A stretch of 64,000 nucleotides of DNA from Podarcis melisellensis. Taxonomy: Eukaryota. Position 1 is the first letter of the stretch. The number at the start of each line of letters is the position of its first letter. The notes beneath the pieces are model-generated. The model was given only the letters and a program-made list of their open reading frames with translations. It did no database searches and was not told the origin of the DNA. Positions 1 through 64,000 of the stretch are shown here, one piece after another. Location of the stretch: NCBI GenBank assembly GCA_964234715.1, contig OZ174284.1; one strand, given 5' to 3'. The position numbers and the translations under genes were made by a program.

Positions 1-3000
1 TGAAATTACTGTCCATGACTAAGTTAGGTCTATTGATTTCAGTAGGTCAACCCCAAGAAAACTTTACTTACTTACTTATTGAATTTATATACCGCCCTAT
101 ACCTAGAGTTCTTAAGGTGATTCACAGAAAAGATCATAATATATAAAATCAAAAGAAGAACAATAACCCAATAACACCCCCCAATAGAGCCACATTTTAA
201 AAGGGTATTGAATAGCTGAACACCCCTTTTTCCCCTAAATGCCCTTTATAAGTAAACATCTTAAGACTAGTTATCTGCCCAGTTGAAACTTATGTTAATT
301 ACCGGTCATGCCTCTGTCATTCTATTTAGTCCCCCCCCCCCCATTTGTAATGAGCAGCTTTGCTTGCTGACTTTTATCCCAGCACAGCAAAAGATGTGTA
401 AAAGGAAAAAAGAAAATAAAAGAAAGGGCCCTGTGGTAGTGGTGGTCTACCTGCCAGTATTATAGTATAGATTGGGCACTGAGAAATGATTTCAAGTTAA
501 CTCTTCTACCACATCGTTTAAAGTGTCTGAAACTTAATTAGCGCTTTGCACCCTTCTTGATAAAAGGAGAAGTAGTAAAACAAGGCCCAAAGCACCAATT
601 AGGAGATCACAGAGATCAGTACTGAGGACCTGTACTGGAAACTACAGCCCTTGAGCTGGAAACTTCAAACAGAGTTGAACTAGCAACAGAATATTCACAC
701 CTCCCTTGTGACTTGAGCCGTGGTTATGTGGACTTGTGCGTGTGGTTTTTAAGAGGCTTACTATGAATATGATATAGGGAGGATAATCTCGGTTCCTTTA
801 AAAAAAACCTCAAAATTTAGTGATCAGGCCATTTTAGCAAGCCTGTTGAACTTTCTTTTTAAAAAAGTCATTGATTTAAATAGTAAATTGCAATGCAAGG
901 AATTGGGGGTTCCCCAATGGGAGACATAAACGGTAACATAGAAGAGTATATGCATATTGTTGCTCCTATGAATACCGCTATTTTCAAAAAATTACAGAAT
1001 ATAGCACCAAATGTGCTTGATGCTTGCATATTAGGCATATGTAGAAGATATACCTGTGTTATGAATTTCTGTATTGGTAATGGGTGCATTTCATAATTTA
1101 GTGCTAAGAGCAAAAGCACCATTCTTTGTGAACTAGACAGTCAAGTTGCGGAGCCATCTTGGTGTAAAACTTAAGAAATTATTAGATTACATTCTGAACT
1201 ACTTCATTCTGCACCAGTCTAAAATTTATCCCCATTAAATTGGGGGATTTAGTCTAGTCAGCTGTCCAACCCTGACTTGGCAACCAAACTCCAAAATAAC
1301 TTGTGCGTTCAGTAACATCTCAAAATGCTGGAACGGGAATGAAATATCCAGGAGCATAGCTCTTTTGGCTTACAACTTACTTTACACCAATTTTAGAAAT
1401 GTACATTGCAGTTCTGTGTGTGGCTTTTCGGAACATATGCCCTGTTGAGTTCATTGGAGATTCCTCCATTCATTCATTCTTTCAATTTCTATGCTGCCCA
1501 TCATCCGAGGATCACAGGGTGGTTTACAGTATAAAAACACAAAAATACAAACTATGGAAACAAGCAAAAACAACACACACACCCCAGTTTAAATGGCCAG
1601 ATTGTTTAATTAGCCAAAGGCTCAACAAAAGACAGTTTAAAATCGCTTCTTTGAAATATCAAGCAGATATCGTGCCTGAGTTAGGTGCCTTTTTGATAAC
1701 TAAGGAAGATTGTCCACAAATGCTTCAGGTTTTCCGTCCCCATTTCTTAAAGGCAGGTTGTGGTTCATATGTAAGAAACTTTACCCATGGATTTTGTATT
1801 TGTTTTGTTAACAGAGATACTTCTCATTTTTTATTGAAAGGAAGATGGAACAGTGGCATAACTAACTCCCCTGTCCCCCTCCCAAAATGGTGGCACAGAA
1901 TAAAATTCATTGCACCCCGGTAATTCCATTGCACATTAAGCTTTGTTGGAATTTGTTCTAATTCTTTTTAAACAATTGAATCTGTCTGTATCACTTAAGT
2001 TAGCAGTCTCCCACCCACCCCGGAAAACATTAAGGTTTGGGGTTTTCAGTCATTTAAAAGAATATCATCAGAGACTGCTGAAGTAGCAAAAAGAGCAATC
2101 ATAGCGCCGCAGTTTGCTAAAAACTCAGCCTTAATCGGAAAGCTCTTTTATTTATTGTAATCAAATAAAAACACGGACAAAAGACGTGCAGTAAAAGCTA
2201 ACGGGAGTGTTGTTGGTACAAGATTGAATGCAAAAGATGAAGCGCTGAGGCTAAAATGCTTCTCAGGAAGAGCACATCCATCTGGAAGTACTTAGGGGGC
2301 GCAGGCAAAATTGAGACGGCGCTTTAAAACTCAGACAATGCCAGAAATAACTATGGTAAAGGAGCCTTTAACTTGCATTGCAATTCCCTGTGCTCAGTTT
2401 CATTTTCTCAGGTATCTAGCTTAGTTTCCCTGCCTGTCAGTAGTGCAGTCTATCAACCTTCTCTTTCACCCCCTCCCTGCTTCCATGGGAGTTTGCCGTG
2501 TAATAAGCTGAGGGATGAGAGACAAGTGGATAGCTCTCTTTTCCTCTTTCTTTCTCTTTAACCTGACTGCTAATGGTCCAATAACTGCTGACATCTGCAA
2601 TCTTAGATGGCAAGTGCTGCATGCAGAAAATCCAGTACCTTTAACTTCTTCACTGCTGAAAGATATCCAGCTGCTCACTCATAGCAAGTAGGTGGATCTG
2701 GGCCAGCACTGAAGATGTTAATATACAGGGCATTTGACTCTCAGAAAGAGAGAGCACTTAAATCTAGCCACCAGCTTGGCTTGACTTAACTAGAAACAGC
2801 ATTGTTGCTGTAACTCCTTTGAGTCAATAGGGATAAACAAGGTGCTATGTTTGGACATAACAAGAAAGCAGTGAAACAGTATTTCAGTAGTTTGATGCCC
2901 TGCTTCTTAATTGCTTTTCTACTAAAGAAGGCTGACCCTGAGAAAGCCACAGTTCACATACGGTTTTCTAAACAAAGCCTGTCCCTTCAATAATTTTACC

Positions 3001-3255
3001 TGTGCAAGGCAAGCTGAAATGAATATAGCTGTGCAAAACTTGCAAGTGTGCTTTCCCAAAAGTTGCAGTTGGTGCTGGTGCAAAGTAATTTTCTGGGAGA
3101 TCCTGAGCTAAGAAACTAAGATCTTCAAGCAGTAATTAAAATTTGGGTCTTGCCTTTTGAAAGTTATGTCCATGTTTCTTAGTAATTTGGGAATACAATT
3201 ACATAATGTAAATGTATTCTCTTTTATTCTCTACACATGTTCTGTTTTAAGTTTG

Positions 3256-3384
3256 CAGGCTGAGATACTGTGGCCCCTCTGGCTGTTACTGAACTACAGT
3301 TCTTTTCATCCCCGCTCATGCTCTCTGGGATGATTGGCAGTGGAGTCCAAGAACATTTGAAGGACCACAGATTCCTCTCCCTGA
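3256..3384. mobile_element. Degenerate hAT-type fold-back MITE
   Basis: Shares the actacaactcccatca/gatgggagttgtagt-like arms of the 11997 element, heavily diverged. Confidence 0.5.
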
Positions 3385-5368
3385 TCTCCATAGTCAAAAA
3401 TCTATTTGAATGATGTGTTAATTTAACAGTTCTGCCGTTTGTTATTCATTCCCCAATATCATCAATATAAATGATACGTTACATTTGATTTTGATTATTC
3501 AACACACCAGTCTTTGAGAGTGATAGATCGTTAACATTTGGCAAGAGGATGCTACCTGGCACTGATTGTAGTTTGGCGTCCAAAAACATCTGCCAAGCTA
3601 CAGGTTTTCACACTTGCTTTAGATAATGGGTGGAGGCTTCTCTTTCCTGTTTTTGTTAAAAGTGAGCTTTAAATACCATGTGCTCCCCAATTAGTGTTAG
3701 AAATTCAGATATATAAGCTAGGTGCCAAAACAGAATGCCTAGTTGCCATTTTGGTTCCTGAAATTCATTATGATTGTGCAGATAAAATGTAACTGATAGA
3801 ATTCTGGAGGATGTGGTATTAGTGTGTCAAAACAGTCAAGATCCAATGATCCCCAAGCGTGTACCTCCAGATGGTGGAGCTGTCAGGCAACATCCTTTCA
3901 CCCAGACATCTTCACTTGGTTGCAAGTAGCCAACAGGTGCTAAATGTGCCTAGCTAATTTTTTTACTGGAAAAACAAATATGAAGTGTTGCTGTTTAAGC
4001 CCTCTGTGGTAAAACTATATTGAATTTTGTGTATACCACCATCCCTCTGTGGAGTTGGAAAACCTAAGTAACTACTCTAGGGTAGTTTTTTTGTTTTGTG
4101 AATGGTGCTACGGACCCCCTGGGTGGGTTTTGCAGAGCCACTGGGGTCCGCGGACCTCCAATCAGGAACCACTGCTTTATCATATCCCCCCATTTTTATT
4201 TTAAACTAAAAATCTGCAAATGGTACACAACCCTCCTGAGTCTCCCTTTGGCATGTTGGATAGATCAGATAGGGACCTCATAATAACAGAATCAAGTAAT
4301 AGTGATTTGCTAACTATTCTTTCTGATTTGGGCCACTAATTGGAGAGAGTGAAGTTTGACTATGTTGTACTGAAATGAATCAGATTTCAGTGTTGAACTG
4401 TGCACTTATATTGATTTTAGTGGGGTGCATTTACCAAACTTTATGTAGATTAGATCCCCTTTTTGACATTAGCTTCAAAAAAAAAAATGCACAGAAAGAG
4501 TTTACCCTTTGTCACTTTCCTGTAGAAATCAGAAAATGTGTGTATGTGTTTTACTTTTCCTGTTTGAATAATAACTTTCTACACTACTTATTTTTGCAAA
4601 CTGGTACATAACCTCCACCCCCAATCCAGGACTATTTCATGCTAGTGTTATTCCATTATTGCTTCAGCTTAGATTTCAAATCACTGACATTTCTTTTTTA
4701 AAAAACAAAACCCACACTACTTAAAAATGCTATAATGGAAAGTGCCATTACAAAAGTCAGTCTCCATAAAATGACATCCTTTGACGTTAACGTCAGTTTG
4801 GCTGTTGAGCAAATACCTTATTTGTATAGGAGGAAGCAGAGGGATTGCAGTAACTATTTTTCTTTCTGATTTATACTACTGGCAAAGAGACCTTTTAGAA
4901 TTGAGTATTGCACTCATCTCAGAATTTTTATAACAAATATCTTCTATAAGTGACTTAGATTGTTCATCACCTTTCAAGCTATTTGAATGTTTTCAGCTTG
5001 CTAATATTGTTTTGTTGGAAGAGTTGTTGTTGTTGTTTTTTACCCTAATCTTCACAGTACCGAAAAGGCCATTTTGCTCACTCCAGTCGTCAGATATCAG
5101 AAACCAGTTCTTCGGTGCATTTTTCAAAAAGTGCCATTTAAGTTCCATATGATCGATTCTCTTGATTTATCAACTTCTTGTTTGTCACAGATAAAATAGT
5201 TAGCTACTCTTTTGTTTTTTAAATACTGGCAACATTCAGACCATGAAGCTTTGCCCCATTGCCCTAGTCTTATGAAAGATGAATTGTAAGTTTTCGTAAT
5301 GTAACATCTAAGTCCACTGATGACCTGCAGATCATTGGAACACCTGTGTATGCTAAAATATGTAATTA

Positions 5369-5442
5369 GAATCATAGAATTGTAGAGTTGGAAGGGACCG
5401 CAAGAGTCATGGAGTCCAGCCCCCTGCAAATGCAGGAATCTC
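5369..5442 (-). repeat. CR1-type 3' tail fragment
   Basis: agaatcatagaattgtagagttggaagggacc...tgcaggaat. The same sequence recurs near 18847, 35113 and 39932 and at the CR1 end near 63900. Confidence 0.7.
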
Positions 5443-5899
5443 AATAATTAATTTTAAAATGATTGATACCATTTGATTTTTGACAGTGGGTAATAGCTAA
5501 TTCTCAGGGTAGATTCATTGAAATCTATAGATACGTCCATTGATTTTAGTGGGTCTGCTCCAAATATGGCTAACATTGAATATTCCCCCATGCAATTCTT
5601 GATTTAAACTATTTCAATCACTTAAGGCCTTTGTTTTCCCCAAACACTATCCCAGCTAAAGTTAATGACACATTTCAGTGGAAATTTTAGACCTGGATAT
5701 AAATATTTCATATTGAAACTTTGGTTGCATCATACTTTTACATTTTTCTTTTCTTTTCCAGAGGCTTTCCTAATCAGCAGGGATTTGTCATATTTTCTGA
5801 AGATCCGGGGAAATGTTTCATCAAATGATCTGATCACTTAAGGACTCTGAAATTATGATAACTAATAGTAATAATGATGCATTTTTTCTCTCTCTATAG

Positions 5900-6004
5900 G
5901 ACATGATGGTGGTAGCTGGATTCAGCATGGCTAAGTCCACCAGTGAAGCTGATGGGCATTGCTGTCGGCTAGAAGTCTCTGACGAAGCTGGGTCAACTAT
6001 TTAT
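5900..6004 (+). CDS. POT1: POT1 coding exon, N-terminal extension (DMMVVAGFSMAKSTSEADGHCCRLEVSDEAGSTIY)
   Basis: Pyrimidine tract plus TAG acceptor (AG 5898-5899) and GTATGT donor at 6005. 105 nt, phase 0/0, open frame. Resembles the recalled chicken POT1 N-terminal segment (DTVIVAGFTVAKS...CHLEVSEEAGSTIF). Confidence 0.8.
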
Positions 6005-6232
6005 GTATGTTTCTCAAGCTTTTCTTCTCTCCCTTCACTCCAAAACTTTCTTAATAAGAGAGTCTGAGAGGCTGTGGATTACTAAGAAGCACATCAAGGT
6101 CTGCTTTAAAAAGATAGAAGAACTTTACCCTTCAGCATACTAACAACAGGGATTCAGAGAAAACCCTTGGCTACAGCTGAGTGTCTAAGGGGGCTTTAGA
6201 CTTGCATTTGTATATCAAACAGCAACCACAAG

Positions 6233-6347
6233 GGTCCACAAGGGTCATCTAGTGCAACTCCTTGCAACGCAGGAATATTTTGCACAATGTGGAGCTCGAA
6301 CCCACAGCCCTGAGATTAAGAGTCTCATGCTTTACCGACTGAGCTAT
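6233..6347 (-). mobile_element. tRNA-Lys(CTT)-derived SINE with CR1-type tail
   Basis: Reverse complement reads tagctcagtcggtaaagcatgagactcttaatctcagggctgtgggttcgagc (tRNA-Lys-like), followed by the attcctgc...ctagatgaccct tail. Confidence 0.75.
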
Positions 6348-6995
6348 CTCTGGTGATAAAGAATCAGATGACAGCAATCATAGAGTTTGTGGCATGTGGA
6401 AAACTATTTTTGATACTGAACAGAGTTTCTAAGCAATCTGACACACTACGCGGGCCGCTGCTGCCCAAAGGGAAGAAAGTTAGCATTACTCAAATGCTTT
6501 GAAATGTGTGTAGCTCATACAGTGCTGTCTCTTTATCAGTGTTTATAGGGTAGTTTTTGAAATGTGTAAAGTCCTATTGCTTCTCTTTCTCATAAAAATG
6601 TAAGCTGCCATTGCTGGGCCTCCATTGGAGGATTTGTAGAGCCACATCACAATCCTGGATTTGCATGATGTCGGAACAGGGGAGCAAACACGAGGCAGGA
6701 TTTAAGATGGAGTTTTAAAGAACAACAAAGTTTGAGTAAAGCAGAAATAGAGGGACACAGAGGAGCTGGGGCAGGTAAGGGGCTTGAAGGGGCTGTGAAG
6801 GGAGTGCAGGGCTTGAGGGAGTGGAGCTGCAGAGCTAGAGAGGCCGGAGTTGCTTTGTGGGAATGGGGTGGCTGAAGGAGGCGATGGCGGATTCGGGTGA
6901 TGAGGTGTGAAGGAAGGGATGGGACTAGCAAGGAGGGTGGCAGCAGCAGGGAGCTTGGTAAGCAATGTGAGCAGGGGCAGAAGCATATATATTCA

Positions 6996-7241
6996 CAATG
7001 GTACCTCTAGTTACGAACTTAATTCGTTCCGGAGGTCCGTTCTTAACCTGAAACTGTTCTTAACTAGAGGCATGCTTTCGCTAATGGGGCCTCTTGCTGC
7101 CGCTGCACAGCCGGCACATGATTTCCATTCTAATCCTCGGGCACAAAGTTCTCAACTCGAGGTAACTGGCCTGAAAGTGAGATGAGCGCCCAGCCCTATA
7201 GTTGCCTTTGACTGGACTTAACTGTCCAGGGGTCCTTTACC
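6996..7241 (+). mobile_element. Partial Tc1/mariner-type MITE joined to the 3' end of a Sauria SINE
   Basis: 6996-7165 matches the 17605 MITE. 7168-7241 matches the Sauria SINE 3' end. Confidence 0.7.
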
Positions 7242-7339
7242 GTATATGCACACCCCCCTGGGAGAGTATTGGATGTTGCTGTGGGAACCCTAACTATTAT
7301 GACTTGGGCCTATAAATCCAGTTGTGCTGTATTGAAGTA

Positions 7340-7681
7340 CCGTATTGACCTGAATATAAGCCATACCCAAACATTTAAAATTGGAGGGGGGGAGGAAAAA
7401 AGAAAAAACACCCAAATATAAGCCGCTCCATTCCTTGCTGCTCCTGGCTGCAACCTTGCGGGGGGGGGGGGGGAGCCACACTGCGTTGCTGGCAGCCTTT
7501 CCCCTTCCTCGCTCTCTCCCTTCCCAGCCTTGGGGGAGAGGACGAGGAACTACTCGTGGGGAAGGCGCTGCTTTGTCGCACTCCTGGCTGCATACCATAA
7601 GGTCGCGAATATAAGCCACACTTTAAGTTTTCACGGTCGGAATTTGGGAAAAAGGTGAGGCTTATATTCAAGCCAATACGG
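7340..7681. mobile_element. pogo/Tc2-like MITE
   Basis: 23-bp TIRs ccgtattgacctgaatataagcc / ggcttatattcaagccaatacgg flanked by TA, with internal aatataagcc direct repeats. Explains the three overlapping ORFs here. Confidence 0.85.
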
Positions 7682-9322
7682 TAGTAGCAATCTACAGTGT
7701 TGCTGCTTTAGTTAATGGGGAAAGGCCCCTTGCCAGATTTCCAATAGTATTAGCCTTGAATTGACATAGACTTGGAATGTTTGAGATTGTGCTGAGTTGG
7801 CAGAGTGTAGCATACCTTTTCGGTGCTTTGTGTCGTTTCTCTGGGATAGCAAATATGCTGTAAATATATTTACATAGTGATAGCTTTATTTTGGAGAATG
7901 GATAAGAGAACTAATATTTCTAGAGTCAATGGATTTTAGCTCTGATCTCAAAAAGTCATGTTACCGTAAGCCCGTCTTATAGTACTTGGAGGGATTGTTT
8001 TTGTAATTTATTTACTCAAAATTGTTTCAGGCTGCTGCTATAGGTGCAAGAGCAAGACCAGTAAAGAGGTGGCAACACTATCTGTAGTCAACGGAATTCT
8101 GCCCAAGTTTTTCACTCCTTGCTAAATACATTTCATAAAGATAATACACGAGTACTCATACTGGACTCTAAGCACCCAAGGATAAGTGGTTTTGACAAAT
8201 GCAACTGAAATATGAAAAATGAGATGCACACATTTTGTAAAAAATTTAAATTTGAAATTCTTGAGGGTTTTGAAGTCACTTTGTTGTTTTGTAGATAAAA
8301 ATGAAGAGGAAAACTAAAACCAGAGAAAGCACCCGCCAAGTAGGTATTCTGTTACTGTATCTTTGTAGCATTGAGTGTTAAAAACGCTGATAATAAATTC
8401 ATTCATATTATTTCTTAAAGACTTGTTTTAAACTGAAAGAGCTACTTTGAGTGAAGTTCTCTTTTGGATCCACACGGCAGTGTAAAAAAAAATGCTATGG
8501 TTTGTTGTGTCATCCAAACCTTGACCATGGTTTGTTTTCAAACAAATCACTGTCTGGGTTTTTATCACATGACAAGCCATAGTATGGCTTGCTTGAGCTC
8601 TGTGGATGGGAAGAATTCATTCTGGGGCCAGCATGGCAGAATAAAGGCACATCCATTATTAACTCATATACAAAGCCAGGTAAACTGACTTATCATGACA
8701 TGCAAACTAGGTCCTAGGTAGCCATAGAGTACATTTGTGCAGTATATTTTATAATATACAGAAATTTAAATTACCAAGGGAAGAATTATCCCTCAATCTA
8801 TCCCAGTACAGCCTGGGAACCTTTAGGAATATTTTAAATCCTACCCATTTGATTTGCCCTTTTGAGCTCAGGGCTAAGTTGTGAAAGAATGGAGGGGTTT
8901 TAGTGAATTTTCTTTACTTCAATTTTATTTTGATATTGGCCATAATAGAAATATGCATTATTAAACTATTCTGTTCTGTTAGTTTGTGGGTTTTTTATAC
9001 TGACCCCAAATGTTTGAGATAAAGTAGTCTACAAAAATATAAATGTTTGTTAATTAGAATTGCTGGTTTACATAAATATTTAGGTAGCATTTGCTATATG
9101 TTTGACATAAGACAATTCACTTATATTACAATGTAATAAAAATGCATACCTTTATTATTTTTATCTTTTAAGTTACCTATACATAATAGATTAACTTCCA
9201 GCATATATTTGTTCAAAGAACCAAGAATGTCCATTTTAAAATATTGGAATAAAAAAATCTGAAATGATCCTTATTGTCTTCCAGTTTGTTCTAACAATCT
9301 TCAGTTCTGTTTTTCTCCGCAG

Positions 9323-9373
9323 GTTTGTACTAGGTCATCCAGTACAATTACTGGTTCAGAAACTGTAGCCATG
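9323..9373 (+). CDS. POT1: POT1 coding exon, linker ending in Met (VCTRSSSTITGSETVAM)
   Basis: ttttctccgcAG acceptor and ATG|GTAAGC donor. 51 nt, phase 0/0, in frame with both neighbouring exons. Confidence 0.85.
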
Positions 9374-11401
9374 GTAAGCTTTGTTTTGGTGTTTCTTTTT
9401 TGTTTTAAATTCCAGAAGGCATCGCGAGTTCAGTGCCTGAAACAAGTTTTACAGCAACTTTAAGATGGCCTGTAGAAATGGCTATAGATCTCAAAATAAT
9501 TTTGCATTAGCTGCTGTGGGGAACACAATTACAAAAGGAATAAGGCAGAGAATAGGTGTCCAGAAATTTTGAATAAATCCAAACACATGCTAGGTTTCCT
9601 CCTTTGGACATCTCTCTTTACACTGTGAGGCTGGGAATGCTATATGAATGTGTTTTCCAGCTACTTTAATTTGTCTTACGTATATAGAAAAATTCTTTTC
9701 AATCAGCCCCGCTAAATAAAAAAATACACCAGGCTGTAGAGGCTCAGAAACTCTGGCAAGTGTGCTAATTTCCTGAACATCTTGGAGATGGTCTGCAAGT
9801 ATTATGACTGCCATTAGGCTAGCCAGCAGAACAAGGTGATGACAGAAATAATTAAAATGCCTGTGGCACCTTCTGCTGGATGCTGGAGAAAGTACAAAAA
9901 TTCATGTGTTCCAACAGCCTTTCCAAAACTTTATTAAAGCAAATTTGCTGTATCAGGAGAGGGCAACATTGTAGATTTTTTGACATGTGTACAACTGGTT
10001 GGCAAGATTCTATACTCACTAGGGCCAGACTGAAATTCTAATGTGTCAAAAATCAATTGGCAAAGATCAAAAATCAGTTGGCTTTCTCATTGTTGGACCC
10101 ATGTGTTTTCTCTTCTCATGTAAGTAGCTTACACACTTATTCCAACCACAGAATGTACAGCAAATGGGTTTTTTAAACATCCTGTGAAATGATCAATCAA
10201 CATGTGTGATAACTATTAAAACCAGGGAAATTAATCAGTGCTATTGTACTAGAAACATTTAACTTACAATTGGACCCGGTGGTTTTTTCTGTTAAACTAT
10301 ACAGATGGTTTAGTTATACAGCAACATAAGGATCTGTGTCATTGTATGGTGTTGGCAACAATAATTTTGTTGGCAGAAAAAGGAAGATCAGCAATGATAC
10401 CAACCATTAATAAATACAGAGAGAAAATGTAAGAATTTGCTTCAATGGCCAAGCTAGCTTGTTATGTCAGAGAACATAACAAGATGAATTTGCAACAAAT
10501 GAGTAGGTGCTTATTAAATATAGCAAGGATTTAATCAAAACATGTTGTGGTTTTACACTGTTTTGAAGTTTGGTTTGTTGAGGATAATTAAACTAATTAT
10601 TTAATCTATTCTTGTAGGTTATGATATAGGTTCTTGTCTCTTTCTTTTTTTCATTTAGATTAATGCCTTTTGAAATAATAAACAAATTTGTATCTGCAAA
10701 TGTTTTATAGCTTTAACTCTGCAGTTGTACTATTTAAACTAGAAAAGCAAAAAAAGCTAGTGTTTCTAGAATGGTCTGATATTTGCCGTTTGCCAGGAAA
10801 TAACACTTGGCTGTCTCATAAGAAGAGTCCTGCAGGATCAGACTCGCAACATATATAACAGTCATAGCTTGCAGCAATTGATAGCCTTATATTCCATGAA
10901 TCTGTCCATTCCCCCTTTAAAACCACCCAAACTGGTGGCTGTCTGCCTCTTGTGAGAGCAAATCCCATAGTTTAATTATGTACTGTATAAAGAAGCACTT
11001 TCTTTTTTCTGGGCTGAATTTCCTAACATTCGGCTTCATTCGATGGTTCCAGATTCTAGTATGAAAATAGTCACACACACACCAACAGCATTTTATACAT
11101 CACAAAGCATATCCACTCCCCGCTCACCTTTTCTGTACAGTAAAAAAAACAAAAAACAACCCACCCCAAATTGTTATAACCTTTCCTTATAGGGGAATTC
11201 TTCCAAAGGAGGAAGGAGTATTCTGATGGAATGACCAGTAGCAAAGAAAAATGTTTTGTTTGATGTTCATAATGGACCTGATATCTAGGCCCTGTATATA
11301 AAGAAAGTTTTGGCAAGAGAGAGAAGAAGAAGAAGCTTGCCACTTTAAAATAGCTACAGAATTTGACTTGAATGTGATCACTTTCTGTTTTGTCTTGTTA
11401 G

Positions 11402-11516
11402 TCTGTTGCCCCCAGCTATACATACACTCCTCTGAATCTTGTTAAAGGCGGGACTATTGTCAACCTCTATGGTGCTGTGAAATTCTTCAAGCCTCCATAT
11501 AAATGCAAAGGAACGG
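11402..11516 (+). CDS. POT1: POT1 exon, OB1 start ([38 protein letters not shown])
   Basis: AG/GT boundaries, 115 nt. Matches human [33 protein letters not shown]. Not shown in the ORF track. Confidence 0.97.
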
Positions 11517-11620
11517 GTATGTATTATTAAATATATAAAACTCACAAAGTGTTCTGCTTTAAAAAAAATGCTCATAGCAGATATGAGCAAGAAGTCGATT
11601 ATGGGTCATTGTATGATTTC

Positions 11621-11942
11621 TGATCGGCTTGCCGAAGGTCGGCAGTTTGAATCCCAACAACGGGGTGAGCTCCCGTTGCTCGGTCCCTGCTCCTGCCAAC
11701 CTAGCAGTTTGAAAGCACATCAGAGTGCAAGTAGATAAATAGGTACTGCTCCGGCGGGAAGGTAAACGGCGTTTCCATGCGCTCCTCGGGTTCGCCAGAA
11801 GCGGCTTAGTCATGCTGGCCACATGACCCGGAAGCTGTCTGCCGGCTCCCTCGGCCAGTAAAGCGAGATGAGCGCCGCAATCCCAGAGTCATCCACAACT
11901 GGACCTAAGAGTCAGGGGTCTCTTTACCTTTATCTTTACCTT
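11621..11942 (+). mobile_element. Sauria SINE, 5'-truncated
   Basis: Family body, (acctt/ttt) tail, TSD tatgatttc (11612-11620 / 11943-11951). Confidence 0.9.
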
Positions 11943-11996
11943 TATGATTTCGAATAAACTGCTCAATGCTTCCTGGATGCTTGGATTCCTGTACAG

Positions 11997-12134
11997 CAGC
12001 CTTTCTCAACCTGTGGGTCCCCAGATGTTGTTGGACTACAACTCCCATCATCCCTGAGCTCTGGTCTTGCTAGCTAGGGGTGATGGGAGTTGTAATTCAA
12101 CAACATCTGGGGACCCACAGGTTGAGAAAGGCTG
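11997..12134. mobile_element. hAT (Charlie-like) fold-back MITE
   Basis: Near-perfect palindrome starting cagcctttctcaacc. 8-bp TSD ctgtacag/ctgtaaag. Confidence 0.9.
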
Positions 12135-15100
12135 CTGTAAAGAATGCTTGCTCAGATTCACCTTGGTCTGTTCCACTCTTTCAGTAGCTTCTTTTATGAC
12201 ATTCCCACGTCAACATTTGGGTTCAGTGCTGTGTGCAATTGTGCACATATTCCTAAAATGGGGGTTGCCTGTTGTGCTCAGTATTCTCACGAACTCCAAA
12301 TCAAAGTTTGGAAATGGGAGCTGCTTGTATCGTAACTTGGAGTTTATAGTGGTTAGGGCAGATGAAACCCTGACCATGGTTAGCTTTGAAAAGGAAAGAA
12401 ATTCATGCTAGCATGGCTAGGAGATTAGGCAGCCCAATGTCCTCGGCAATAGTTGAAAGTTTTATTCATTTGTGGAGAAGCTATGGAAACCTCCCTATTC
12501 ATTGCACACCATTTGATACAACGGTGAGAAACTCAAGAGGGATTTCTTTGCTCTTTGGATTGACAAATAGAGGAATGTAGTCTTTGGTCATGGTGTTTGA
12601 AAATGGATCTGCTTCCTTCACTTCTTTTGTTTAAAAATGAACATGACTTTAGTCGCACAAACCCAACATAGTTTGTGGTAATGGTATTTAAACATAAAAC
12701 TGTTGGAAATATTGAAAGATAAGTGTTTTCACATCCCAGCTAAGAAAAATATATATGAATAAAGCACCATGAGGTACAATAATTTATATGTCAGACCTTT
12801 AAAAAATGGATGGGGTAATTAAATTTGGTATCAGGAACTGGTAATGGTCCATCTGTTATTACAGATATTACACCATATGCTTTGTCTATTTTCCCACAAA
12901 ATGAAATTAAAATGAATATCATTAGTTTCATCTCATATTCACTTATAAACTAAAATTATATTGCAGGCATGAACCTGGAAAATAATGTGTCTGCTCTAAT
13001 TTTGGAGGGAATGGAGCGATTTGCATATTGGTCGTTAGTTTTGTGATAATTTGAGCTGATGATAGAAGACATACTGTCATAGAAAGAACTTTCTAAACTG
13101 GTCAACTTCTTTCATAATGGTGATCTTGTATCCTGGCAAGGCAGACTGTGGCAGTAATGAAAATTATTTTTATCCAGAATTCCAAGGAAACTTTTTTTTT
13201 TTTTAAGTGAACCCATCTTATTCCTTTTGCCAGGATCTCGGGGAACAAAAGCAATACTTCTGTAGATGATACGTTTTACAAACAATTTGTTAAGTTTGAC
13301 CATTTGGGGAAATAGTTGTGCTGGATTTTGTTTTGTTCTGTTGTTTTTTTTAAGGCTGACTACCTTCTTGTGATGGTAGCCCTTACTAACTAGGGTTTCT
13401 TTAGAATGATTCAAGATCTTGTTTTGGCTAAAACTGGAATGAGTTGCATTGTAGCTTGTAAATTTCATGAAATGCCCACTTATCTGTTCCCCCATCATTG
13501 AATCACTGGGGTACTCATAAAGCACATCAGGTATTGCTATCTATCTCTTCTTGAATTAAATTTAGGAATAGAAATAGATTTAAAATAGATGTTTGAAAAA
13601 TAGTGTTGCCATTATTAGGACACAATGATCTGCTTCAAACATAATGCTAAACCATAGCTTTAGCACTGTGTGAACCCTACCTAGCAGCTTAACTATGGTT
13701 TGTTTCCTGACAACAATCTGAAGCCATGGTTTGCTGATAATTTGCAAACCTTAGTTTGTGTGAATTATGATCTGGTGCTATGTGTGAATGGAGCACTCTT
13801 CCTTAACCATGTTGGTTTGGCGCGCATCTCCGGTGGTCAATCTATAAAGGAATGAGTTTAGTAATTGGAAAACAAACTAAATTTTGGAGAAACAAACATA
13901 CTTGTCTGTTTGTGGGACAACTGTGGTTTCACTCATGGTTTGTTAAGCAAACCATGGTTTAGTGTTATGTGTGAACAAGGCCTCCATATCTTATATTGTG
14001 TATGTGCTGTTCTCCTATGTAGTTTGTAGAACATTAAGAAAAAAGTATGTAAAGCCAAATACAATTCTGATGTACAAGTTATATCAATATGGTTAACATT
14101 TACTAGTTCTTTCTGTATAGGAATTGTCTTCCTGAAGCCAAGATGAAACTTTTAGATTCTTATACTTCAGCATCTTTTGATGCTTAGTTATGCTAGGTCT
14201 GTAGGTTTGAGAAAACTGCATTCACTGTGAGATTTTCAGTCTTTAATTTTAATAGGGATATTTTTTTTCCTTTTGGAGAGCTGCAGAGAGCTGAGAAGAT
14301 TATGATTTTCTATCCTTTAGGATATTGCAGAAGGTGTTGCTGATTTTTAAAATGTTATTTCTGGATAGGCAGATATCCTCTTATTTCTCTTTCCTCACCA
14401 CTTGTAGCTTTTAAATGTAAAATGGTCAAAACCAAAAGGGCATGTAGACAATCATTTGCAGAAAGGGCACTTCTCGACTGAGGATATCAAATGGAAATTT
14501 AAAGTTGGCAACCCCCTATTAAGATATCTGAAGACTTCACAGCTGATGGTAGAAAATTTAATCCATGAAATGGCAATTGGATCCAGGCTAGGGTCTCTAA
14601 TGACATAGAAGTAACTGTAGCTCCAACTACTGCTGTGAGGGCTTAATATTTCCCTGTTCCTTCTTTTGCAGTTAAGCCAAGCAAGTTTACAGTAGCTGTT
14701 AAGTAATTTTGTCAGGTGTTACAACTTACTGCTTAAAGTCGTTTCCATAGGTGGGTTTTTTGGGGTTTTTTTTTTTTGCCATTCTTAAACAATGCTAATA
14801 CAGTTAAATTATTTCATGGTAGCATAAGTTTGCGACTTACTACAGAATAAACTAACCTAACCCAAGTGATCTAAATCACAGACAATACAACCTGGAACTA
14901 TACAGAAGCCCAAATTTGGAAGTGCACTGTTCTAAATAAAAGAGCTTCAGTGGCCCGAACAGAGAGCTGAGATATCGAATAAAGATGAACGCTCACTTCC
15001 ATTGAATTGATTGGTAAAAATACATAGATCAGCAATGGCTTGCAATTTGGTGTGGAGCTGTTACACTGACTTCCTGGCAGCTGAGTCGCTGCTGCTTACT

Positions 15101-15816
15101 GGAAGGGCAATGTAATAGGAAAGTTGGCATGACCAGCAGAACCCATCCTATCACCTTGCTCATGCTGGTAAGGAACTGTGATGCACTTGCTCGAAAGCTA
15201 GCGTTGCAGATCTATCCCAGTTGGGAAGCTGCTTCTGGCATACATGTAAAACTGTAGCTGTCTGTTGGTCTCAGTGGAAAGGCCCAAAGAGGTTGGAAAC
15301 AGAACATGTATTTTCATTTTTGCATATGTATGCATGTATTTTCAAACTGCTATAGCAAAACTATTAAAGTTTCTCTGTTTTTGGTGTGCTTGTCTACCCT
15401 GAAATCCATTCTGGATGTTTCCGAAATGGAAACTGCACCTGGTGTGACATTCAAAGCTTCTTTAGCCACTAAAATACTAAATGTAGTTTGTGTTTCTTGT
15501 GTTACTGATTTCCATGTTGAATAGCATTTTGGACTTTCAATCTGTCTTGTGCTAGGGGCCATTTCATGCACTTTAGAAGGTCTTTCCTAGAATATGTGCT
15601 TTCTCAGGGAGAAGTGTTTTGAGAAACATGTGTACCTATGACATACATCTTGCCTTATATTGTATGTGTGTGATAGGTGTATTAGAGAGTTCAGTGTCCC
15701 CCACTCACATATATGGAAGAGCTATTCTAGTAAGTGTATGAACTAGACTCCCAACACTGGTGGGTTTCACTTACTTTCCATACAACATGCCAGGATACTT
15801 TCAACATTTAGAACCA

Positions 15817-16177
15817 GGACATGGGTGGCGCTGTGGTCAAAACCACTGAGCCTCTTTGGATTGCTGATTGGAAGGTCGGCGGTTCAAATCCACGTGACAG
15901 GGTGAGCTCCTGTTGCTTTGTCCCAACTTCCGCCAACCTAGCAGTTCAAAAGCACGCCAGTGCAAGTAGATAGGTACTGCTGCGGCGGTACCTATGGTTT
16001 CTGTCACAGTGTCCCGCTGTGCCAGAAGCATTTTAGTCATGCTGGCCACATGACCCGGAAAGTTGTCGGTGGACAAACCACCGGCTCCCTCAACCTGAAA
16101 GTGAGATGAGTGTCACACCCCATAGTCACCTTTGACTGGACCTTGACAATCCAGGAGTCCTTTACCTTTTTTACCTT
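15817..16177 (+). mobile_element. Sauria SINE, second subfamily
   Basis: ggtggcgctgtgg tRNA-like head, conserved body, acctttt tail. Confidence 0.9.
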
Positions 16178-17604
16178 GACATTCGGCATATCATGACAGA
16201 CGTGTAGGACTTGAAAAATACAATTTCATATTCAGTAACAAGCCTAAGTGGATATAACTATTCCAGTCACCTGATGTGATAAGGTACCTGGGAGAGGCTA
16301 ACTCCCTATATTCCAAATCATGAGATAGATTTTTTTAACTAACAATTAAGGCATGAGAACATGATCTACAGATAATAATGGTTGGAATCTTCATTTGGCT
16401 TTAGGTCTGTGAGCCATGCAAACTGTTTGCTTCCAAGTTGTTGTTTTTTTCTGCAACCCCACATGTTTTGAAACAAAAATGTAAGGTGAGATTATTAGAG
16501 TGCTAGGAAGAGCCTTCAGGCTATGGAAAGAAAGTCACCTTGGAGATGCATTCTATCCAACACATTATAAAAGAATATGGTAGAGTGAATTTTTATAAGC
16601 ATTTGTTGTACTTCAGTGCCAGATTTTGGTAATCCATGAGGAAGTATTAGCATTAGTTTTGCACTGTTGAACTGACACGGTTTCTCTCCTTAAGCGATGG
16701 CGAGATCCCATGTTTTGTGAAAGTATTTTACACTATGTACTGTCTTGCTTGTCTGAACTGAGATAACCCTGTAGTGACGCACAGAGCTGTAACTTGAAGC
16801 AGCCTGTATATTTGTCGAGTTTTGAAAATATTAGATTTAAATTTGAGTTACCTTAGAACTTGTATATCTTGCCAGCATGCCATTTTTCACCTTTTGAATT
16901 AAAGTGAGGTACACAGTATATAGGTTTAAAACAAGTTGTCAGATTTTAATGAGCTTGCTAAAATGTATTATTCCTACTTGCTTTTTACACCTCTGTGGCA
17001 CACTTAACTGTACTTTGATGCTATTTCCTGAAGATAATTTGCAAAGTTAAACAAGCAGCTAATTCAGTATCATACTTCTTAGGCCTTGTTTCTCGGGACT
17101 AATCCTTTGAGAATAGTTGCTTTACAGTAAGTAAAAAATTAAACTAAAATATTTTTGGTAGTATTAGCTGTTGGCTTAAAGCACCTCATTGGAACTATTC
17201 CCTAACTATTTGTTGAACATGACATTCCTGTCTCAAAGTTAACTCATTTATACTGTAATCCTAGAGTGTGTTGTGCAATGGTGGCAGAGAATTACAAATA
17301 AGTATTTGTAATATACACTGTAGACTATTATATTCATGGCTTCTTTGATTAAAGGCTTGGCTTAGAGATACTAGCAGGCCTTGCAATAAAACTACAAAGC
17401 AATTTGCACTTAATCTTACAGAGGAAATTAGGTGAATTGCTCAAGATTGTTTCTAATACCTAACAGAAAGTTTAATTTTTCAACTCTTACACATTAAGAT
17501 CTAGTTAGCACTATTTAATCCAAAAATGTTAATGGTTTCCAGTATGATGGGCAAATCTAGTAAACTGTATCGAAACTTGGTGTTGTTTTAGCCCAAAGGT
17601 TATA

Positions 17605-17846
17605 CAGTGGTACCTCGGGTTAAGTACTTAATTTGTTTTGGAGGTCCGTTCTTAACCTGAAACTGTTCTTAACCTGAAGCACCACTTTAGCTAATGGGGC
17701 CTCCTGCTGCTGCCGTGCCGCTGGAGCACGATTTCTGTTCTCATTCTGAAGCAAAGTTATTAACCCGGGGTACTATTTCTGGGTTAGCGGAGTCTGTAAC
17801 CTGAAGTGTATGTAACCTGAAGCGTGTGTAACCCAAGGTACCACTG
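17605..17846. mobile_element. Tc1/mariner (Tigger-like) MITE
   Basis: TIRs cagtggtacct...aggtaccactg with TA on both sides. Confidence 0.9.
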
Positions 17847-18228
17847 TATGTTGTTTCTGCCAGAGCCTGTAGAAATAATAGATTTGTCCTTTGCATTAGA
17901 AATTCATTTTTTAAAGGATGGTGTCCTGAATATGAAAATTGGCATTGATACCCAATACTTTTATGGACTGTAGTGCTTAGAGGATCAATGACTGGGCAAG
18001 CGCTAACTAGGCTTTAGGAAGGAGGCAGGAGAACTCTAGGAACCTGGCAGAGTCCTCAAGCTTCCTTCCCAAAGCCCAGTGCCTCACTTACCCAGCTTTG
18101 GGAAGGCACCATGAGGGCTAGGGCATCAAAAGTTGCTGAGGGCTGCCAGAAAAGGGATTGAGGGCTGCTTGCAGTCTGAGAGCAATGTTGGACCACTCTG
18201 GGTTAGACTATTAGACTAAAACCTGGAA

Positions 18229-18484
18229 CAGGGGTCAGCAAACTTTTTCAGCAGGGGGCCAGTCCACTGTCCCTCAGACCTTTTTTTGGGGGGGGTGGAC
18301 TATATTTTGAAGAGAGAGAAAAACACGTATTCCTACGCCCCACAAATAACCTAGAGATGCATTTTAAATAAAAGCGCACACTCTACTCATGTAAAAACAT
18401 GCTGATTCCCGGATCGTTCGCGGGCCGGATTTAGAAGGCAATTGGGCCGGATCCAGCCCCCGGACCTTAGTTTGCCTAGCCATG
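18229..18484. mobile_element. hAT non-autonomous element
   Basis: caggggtcagcaaact...agtttgcctagccatg ends, perfect 8-bp TSD acctggaa. Confidence 0.88.
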
Positions 18485-18494
18485 ACCTGGAACA

Positions 18495-18640
18495 CCTTCA
18501 AATCTTCAATCTGCCTTGAAACTCACTGGGTGACCTTCAGCCAGTCACCATCTCTCACCCTAACCTAACTCACAGGATTGTTGTGAGAATAACATGGAAA
18601 GAGGGGCACCTTGAAGGAAATGTGGAATATAAATGTTATA
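18495..18640 (+). repeat. MIR/CORE-like ancient SINE fragment
   Basis: ctgggtgaccttcagccagtcaccatctctc...ctcacaggattgttgtgagaat core-like text. Confidence 0.55.
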
Positions 18641-19532
18641 ATAGTAAGATATTTTTAGGTGTATTAAATATGTTTTTATTGTATTTTTAATTTGTTTTTT
18701 AAAAAATCACTGATGCCTTTGCTGCTGTGTACTCCTTTGAAAGGAAGGGCAGGATATTAGTGTATTAAAGTTATAAGAATTTTACAGAACATACATGTTT
18801 CTCCCGAGTGTTCGGTCTTCTTAAGGGGGTTGATTTGAGTGCTGATAGAATCATAGAGTTGAAAGGGACCCTGTGGGTCATCTTAATTCAACCCCCTCCA
18901 ATGCCTCTCTCTAAAGTCTAAACAGTCTGTTACTTACTCTGCATGAACAGGAAGTGGTTTAAGCCATTTGCCCTTTTAATATGGCTGTTTTAAGTGAGGG
19001 CAAAGCTAAGCAAAAGGAGTCTTGCCACACAACTGGCAATTATTAGCTCTCTGGAGACTAACACCTAAGCTAGATTTGAAGAAATGGAGCAGTACTGAAT
19101 GAAAATTAGACTGCATGCTAGGCAATCATTCCTCCTTGCCTCATGTCACAGAAGAAAGTGTCGTTGTCACTCTTGGCCAATTAAAGGGTTGGCTGACCAT
19201 TGTACTTGATACCTTGAATTAAAATAAAATACTTTCTCTTCAGTGTTAAGATTTGTTAGTAATTTTATGAAAGTTTCAAACCCATTCACATATGTAGACA
19301 TGTCAAGATTACTGAAAATGCATGCACTTTTTAAACAGAGGTAGGTGTAAAATTTCTGGCATGGCTAATCTTAGGAAATTGTTTTGCTTTCTTAAAGGCA
19401 TATGGAATCCTATAATCTCATCCCTGCATTTATTCTCATGATGTTACCTGACATCATGATCCTTTATGTATTATTCTGTGCTTTTAGAAGTATGGTGCCA
19501 ACTTTTTTACATCGATATTTTCTCCTTTACAG

Positions 19533-19663
19533 ATTATTGCTCAGTGATAACCATTGTGGACCAATCGGATGCCAAGCTGATATGTTCACTTTTTAATGTA
19601 AACAAAGATGCCCTTCCACAAATCTACAAAAATGGTGACATTGTTCGATTTCACAGAATAAAG
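19533..19663 (+). CDS. POT1: POT1 exon, OB1 ([21 protein letters not shown]...[11 protein letters not shown])
   Basis: 131 nt, AG/GT, lies within ORF 19466..19855. Contains the POT1 motif NGDIVRFHR. Confidence 0.97.
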
Positions 19664-21718
19664 GTACCTTTGCTGTATTTACCATTCATTGTAGGGAGCT
19701 ATCCATTTCTGTTTCTTCAGTTTTTGTCATCATATTTATCATGGACTTCTAATACTGAAGGTTGGTCCTTTCACATATCAGGTTATTTAGTGCATTTCCA
19801 AACAGACCAGGTTCTTTTACATGCAGCAGAAGATGGAGGAGACTTAGGTAGGTAAGAAGCAACAGGAGCTAGAGGATTTGTTGTACAAAGAGGTCCTTGC
19901 AACCATGTTTCAGGGATGCTTGGCAGGGAATCCCAGTCTGTATTCCTTGGCCAGATACCCAAATATATTCTGTATTCTAAAACATTTGAAGGTACCTTCC
20001 CAACATCAAGCCCTGAGTATCCTGTTTGTTTTGTAATCCGATCAAATGCAGAAGCAATTCTACCATCAGTTGCATTTCTCCTTGGCATCTTGGATCCAAC
20101 AGATTTGAATTGGATGGCAGCAAAATTAGGTTGGTCTGCATAATCTCCCAGTCCTTTAGGTTCAGAAACAGATACACCAAATATGCCAATGAGAAGAAAG
20201 CCACAAGCAAGGAAGGCATTGAACCCTTCTTCTCTTGTGACAGCGCCCTCCCAAGCAGTAGAGGCACATCTCGCTTTCGCAGTTTAGAGTTGTACTGTGT
20301 GTAGCGTTATAATAGAGGAATTATAATGAGCTGATAAAGTGCAGAGTCTTAAGTCCCCGTGGTTATGTTCCGGGCCCCTGTGCGCATAAGCGACAATCGC
20401 ATAAGTGGGGAGCGCCCTCTAAAAAGCCTGCTCTCCAGCTCTCTCTCCTGCTCTCTCTCTAATCCAGACCAAAATAGCTAGAGTTGAAGTTCTAGGGCTG
20501 GCTGGAGGATGTGTAGGAAAGTGGCTGTGGCAGCTGCTGTGCTACCCCATGCTCCAGCTGTTAGGTGGGGAAGCTGAGCAGCCTAAACAAAGCTCCACTG
20601 CACCTCAGGGGCTTCCACTTTGGGGCTTCCTTCACTGGTGCCCTCTTCAAGCCCTGGGGTGGGTCTTCTCGTGAGCCACGAGGACTCCAGGACTCCCTCC
20701 ATTTCCTGGTATGAATTCCTATCCATTAATTCATTTCCCGACGCAGAAGCCAATGGCGCGTAAGTGTATGTATGCAGTTTCAGAAATCCCTTTGCTCATC
20801 ATTCTAAAATAAAGTATTTCATAATAATAATAAAAAACCCACTTTAGAAAAAGAAAATGACTTGGAGGGAAGTGGGGGAGGAAAAGAATCATTGCACCAA
20901 CCCTAACCCTTCCATTCCCATAACATTGGATATAACCCAGAATTTAAGGCACAATGAAAGAAAACGCAACTTTGTTTTGTTGCTTTTAAATGACAACAAA
21001 TGTTGAACACTTTTAAAGCAGGGTGCTACACTTCATTTTTCTGTTCCGTTGCTGTTCACATATTGTGTGTTCTTTATAAGAGAAGCAAAACATTTGCAAT
21101 AAATTGAGTTCCACCCATTAGCTCAACCACAATAGCATGTGGAAAGCAAAAAAATATTTGCCAGCTTTCCTGCTGTGTTTCTAAATGTGTAGCTTTGGTC
21201 ACTTCAAGGCAGTTGTATCTGGGTAAGTATCTTGCAGCCATTTATCTGAGAGTACAATTTAGCTGCGGTCAGGGTTCAACTGGCAGCCAAATTTAGAATA
21301 GTAAAAGTTTAATTAAGCTACTTAAATATTATAGTTTTAAGCTGCCTAAGTAAATTATAATTTTCCTTCTTTTCAGTGCTTGAAAGTTACACGTAAAATA
21401 TCTGCCCATTATTTCAGTTAATTAATGTGCTTCCAAGGCAAAATCTTTTTTCTGTAATAGAATTTCTTCTTATCCCATTATCACACATGATCGTAAATCG
21501 CAATTAGAGTCAAACGTTCCATTTTTAAAGGTACCTAGATTGGAGTGTTATTTAGTATGTTTTTAAATGTATAGCTTTATATATGTTAATCTCAATCTAT
21601 TGAGAAAGTTTCATTTTCTTGGATTCAGAACATTCTTATTGCAATGAAAAATAAAAGGTTTACTTTGTCTTTAGTACATATATTTCTGAATGTCTTGTAT
21701 TTTTTTTTTAAGTCTATA

Positions 21719-21940
21719 CAGTCGTACCTTGGTTCTTGAACAGAATGCATTCTGGGAGTCCGTTCGACTTCCGGAACTGTTCAGAAACCAAGACACAGCT
21801 TCTGATTGGCTGCAGAAGCCATGCCAGATGCTCAACCTCCGAAAAATAGTTCGAAAACTGGAACACTCCCTTCCGGTTTTCTGTCATTCGGGAGCTGAAA
21901 CGTACGACTTCCAAGGCTTTTGGCAACCAAGGTACAACTG
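21719..21940. mobile_element. Tigger-like MITE
   Basis: TIRs cagtcgtaccttgg / ccaaggtacaactg, TA flanks. Confidence 0.85.
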
Positions 21941-22801
21941 TATTAGCTGTGCTGGCTTGGTTGTGGGTTTGAGTGCATGAGTTGGCCCTTCGTGTCAGTA
22001 AATTCTGTAAAAATGCTTAACAGTAGCACCATAGATTGGTAGACCATTGGCCCAGCTTGCTCAATAGGGTCTACACTGGCAACAGTTTCCCATGGTCTCA
22101 GACCAAAATCTCTTCCAACGCTACCTGGAGCTGGGACCTTTTGCATGCAAATCCCTGAGCTAGGTTTCTTTCTGTTACGTTCATAAGGCACATGTAATTG
22201 AGGTGGCATCCTTTAGCGGCGAAAATTGCAAGCTCCAAAGTCCTTGGTTAAAATATTGCCTCAGCTCTGACCTTGCTAGCCTTAGGGAAACTGTGCTCTC
22301 TGAACCTATAATTATTTCTCTTTCAAAGCTAACAGGGTTCTGTTCTGGCCCCATCAACTTCTCAAAATATAACTTAGCATTTTCACCTGTATAATAAATT
22401 AAGTTTTAGTATTTGTGTGTGGATATTCCACTTTAAAAGCACCACAGTAGTTTTGTGGGGGGTTTTGTGTGTGTGTTTTTGCTGCTATATCAAAATAAAT
22501 CACAAAGCACTGCAGGGCGTCTATTATATGCCAGAAGTAAATTTTACCTTATGGGTTTAATTCTGCTCCAGGTTGCTTTACCTTGATACATGAGTCAGTA
22601 TTTTGCCACTGCAAATTTGCTGCAGTGATTTCTTATGTGCAGTGTGTGTGGGGGGGGAGGGGGAGTGCGGGAACAAGAGCTTATTAGGCTAGGGGTTGCC
22701 TGTGTGACCATTGGTCCATCTTGCTCTGCACTGACTAGCAGTAGCTCTCCAAAGTTTCAGACAGGGTCTCTCCCAGCCCAAGCTGAAGATGCCAGAGATT
22801 G

Positions 22802-23785
22802 TCTGCCATCTGTGCCGCAGTAACCGCTAGGGTAAAGGTAAAGGGACCCCTAACCATTAGGTCCAGTCGCAGATGACTCCGGGGTTGCGCTCTCATCTCG
22901 CTCTATAGGCCGAGGGAGCTGGCGTTTGTCTGCAGACAGCTTCCGGGTCATGTGGCCAGCATGACTAAGCCACTTCTGGCGAACCAGAGCAGTGCACGGA
23001 AACGCTGTTTACTTTCCCGCCAGAGCGGTACCTATTTATCTACCTTCACTTTGACATGCTTTTGAACTGCTAGGTTGGCAGGAGCAGGGACCGAGCAATG
23101 GGAGCTCACCCCGTTGTGGGGATTCGAACCGCCGACCTTCTGATCGGCAAGTCCTAGACTCTGTGGTTTAACCCACGGCGCCACCCGTGTCCCAGCCGCT
23201 AGGTTAGATTACTGCAATGGATTATACGTAGGGCTGCCTCTGAAGACAGTTCGAAAACTTCAGCCAGTGCAGAATTCAGCAACGACATTGCTCGCCAGGA
23301 CAAGACGGTATACACTGTTCCTGGCTCAACTGCACTGGCTGCTAATTAGTTCCCGGGCCCAATTCAAAGTGCTGGTTCTGAACAATGAAGCCTTAGATGG
23401 CTCAGGACTGCAATACCTCAAGGACCACTGCTCTCCATAGGAACTGATCTGGACCTTGCAATCATCCTCTGAGGCCCTTCTTCGTGTGCCTCCTCCACAG
23501 GAGATCCTGAGAATGGCAACACAAGAACTGGCCTTTTCTACAGTGGCTCCCCATTTGTGGAATGCTCTCCCTGAAATTTGGCTGGCACTTTCATTATACA
23601 TATTTAGGTGCCAGGCAAAAACTTAACACCCACTACCCTCTTAAATGTGTTGGAGGGGTATTGTTTTGTCTTGTTCTTGTTTTTATTATGTATTTTCTGT
23701 TTTTTATATTGTATTCTATGCTGTGAACCACCCTGAGAACTATGGATGAAAGGCAGTATACAAATTTAATAAAGAAAAAATAAAT
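22802..23785 (+). mobile_element. Degenerate L2 LINE 3' fragment interrupted by a Sauria SINE
   Basis: Translates RLDYCNGLYVGLPLKTVRKLQPVQN...QLHWL, like the L2 ORF at 32920. Ends in an L2-type tail. Confidence 0.8.
22831..23193 (-). mobile_element. Sauria SINE, full length
   Basis: Full body on the minus strand, TSD a(a/g)ccgctag. Confidence 0.93.
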
Positions 23786-24579
23786 TGGGACCGTCTACAT
23801 GCAATGCTGATGCTCTTTTGCTGAGCTATGACCTTCCCCTGTCATGCTTATTAATTTCAGTAGGGCACTGGGCTCCTTTGGGAAGGGAGGGCAGGAAAGA
23901 AAATTACAGTAAGGGAATTGTGCAAACTCTGAGTGGGTTTTGACAGGCGTCTTGAGAGGAGAAGAGATGTAGCACTACACACGTGTCTAGAGAGTCAGTT
24001 TGAACCAGGAGGCAGCAAAAGGGGGCAATTTATTTCAGATCTTATTGTTGCAAATAAATACATAAAGCTGATGAAACAAGACTTTGCGTTTTCTTGGTCA
24101 GTATACACTCCTGAGCGGTAATGGAATATATTGCTGAAGTCAGCTGAAGAATCAGAAGCTACCCATTTATCACAGCTTCACAATATTTGTTAGAGAAGCT
24201 GCTTTTTGTTTTCTTTTTTTAACTATGTCAGAGATTGGGAGTAAGGGAGAGAGTTTACCTAGTTTACTTTACCTAGAAGTTAATTAATTTTAAAACTGCT
24301 ATGTTTCTTTGAATATCATCTTTGATACTTTTTTTTGAAAAATTAAAATATTCTGATCATTTGTTTATTAGAGTGGTCATGTTTGAGTCAGGAATGTCAG
24401 CCTTCTGAAGCTTAGACACCCCTAGTAATAGACACACATTTACTTGGGACCAGCTCACCAACCATTCTGTACTATCCAGCAAATGACCTTCATAAAATAC
24501 TCCTTAGCATGCATTTGAAGCTTGAATAAACTGCAACAAGTTCACACCAAATAAGTTAGCAGTGTTTTCATTAGAGTTA

Positions 24580-24940
24580 AAAGGTAAAGGGACCCTTGCC
24601 CATTAGGTTCAGTCATGACCGACTCTGGGGTTGTGGCGCTCATCTCGCTCTATAGGCCGAGGGAGCTGGCGTTTGTCTGCAGACAGCTTCCGGGTCATGT
24701 GGCCAGCATGACTAAGCCACTTCTGGCGAACCAGAGCAGTGCACGGAAACGCCGTTTACTTTCCCGCCAGAGTGGTACCTATTTATCTACTTGCACTTTG
24801 ACGTGCTTTCAAACTGCTAGGTTGGCAGGAGCAGGGACCGAGCAATGGGAGCTCACCCCGTTGTGGGGATTCGAACTGCTGACCTTCTGATTGGCAAGTC
24901 CTAGGCTTTGTGGTTTAACCCACAGTGCCACCTGCGTCCC
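24580..24940 (-). mobile_element. Sauria SINE, full length
   Basis: 13-bp TSD ttcattagagtta (24567-24579 / 24941-24953). Confidence 0.95.
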
Positions 24941-24980
24941 TTCATTAGAGTTACATACGTTCAAATTAAGGTTGGGACTA

Positions 24981-25306
24981 GGTAAAAAAGTAAAGGACCC
25001 CTGAAATGTTAAGTTCAGTCAAAGGCGACTATGGGGTTGCGGCACACATCTTGCTTTCAGGCTGAGGGAGCCGGTGTTTGTCCACAGACAGCTTTCCGGG
25101 TCATGTGGCCAGCATGACTAAACCACTTCTGGCACAGCAGAACACCGTGACGGAAGCCAGACTAGTGTGCTTTTGAACTGCTAGGTTTGCAGGAGCTGGG
25201 GCAGAGCAATGGGAGCTCACTCCATCACGGGAATTCAAACCGCCGACCTTCTGATCTGCAAGCCCAAGAGGCTCAGTAGTTTAGACCACAGCGCTACCTA
25301 TGTCCC
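24981..25306 (-). mobile_element. Sauria SINE, second subfamily, internal deletion
   Basis: Head and tail present. The gtagataaataggtacc segment is missing. Confidence 0.88.
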
Positions 25307-25645
25307 CGCCCGTTTGGGACTAACCTCCGGTTTGCATGGGTTGGATTTGACTTGGTGCACCCCAAGAATGTTGGGCAGCGGAGCGCTTTGCCGAGCTCAT
25401 ATCTTGAACGTTGAGAGTCAGACTTTTCAAATACATGCCTGTTACAAAACAATGTGTTCAAAGATGGATGGACTGGTGTTTGTTGCTTTCTAAGCCGGTA
25501 CATGTCTTTCATCTTTTAATTTGTGATAATTAGTTCAAATGCATGTGATAATCATCCTACATATTTGCTTTTCCCCCGCTGAGTTCAAAAAGCGGTACAC
25601 TTTTATTTTTCCTTACGGCGTTGCCTTTTTGTTCTTGTCGCCTAG

Positions 25646-25936
25646 ATCAAAGAGTTCAGCGGGCAGATGCAAGGGATTAGCAGCAGTGGATTTGCAGCAC
25701 TTACCTTTGATGGCACTGTAGGAACACCAGTGGTTCCTCGAACGTCCAGCAAATTATTCACATTTACAGATGAAGACAGAAAAACAATAGAAGACTTGCG
25801 CATTTGGGTGGCATCTAATCTTTTAAACTCTGCAGTCGTAGCAAAATTGTCTGGCATCCAGCCGCCTATGTATTTTGATCTCACTTGCCAGCTTCTAGGA
25901 AAAGCAAAACTTGACGGATCTTCCTACCTTCTCAAG
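25646..25936 (+). CDS. POT1: POT1 exon, OB1-OB2 (IKEFSGQMQGISSSGFAALTFDG...YFDLTCQLLGKAKLDGSSYLLK)
   Basis: 291 nt, phase 0/0, AG/GT. Motifs PRTSSK and YFDLTCQLLGK. Confidence 0.98.
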
Positions 25937-26608
25937 GTTTGCTGCTTTCCTCGCTCCCCCCAAAATGTGTTAATTCAAAAGTTCTTTCATGTTAGTATAA
26001 AGGCAGTATGTTATAACTAATGCACAGTAAGTTTTCTCCCTTCTTAGCAGCACTGCCAAGAACCAAACAATACTTACTTTCCACTCCTAGAGCTGCTATA
26101 TTCGAATCTTGACGTTGAAACTCTGTCGTTAGATTGGTATGGGAAATTTATATGTATCTGCTGGTTTTTGCACATTTTACTTTCAAGTTCATGCCTTCAA
26201 ACTGTCCTGGGAATGTTTGGCAAGGAGCAGAGGGAATAAGGGAAAGAGCATGGAGATTCAGCTGACCTCTTGAGATGCGTATCCTTGGCCCCTAAGAAAA
26301 TGGTGGTGAACCTCTGTCTTGTAGGCCTAATTTGGCCTGGAATCCCAACCTCACCTGCAAAGAGACAACTTAATAGGGCCTTGCTTTAGTGCAAGTCAGC
26401 TGATTGGCTTTGACAGCAAGCCCCTTTTGAAGGTATCGCCTGACAGCCTAATGACATCACATGATGGACATGCGGGCAGCCCCTAACCACCTGTCAAAAA
26501 TAGCTGAAGGATGGCCAGTTTCTTATCCAACCCTTGGACTGAGAAAAGGTTCCCCAAACCCTACCCTAAGAGGAATAGTTCAGCCAGCCATGCTTTACAC
26601 ACGAATAA

Positions 26609-26951
26609 GGTGGCGCTGTGGGTTAAACCACTGAGCCTAGGACTTGCTGATCAGAAGGTCGGCGGTTCGAATCCCCACGACGGGGTGAGCTCCCCTTGCT
26701 CAGTCCCTGCTCCTGCCAACCTAGCAGTTCGAAAGCACATCAAAGTGCAAGTAGATAAATAGGTACCGCTCCGGCGGGAAGGTAAATGGCGTTTCCGTGC
26801 GCTGCTCTGGTTCGCCAGAAGCGGCTTGGTCATGCTGGCCACATGACCCGGAAGCTGTACGCCGGCTCCCTCGGCCAATAAAGCGAGATGAGCGCTGCAA
26901 CCCCAGAGTCGGTCACGACTGGACCTAATAGTCAGGGGTACCTTTACCTTT
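26609..26951 (+). mobile_element. Sauria SINE
   Basis: Near-consensus body and acctttacctt tail. Confidence 0.93.
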
Positions 26952-26974
26952 TTATAAGAAGCTGTAGTATTTGT

Positions 26975-27110
26975 TTGCACTGACTGGCAGCAGCTCTCCA
27001 GGTTTTCAGTAAGGACTCCTACCTGGTGCTGCAAGGAGATGGTAGGAATTGAACCTGAGATCTTCTGCAGGGAACACATGTGCTCTGCCACTGAGCTACC
27101 ACTCTCCCTT
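26975..27110 (-). mobile_element. Old tRNA-derived squamate SINE (Squam3-like)
   Basis: Reverse complement gtagctcagtggcagagcac...caggttcaattcc shows A/B boxes. Similar pieces occur at about 22030-22170, 22715-22801 and 23786-23840. Confidence 0.6.
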
Positions 27111-27492
27111 AGCTTAATGTGTGACATTTTTGAGCAGAACAATTCGTTCTCCCATCCACCAACCCCTTCTTCAAATATTTTGTAGGGCAGGCAAGCATTG
27201 ATCCAGATTGAAACCCTGGTGTAAGGAGAGGTACATAGGAATAACCCTCTGTCTTCCAGTGCAGACTGGATCATGCAATTAAAATTGCACTTGAAGGCCA
27301 CGTGACTGGTGTAACATGTAGTTTTCCCATGAGATGCCACAAAACATCAGATGCATGTTGCACTGTGGGTGACTGACCACATTCAGTGCTCTGTTTCTGT
27401 GTTTTGGAACATTAACCTGACACATACAGAAATCCCAGCATTTTCAGTGGTGATAGCCTCATTATTTGGGCATACATTTGAAAATTTCAGTA

Positions 27493-27751
27493 CAGTCATA
27501 CCTCTTCTTAAGAACGCTTCATGTTGTGTTTTTTCGGGTTAAGAACAGGGCAAACCCGGAAATGTTTACTTCTGGGTTTTGCTGCATGCGCAGAAGCATT
27601 CTGCGTGGTTCACACATGCGCAGAAGCGTTTTGTGCGGTTCGCGCATGCGCAGAAGCGTTCTATCACGCTTCGCACTGCTCTGGTTGCGGACTTTTTGGG
27701 GTGCAAATGGCACCCCAGAATGGATCGTGTCCGCAACCAGAGGTACCACTG
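27493..27751. mobile_element. Tigger-like MITE with three catgcgcagaagc units
   Basis: TIRs cagtcatacctc / gaggtaccactg, TA flanks, internal repeats of about 30 bp. Confidence 0.85.
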
Positions 27752-29517
27752 TAAAAGATAAATTAAAAAAAGGAATGCAGCGCTTGGCTCTTCAAACCAA
27801 AAGTTGTAAAGTACAGAGGAGGGGAGGCCGAAATTTTGCTTTGCTGAATGATTACTATTGATTAGATTATTAGGGTACTATTACATTTGTGTCAATGGAT
27901 ATTTTTATTCTGAAATTCACAAATGACCATTCCAATGAATAAGGGGGGAAATCAAACAAGATGCAGGCAGGGATTTATTAACTGCTGGGGTTTATGTACT
28001 TTTAAAAGTAAGTAAATTCATAGGAACAAACAGCAGAAAATAAATACAGTTATCTAAAAGAGGTAATAATTTTGGAGGCAGGGGGACAGAGAAACCCATG
28101 AAACCCGATTAGTTAATTTTTACTTCACAAACAAACTGAAGGTAATGTGATTAAAAGCTTATTTTTCCTTGTGTCTGGTCGCATCACAGTGCTGGATAGT
28201 CCTATCACACTTTGTTTGAACTGGTAAATTGAAATATTGTAATGCTTAGGTAGGAGATGACCTTCCCTTCCCTTTGAAAATGCAACTTATTAAAAACTGG
28301 AATTATCACTAGCAAGATAAAAAAAAAAGTGGTTGAAAAAATATTTTGCAGGTCCTTTCTGTGTATCTATTATACATGTTCTAGTTATCTCTTTGGCTTC
28401 ATTCTCAAGGTGAGATCCTAAGGGCCAAGTGTTTCCTTCCATGTGTTCACTGCAAGTTCTTGCCACCAAAATTCTTTCCTGTACAATCATCTTGTAACCT
28501 AGAAATAAGACCCTCAGGAACCACACAAGGGCCTTCAGTTAGAAGGTGAAAATAGGGATATTTCCCACACACGCATGGAAGGGAGCACTTAAGGCCTGTG
28601 TTCACAGACAGCACATACATGCATCTTTTTGATTGGGCAGAATGTTCACATCATGACACTGTTTCTTTGCCTTTTGGCTAAGATCAAGTGTGGTATCATA
28701 ACCAGATGATGTCCATTATTTGGATTGTTGGTCTTCATGACTTTATGACTCAGAAGATCCAGATTGTTGTAAGGGGATTACATAAAGCCAGTCTTTCCAA
28801 AAAATGTATTTATTGTATGAGGAATGTTACAATAGCAATAATAGCAATTATTTCCGTTGTTGTTGTTATTTTATTTATACCCCACTCATCTGGCTGGGTT
28901 TCCCAGGAATATTAATATTTTAGGAGCTTATCACATTTTGAGAAACGCTACTTGAATAGGTGATTCATTCATTATTTAAAACCATTTATATTTCACTTTC
29001 AAACTAAAGAAAAATGATCAATTAGTCAGCCAAGTCTTGTGTAATTTTGGTCCAGAAAAACCAAGAAATTGCCAGATGTATCTTTTGGGGCCAGTCTTGC
29101 TCCAGCATTTTTAGACATGCCAGCACCCTTCTCTGATTCCACCCTGTTGCCAACACTGTTTCAACCCTCATCACAGTGAGTTGGGGTGAGATTTGGTGAA
29201 GCCAGAATCTCAAAGCTCCTCATGACCTTCACAAAAGATAGTGAGATCAGAAGGGCCAATAAAACTTACTTCTCCACAATTTTGTGATTCTAAGCACAGT
29301 TAGTTCAAAGTGAACCCAGTTGGCTTTGGTCAACCCTTTTAAAGCAAATGTTCTTAGAATTGCAGCCTTAATCTGGAAAAATAAAAAAGTTCCATTTTTT
29401 TTAAATTCTTTTTATTAATTTTCAATAACCAAACAAAGAAAACAGATAAACAAAACAAAAAAGAAATAACACAATCGTTCCAGTTTTAAAAGGAGAATGA
29501 ATTTTGTTTCATACCAG

Positions 29518-29673
29518 GTATGGGATGGCACAAAATGTCCCTTTTCGTATTGGAAGGTGGTTGTTACAGAAGGTGACCTTGAAGGTGACAGTGTTCTCAT
29601 TCATCGACTAAGAAACCTGATAGTGGATGTTGTCATTTACGATAATCATGTGCAGTTGGCAAAATCACTGAAG
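29518..29673 (+). CDS. POT1: POT1 exon, OB2 (VWDGTKCPF...YDNHVQLAKSLK)
   Basis: 156 nt, CAG acceptor and GTAAGT donor. VWDGT and YDNH motifs. Confidence 0.97.
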
Positions 29674-29989
29674 GTAAGTCCTCAGCAGTGCTTTACGTTA
29701 TGTGTGTGATCTTACCAGAAGCTAGCTACCCAGCTCTGTATGTATTTAAACTGTGTACTTTTATCTTGTTTAATCCTCCTAGTAAGTCAAACCTTCTAAC
29801 CCACCCCCCGCCCACAAAAGACTAATTGCTTTAATATGCCACATATAAGTGGTCTCCTAATTAAGCAGCTTTATTCCAGATATTGTGGTATCATGCAGTT
29901 GTGAACATATGCGAAATGTCTTCCGTGACTTTAAATTATTTCTTGTAAATGAGATAAAACATAGTTTAATTTGTAGTCCCCATTATAAG

Positions 29990-31440
29990 CAATATTTTTA
30001 TACTCTTTAAAAGCCTATTGCTCATTAAAACTGCCATTAATAACTGTTTGAATGTGCAGTCCACCATTTCTTAAGTGGCTTTGCAATATTGATAATTTTC
30101 AAGGAATGAGAACAGTTTTAACTAACGTTGCTGAAGTGTATCTTGGCAATTTTGTGCTCAGCCCCCTGTCCTTAGTTGCTCTAACCTGCAGAGCTTAGTA
30201 TACTCCTCGAAGGCATTTAGCCTGCGCCAGTATGTCAAATAGGCTAGATCAATTCTGGCTGCATTTAGCCTGCGCCAGTATGTCTAATAGGCTAGATCAA
30301 TTCTGGCTGCAAGAGAGAGGAGGCCCAACTTGGCTCTGAGGTGGGCTGCTGGTGTCCCACAGGGAAGCCCCCAAATCTGCCTCATAAATTTATTTTGTAG
30401 GATCTCTATTTCAGATTTAACACCAGTTCCCCATATCTCAGCCCCGTAGAGCATTTGGGCTATGATTTTAGAGACAAAGCTCTTAATAGCTGGGTTGATT
30501 AGCTGCCCGTCATTTGAATAAAAGGTAAAGGTACCCCTGCCCGTACAGGCCAGTCTTGACAGACTCTGGGGTTGTGCGCCCATCTCACTCAAGAGGCCAG
30601 GGGCCAGCGCTGTCCGGAGACACTTCCGGGTCACGTGGCCAGCGTGACAAAGCTGCATCTGGCGAGCCAGAGCCGCACACGGAAACGCCGTTTACCTTCC
30701 CGCTGGTAAGCGGTCCCTATTTATCTACTTGCACCCGGAGGTGCTTTCGAACTGCTAGGTTGGCAGGCGCTGGGACCGAGCAGCGGGAGCGCACCCCGCC
30801 GCAGGGATTCGAACAGCCGACCTTTCGATCGGCAAGTCCTAGGCACTGAGGCTTTAACCCACAGCGCCACCTGCGTCCCGTCATTTGAATGGAAGAACCT
30901 ATATAGCTGCCCAGTAGAATGATCAGATATTAGCTTAATTGCTTCCAGATGGGGTTTCCATGATGACTTCCAATCAATAAGTAATCCTAGATATTTAAAT
31001 CTGGGTACTTGTTCTAGGGTGTGACCGTCTAGAGCTCACCTGGACTTGGTAGTTCTCTTTCCAAATACAGTGACCTTGGTTTTATCATAGTTAATTTTTA
31101 GTAGATGCTCTTTTTTGCACAACTGTCCAAATTTAACCAGTATCCTTTTAAATATGATTTTGTTCTGAGATAACAAAATTTAAGTCGTCGGCATAGAGCA
31201 GATTTGGCACTTTACGATTCCCAAGGGTGGGGGCAAAAAAGGAGGGGATGCAATATCAGGGATTATTTATATAGTAATTAAATTGGAAGGGTGCCAGTAT
31301 ACATCCTTGTTGACACCTCTGTTAGTTAGAATTGCCTGTGAGAGGCCCAGTCTCACTTGCATGAGGTCCCCTTGATGCAGTTGTTGGATGAGCCACAGAA
31401 GTCTTTTATTGATATTTGAATGGGCCCCCCAACTGGTTGT
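29990..31440 (-). mobile_element. Degenerate non-LTR retrotransposon RT fragment (RTEX-like)
   Basis: Minus-strand motifs QGCILAP, LLYADD, KINYDKTKV, FKYLG and LYGAEIWG...LQNKFMRQIWGLP, with frameshifts and stops. Clade assignment and ends are approximate. Confidence 0.75.
30520..30879 (-). mobile_element. Sauria SINE, third (divergent) subfamily, nested in the LINE
   Basis: TSD gtcatttgaat (30509-30519 / 30880-30890), CpG-rich. Confidence 0.93.
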
Positions 31441-32430
31441 TCCATATAAATACTTCCTATGTACAGACTTTCTTTACAACTTAATGATAAGATGCTTCTC
31501 ATTATACACTGTGCTCACCATGTCAGAGCTGTGTATTAAGAATTCCCCGAGACCTCCAGGTATAGGGCGGTATATAAATTCTATTATTATTATTATCATT
31601 ACTACAGTAATAATTCCAAACATGGACAGAGAACGCTGGAAGGGATAGAAATTATACAGCTCAAAGAAAAGCCATTTGCTTCCTTTCTCTGTCCTCTCTT
31701 CTCCCAGGGCCTTAGGCAAGCTGCCCCAGTAGGCTCTGGCAGTGCCACGTTGCCAAAATATACCCTGGCATCATCTTGGCAACTGCATCACCCCCATTAG
31801 GGTTACTGGGCAGGAGCATGCAAGAACTTTAGAGCCCGTTGCTGAAAAGTGCCAGAGGGCTGCAGCGCTGCCTTTTTCATTTGTCTGCAACTCCTCAGGG
31901 CCCCGACACAATGTCACTGTTAGGGAACAGGGCTCAAGCCATAGTGGGGCAGGTGGATAATAATCAATAGAAAAAAGACAGTCACGGAATTGAGAAATTG
32001 CACAAAACAAATGAAATACCGTGAAAATCCCTGAAACGAGAAGTAATCGACTAGAAATATTATCTTGTGGAAATCAACTAAATAATAAAAATCAAAAAGC
32101 TTAAGGAAAAAATTAGAACCTAAAATAGAACAAAACTTTAACGGGATGCTGGCTACAAACCTCATTTCACTGAACTATTTAGTTTCCTCAGAAGGAAATA
32201 GAAAAATCATAAACTTTAAATGACCAAAATTCAAACATGGCCCAGGTGTTACTGCAGCGTTTCAGCCCTGTTCTTGAGTTTGTTTTAAATCTAAAACAGC
32301 TTTATCTAGTATTTCTTTCAATTTGTGCCATTTAGGTTTTTAAACCTTTTTGTAAAAGCAGGACTAGAATTTTCATAGTGGGACAGGCGGGCATAAAGAT
32401 AGCAAACATTTGCAGCTGCCAAGCTCAGTA

Positions 32431-32655
32431 CAGTAATACCTTGGTTCTTGAACGGCTTAGTTGCCAAATGCCGCAAACCCGGAAGTAAGTGTTCTGGTTT
32501 GCAAACGTTTTTCAGAAGCCGAACATCTGACGCAGCTTCCACTTGAGTGCAGGAAGCTCCTGCAGCCAATCGGAAGCCGCACCTTCATTTTGAACGGTTT
32601 CGGGAGTCGAATGGACGTCCGGAACAGATTAAGTTCAAGAACCAAGGTCTTACTT
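32431..32655. mobile_element. Tigger-like MITE
   Basis: cagtaataccttggttcttgaac...gttcaagaaccaagg, related to the 21719 and 53676 copies. Confidence 0.8.
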
Positions 32656-32902
32656 TACTTCCCTTTCCAGTGCCAGAATCTAATGTTCAGTACAGGATGT
32701 GTGCATCAGCACCAGTGTGCTATGCCACTTGCTTATGCTAGATGTCTTGCTCTACTTATTGCTTCATTTAGCAGGAGGCAGCGTTTCTGCTCCCTCCAGC
32801 CTTTTCTGCTTCTTCTGGGAATGGGACATGGTTCTTGCATGGTAGCAAGCCTCTGTCATTAATTTTGTGTTGCCTTTCCAAACTGGAATATACATGTTAA
32901 AC

Positions 32903-34098
32903 TGGCGCTTGGGGGGGAATTGTCATCGCGCCACTCCTTGGTGTGTGGAGTACCTCAGGGTGCGATACTCTCCCCGATGCTTTTCAACATTTTTATGCGC
33001 CCCCTCGCCCAGCTTGTCCGGAGTTTTGGGCTGGGTTGCCATCAGTATGCTGATGACACCCAGCTCTATCTGTTGATGGATGGCCATCCTGACTCGGCCC
33101 CAGACACACTGACCAGATGTTTGGAAGCTGTGGCTGGATGGTTACGTGGGAGCCGGTTGAAGCTAAATCCTTCGAAGACAGAGGTCCTGTGGCTGGGACG
33201 GGACGATATGGGATTGGGGGGCCAACTCCCATCTCTTGCGGGGGTGCAATTAGTGCCAGCACCGTCCGTTAAGAGTTTGGGTGTAATCTTCGACACCTCT
33301 CTTTCCATGGAGGCGCAGATTGCAGCTATAACAAAGGCAGCATTTTTTCATCTCCGCCAAGCTAAGCAGTTGGCTCCTTACCTCTCTCGCCCTGACCTAG
33401 CCACTGTGATCCATGCGACGGTCACCTCCAGACTGGATTATTGTAACTCACTCTACGTGGGGCTGCCCTTGAGACTGACCCAGAAACTCCAGCGGGTGCA
33501 GAATGCTGCAGCGAGACTCCTTACGGGGTCTTCGCTGCGAGACCACATTCACCCGGTGCTATACCAGCTGCACTGGCTCCCGGTGGAGTACAGGATCAGG
33601 TTTAAGGTGCTGGTTTTAACCTTTAAAGCCCTATACGGCCTAGGACCCTCGTACCTACGGGACCGCCTCTCCTGGTATGCCCCACAGAGAAACTTACGGT
33701 CTTCAAATAAAAACATCTTGAAGGTCCCAGGCCACAGAGAAGTTAGGCTGGCCTCAACTAGAGCCAGGGCTTTTTCGGCTGTGGCTCCGATCTGGTGGAA
33801 CGCTCTGTCACTAGAGACTAGGGCCCTGCGGGACTTGACATCTTTCCGCAGGGCCTGCAAGACAGAGCTGTTCCACCAGGCCTTTGGCCAGGGCACAGCC
33901 TGACTCCCTCCCTCGGCAATCTTTGTGGAGCTCTGGCACAATGGTTGCCAGTGGCTTGATTTGAATCAATTTTATAATGCATGATTTTAGAGTGTTGTTT
34001 GTGCTGTACTTTTGTACTGTTTTATTGTTGTTAGCCGCCCTGAGCCCGGCTTCGGCTGGGGAGGGCGGGATATAAATAAAATTATTATTATTATTATT
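32903..34098 (+). mobile_element. Young 5'-truncated L2-clade LINE with uninterrupted ORF2 C-terminus (32920-33903)
   Basis: GVPQGAILSP, YADD, LNPSKTE, SRLDYCN and LHWLPV..RI.FK motifs, 3' stem-loop region and (TTA)n tail, CpGs retained. Confidence 0.93.
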
Positions 34099-36520
34099 TT
34101 CCTGAACAAAGGCCACAGCCATAGGGGTGGTTTTTAACCTCTTTTCTGCATTTGAAATTTATTCAGGATTGAGTTGCTGTGTAAATTGTTGGTCAAATGG
34201 CAGGTGACTCTACTCAATAGCATCATGTTCATTTTTGCAGTAACAGCTGGAGTTTGGAAATGGTGGTTTAACGTATAAATCTGCTTTGTGCTTTCTTGCT
34301 GCCACAAAGACAATAGCGACGTCTGTATGAAAACGACATGTTTAATTTTATTTTTAAATTATACATATTTGAAAACTTGGTGCTCAGTGCGAAGGCACAT
34401 AAGAAGCAGAAAACATGGGGAAACTGGGTGGTGGAAGTACATTATGTTTCACTTAATAACAGCACAGTGTGAAATTTATATCGCTGTGTTCCTGCCAACA
34501 GCAGTTTGTCTTAAAACACTGCATATTTTTTCCATTGAATGCAATACAAAACTTTAATTTCACTAAATTGCATGCTACTTGAATGGTAAATTATGTTGCT
34601 GCTTTTTATTTGCTACTGATGAAAATAGGTTAGTGGTATTGATGGCTATATTTACATTTCAGGTCTTGTATGTTTCCCAGCCTCGTGTTGCATGGCACCT
34701 GGATATGCTGTGCACCAGAATAATACTTATTTGTTTTAGTATTTGTAGACCATGCTTCAGCATAAGCTCATGCTGTATACAGATGTTAGTATTTATGTAT
34801 CATTGGTAAAGGCCGCTTGTAGCCAACACCTTCCCAGTCCCATCCCAGACAGCAAGGCCAGTAGTCAAAGGTGATTAGATTTGTGGTCCATTGCATCTGG
34901 AAGACCTCTCCAGTCTTTTTAGACCAGCAGGGCCATTTTGAATTTTCAGAAAATGTTGTGGGCTCCACTCACAAAATAGCTGCAGTGGGGACTTGGCCCT
35001 AATGCAACATGGGGCATGGCTTAGTACAAAATGAGAGAGAAGGCACCAGACAACCTCCATGGGAATTCAGCTGTGTCCTGCTGGTTCTAAATGTGGAGAT
35101 TGCACAATATTATCATAGAATTGTAGGGTTGGAATGGCCATCTGGGCCAACTTCCTGAAAGGCAGGAATCTCAACTAAAGCATCCATTCCTCACTCACCC
35201 TGCAATGGTCTGAGGCCATTCCATGCCCACTGAGTGCGCTCAGTCCTTCAACTGTTTTGCGTGCATGGGTTCCCCCTTTTTAGCTTCAACCAAAGAGAAC
35301 ATGGCTGGCTGGCTGGCTGGCTGGAGCAGCGATCCTGCCAAGTATACTCCACACTGCCAAATTTTGTTTGACATCCCACTTAATGTAACTGTAGTAACAA
35401 CCTGAGCTAACTCTTCTGTCTGGCATTTGGGCAAGCATTTGCAGAATAGCACTGGTGGTTATTGTCTTTGCATCCAACCCAATTTTTATATGGATGTTTA
35501 AACATAAAACTAGCTTGCTTTTGTGTGTGTGGGTGTCTGCAGACTCATGATTAGAATTTGCTCTTTACAAACCAGAAGTATACAATGCTGCCCTCCAACG
35601 GAAAATTCTTATATTGCACATACTGTTACATGACTACAGCCTCTGCTCATTTGCTGGGCTATGTTATGAGATTGTGAACATTTTTTTTAAAAAAAAAACT
35701 GATTGCATCAGCTTTGCTTAATTAGACTTAAACAAGACATAGCAAAAAAGATACATACAAAACATATATTTCTATTAGAAATAAAATATAATTTTATTAT
35801 TTTATAGTTTGAACAATTATTCTTTCATAATCGTGAATTCTCAATGTTGCACAGCAAGTATCTTCCGAAACTGAGTGGAGCTTCAAAAGCAGTTCATGTT
35901 GTGGGGCTTCTACTATTTAAAAATGGGGAGGCATTAAAATGGAGTGCTGGATGTGATTAAAGAAGCTCTTCAGTTACTTATCCATCTCCTGGAAAAAAGT
36001 AAAGAGAAGCCAGGCCAGCAGATTCCAGTTAGGCTCCAGAAGGCCAAGTCCCCACCCTGTAAGAGCAACAACCTCCTGCTGCAGACCCCTCAAGGAGGGC
36101 AGAGCAACCAAGCCTTTTCTCAAGGGCCCAACCAGGCCTGGTTTTAGAACTTTGAGCAATCTGCTTCCACCCCAGTTGATTAATATGAGAACCTGGTAAC
36201 ATAAGTTTGCTTGATTTAATCTTCCCTTCTCTCCCCCCTTTTTTAGATTGCACTAGTTGGTGGTTACCAGTTAAATTGATGTGTAAGCTGTTTGGGGAGC
36301 CTTTCTGGCTGAAGAGTCCAATATAAATGCTTTGAATAAATGAAGTTCTATAGGCTAGGGTCCAGAGGATTACTTTGCCAGGGTAGCAAACATGGTGCCC
36401 CCTACCACCACCGGTTTTGTTGAATTACAGTGCCCATCCTGACCGTTGGACCTGTTGTCTGAGGATGATCAGATGTTGCTGAGCTACAGCTCCAGCAGCT
36501 TATCCTGCAAAGCCCAAAAG

Positions 36521-36581
36521 CAGGCATAGGCAAACTCCAGCCCTCCCAAACATCTGGAGGGCTGGAGTTTGCCTATGCCTG
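36521..36581. mobile_element. 61-bp minimal hAT MITE
   Basis: Perfect 26-bp inverted arms, 9-nt spacer, perfect TSD cccaaaag. Confidence 0.92.
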
Positions 36582-37890
36582 CCCAAAAGTTTCAGGGAGA
36601 TTATCTCCACTTTCCATGCACCAGTAGGACTTCAACCTCCCTCGTCCTATTGAGTGACAGAAACCTATGCCAAACTGCTTATGAAATCCCCCTTGGCTTT
36701 TAGAGATGTTTGTATGCCACAAGGGGGAAATGCTACATTTAGTTGGCATCCCCTTATACACATGGAACTAATTGCATGGTTCTTTGCCTCAAGAGACATA
36801 GATTTTGATAGAGACAAACCTCTCTCTCTGAGTTATGCTGCCATAAGATATGCTTTAATAACATTGCTGCAAACTTCCATTTTCAAGGCCTGCCCGGTAG
36901 CTATAAAGATCACCCTTTAAGGATATTTATTTTGTTCAACCGCAGGAATTGTCCATAAAGTAGGATTTTGGAGTAAAAGAGGCCAGTTACTCAAAATCCA
37001 AGCGTCCTAATTTTTATGTGGTTTTATCTCTGCGAGGCAGGGCATTCTGATCTCACTGAAATGCAGGAAGTGTCTGTGATACATTAACACCATCTAATGG
37101 ATGTTAAAGGAAGCAGCAGTAGCTTTGAGAGAGATCCCTTGGCATGGTGCTAAAAGAAAAAGGGGGATATTCACCTTTATTTAGGTGACTAAGAATCCAC
37201 CACAACAATAAATAAACATCTCCAGTTAATTAATAAATGTTTGCTAAACACCACCCCTGACCATTGGCCTTGCTTGTCCAACAACAACTAGAGGCCCATG
37301 GGTTCCTATAGGAACTGTTGGAAGCTGACTTGAGAGAAGGAAGTTGAATGAAAAATTTGCAGACTGCTGCTAGATACATAAAAGACAGGGCCTTTTCTAT
37401 TGCACCCTGGCTGTGAATCTTATCCACAACTATAGAGATTCAGTTGGTCCTTTCTCCTTTAAGTTTTAGGTGAGCTTTTATTTTGTTTAACTGACTGTCT
37501 ACTGTGGGGTGAAAATTCTGCACCCCTGTTTTTATACTGAGTTGTTTTATCCTGCTTCTGGTTTTAACATGCAAAATCAATTTTAGTAATTTGAACTGTT
37601 TTATGGTGTGCTAATGTATTTTACGTTTCTTTTTTGTAAGCTATTCTGAGTTTATTTTCTAAAGGGTGGTGCGATATAAACTCATGTGGTATTTTATTTT
37701 ATTGATGTGCTGGTTTTGAACAAAAAGTTCTGAAAGCAGTTTGTATGCTAAAAAGGAGGCAACATGTTCAGAAAAGTTGTCTCTGGCACAGCGCGGTCTA
37801 GTTGCACGGCATCATCTTCCTTAACTCTCTTTTATAGATGAAAACGAGTTTTATTTTACCTTCTGAAATAACTGTTTTATATATTTCAAG

Positions 37891-38054
37891 GTTGGAAGCT
37901 TTATTAGATTGTACAGTTTGCATGCAAAATTCCAAAGTCGGGAAGGTGAGCCTAATGTTTCATATCTGCAATTTCATCTTCATGGTGGTACCACGTACGG
38001 CCGTGGGATTACAAGCCTGCCGGAAGGCCACGCCGATGTTGAGGATCTAAAGAA
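37891..38054 (+). CDS. POT1: POT1 exon, OB2 ([11 protein letters not shown]...[13 protein letters not shown]...DVEDLK)
   Basis: 164 nt, AG/GTAAGT. FHLHGGT-x-YGRG motif. Confidence 0.97.
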
Positions 38055-38075
38055 GTAAGTAAATAGAATTCAAGA

Positions 38076-38242
38076 TAGGGTTGTGCCATATGCCCAAAAT
38101 TTCCCAGACATAGTTGGAATACTGCAGTCGGAAGCAGTGTCCAGGCAGAAATCGCAAAAAGGTCCCAGGAAATCTGGACGTATGGCAGCCCATGTTGCTT
38201 TTCATGATTTCCCTAAATTGCTCAACAACTTTGGCAACCCTA
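38076..38242. mobile_element. hAT (Blackjack-like) MITE
   Basis: Ends tagggttg...tggcaacccta, perfect TSD attcaaga (38068-38075 / 38243-38250). Confidence 0.85.
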
Positions 38243-38395
38243 ATTCAAGACAGCTGTCATTTGGAAGAAGAGTAGGGAATGAGAGAAGCCTTCATGTTAC
38301 TAATGGTCAGCCTTTGCTTCCCAGTAATCTGAGTGATGGTTACTTCTAAACTCTAGATGCATGCTATTTTAATGAATCAATATGCATAAGATTCA

Positions 38396-38601
38396 AGTGG
38401 CGCCCGCCCTGTGGAACGCCCTCCCATCAGATGTCAAAGTGATAAAGAATTACCTGACGTTCAGAAGACATCTTAAGGCAGCCCTGTTCAGGGAAGTTTT
38501 TAATATGTAATGCTGTACTGTTTTTAACACTGGGAGCCGCCCAGAGTGGCTGGGGAAACTCAGCCAGATGGGCGGGGTATAAATAATAAATTATTATTAT
38601 T
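38396..38601 (+). mobile_element. L2 LINE 3' end
   Basis: Same text as the 45680 and 60057 copies, with gccgcccagagtggctgggg...gggcggggtataaat(tta)n tail. Confidence 0.85.
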
Positions 38602-38970
38602 AAGAGCCATTGTTGTGGTATGATCGGCATAGAATAAAAATCAAGCAACATTAAGGAACCACAGAAAAATAGCTGTGTTTCAAGGCCCTGTCTTCTAGGG
38701 GGATGCTATCATTTTATCAGTGCACGCCAGTACTACTTTGTATTTATAAATCTCAAGTCCACAGTGCTAACAATCTGGCTGTATGAGCATGTGAATTCAG
38801 GGAGTCATTGCAGCATGTTCAAATTCTGTTATTGAACATGGTCCCATCACAATGGAATGAGAAGCACAAAGTAGATTTCATCTGAGTTAAACAAAATCCC
38901 ATCTGCAAGGCCATTTATTTGTTTACTTCTGTGTTTTGATTATTTTCTTCAAAACCTTTTTCATTTTCAG

Positions 38971-39047
38971 ATTCCTGAACTCTGTAGACTTGATGGAAGA
39001 TGAGTCTTCAGAAAGTTCTTCAGAACCCGAGAATGCTTACTTTACAT
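38971..39047 (+). CDS. POT1: POT1 exon, hinge (FLNSVDLMEDESSESSSEPENAYFT)
   Basis: Strong tcattttcAG acceptor, 77 nt, phase 2 to 1. Donor GTAAAT is the best GT before the in-frame stop. Weak similarity to human DLESANL...SEPDDSF. Confidence 0.85.
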
Positions 39048-39531
39048 GTAAATAAACTTGAAAACAACACTCAGCTCTGTCTTCCTCGCTTTATAGTATA
39101 GTACTTCCATGTTCTTTTTATGGAGTTGCATACCGTTTCTTCTAACGCAAGATAAAAATATTCAGGAAACCCTAAAAATGTGTGGACGTGAGCTGTGGTC
39201 CATCACTGACTTCTTTGATCTCAACAGCTGATAAAAAGTGGCTGAATTACGCAAGATAGTTTTGCTTTCTTTGTTTATGTGCAAAATTGTTTTCTCTGTC
39301 ATCTTGGATAAGAAAATGTATCCTAAGATGGTAGGAAGTTTAAGTGACAAGCAGGTGGCAACATTTTGCATCTCACATCAGGTTATTTGGGACCACATTA
39401 CATTTTCTACCAAATGGAATATGTAACCTACATCTGAAGCATGATTGATCATATCTAAAAAGATATATTTAAGATTTTATAATGTTATAATATAATAATA
39501 TTATATAAATAATAATAATAATATATAAAAA

Positions 39532-39882
39532 GGGACACAGGTGGCGCTGTGGGTTAAACCACAGAGCCTAGGACTTGCCGATCAGAAGGTCGGCGGTTCG
39601 AATCCCCACAACAGGGTGAGCTCCCGTTGCTCGGTCCCTGCTGCTGCCAACCTAGCAGTTTAAAAGCATGAAATGCAAGTAGATAAATAGGTACTGCTCT
39701 GGCGGGAAGGTAAACGGCATTTCCATGCGCTGCTCTGATTTGCCAGAAGCAGCTTAGTCATGCTGGCCACATGACCCGGAAGCTGTACGCCGGCTCCCTC
39801 GGCCAATAAAGCGAGGTGAGCGCTGCAACCCCAGAGTCGGTCACAACTGGACCTAATGGTCAGGGGTCCCTTTACCTTTACC
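39532..39882 (+). mobile_element. Sauria SINE, full length
   Basis: Full body. Flanking direct repeat taatgttataatat. Confidence 0.93.
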
Positions 39883-40234
39883 TAATGTTATAATATGTTA
39901 ATGATTTCATTGTACACTATCTTACTTTTTAAGAATCATAGAACTGTACCATTGCAAGGGACTCCAATGGTCATCTAGTCCAATCCCCTGCAATGCAGGA
40001 ATAATTTAATGATTTGGAATTTTAGAAATATTCTTATAAATAAAAATTAAGTGATAACGCTGTAAGTAGTCAAAGCTCATGGATGCTGTTGCTCAAACAT
40101 ACAGCTTCTTGTCATCTTAAAACAAGATGTTTCAGTCTGTGTTGAAATTTGTTGTGGCATATGATGTCTCTTGCAGTTTACAGGGAAAAGTAAGTGGGAG
40201 AAAATTAATTCCCCCTTTCTTGTCTTTTTAAAAG

Positions 40235-40276
40235 TAGGATCTTGTTCAGAAGGATGCCAGCAGTTATCCGTTACAG
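40235..40276 (+). CDS. POT1: POT1 exon, hinge end (LGSCSEGCQQLSVT)
   Basis: Matches human ERCQQLSAT, donor CAG|GTAGGA. The frame stays open with the AAG acceptor (40232-40234) but not with the adjacent TAG. Confidence 0.85.
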
Positions 40277-41131
40277 GTAGGACTCACAGATGCAGTATAC
40301 CTTTGATCCAAAGAAGTTCTTCGTGCACAGTGTTGTTTTTTGCAGAGTGTTCTCCCCTGAAGCACTCTGTGCTTCACCAAGCCCACTTTTCCAGGTTGTA
40401 CCCCCCCTAGAATGGCTCAGAGTGTGGCAAATGGGAAGCTGCAGCAGAATAGAAAATCAGTAGAACTAACATTCTGCTCAGCTAAGGCACCTTTTGTATT
40501 GATAGTAGGGAGGCCTGAGATATTTGAACTTTGCAAATTTTGATAGGTACTGACCTGATCCACATCTCCCTGACTAACATGCTTATCGAAATGTAATATC
40601 CAGCAGATTTATGCTTTCCAAATATCCCAGCACTGTCCTCTGCTCAAAACGTATCACAATACGTTTTCAAAACGCACATGAAAATATGTTTTGAAATCCA
40701 CATTTTGAGATGGGAAAAGTTTTAAACCCTTATTTAGGGTGGATTTAAAAAGTAGCAGATGAGATTGCATATACAGTCTTATGAATGAACACATGCACAA
40801 CTGACATGGATCAGAAATAAATTGGTTTTACCCATTGAAACACTTCATATTTCTGCCTGTTAGGCCATCAGTTGTGCAGACCTAGGGTGTGCCCAGTCCT
40901 ATTTTGGTAAAGAGCTGGATACAACAGATGTGTGTATTTTTAATTTCAAAACATGAAGTGTCTATTCACATAAGTGCGTATTCAGAATTGTCACATCTAG
41001 ACCACAGAATGAATCCACAACTTCCAGCAATTTAATAAAGCTTTGTTTAAATTTACTTCCGAGCTGCTATTTTCCTCTCATTTTATGTTTGTTCACATCA
41101 GTACAAGCCTTGATATCTTTGTGTTTTACAG

Positions 41132-41288
41132 TGCTGAGAGATCACCAGCATTTTGAAGTGACTGCGCTGAGTACTATTTTGAACAGCAGGAGTCCTCAGC
41201 CGTATCGCATCAGAGCTAAGCTGAGACAATTTGAACCTGAAAAGCTTCATCAGTCTGTTAAACTTCATTGTCCCCAGTGCAATTTGTT
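41132..41288 (+). CDS. POT1: POT1 exon, OB3 start with CPQC zinc ligands
   Basis: 157 nt. YRIRAKLR and [10 protein letters not shown] motifs, AG/GTAAGT. Confidence 0.97.
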
Positions 41289-41578
41289 GTAAGTGCCGTG
41301 ATACATTTTTCTCTCATGCTGCTTTGGAGATGTTGCTTACAAAGTTTCCTAGAGCTTTGGATCAGTGGAACTTGGATGTACAGCAATGTCAAGGGATGGT
41401 TATCGTATCCTTTTGTCATTATATATTCCACCCTAAATATGTGCTAAAATGCCTGTCTAGATAAAGGAACATGATATTAGCACTTTAAAAATTCGCTGTT
41501 GTTAAAATATAACGGGCACAGTAGAGATTTGTTTATTATTAACAAATGTTTAATTTGCCCTTGCACAAATAGCAAATA

Positions 41579-41786
41579 CAGTCGTACCTTTACTTATGTA
41601 TCCCTCTGGATACGGAATCTTTGGGTTATGGCCACGGCAAACCCGGAAGTGTACACTTCCGGGTTTTGCTGCATGCGCAGAAGTGCTCAGTCACGCCGTG
41701 CGCAGAAGTGCGCTTCTATTTACGTTATTTTTGGAGTGTGAACGGACCCCCGGAATGAATTAAGTTCGTATCTGGAGGGTCCACTG
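41579..41786. mobile_element. Tigger-like MITE (family of 27493)
   Basis: cagtcgtacctt...agggtccactg, TA flanks, internal gcatgcgcagaag. Confidence 0.8.
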
Positions 41787-42514
41787 TATTACCTTTTTTT
41801 TTTTTTTACTGGGTAAGGTGTTTTTGCTTCATTGTGTGGTGGGTGACATTTATGGTATGAGGCAAATTGACTGACAGACAGGAGAAGCTTGCAAGTATTT
41901 CAGGGTGTTCCCTTCCCCCATTTTTTTATTGAGAGACTTCCGTATAGAAGGCAGAGAATGATTCCCCCATCCGTAATATCAGCTTGGCTTCTTAGTTACT
42001 CTACCTTATTAAGTAGCAGTCTTTGCTCTCACTTTTATAAGCAAAAGCAAAAGAAGCTGGGGTGATCACTTTGATTCATGTTTAGTTCTAACTTCCTTTT
42101 TAATGTGGGATGCTCCAGTACTGAGTAACATAAGGACCTTAAAATTCCAGCAGCATGCAGAAAGAGGGTTGAAAAGCACCACAAAGCATCAAAACAAAGA
42201 AGATATCAGGTTCCAGCTCTTAGTGGTACAAGGCTTTTAATTTACCTCCACGTATTTTGGACTTCAATACTCCTTCAGGAACATGAAATGCTTACAAGTT
42301 CTTTAAATTTAGAAACACCTTTTAATGAAAATCTGAGCTATTCCTTTACCCTCTCTCAGTACCACTATTCACTGCGGAGATGTGGAGAAAATAAAATGGA
42401 GTCTTAAAGCTTGTTTAAAAGGTGTTTCTGAGCCTGTTCTCCGCTTTCTTAAAGGACCGCAGCCTGCTTTCGCCAATTACCTTGTGTCCAAACATGTGTG
42501 CGGAAAAGTCTAGC

Positions 42515-42668
42515 CAGTGGCGGAGCTTCATGCTCCAACACTGGGGAGCAGAGAACAGGCAGGGGCATGGCTGGCACGCGTCCCGCAGGGGCGTGGCGGC
42601 CAGCGCGGGCCAGGACAACAGCCGTGATGGCAGTGTGCTCCCCCTGCCCCCCTCTTCCTCTGCCAGTG
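42515..42668. mobile_element. GC-rich hAT (Tip100-like) MITE
   Basis: Ends cagtggcggag / ctctgccagtg, perfect TSD agtctagc. Confidence 0.85.
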
Positions 42669-42926
42669 AGTCTAGCTATTGTAGGATTTCTTTCCGGGCT
42701 GACAGAGCCGCAGCAAGATTCTCCCAGCAGCAGAGTCAGTGCCACTTACCAGGAGGGGCAACTTGGCAAGGTCAAGGCTGTGTTGATGTGCCAGCAGAGC
42801 CAGCTCAGCTCTTCGGCCAGTGTGCCCACCTCACCTCATTGCCACTAAACCCCTTCCAGTAACAGGCAGTGAGTCCCCTGGGGCAAGCTACTCCTGAATT
42901 GCACGATCCGTTAAAATATCAAATAT

Positions 42927-43373
42927 GTTGTTGTTGTTTAGTCGAGTCCGACTCTTCATGTCCCCATGGACAAGAGCTTGCCAGGCACTCCTGTCTTCTA
43001 CTGCCTCCCACAGTTTGGTCAAACTCATGCTGGTAGCTTCAAAAACACTATCCAGCCATCTCGTCCTCTGTTGTCCCCTTCTCCTTGTGCCCTCCATCTT
43101 TCCCAACATCAGGGTCTTTTCCAGGGAGTCTAATCTTCTCATGAGGTGGCCAAAGTATTGGAGCCTCAGCTTAGCATCTGTCCTTCCAGTGAGCACTTAG
43201 GGCTGATTTCCTTAAGAATGGATCAGTTTGATCTTCTTGCAGTCCATGGGACTCTCAAGAGTCTCCTCCAGCACCATAATTCAAAAGCATCAATTCTTCA
43301 GCAATCAGCCTTCTTTATGGTCCAGCTCTCACTTCCATACATCACTACTGGGAAAACCATAGCTTTAACTATA
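42927..43373 (-). mobile_element. BovB (RTE) LINE 3' fragment
   Basis: LRLQYFGHLMRR..SLEKTLMLGK.EG.RRRGQQRTRWLD motif and (CAA)n tail. Confidence 0.92.
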
Positions 43374-43451
43374 CATCTAATGTATTCCACAACATCATTT
43401 TGAGCAGGCTTTTGTAGATTGCTTCAGACTGTTGTTGTTGTTTTTTCCCAG

Positions 43452-43657
43452 GCAAGAGGTTCCGGATGGGAGTGAGCTTGATCTAATTATACAGGAAGCT
43501 TCAGCTACATGTCCAATGTCCGATTTACAAAATACATCCTTCTGTGAATCTGTTGTTTGGGATACTGAAAACCAGGGACAGCGACGTGTGGTTATTCATT
43601 TTGTAAAGCGTGATGAACTACTACAAGACCCAGAAGACAGTTTGATTATGATAGAAG
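43452..43657 (+). CDS. POT1: POT1 exon, HJRL domain (QEVPDGSELDLII...HFVKRDELLQDPEDSLIMIEG)
   Basis: 206 nt, AG/GTTAGT. QEVP, LQNTS, HFVK and IEG motifs. Confidence 0.97.
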
Positions 43658-44786
43658 GTTAGTTAATACAGCTGTATGTAAGAGATCAGACGGTATGCTA
43701 CACAATATCTTCGTCTTTTTAAATAAAGTTTAAGAAATACTTAACTATTTTAAAAAGTTTTGATGCTGATAAAAAGTATCTGTCTCTTGCTGTTACCCTC
43801 GTGTGATTCCACTAAACCAGAAAAACTTCAGAAGAGAAAATGTTTGCAGCATATATGTACAAGTTTTCTTTTCAAATTGATTTGTGCACTTTGTGAGCAA
43901 ACTTCATGCACTATGGAATAGTTGTTAATTGGCAAGCCCCATATATATAATGGACTCGTTCATAAAACACATTTCTCGAATCATTCCCATGTGGTCTCTT
44001 GCCTCTTCAAAATCTTACCTTGAATTTTGCCCCCAAATAAATCTGCTTTCTTTCTCATAGTTCTGCAAAATACTTAAAGGTGTTTGTATATAGGGTTAAA
44101 ATAGAAAAGGGGAAACTAAGCTGGAAATTTAGGTAGCACTCCTTGATTTGAATCTGTGAGATACATTTAAACATGAGAAGAGAAATGGGGAGGACAAGAA
44201 TAATCTTAAGAGAGAATTGCTATATAGTGAATTGTGAATGAGACACTGAATAATAAATCCAAAGCTTTATTTCTTTTTTTACAAATGTCTTTGTGCAATT
44301 TACCTTTGGTTCCATTTTAGTTGGAATTCATATTCTGCCCTCTAAGAAAGTATTTTACGACTTCTAGTAGCTGGATAATATACAAGCCCAAAAGCCTTTC
44401 CTGTTGCAAACGTACTGTACTTAGTCATCCTCTGGATGTCAGTGTTTTCACAGAGATAAAGCTGTGCTACTGTGAGAAAAGCAGTAGGCAAGCTATGTTT
44501 TGTTTTTATTCACAAGCCATACCTCATGTATTTTGGGCACACGTGCCTCTTAAATGAATGGCATCACCCCAAGAAAAGGAATTACTCAGCCGCCATTCAT
44601 TTTGTGGGCTTTTGCGAGAGAACCTCCTAGTGGACTGTGCCCATGTGTTTCTATTATAGCTTTACAAACAACAGTTGTTTGTTCCAGGAGCTCTGTATTT
44701 TTGTGTGAAAAATGCAAGTAACAATGATTGAAACAGATTTGATATTAATTTGTATAATGATTTATGAATCACCTTCTATGGTGGTA

Positions 44787-45003
44787 CAATGGTACATCGG
44801 GTTACATAAGCTTTAGGTTATATATGCTTCAGGTTACATACTCTGCTAGCCAAGAAATAGTACCTCGGGTTAAGAACTTGGTTTCAGGATGAGAGCAGAA
44901 ATCGTGCTCCGGCGGCAGCGGGAGGCCCCATTAGCTAAAGTGGTACTTCAGGTTAAGAACAGACCTCCAGAATGAATTAAGTACTTAACCCGAGGTACCA
45001 CTG
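44787..45003. mobile_element. Tigger-like MITE (17605 family, reverse orientation)
   Basis: Reverse complement of 17605-17846, TA flanks. Confidence 0.88.
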
Positions 45004-45114
45004 TATTCAAAATACAATATAAAATAAAACACGTGAAATCAACAACTCTCATTGGTTTGCTTCACAACTGGACTAAGCAAATTGACCTATGCTGAAAGCT
45101 AGACAGAAGAAGTA

Positions 45115-45273
45115 CTGTATTTTTCTGTCTATAAGACTCCCCGATGTATAAGACTATTTGGGGGGACTCAGATTTTTAAAAATGGGGGGAGATGTATCCA
45201 TGTATAAGACGCCCCCTAATTTTCAACATTATTTTTAAGGGAAAAACTTAGTCTTATACACGGAAAAATACGG
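45115..45273. mobile_element. pogo/Tc2-like MITE
   Basis: ctgtatttttctgtctataagac / gtcttatacacggaaaaatacgg, TA flanks, internal tataagac repeats. Confidence 0.8.
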
Positions 45274-45679
45274 TATGTCCCTCTTGGTTCAGCTGGATTA
45301 ATTAATTGGTCCTCAGCTGCCGAGTCTTGAATTTGCAACATACCACCCACTGGTATCTTCCATGAAATACATTTCATCATGTTTGCCACTTTATGAAATC
45401 CTAATGAACCGTATCGGGCGTTTGTGTATTTTATATTTTTAAGCTTGTATTCCATGCATGGTGTAGAGCACATTTATTTCAGTTATTTCTATACCACCTT
45501 CAGGATACCAATCGTCCTAAGGTGGCTTATAAATAATATGACTGTGTTCTACTTCCGCTGTCTGAACACCAGTTGCTGGAAACCACAGGAAGGGCGACTG
45601 CTGTTGCACTCGGGTCCTATTTGTGGACTTCCCATAGGCATTTTGCCACCCACTGTGAGAGCAGATTCCTGGTTATTCT

Positions 45680-46041
45680 AATTATTATTATTATTTATTT
45701 ATTATTATTATTTATTTATTTGTACCCCGCCCATCTGGCTGGGTTTCCCCAGCCAGATGGGCGGCTTCCTCAAAGACAAAAAAATACACTAAGATGTCAC
45801 ACATTAAAAGCTTCCCTGAACAGAGCTGCCTTAAGATGTCTTCTGAATGTCAGGTAGTTGTTTCTCTCTTTGACATCTGGTGGGAGGGCGTTCCACAGGG
45901 TGGGCGCCACTACCAAGAAGGCCCTCTGCCTGGCTCCCTGTAGCTTTGCTTCTCGCAATGAGGGAACCGCCAGAAGGTCCTCGGCGCTGGACCTCAGCGT
46001 CCGGGCAGAATGATGGGGGTGGAGGTATACTGGGCCGAGGC
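45680..46041 (-). mobile_element. L2 LINE 3' fragment
   Basis: RTLRSS...RAFLVVAPTLWNALP...FRRHLKAALFREAF and an (AAT)n tail. Confidence 0.88.
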
Positions 46042-46251
46042 AATAGAATTGTAGTTTAAGAAGACGATTGTTGGGGGTTTTTTTCAGGATCCTTTCTACA
46101 GAGTAGTTGGTGGTAGGAGCCCTGGTGCTGGTAGTGGGGTACAGGCCAGCAGGAGCAGGTCCTGGGGTCACCTGGCTCCTTCTGGCTCCTGGAATCCTTC
46201 GTCCAGCTGGAACAGACTTTCAGGTGGACTTTGCCCACCTGCCTGCTTATT

Positions 46252-46395
46252 GGCTGGATAGCTTAGTTGGTTAGAGCATGGTGCTGATAAAGCCAAGGTT
46301 ACAGGTTCAATCCCCGTACGGTGCATATTCCTGCATTGCAGCAGATTGGACTAGATGGTCCTTAAGGTCCCTTCTGATTCTAGAATTGTATGATT
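46252..46395 (+). mobile_element. tRNA-Ile-derived SINE with CR1-type tail
   Basis: Head resembles vertebrate tRNA-Ile (tagcttagttggttagagcatggtgctgataa...ggttcaatccccgtacgg), followed by attcctgcattgca...ggactagatggtcc. Confidence 0.8.
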
Positions 46396-46543
46396 GTCTG
46401 TCTTTCTTGGGATCCAAATATACACACATTATATACACAAGGATGGTCAGGGATAAATTTGATAACTTGGCTCACTGCTGTTATTTAACGTGTTATCAGA
46501 GTATTAAAGTAACCTAAATATAGCTATTTCTGTTTATTAATAG

Positions 46544-46679
46544 GAGGCACACTGGAGGAAATCTTGAAGCTCTCGAAAAAATTCAAAGGAATTATACCCG
46601 TAAGAGCCACGGAAGACGATCTTGTGTTGCTGGATCTTTCAGCTCCATTTCTTTGGCAAGGGAATATACCACACTATGG
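46544..46679 (+). CDS. POT1: POT1 exon ([45 protein letters not shown])
   Basis: 136 nt. LLDLSAPFL motif, AG/GT. Confidence 0.97.
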
Positions 46680-47189
46680 GTAAATCTAACACACACACAC
46701 CCATATTAAATCTGGCTTCTTAACTCCAGTTCTGATGCTGAAACTTTGATCGGTTGTTAAACCTTTGGAAAATTAGTTATTTTATCTGTCCTTATATCAA
46801 ATAATAAAATTGAAGAAGACAGGATGATAAGTTCCTAGCTGGGTCCAAATTTACACATCGGTGTTATTTTTACACCCATGCTATGGGCAGGATAGCAATC
46901 TTACGTGTGCAAAGTGCACAACTTCTGCCTCCTTTGAATTAGCTCGGGAAGTTGTTTCATACTCTAGAGTTGTGCATGCGTTACCAATACTCTCAGATGT
47001 GCCACGTGCCACTAGATCACTAGGGCAGGATTTAATCTGTGTCAACAAAACCTGCAAATGTGGTAAAGGCCTTTTTATGGAGGCATTTCTAAGCCACGAA
47101 AGGTAATATCGCATTAGTTGTGCCTCATCTGTAGTACCGTGTCCACCTCTGGGCAAAACCATTTGAAGAAGTAGTTCAGGATGACAGTG

Positions 47190-47420
47190 AAATCCATATG
47201 GAAAGCAAGTCCTATGAGGAAAAGGTTGTGGGAACTGGATATATTTAACCTCCAGAAGAGAAGACTATGAATGGACATAATAGCACTGTTCAAATACTTG
47301 AAATACATGGAAAGGGTGCCAAGTCTTGCTTGCTGCTGCTACCCCAGAGGGTTAGATCTACGTAATGGGTTTCAGTTACAGGAGGGTAGAATTTGGTCAG
47401 ACATTAGAAACGGTAACAAT
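47190..47420 (+). mobile_element. Degenerate CR1 ORF2 3' fragment
   Basis: ELDIFNLQKRRL..DIIALFKYLK...RNGFQL motifs. Confidence 0.7.
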
Positions 47421-48140
47421 GGAGCCAATTTCTTGAGGGAAGAAATTCATTCTTGCTACAAGGGAAGAAGTCAGTGGAACTAATGAAACTGAAATCACAG
47501 TATTAATTCATCTTGACTTAGACCCGATTATATTGGACAATAACATTCACTTTCTCTACACTAAAAACACTTGGTTTATTTTCTGCAGTCATCAAAAGTT
47601 AAAAGATGTCTTTTTAAGCGTGCTATACAAGCATTTGCATACTTTTCTTACCTGGAAAAGGTTTGTTGCAGCTCTCTTTTAAAAACCTACAAACACCATT
47701 TTTATGTTGATGATTTTTGTGGCTATAAAAATGTTCTAAGTTTTTTTTAAACATTGCCAAAGTACTAAAGAATAATTTTTTTCACTCGTTAGGGCGTGGT
47801 TAAATTATTAATTCAGTCGTGTTTTATCATATTGTACCATACCAAATTTATTACTTCTATTGCGTGAAGCAGTTTTGTGTCATTAAATAACAAAGAGCAG
47901 TGTTTAGAAAATATATGCTTAGCAATGTATCAGTTTGCCTGACGTTCTTCAGTACAACTGACCAAGGGATTTATTTTTGTTGACAGTATTTTATAAAAGC
48001 CATTAAAGTTTATTGCTTTTCTAGGCCATATAAAATATCTGTCTATAAAATAGCAGGAAAATGTTCTTCTGACAAGTTTGATTCTGAGAAAAGCTAAATA
48101 TACAGAACAGTTAATGCTATTGTTTTGTTTCAAACTTTAG

Positions 48141-48235
48141 GTGCAAACACTGTTCAAATCCAAAGGCAATAGCAAGCTTGAGTCCCCTTGCTGCACAGAA
48201 AGATCCATTGTGGGAGCCCACTACCATAGCACAAG
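48141..48235 (+). CDS. POT1: POT1 exon with CKHC zinc ligands (CKHCSNPKAIASLSPLAAQKDPLWEPTTIAQ)
   Basis: 95 nt, phase 2 to 1, AG/GTTAGT. Corresponds to human CKQCS...WIPSSVAE. Confidence 0.93.
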
Positions 48236-48612
48236 GTTAGTTTATGCTATTATCCATATTTTTATTCAGAAGTCGAGAGTGTAAATAAAACCACCCAGTA
48301 ATGTCCAAGTAAGGAGAAAGCTGCATAAATCTAAAGATTGAAGAAGTTATTGAGTCCAGGAGAAAGAGGATGACTTGCAGTTCATTCCGAAATAATTGTT
48401 ACATTGAAGATGTCTCTCTCATTATTTGTGCCTTGTTCATGTAGGAGAGCAAAGTTATATTAAGTTGAATAAAGTGTTTTTGACATTAATTTCAAATTAG
48501 ATTGACTCAGGGTTCTCAAAGCAGCACATTAGGCAGTGCTCAAAGCCTGCTCTTCTTTGTGAACAGTCCTCTTCTTGTTGTTTAAATAAGGGCATCATTG
48601 AGATGTAATAAA

Positions 48613-48752
48613 TGGCTGAGTGGGTAGAGCATGAGACTCTTAATGTTATGGTCCTATGATTGAGCCCTACATTGGGCAAGAGATTCCTGCCTTTCAGAGG
48701 GTTGGACCAGATGAGATGATCCTCATGGTCCCTTCCTACTCTACAATTCTAT
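48613..48752 (+). mobile_element. tRNA-Lys(CTT)-derived SINE with CR1-type tail
   Basis: ggtagagcatgagactcttaat head and ggtcccttcctactctacaattctatg tail. Confidence 0.7.
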
Positions 48753-50129
48753 GCCTGCAAGAGGCAATTTGAGTTTAGCATACAGAGCTTTCCTGGAAAA
48801 GAGCAGGAATGTCCCTAGCTTAATCTCAATCTGATACATATTAGTCTGGCATCTGATGCATAGGAAATAATTATATGTAGCTTTAAAGGTCTACAGAGTC
48901 CAGTGCTATTATTATACGCACGCGTCCAAAAAAAGATCCTGCAGAATCATTTGATCTGAATTAAGTAATAGGGCTTTTCTGTTAGCCCCATAGCAGAGTG
49001 CAATGGTGTGTAAGCATTATTATTATTTTGTAAGGGGCTTCCAGGAATGGTTAGGTTCCAAACACAGCATTTCGTGCTGCAGTCCCTGTGCATAGAGCTG
49101 CGCCCCCATGGAAGTGTGTTATGTGAATTCCCGAATTTCTGGAAGTAAAATAAAGCATGATTAGCTTCATCACAAGCAATAAATGCAGGGGAAGCTGATT
49201 TTGATAGTTGATTTATGTAATTATTCACAAATTACCACAAGTTCCATTTAGGGTGGCTTTTGTTCTCGAGAAATGACCTTGATGCTGATTTATGTAAATA
49301 AGAACAAATGCTGGTTTCTTTGTTGCATAGCAGTCACCTTTCAAAAGATCTGCATTTGAGCAGGCAAGAGGAGCTCAATTGCTCAGTCTTGCTCCATGCT
49401 TTCACTATATTCACTCATATGAATCTTGTCCTAGCAGAAGACATAATAGCGAAACACAACCAGCAGCTTTCTGTTCTCCCGCCCCACTGTAATCTACCTA
49501 AGCAACAATAGCAACAAAAATGAAACCAGAATTGTGTGTTAAAACACTAACATGGAACTAGAAAACTTAATTCAGTGGCTGTTCATATCTTCATTGGACT
49601 CTGTATTTAAGCTATACAAAATAAATTGGTGGGTTATTTTAATGGGATACATAGCAGAACAGTTCTCTGCAGGGGACCATTCTTCTACCAAGGAATCAGT
49701 AGCGCTTTCCCTTTCAGATTTCCTTAGGAATGGAACTGGGCAGAACAAAATGAATCCACAATAACGCTGCCAAGATGTCTACTAGCTATTGGGAAATAAC
49801 TTACAAAGCCTACACGAAATTAAAATTTTCAATGGATGCAATTGTGTATGTAAATGCTATTGAGCATCTTCCACAGCAGTGTTACTATGTTACGAAGGTG
49901 CAGTATAGATCGCTTGTGTGCACATCACTGCGCAATTCACTTCAATAGAGGGAGCGGTTTAGTTGGGAGCCGTTCATTCACACTGGAATCCTCTACAGCA
50001 GAAATAAATCAGTGCATGACAGTGGTGTTTTAAGTTTCTGTATTTCACCGATAATATAGTTTTAACTTTTTATTCTTCGCTTATATTGAGTAATCTCTAA
50101 ACACAACTACTTATTTTCCTCCTGCTTAG

Positions 50130-50221
50130 CTTTAGGACTTGTGCCCCTTGAATATGTCTTTGTGATGAAGTTTATGCTGGACGATGGAACAGGAACCCTG
50201 AATGTGTATCTCATGGATTGC
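50130..50221 (+). CDS. POT1: POT1 exon ([31 protein letters not shown])
   Basis: 92 nt. LDDGTG motif, AG/GTAAGA. Confidence 0.97.
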
Positions 50222-51173
50222 GTAAGAGACCAAAGCATTGTACTCTGAAAATGTTCAGTTTGAATATAAGTGTGTGCTTGTATATGGCTGTTCTCTTAAG
50301 CGACATGGAGAGAGGGCAGAGTTGCAGTAGAAGCAGTAAGAACTATGATCTAGTTTAAAAATGATTTAGTTAAGCTCATGTGAAATTGGATGAAAATAGC
50401 CACTTTCAGACCTTGATTTTTAGATTAAATACAGCAGCAGCAACAGACATAGCAGGCCCAACATTGAGAGGGCCTGATCCCAATGCTATATGCTGGATAC
50501 AAGCAGTTGCGCCTGTTGGTGGTCTTGACAGTGGATGACCGCTAACTTTTCTTTGCCCAGATTTGGAACATTTTGGAGCATCTGTCGTTTTAATTCCCCC
50601 CCCCCCAGTGTCTCTCTTTGGTGCTATGACATGCCACCATTCTGGAACTACAGTGCAACACACACTGTACTTGATTCCTTATGTATCCTTCTCTCGTCCC
50701 CCTTTCTCTTTCTCTTAGTTTCTCTCTCCTCCCTTCCTTTCCAGTTGAAGGAAAGGGCTAGAAAGAGTTCCTTAAAGAATTACTTGCGGAAGCTGCCATG
50801 GGATGCAGTGGTGGCCTTTAAAAGACTTGGATGGCTTTAAAAGAGAAATTAGGCAAATTCATGTGGGAAAGGGCTAATGATGGCTACTAGCCATGGTTTC
50901 TGTGTTCTGCCTCCGTGGTCACAGGCAGTACAGCCTTCTGAATATCAGCTGCTAGAAGCCACAGGAGAAGAGAGAGTGTCCTTGCGCTCAGTAAACCTAC
51001 AGGCATTTGGTTGGCTACGATGAGAACAGGATGTTGCGCTAGATAGGTCTATTGCATGATCCAGCAGACTCTTCTTGTGTTAATTTAAAATTCTCGGGGG
51101 GAGGGGAGGAATAATAATTTGTGGCCCCTTTCTACTTCGGGACAGTTTGCCCATCACTAGTTAGAATTTAAGA

Positions 51174-51528
51174 GGGACGCGGGTGGCGCTGTGGGTTAAA
51201 CCACAGAGCCTAGGATTTGCTAATCAGAAGGTCGGCAGTTCGAATCCCCGCGACGGGGTGAGCTCCTGTTGCTCGGTCCCTGCTCCTGCCAACCTAGCAG
51301 TTCGAAAGCACGTCAAAGTGCAAGTAGATAAATAAGTACCGCTCCAGCGGGAAGGTAAACGGCGTTTCCGTGCGCTGCTCTGGTTTGCCAGAAGCAGCTT
51401 AGTGATGCTGGCCACATGATCCGGAAACTCTACGCCAGCTCCCTCGTCCAATAAAGCGAGATGAGCGCCGCAACGCCAGAGTCGGTCACGACTGGACCTG
51501 ATGGTCAGGGGGTCCCTTTACCTTTACC
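51174..51528 (+). mobile_element. Sauria SINE, full length
   Basis: TSD tagttagaatttaag (15 bp). Confidence 0.95.
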
Positions 51529-51701
51529 TAGTTAGAATTTAAGCAAAGCCAAATCAGAAACAAGATGAAAAAATGTTCTTGTTCTATAAAAAATGATAGA
51601 ATGGCAGCCTACCTCCTCACAGACGAATGTGGGAAGCATGTAAAAACTTGTCAGTCTTGACATGTTTGAACAAAAATGTAAAAGTAAGGTTATTACATAT
51701 A

Positions 51702-51935
51702 CAGTGGTACCTCGGGTTAAGTACTTAATACGTTCCAGAGGTCCGTTCTTAACCTGAAACTGTTCTTAACCTGAAGCACCACTTTAGCTAATGGGGCCTC
51801 CTGCTGCCGCCGCCACACAATTTCTGTTCTCATCCTGAAGCAAAGTTCTTAACCCGAGGTACTATTTCTGGGTTAGCGGAGCCTGTAACCTGAAGCGTAT
51901 GTAACCTGAAGCGTATGTAACCTGAGGTACCACTG
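51702..51935. mobile_element. Tigger-like MITE (17605 family)
   Basis: cagtggtacctc / gaggtaccactg TIRs, TA flanks. Confidence 0.9.
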
Positions 51936-52641
51936 TAGATGGACATGAAAATTACGGGGGGAAATGTTTCCCTTTTTTTTTAAACTTACCAGTTCTTTAT
52001 ATGCTGAAGCATTGCAACAAGGTACAGCATTTTAACCTTCAAAAATATTTAGAATCTGAACCCTTCAATTACATAGAAGCTATAAAACAGAGATAATGTG
52101 ATTACATCTACTCATACCAAATAGCACTAATTGGCACCTGTAATTTCTCTTATTTTTAACTAAGTGTTGGTACATGGGTTTATAGTGCAGTAGATGAGAC
52201 TACAGAGTATTCTGTGAGTTAACTGCATATTGGTGGTAGAAATTGCTCAACATACACTTGAGACATACATTCATGTTTTATTAAGATCTAGCCTGTACAA
52301 ATGTGGTAGATTATTTCTATTTTAGCTATGAATTTTAATAAAGCTAAGGTTGGCATGAATTCCTTTGAGAGGGTGAATTTAGATTCACTTATGAGTTGGA
52401 TTAAAGTGAAGATGTTTTTTAAAAGGTGCTCCTTCTTGTTATACCAGAACGTTAAAAACAGATTTAAATATTAGGCTGCTTATGTGAATAAACAATGCTA
52501 CTCCCTTCTGTTTTTCTTTATTTGCATTGTGTTAAAAACATGAAGTGTGAAACATGTTTTTGTTACATGTAATTTTCATTTCTTTGCCAAATATCTATTG
52601 ACTAATTTAATTATATCTGCATCATTTTTCCTGTTCTCCAG

Positions 52642-52747
52642 GAAGATTTCTTCCAAATTCCAGCTTCTGAAGTCTTGTTCAATAATATTTTTCAAGAGAA
52701 CATAGAAAGAATCATGAAAAAACTTTGCCCCTCAGACACAAATCTAG
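52642..52747 (+). CDS. POT1: POT1 exon (EDFFQIPASEVLFNNIFQENIERIMKKLCPSDTNL)
   Basis: 106 nt. FFQIPASEVL motif, CAG/GTGAGA. Confidence 0.97.
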
Positions 52748-53675
52748 GTGAGATAATTATCATAAATTTGGAAGCATGGTTAAAATCTACATAAGTTTAT
52801 CTTTTTTAATTTTTACACTCTATAGGAAAGAGAATTTCTTTTCCTGCTGTACCAGAAAACTACACCGGTTTGTAGCTCTGTTCTTTTTAAAGATACAGAT
52901 GTATAATTTCTCCATTGGCTGCAATTGTGGAAACAGAGAATTTGGTACAAAGGATAACTATTCTGTACAGCATGGAACATTTAAACTGTATCCTTAAAGA
53001 GCAACCTGGCAATTTAGCAGCACTGAAAGGTGTCTTCAAATGAAGTCACAGATGGTATACTTCAGTGGCCCTTCTGTTCTCTTATATATGCTGAAACCTC
53101 ATGAAACTATCTATAAAGCCTTAAGGACCTCTGTACATTTGCCAGCCACATTTAGTCCAATTGGTTGCCAGAGTAATTTAAAGTTGCCTTTTCCTGTACA
53201 AGAATGTGACTGCCTGTATATACTTCTGAATTAAAACTGTTTGTGTTTGTTGATGACAAATGCTAGCTTCTTGTGCCTGTGTATTACTGAGCCCAGTTTC
53301 ATTGTATGAGAATATTGTGGATTGTTTTGAGATTTTTTCCTCCCCAATAGAACTTGAGAAATACATTCTGGCCTTCAGAATTTAACTGCGCATAGTGCAA
53401 ATATCTGATAGACTCAGCAACAACCATGACACTTTATTGATTTTATGCCGAATTTGGGGGGGGGGGGGAGGAGAAATGAGAAAAGTAATATCTGCCATGC
53501 TAGCAAACACAGGAACATTGATTTCACTTGGCAGCGGTTCATGTATAAGGGACATTTTTTCGATGCAGAGTGCTTCAAACAGAAGCCCAGCTGAATTTTT
53601 CATGACTCACCTAACCAAGTTTTTGTTTCACGTGAAGTAGGATAAGTGCTTTCTTTGGCATCTTAAATATGTATA

Positions 53676-53915
53676 CAGTCGTACCTTGGATCCCAAACGC
53701 CTTGTGAGTTCAATGTTTTGGCTCCCGAACGCTGCAAACCTGGAAGTGAGTGTTCCAGCTTGCAAATGTTCTTTGGAACCTGAATGTTGGATATGGCTTC
53801 CGATTGGCTGCAGGAGCTTCCTGCAGCCAATCAGAAGCCACCCTTTGGTTTCCAAGCGTTTTGGAAGTCAAATGGACTTCCGGAATGGATTCCGTTCAAC
53901 TTCCAAGGTGGATTG
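53676..53915. mobile_element. Tigger-like MITE
   Basis: cagtcgtaccttgg / ccaaggtggattg, TA flanks. Confidence 0.82.
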
Positions 53916-54139
53916 TAGTGTCTTGGTTAAGACATTGCAGTCCATGGTGCTGTTCCTTTCTGCACTACATGAATACCCTTGTATTATAGCCACACTGTAT
54001 GCGCCACTGTTTCTGTCCCACTGCTGTGATTCTGATATATGCTTAATGTTTCGAGGTCTATACAAGTTTTGTTTTTTGGGCCACAATTCTTGAATACAGA
54101 AAATGCACATTAAGACCAGTCATTTGCTTTTGATTGTAG

Positions 54140-54249
54140 ACGACTTGCCGTGGCTGGACTGTTTTATCAAATCCTACTATGTCACGGATGGAAGAGAGCA
54201 GCAAATTTGCTATCGGGTTTTTGACACTACGATTGCTGACGATGTCTGA
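54140..54249 (+). CDS. POT1: POT1 last coding exon ([36 protein letters not shown])
   Basis: 110 nt ending in TGA. Matches human PWLECFIKSY...ICYQIFDTTVAEDV. Confidence 0.97.
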
Positions 54250-56146
54250 TATCCAGCTACTTGGAATATTTAAGGGTTTGTAATGTTTGTCGATTTCATT
54301 TGAATATATAAACGATCCGGGCGATGTTGTAAGGTGTTTGCTTTTTTATTAAATGTGTAAAGAATTACTTTGTTCTGAATCAACATATAACTTAAAATGG
54401 ATTTTTTTTTTATATACTGTTGTTTGTCATGGAAAATTCACGTAAGTTCTTTGCAGTTCTCCAGGTAACACCCAAGAGTCATAACTCACAATTCCCGCCC
54501 CCTCAAAAAAGAGCTTATTAGTTTGTTATCCTCTAGTCTAGCATGACTTTCAGAGTCAAACAAAAGTCCTTAAAGAAACTTAAATGTCCTTAAACTCTTG
54601 AGCCAATCCTAAAAGCCACAGTGTGGGGCCATTCTCTAAAATGGCGCAGGCTGTCTTTGATTAGAAAATATTGTTGCAGTGCAATAGTCCATGTGCAAAA
54701 AGCTTCGGGTTATGCCACAATACAGATAGGATTTTATTAGCTTCTTATCACTGTTGAAACATACAATACGATGGCATCGCATTCAGACAGATAAGAAAAT
54801 ATCAAGAATATCAGGCACATGCATGCATACAGTACGGTAATAGTATTTGAATCTGGACTATTCTGTACATACAAAATGAGCACAAAATACCTGCCAGCTA
54901 AGTGCTGTTTGTGATGGCACTTTCAATTGTGTTTGCCTCTCAGATCATGTTGCACGTGACCCAGGCAGCTAAATTTGGTGTTGGCTACACACTCCAGCTG
55001 ATCTTCTTTTTTCCTTTGCATAATCTGATTTGGAGACCAGTTTTAGAGCCGTGGAGTTTCAGGCTAGTAAGTCACTGTACTAATTGGCTCTTAGAGTGAA
55101 ACCAATTGCTCTGGGTTTCTTTATCTGCAGTCCGGTATACATATGCTCATGCAAGACTTTAACACACAAAGTTTTCATCCAGTGGGCAAGAATTGTATTT
55201 TATTAAAATGCATTACATGCTGGCAGCTACAACACTGTATTTCAAGCCATGTAAAATATTTAATATAGTCTTCATAGTAAAATTGTCTTGATGCATACCA
55301 TGTGGCTTATTTTTTTATTATTTTTAGATAATTAAGAATAGATGGTTCTTGCAGTTGTTTGTGGACTTTTTCTATAATGGACATTATTTCTGATCCCCCA
55401 AAGCACTTAACTGCAATCTACTAAATATAAGGGCTTTGAGCTTAGTTCTTTGCCTGGGAATGTATGACTGGCAATATTTCTCAAGGCATCTGTTACTCAG
55501 CACTGTAAAAGCAATGAGAAATAGGAAAAATTAATCAGTGGGAATTAATTCTTGCAACGGAGGGGTCTTAAAATCTAGCCCTGTTGCAAGCACTTTAATC
55601 CCATTGAAATCAATGGGATTTAATGCTCGGATTAGTCAAGGGCCACAATCCCAAACTCCATGCAAGCAGACTGTCCTATTTATTATAGACTATCTGTGCA
55701 CCTGACTAAACCTAACATTCCTGAAAGTTGGAAGAAAATGGGACAGACCCTCTCTGCATAGAGCTCCGATGTATGTCAGAGCTGCTGTGCGCACAGTGGA
55801 ATCAGTGGAGTAAAAATCAATTGTGCACAATTTATGTCTGTGGAATCAGGTCCAAAAAGCTCATTTCCAAATATTTATTCCTTTGTACTTGTGCTTAATA
55901 GCTTAAGTGGATTTAAGTACAGCAACCGTAGCTTGTCAAGGCAAGCAACCTTCTGTTGCAAACGTTTTGTGTGCCTGCAACATTATTTCCTCTTGTGTTT
56001 TATTAAATGGATTATTTAAAAGCATTATTTGGCATACAATTCAGTGTGTTTTGTGTTGACTTTGTTAAACCTTTTCAGATTTATGTTTGTGTAATATAAG
56101 ATTTGGGTATGTCGGGATGTTCAGTATTGTAAATATGCACGTGTTT

Positions 56147-56166
56147 AATAAACACTTTTCATTAAA
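56147..56166 (+). terminator. Candidate distal POT1 polyadenylation signals (AATAAA 56147, ATTAAA 56161)
   Basis: Tandem hexamers after an AU/GU-rich stretch and followed by T-rich sequence. Implies a 3'UTR of about 1.9 kb. A proximal ATTAAA lies at 54348-54353. Confidence 0.5.
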
Positions 56167-57691
56167 AAAATTATTAATGTCCTTTTTAATGTTCATCTTA
56201 GATTTGTAATCTAGTTGCTCTTGGCAAATGAAAATGGACTCCAAAAGGGGAAGTTTATGTAAATGGAAGAAAGTTGGTTCTTTTTCCTCCAGCCTATTGA
56301 TGTAGAAATGTGTAGATGGGTGGGCTAGTAATATTTCATATTCTTATATGCCAGATAGGGGCTATTTGAGAACTAACTTTGTTCATCAATCCTACTGTCA
56401 ATCTGCAAATGCCTGTTTTTCCTCTGAATGCATGCACTGGGAAGTGAAAGCCCAGATCACTCCATGTGCCCAGACTTCAATAGGCACTCAAATCCCTGCT
56501 CACCCACTATAATCATGCTGTTATCAACACATGTATTAATAACAAGGGGAAGTAGGACATAAAACAGCTTCACACTTGTGAAGAAAACTGGTTTATGGTT
56601 TATATTCTGGCATATGGGTTTCTCAAGTGTAGAGACAAAAAAACGCTTCTGCTGCTTAGTATATGCTGTTGGGCCAAATTCAATGTACATACAAAGCCTT
56701 ATGCGGCTTATGACCCACATATCCAGTGGAATGCCTTCTCCCCCATTTGTGGAGCTCCTTCCCCTTCAAATGTGATCGGTATTGACGCTCATTTTCAGCA
56801 CAGATTAAAAAACATATATTTTCACCCAGACCTTTTGCTGAGCTCTGCCTCCTTTGCACAAGCTCTTTGCTTTTGTCCCTATATTGAATACTGTTGATTG
56901 TGATTTTAACTGGTTTTTTTAAATCTGTGCTGAATATTTTTGTGTTGCTGATGTAAACGACTTTAGTAGACATACTGCCTGAAAGGTCATTATTAGTATT
57001 AGTATTTTACAGTGTCCTACACTTCTAATCGACAAGTTCACACAGAGGGCATTACTGACTATATTCCTTGTGGAGCCTGTTGCTTTGGGGCATTCAAAGA
57101 AACTTGGCTCTAAGCAAATGCATGCCAACATTTTTCAAAAATACCTAGATAGGCTGATTTGCCTTGGGCTGTAGGAGCTTCATTCAATATTTTTCTTCCG
57201 TCATGACAGTGTTCAACTAGGTTTTCAGCTTTTTTAAAAAAGAAAAATGAAGCTTTCCCTCTTTGCCAATTCTCTGCAAACTCTATTTGAATCAATGCCA
57301 TTTGAACATCTATTTGCATGTAAAGGGGAAGATTGTGTGTTTACATGTCATCTCACTTTAAGACAATCCAGAATCAATGAGTAGCAGTGTAGTAATGTAT
57401 TCTGAAATGGATTAGTTTAGCAAAAACCACAGCAAAATTGGAGCCAGTAAGGCATTATGGGACAGGATGGAAGGGAGAGAAGGAAGAACACAGTAAAAGA
57501 AGGAAAACAGCCACTTGCTCACTTTCCTGGCTGCAGGAAAAAATCTGCACGTAGCCAGTGTTGTACCTTAGTAACAGCCACTTTGGGAGGAGCGTGCAAA
57601 GGCCGGGGAGGGGGGAAATTTGGAGAGGAAAGACACTGTTTATTAGGAGACCTGATAAGTAAAAGTAGCATGGCAGTTCTGTACTGTAAAG

Positions 57692-57826
57692 CAGAGATAG
57701 GGAAGCTGTGGACCTCCATTCATCGGATTCCAGTTCCCATCAGCCCCAGCCAACATGGTCAGTGGGCAGGAACTATGGAAGTTATAGTTCAGCAATACCT
57801 GGCAGGCCACAGTTTCCCCATCCCTG
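57692..57826. mobile_element. Degenerate hAT fold-back MITE
   Basis: cagagatagggaagctgtggacc / ggccacagtttccccatccctg arms. Confidence 0.65.
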
Positions 57827-58004
57827 ATGTAAACCCTGCAGGATATAGTTGGATTTACTGACGAGAAAGTATGGCTACAATAGGGTTGCAGGGCCCTGAG
57901 TTAAGCAGGCTGGAGATAATCTTAAAAAAATCTAATGTGTTAACGGTGACAACATCAACCATCAATAGGCACATCCTTTGAAGAGCAATGAAAATGATGT
58001 TCAG

Positions 58005-58354
58005 TAAAGGTAAAGGGACCCCTGACCATTAGGTCAAGTCATGACCGATTCTGGGGTTGCGGCGCTCATCTCGCTTTATTGGCCGAGGGAGCCGGCGTAA
58101 AGCTTCCGGGACATGTGGCCAGCATGACTAAGCCACTTCTGGTGAACCAGAGCAGCGCACGGAAACGCTGTTTACCTTCCCGCCGGAGCGGTACCTATTT
58201 ATCTACTTGCACTTGGACGTGCTTTTGAACTGCTAGGTTGGCAGGAGCTGGGACCGAGCAAGGGGAGCTCACCCCATCGTGGGGATTCGAACCGCCGACC
58301 TTCTGATCGGCAAATCCTAGGCTCTGTGGTTTAACCCACAGTGCCACCCGCGTC
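58005..58354 (-). mobile_element. Sauria SINE
   Basis: Near-consensus body on the minus strand. Confidence 0.93.
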
Positions 58355-60056
58355 AGTAGACTTTAGTAATTCTCATTTTATAAAAAGTTACACAGTCCTA
58401 AAACATTATTGTACGATTTTAAAAAGTTGGAAAATTCCCATTTTTTTTCTGGAGAAAAGGGCGAAAGGTTACCATCCAAAGGCAAAATTTCAAATTTCCT
58501 GGATTTTGCAAAATTTCAAATTTTGCACAAGTTCCACCCCTTTACCACTCAACCACATCCCTGGGGACATTTGCTTTTGACGTCTCTTAATGGCATCATG
58601 CCTTGCACCAAAATAACACTGTGCCCCTTTACCATGAGTCTTTGGCTTTGGGATGCTGGGAAACTAGGCAGCTTTGGCTAGGAATCCCTTGTGATATGAT
58701 AAGCATCCTTACCACACCTGAAATTTCCACATGAATAGCAACTAGCTCGCAGTGTGTTTGGTATTGCCAGTTAATAGCAAACTTTCTGACACTTTGACCC
58801 CAAAGTTAAAAGCAAAAGCAGTGCTTTTTTTCTGGGGGCTGCAGGGGTACACATACCCCTAAATATTTTATGAATCTTTGTACTTTTGTCCATTTACTGT
58901 ATTTATTTTCCTCGATTTGAAGTAAAATATGGTGATTTTCTTGACTCAAAAATGAGAGTACACCTAAACATTTTTTTAGAAAAAGAGCACTGAGCAAAAG
59001 TATACCTTATCAGCAAATTTCAAGATGTCTGAACAGCTAATATAGCTAATGATGAATTGGGTAATTCAAAATGCAACACTGAGCAGTAGTGTAAAGGAAG
59101 AAAAATGCTTATGAAGCCAGAATGGTTCTCTGAATGCACACCTGTATCTGCTTCCGTGTACATCGTCAGTGCCATGTTAAAATAACCACACAGTAAAGGA
59201 CATTTGATTACGACTACAAATATTATGAACGGCAGCCAGCCTAAATGCAGAGCATTTTCCTTTTGATGGGATTTCGGGCACCAACACATTACCGAAAGCT
59301 TAAAGAGCATATTTGTCCTTTTAATACCTGCACATAATTTCATCTAGTGGGCAGCTGGCTTTAATGGGATTTAGACATTTTCATCAGGAAGAGAATTTAG
59401 CATCCAGGCCTAAATAACACAAATAATCCACCTGACGTACAGAATGGAACATAAAAGAAGAATCTGAATGCCAAATCACAGTTCCAGAAATGAGAAAAAA
59501 CCTGTTGCTATTTATTGCCAAGTGATGCTTGCAAGATGGAAGCAGAAGCTGTCTTAGCATCATTTCTCTAGGTGTTTGCCTTGCGTGGAAATTGTAAAAT
59601 ACCGATCCATTGCGAGAGAGATTTCTTTATTTACTTGCGAAGACACAGTGGCAGAGCTGTCGAGCATCGTGATCATTCTGTAAGTCCAATCACATCTTGC
59701 CACAGGGAATGCTTTTCAAAAAGATTCTCTCAGTTCTCTGTTTACAGAGCTTCTGGTCTTGACACCTTCACACCTGTAACTCCGAAGCAGCAGGGGAAAT
59801 TGCTCTAAAGGAAAATATGTATATAACTTCCAGGTTTGTGCTAGATACGGAAACGTCTCAAAAGCTGTATGTGGCGTTTCCCACATAGTCTGCACATCTA
59901 TCATACAGCCCAAAAAGAATTTTCCCCTTCTACAGAATCCCAGGAATGGTCGTTTGTTAAGGGTGCTGGGAATTATAGCTCTGTGAGAAGAAATTGACAG
60001 TTCCCAGGGTTCAGGGGGTGCTTAAAGGTGCTTTAAATGTAAATGTATTGGGAGCA

Positions 60057-60506
60057 GCTGCCAAGACCACGTAACACCAGTCTTGAAAGACCTACCTTAG
60101 CTCCCAGTACATTTCTGAGCACAAGTGCTGGTGCTGACCTTTAAAGCCCTAAATGGCCTCTGCCCACTATACCTGAAGGATCATCTCCACCCCCATCTTT
60201 CAGCCCGGACACGGAGGTCCAGCTCCGAGGGCCTTCTGGTGGTTCCCTCACTGTGAGAAGCGAAGCTACAGGGAACCAGGCAGAGGGCCTTCTCAGTAGT
60301 GGCACCCGCCCTGTGGACCACCCTCCCATCAGATGTCAAAGAAATAAACAAATATCTGACGTTTAGACGACATCTGGAAGCAGCCCTGTTTAGGGAAGTT
60401 TTTAATGACTGATGTTTTAATGTATTTTTAATCTTTTGTTGGAAGCCGCCCAGAGTGGCTGGGGAAACCCAGCCAGATGGACGGGGTATTAACAACAACA
60501 ACAACA
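60057..60506 (+). mobile_element. L2 LINE 3' fragment
   Basis: VLVLTFKALNGL..., same family as 45680, (aac)n tail. Confidence 0.88.
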
Positions 60507-61003
60507 GTTGTTGTTATGTGTACACAGTCATAGTTTGCTCCTGAGTGCAAACTTTTCCTTCAGCAAATTGCCAGTGCGGGCTGTGGTGGGGAGAAGGAAA
60601 GGAAACAGAAATCTGAATTGGGACCCTGGCATAGGATGGGGGCGGGCTTTAACTCTTTGCCTTTCCTGTAGTTGCGATCCAGACTGGGCCCTGGGCCTGC
60701 AGTTTCCAAATGAGGGGGGAAATTGCCATCAGCTCTAATGGCAAATTTATTCTAATTCAAATGGCAGAGGCAGCAGGGAGGTCAATTTTGGTGACGATGT
60801 TCATAGCTCAGTGACAACAAATGGATTCCTTGCAGGACCACAGTGATCGCTCATTGCGGCCTTAGTAGCTTCCTTGGGAAGTACAATACAATGGCTCCTT
60901 GTGACATTTCTAGATGTGTCCCATAACAATATGTAATAGAAAGTATCATGTCACTACAACAAAACAAGAAAGACAACAGTTCATTCTGCATACATCAACA
61001 TTT

Positions 61004-61425
61004 GTTGTTGTTTAGTCCTGTCCGACTCTTCATGACCCCATGGACCAGAGCACGCCAGGCACTCCTGTCTTCCACTGCCTCCCGCAGTTTGGTCAAACTC
61101 ATGCTGGTAGCTTCGAGAACACTATCCAGCCATCTCGTCCTCTGTCGTCCCCTTCTCCTTGTGCTCTCCATCTTTCCCAGCATCAGGGTCTTTTCCAGGA
61201 GTCTTCTCTTCTCATGAGGTGGCCAAAGTATTGGAGCCTCAGCTTCACGATCTGTCCTTCCAGTGAGCACTCAGGGCTGATTTCCTTCAGAATGGAGAGG
61301 TTTGATCTTCTTGCAGCCCATAGGACTCTCAAGAGTCTCCTCCAGCACCATAATTCAAAAGCATCAATTCTTCGGTGATCAGCCTTCTTTATGGTCCAAC
61401 TCTCACTTCCATACATCACTACTGG
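61004..61425 (-). mobile_element. BovB (RTE) LINE 3' fragment
   Basis: MYGSESWTIKKA.HRRIDAFELWCWRRLLRV motif. 12-bp TSD acatcaacattt (60992-61003 / 61426-61437). Confidence 0.94.
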
Positions 61426-62292
61426 ACATCAACATTTAAGTGAGCTCAAAGCTCACCAGTAGGTCAGGTAAACATAACTATAATAACTTCACATCCAAAA
61501 GTAGCCCCAAAGCTCTTTTGGCCTGGAACTATTTGGTGTAAAAGTAATCTCTGCATATAAGCTTCCAAACCCACACAGCCATGTTGGACTATAAAGGAGC
61601 ACATTAATCATACTTCATGTTGGCTGGAATCCAAAGAGCTACCATAGATTCACATGAGGGTCCTCCAGCTCTGTAGAATTGCTTTAATAGCCCACCACTG
61701 TGCCACATTGCAAACTTGTTTTTGAAATTCTCAGTTTCAAAAGCAGCTTGCCAAAGGATACTGTTCAGGAAAAGCAAGATGTAAAGCTCCTTTTGGGCTT
61801 GCATAACTAGTTTCATGGTTTTTGGATCCTGGCAACTGACTCCAGTGAGTCTGGACTGAAAGTTCTCATTCAAATCCTCAGAGAAATGCGGAAAAAACTT
61901 CTAATCAGAGATTTCCTGTGCTTTATAAGATGCAATCAATTAGGCAGCCTTGGAAGTGAACAGTCACTTCACCTTGAGTATCGACACACACACAAGTAAC
62001 TGAAAATTGAGGGATGGCATAATATTTACATAAGCAATCATCTGAAATGTAAATGAAAGGTAAGCACTTCTATCAAAAAATGGCTGCTTGAAAACGAATC
62101 ATTCTTTTCATATGCTACCCCAATATATGTTGGCACTCAAACTCTGCTGAGAATGTTAAAAGTCCATCAAATTCCTCAGTTGCCTCGCTGAAAAATTCAT
62201 TTCAAAGGCAGTGGAAGAAACAACAAGGGAGGTCATCTCTCTTAGACCTGGGCCTTACCAACAGGAAGGAGATTTTTTATGAAATGAAAGTA

Positions 62293-62544
62293 CAGTAGTA
62301 CCTTGGTCTAAGAACAGCTTAGTTTATGAACAACTTGGATTAAGAACGCTGCAAACCTGGAAGTAGGTGTTTTGGTTTGCGGCCTTTGCCTTGGAATAAG
62401 AACATGTTCCGCTTCCTGCTGAGTGTGTTCCATTTGTAAATTGAGTCCCCTGCTGCTATGGGAAAGCACGCCTTGGTTTAAGAATGCTTTGGTTTAAGAA
62501 CAGACTTCTGGAATGGATTAAGTTCATAAACCAAGGTACCACTA
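62293..62544. mobile_element. Tigger-like MITE
   Basis: cagtagtaccttgg / ccaaggtaccacta, TA flanks. Confidence 0.8.
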
Positions 62545-62739
62545 TACAAGGAACCTTCGGAGGAAGTGTTCATGTCCTCTTGGGTTTCATTATACAGAGT
62601 TAAAGGATAGCTGAGTATAGTTGGACGTGCACTTTGGCATTTACAGATGAACTGAGATATAAGAAATGGAAGAAAGAAGGAAAAGTATACAGGAGTAGCC
62701 AACAGTTGCAGGGAGAAGGTCAGGTGGGCCAAATCTCAG

Positions 62740-63068
62740 AATGAACCCAAGCTTGCAAGAGAGGTTGAAAATAATAAGAAAAAGTTTCTTTGGCTATGTT
62801 GAAAGCAAGAGGAAGATCGAGCGAGTAGTAGGTCCCTTGCATGGAGAAGATAGAGAAATGCCATTGGATGACAGAGAAAAGGCAGAACTGCTCAACGCCG
62901 ACTTTGCCTCTGTCTTCACCCCAAAGAAAAGCAGTGCTCAACCTGTTGATAATAGAAATGAATGATGCAAGGAGGGTGCTAAAACCAAAGCTAGAAAAGG
63001 GATGGTAAGGGGACACATAACTACTTTAAATGAATTCAAATCTCCAGGACCTGATGAGCTGCACCCAA
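62740..63068 (+). mobile_element. CR1 LINE ORF2 internal fragment
   Basis: KSFFGYVESKRK..VGPL..KAELLNADFASVFT and LNEFKSPGPDELHP motifs. Confidence 0.85.
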
Positions 63069-63504
63069 ACCCAGAAAGATGGGCGGGGTATAAATAATAA
63101 CATTATTATTAAAATTATTGTTATTAAAATAGATCTGGTGCAGGCCTTCAAACTAGCAGAAACTACTGTCAAACAAAGAAGTTACTTTTACTTGTGTTAA
63201 TTATCCACTGGTCAAATAAAGTTCCCTCCATCTTTCAAAATAATGAAGTACTGGTATTTAAGTAGAAGTACATAAAAAGCCTTTTAGGAAGTGTAGGAGC
63301 CAAGTTGTGGGATAATTCCTTCAAATCAAAACGTAAGTAAGGTAAGCTTTCACATTCCACAGATGACAATCAACAGAATGTTAGCCTAATTTAAAGCTTT
63401 GATGTTCAGTAGCAAAATTAAAGAGACTCCTGTTTATGCTATCCAACAAGTGACAGTTTGGACTAAAGGAGCTTTTGTCTCGGAACCTCTGTCTATAATC
63501 TTTG

Positions 63505-63937
63505 TGCAGAAGAGGGCGACCATGGTGATCAAGGGTCTGGAAACCAAGCCTGATGAGGAATGGTTGAAGGACTTGGGTATGTTTTGCCTGGTAAAGAGGA
63601 GACATGATAGCCGTCTTCAAGTATCTGGAGGATTGTCACATGGAAGATGGCGCAAGCTTGTTTTCTCCTATACTAGAGCCTAGGACTCAAACCAAATGAT
63701 TCAAGTTACAAAAAAGGAGGTTCTGACTAAACATCAGGAATAACCTGCCGACAGTAAGAACTGTTCAACATTGGAACAGAAAAGAGGTGATGGACTCTCC
63801 TTCCTTAGAGGTTTTTAAGCAGAGGTTGGCTGGCCATCTGTTGCGTGTAATCTTGTTGAGATTCCTGCATTGTAGGGGGTGGACTAAATGCTCCTCAAGG
63901 TCCCTCCCAAGTCTACATTCCTGTGATTTTATGATTC
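63505..63937 (+). mobile_element. CR1 LINE 3' end
   Basis: VQKRATMVIKGLETKPDEEWLKDLGMF.L.KRR motif and attct(a/g)tg tail. Confidence 0.88.
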
Positions 63938-64000
63938 TGTGCTACTAACATATGTGCCTTTCCCTGCCCACGCCTCTCTGCAAATGGTCTACTTTCATTT

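Follow-up and report, generated by a model that had tools for sequence, protein, structure and literature searches.

The hinge intron of POT1 in the lizard Podarcis melisellensis ends in a tandem acceptor that is real and probably used, a further case of the known class of NAGNAG sites that toggle a stop codon. It lies on the plus strand of a stretch of 64,000 nucleotides (GenBank assembly GCA_964234715.1, contig OZ174284.1), here called the window. The intron end reads ...ttttaaAAG|TAG GATCT and, at a genuine 3' splice site, contains two AGs separated by 3 nt, neither of them in a GAG, which corresponds to the motif of alternative NAGNAG acceptors. The last base of the upstream exon is a T in phase 1, so that splicing to the proximal AAG joins T to TA GGA and encodes Leu-Gly, whereas splicing to the distal TAG joins T to GA and creates a TGA stop after ...ENAYFT. 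The preliminary description of this DNA had read both outcomes from the letters, and the window sequence bears them out. It had also proposed that the distal choice either limits POT1 dose through nonsense-mediated decay (NMD) or yields an OB-only protein. The position of the stop agrees with decay: the TGA lies 829 nt ahead of the last junction and is followed by 7 junctions, and the position rule for NMD asks for a distance of over 50 nt. In the numbering of the protein P0002 the stop corresponds to residue 475, past OB2 (313-454) and short of the C-terminal domain, which begins at about 480.

POT1 and its hinge exons in the window

The identity of the gene, proposed beforehand from sequence, is confirmed by several lines of evidence. 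A 291-nt exon shows 97% identity to Podarcis POT1, and P0002 residues 97-788 map to the window exon by exon in tblastn, residues 1-96 having no mapping within it. Pfam recognizes OB1, OB2 and a split OB3/HJRL, as in a POT1 orthologue, and homology to human POT1 reaches E=5.8e-247. PF02765 gives two matches in the species' own genome, both inside the window and none elsewhere, which rules out a second POT1 copy as a source of reads. Following the proximal path, 14 modelled exons yield 626 codons, the sole stop being the terminal one. The features of interest are the following:

5900..54249, plus strand: part of POT1 within the window, from the end of the OB-N exons to the stop codon (tblastn of P0002, exon model, PF02765 matches)
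38971..39047, plus strand: upstream hinge exon, 77 nt, ending ...TTTACAT in phase 1 (sequence; the end is the loose end of contig X14)
39048..39056, plus strand: 5' splice site gtaaataaa, overlapping AATAAA (39051-39056) as well as a Cys-Lys-stop read-through in frame (sequence)
40205..40209, plus strand: predicted branch point TTAAT, whose A (40208) lies 26 nt from the proximal G and 29 nt from the distal G (yUnAy scan)
40209..40229, plus strand: polypyrimidine tract, 21 nt, with purines between the tract and the first AG (sequence)
40232..40234, plus strand: proximal acceptor AAG, exon from 40235, open frame with Leu-Gly (X14 junction; 17 of 18 lacertid records)
40235..40237, plus strand: distal acceptor TAG, exon from 40238 would give TGA (sequence; use suggested by read extents and the Elgaria isoform pair)
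40235..40276, plus strand: hinge exon, 42 nt, symmetric phase 1-1, LGSCSEGCQQLSVT (sequence, exon model)
41132..41288, plus strand: following exon, opening the C-terminal TPP1-binding half (reads, P0002 map, human alignment)

The upstream donor at 39047, on which the distal stop depends, is real: contig X14 of a relative joins ...GCTTACTTTACAT to 40235, and a different upstream donor is ruled out by the match of the loose end of X14 to 39047. The overlap of the donor of this intron with a putative poly(A) signal, also pointed out earlier, is present in the sequence of 39048-39056. The 40276/41132 joint at the other end of the hinge exon is present in three of four runs. TTACA is common to 39041-39047, 40270-40276 and 41125-41131, that is, to the ends of the two hinge exons and to the acceptor that follows, and because of this repetition the joint position given by the aligner is ambiguous by 6 letters.

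Several further observations concern these exons. Skipping of the symmetric 42-nt exon (40235-40276) preserves the frame (T+TG, Leu), and the exon is absent from one P. muralis UniRef model and from three bird records. A putative SINE-like insertion occupies 39515-39885 in the hinge intron, after an AT-rich run. A micro-exon-like motif, acag-GGAAAA-gtaagt, is found at 40180-40195, 45 nt upstream of the acceptor, and could at most be an alternative to the 42-nt exon; co-splicing of a 6-nt micro-exon (40184-40189) with that exon was rejected, an intron of 45 nt being left. No depth was seen at 40184-40189 in the four runs, in which an exon so short could not be placed. The OB-N extension exons at 5900-9373 correspond to the OB-N already known (PMC8653790), which primate and rodent POT1 do not have.

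The stretch between 40200 and 40233 is free of AG. A crude matrix built on the 13 other acceptors gave similar proximal and distal scores of 3.6/2.4, 4.5/3.9 and 5.1/5.1, which come from too few sites for a ranking. NAG follows AG in 373 of the 4275 AGs of the window, and 2 of the 14 modelled POT1 exons start with NAG. In-frame stops are introduced by about 2% of alternative NAGNAGs (PMC2699507). The motif by itself is therefore not beyond chance, since NAG follows AG often and about 2% of NAGNAGs make stops. Chance is exceeded by the indications that the site is used, namely the LG/W isoforms of Elgaria and read extents starting at 40238. A second tandem acceptor of POT1, TAG|GAG, is located at 46541-46546, its distal GAG being of the weak type.

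Use of the two acceptors in related lizards

The proximal AAG is used and yields the full-length frame, as observed in relatives. The 39047/40235 junction is carried by the assembled contig X14, from organism C, a relative (by guess RNA; depth 4.7). Lacertid protein records, which comprise 15 among the 19 members of one cluster and all three of another, read YFT-LGSC in 17 of 18 cases, the exon being skipped in the remaining one. Because protein sets omit NMD transcripts and cannot reveal stop isoforms, the X14 contig constitutes the less biased proximal evidence. One read of run X21 also starts at 40235 according to bin-depth arithmetic in a relative.

For the distal site, the region 40110-41330 was read with one contig set and with three raw runs of RNA from organism A, which is a close relative (its indexed runs share 0.65-0.77 of sampled words). 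Between 6 and 12% of each raw run was read, placing 6, 4 and 7 reads in the region; raw-read extents were reconstructed from bin depths calibrated on X14, the starts not being read as junction letters. Two joint reads of X21 sum to 69 letters (36+33) with a maximum side of 36, and therefore one of them starts from 40235 and the other from 40238. The two joint reads of X23 sum to 66 letters (33+33, side 33) and, because both have one start, represent one molecule. Enumeration places both X23 reads at 40238 in 7 of 10 solutions, the remaining three needing unexplained differing stops within the exon, and both reads continue for about 80 unlike letters. X24 has zero reads on the 42-nt hinge exon. 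The 3 letters of this run in bin 41094-41134 fit a single read starting at 41132 as well as two mates starting at 41133 and 41134, and were therefore not counted as a sign of skipping.

By depth arithmetic, two of the three molecules of organism A start exactly at 40238 (95% interval of the share, 0.09-0.99). A uniform-start null for at least two of three molecules at exactly this base gives 2-4e-4. The support thus consists of two molecules from a relative and not from the window species. Together with the isoform annotated in Elgaria, it makes it likely that the distal TAG is used in a share of transcripts, as the preliminary description had supposed.

Squamate comparison and competing explanations

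In Elgaria, the annotation records of isoform X1 read YIP-LG-SC and those of X2 read YIP-W-SC, the lengths differing by one residue. A change from LG to W by loss of 3 nt is possible with TTA GGG or TTG GGG only, and the first alone removes a triplet ending in AG. If the pair is due to an acceptor shift, it requires T|TAG GG, and therefore the tandem TAG is used distally there and gives Trp. The outcome of distal splicing is determined by the upstream base and the third base of the Gly codon: GGA gives a stop, GGG Trp and GGY Cys, and an upstream C gives Arg. All eight combinations encode Leu-Gly proximally, and only one of them, T with GGA, produces a stop.

Thirty-one squamate species were examined. 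Twenty-seven were parsed by script, of which 25 read Leu-Gly and two, both pythons, read Leu-Arg; adding Podarcis muralis, which reads Leu-Gly outside the script pattern, gives 26 Leu-Gly among 28 readable species, the other three being fragmentary or unreadable. Among the 27 parsed species, Leu is found in all and Gly in 25, and the adjacent hinge columns vary. A distal isoform with a sense codon is present in one of the 28 species (Elgaria). Because the two pythons read Leu-Arg, they have no AG at the distal offset. A search for hinge-region proteins (8 matches among 47 candidates) added no further species, and a search for shorter proteins (2 matches among 13) returned just gecko fragments, reading LG. 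Conservation of the tandem site in squamates, raised beforehand as a check, holds as far as the distal TAG is common to lacertids and Elgaria; it fails in the two pythons, and the stop itself is absent in Elgaria, so that the conserved stop of a poison switch was not found across these lineages. Outside squamates, the exon start in turtles and birds differs from that of lizards. The orthologous exon has 15 codons in birds compared with 14 in lizards; birds also have annotated skip isoforms and retain Leu-x-Ser despite the different exon start. The differences in exon start among birds, turtles and lizards suggest that the boundary may have shifted by triplets during evolution.

The explanation we favour, with moderate confidence, is that of an old, unregulated, leaky NAGNAG set by site strength, the distal product of which is probably degraded in lacertids. 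Downstream of a single branch point, predicted at 40208, two AGs would compete. The nearer AAG has a weak A at -3 but would benefit from the proximal advantage and from a purine at -4, and the farther TAG offers the better T at -3. Both a bias of about 1 bit towards the proximal site and the purine at -4 (PMC3250501) favour proximal splicing, whereas the acceptor order CAG>TAG>AAG>GAG (PMC2699507) favours the distal TAG. The proximal/distal ratio would be set mainly by site strength, in line with reports that relative strength predicts mean NAGNAG ratios (PMC3250501, PMC1449888) and that stochastic competition on site affinity explains much NAGNAG use (PMC1449888). The distal outcome (stop, Trp, Cys or Arg) would hinge on bases silent in the full-length frame. 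Because this outcome happens to be a stop in lacertids, some POT1 mRNA is likely discarded there, the TGA transcript being predicted to trigger NMD. Tandem acceptors are reported to be enriched and best tolerated in disordered regions (PMC2279118).

Some observations count against a leak. For a neutral one, a distal share near 2/3 would be high in the face of NMD. The distal TAG is common to lacertids and Elgaria though one synonymous change would remove it, and Leu-Gly is conserved while the neighbouring columns vary. The single species with a sense distal isoform (1/28) also fits a stop hidden in many species, and some frame-disrupting tandem sites are described as conserved and tissue-specific (PMC8055015). 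The same observations speak for a selected unproductive-splicing switch, in which the distal site is kept and regulated and lowers POT1 dose via NMD, Elgaria being a derived escape: the TAG is found in both lineages, Leu-Gly exceeds the adjacent columns in conservation, the inferred distal share is high, and a sense distal isoform is absent in 27 of 28 species, the pattern to be expected were a stop made in most of them. POT1 is, moreover, a low-abundance shelterin subunit (PMC7598640). We nevertheless regard such a switch as doubtful. Elgaria has lost the stop, and the two pythons the distal AG; retention of Leu-x-Ser in birds with a different exon start indicates that protein constraint can explain the conservation; and stops arise in about 2% of NAGNAGs anyway (PMC2699507). 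Unlikely, too, would be an old squamate 3-nt switch, located in the CST-binding hinge, that removes a large part of the POT1 mRNA in a tissue-regulated manner and thereby adjusts telomere capping and length in lizards, with a silent base turning it to Trp in Elgaria and the site lost in pythons. The dedicated hinge-intron control put forward in the preliminary description finds no confirmation, since the stop rests on a silent third base of Gly that gives Trp in Elgaria, the two pythons with Leu-Arg have no distal AG, and the exon start is a different one in birds and turtles.

An essentially unused distal site appears improbable. The 33-letter reads would then be due to clipping, to reads ending there by chance or to a variant that organism A carries at 40237, and it is true that their starts are known from bin depths and not from junction letters, that all seven X21 reads carry unrelated letters, which makes read ends partly technical, and that 3 of the 10 X23 solutions need no start at 40238. 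Contig X14 takes the proximal path, and a purine at -4 favours the proximal site (PMC3250501). However, the same base is reached in two samples from two studies (null about 3e-4), the three alternative X23 solutions require different stops within the exon for which there is no cause, a distal isoform is annotated in Elgaria, and the order of acceptor triplets favours the distal base (PMC2699507).

A stable OB-only POT1, binding DNA without TPP1 and arising from distal splicing or from cleavage at the AATAAA that overlaps the donor, is very improbable: the stop does fall past OB2 and ahead of the C-terminal domain, and PMC7598640 reports telomere association of human isoforms that lack TPP1 binding, but with 7 junctions behind the stop the distal transcript is a standard target of NMD, the window contains an AATAAA about every kb, and no hinge-terminated POT1 protein is found among the 18 lacertid records or the 2 shorter matches, sets that omit NMD transcripts.

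The leaky NAGNAG, if it is a mere leak, would be an ordinary example of its class, relevant mainly to annotation and to the measurement of productive POT1 mRNA. If distal use is near the level hinted at by the few reads, a silent base decides whether a sizeable share of lizard POT1 mRNA is productive, which, if true, would provide a lever on shelterin dose in lizards. Lacertids with a stop, Elgaria with Trp and pythons with no site offer a natural comparison.

Relation to known splicing systems

Poison events in splicing regulators, in which an alternative splice makes an NMD target, are regulated and deeply conserved. Such events are cited in PMC8055015 and PMC2279118. In contrast to such events, the POT1 stop is not retained in Elgaria. 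Truncated variants of human POT1 arise via exon inclusion or skipping and are not known to arise by a 3-nt shift. The lizard case would be similar to the human V2, V3 and V5 variants (PMC7598640) in that splicing gives forms without the TPP1-binding half, the truncated lizard protein being putative. According to PMC3834821, the splicing control of mouse Pot1a concerns exon 4, not the hinge. The hinge of human POT1 recruits and binds CST (PMC10197580), and the lizard tandem-acceptor junction aligns to this CST-binding hinge in the alignment to human POT1. No earlier report of this POT1 tandem acceptor was found among the listings of openly accessible papers that were searched.

The closest likeness is with alternative NAGNAG (HAGHAG) acceptors (PMC3250501, PMC2699507, PMC1449888), with which the lizard site shares two non-GAG sites 3 nt apart, a presumed strength competition with proximal bias and location in a variable linker. 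Most NAGNAGs gain or lose one residue; unlike them, the distal choice in lizard POT1 fuses T with GA into a stop and falls in a subclass of roughly 2%. In CFTR E831X (PMC2951375), too, an acceptor shift of 3 nt determines whether the frame stays open or meets a premature stop. That example is the mirror case, the mutant UAG being included proximally and removed distally, whereas in lizard POT1 it is the distal choice of the wild type that forms the stop, across the junction.
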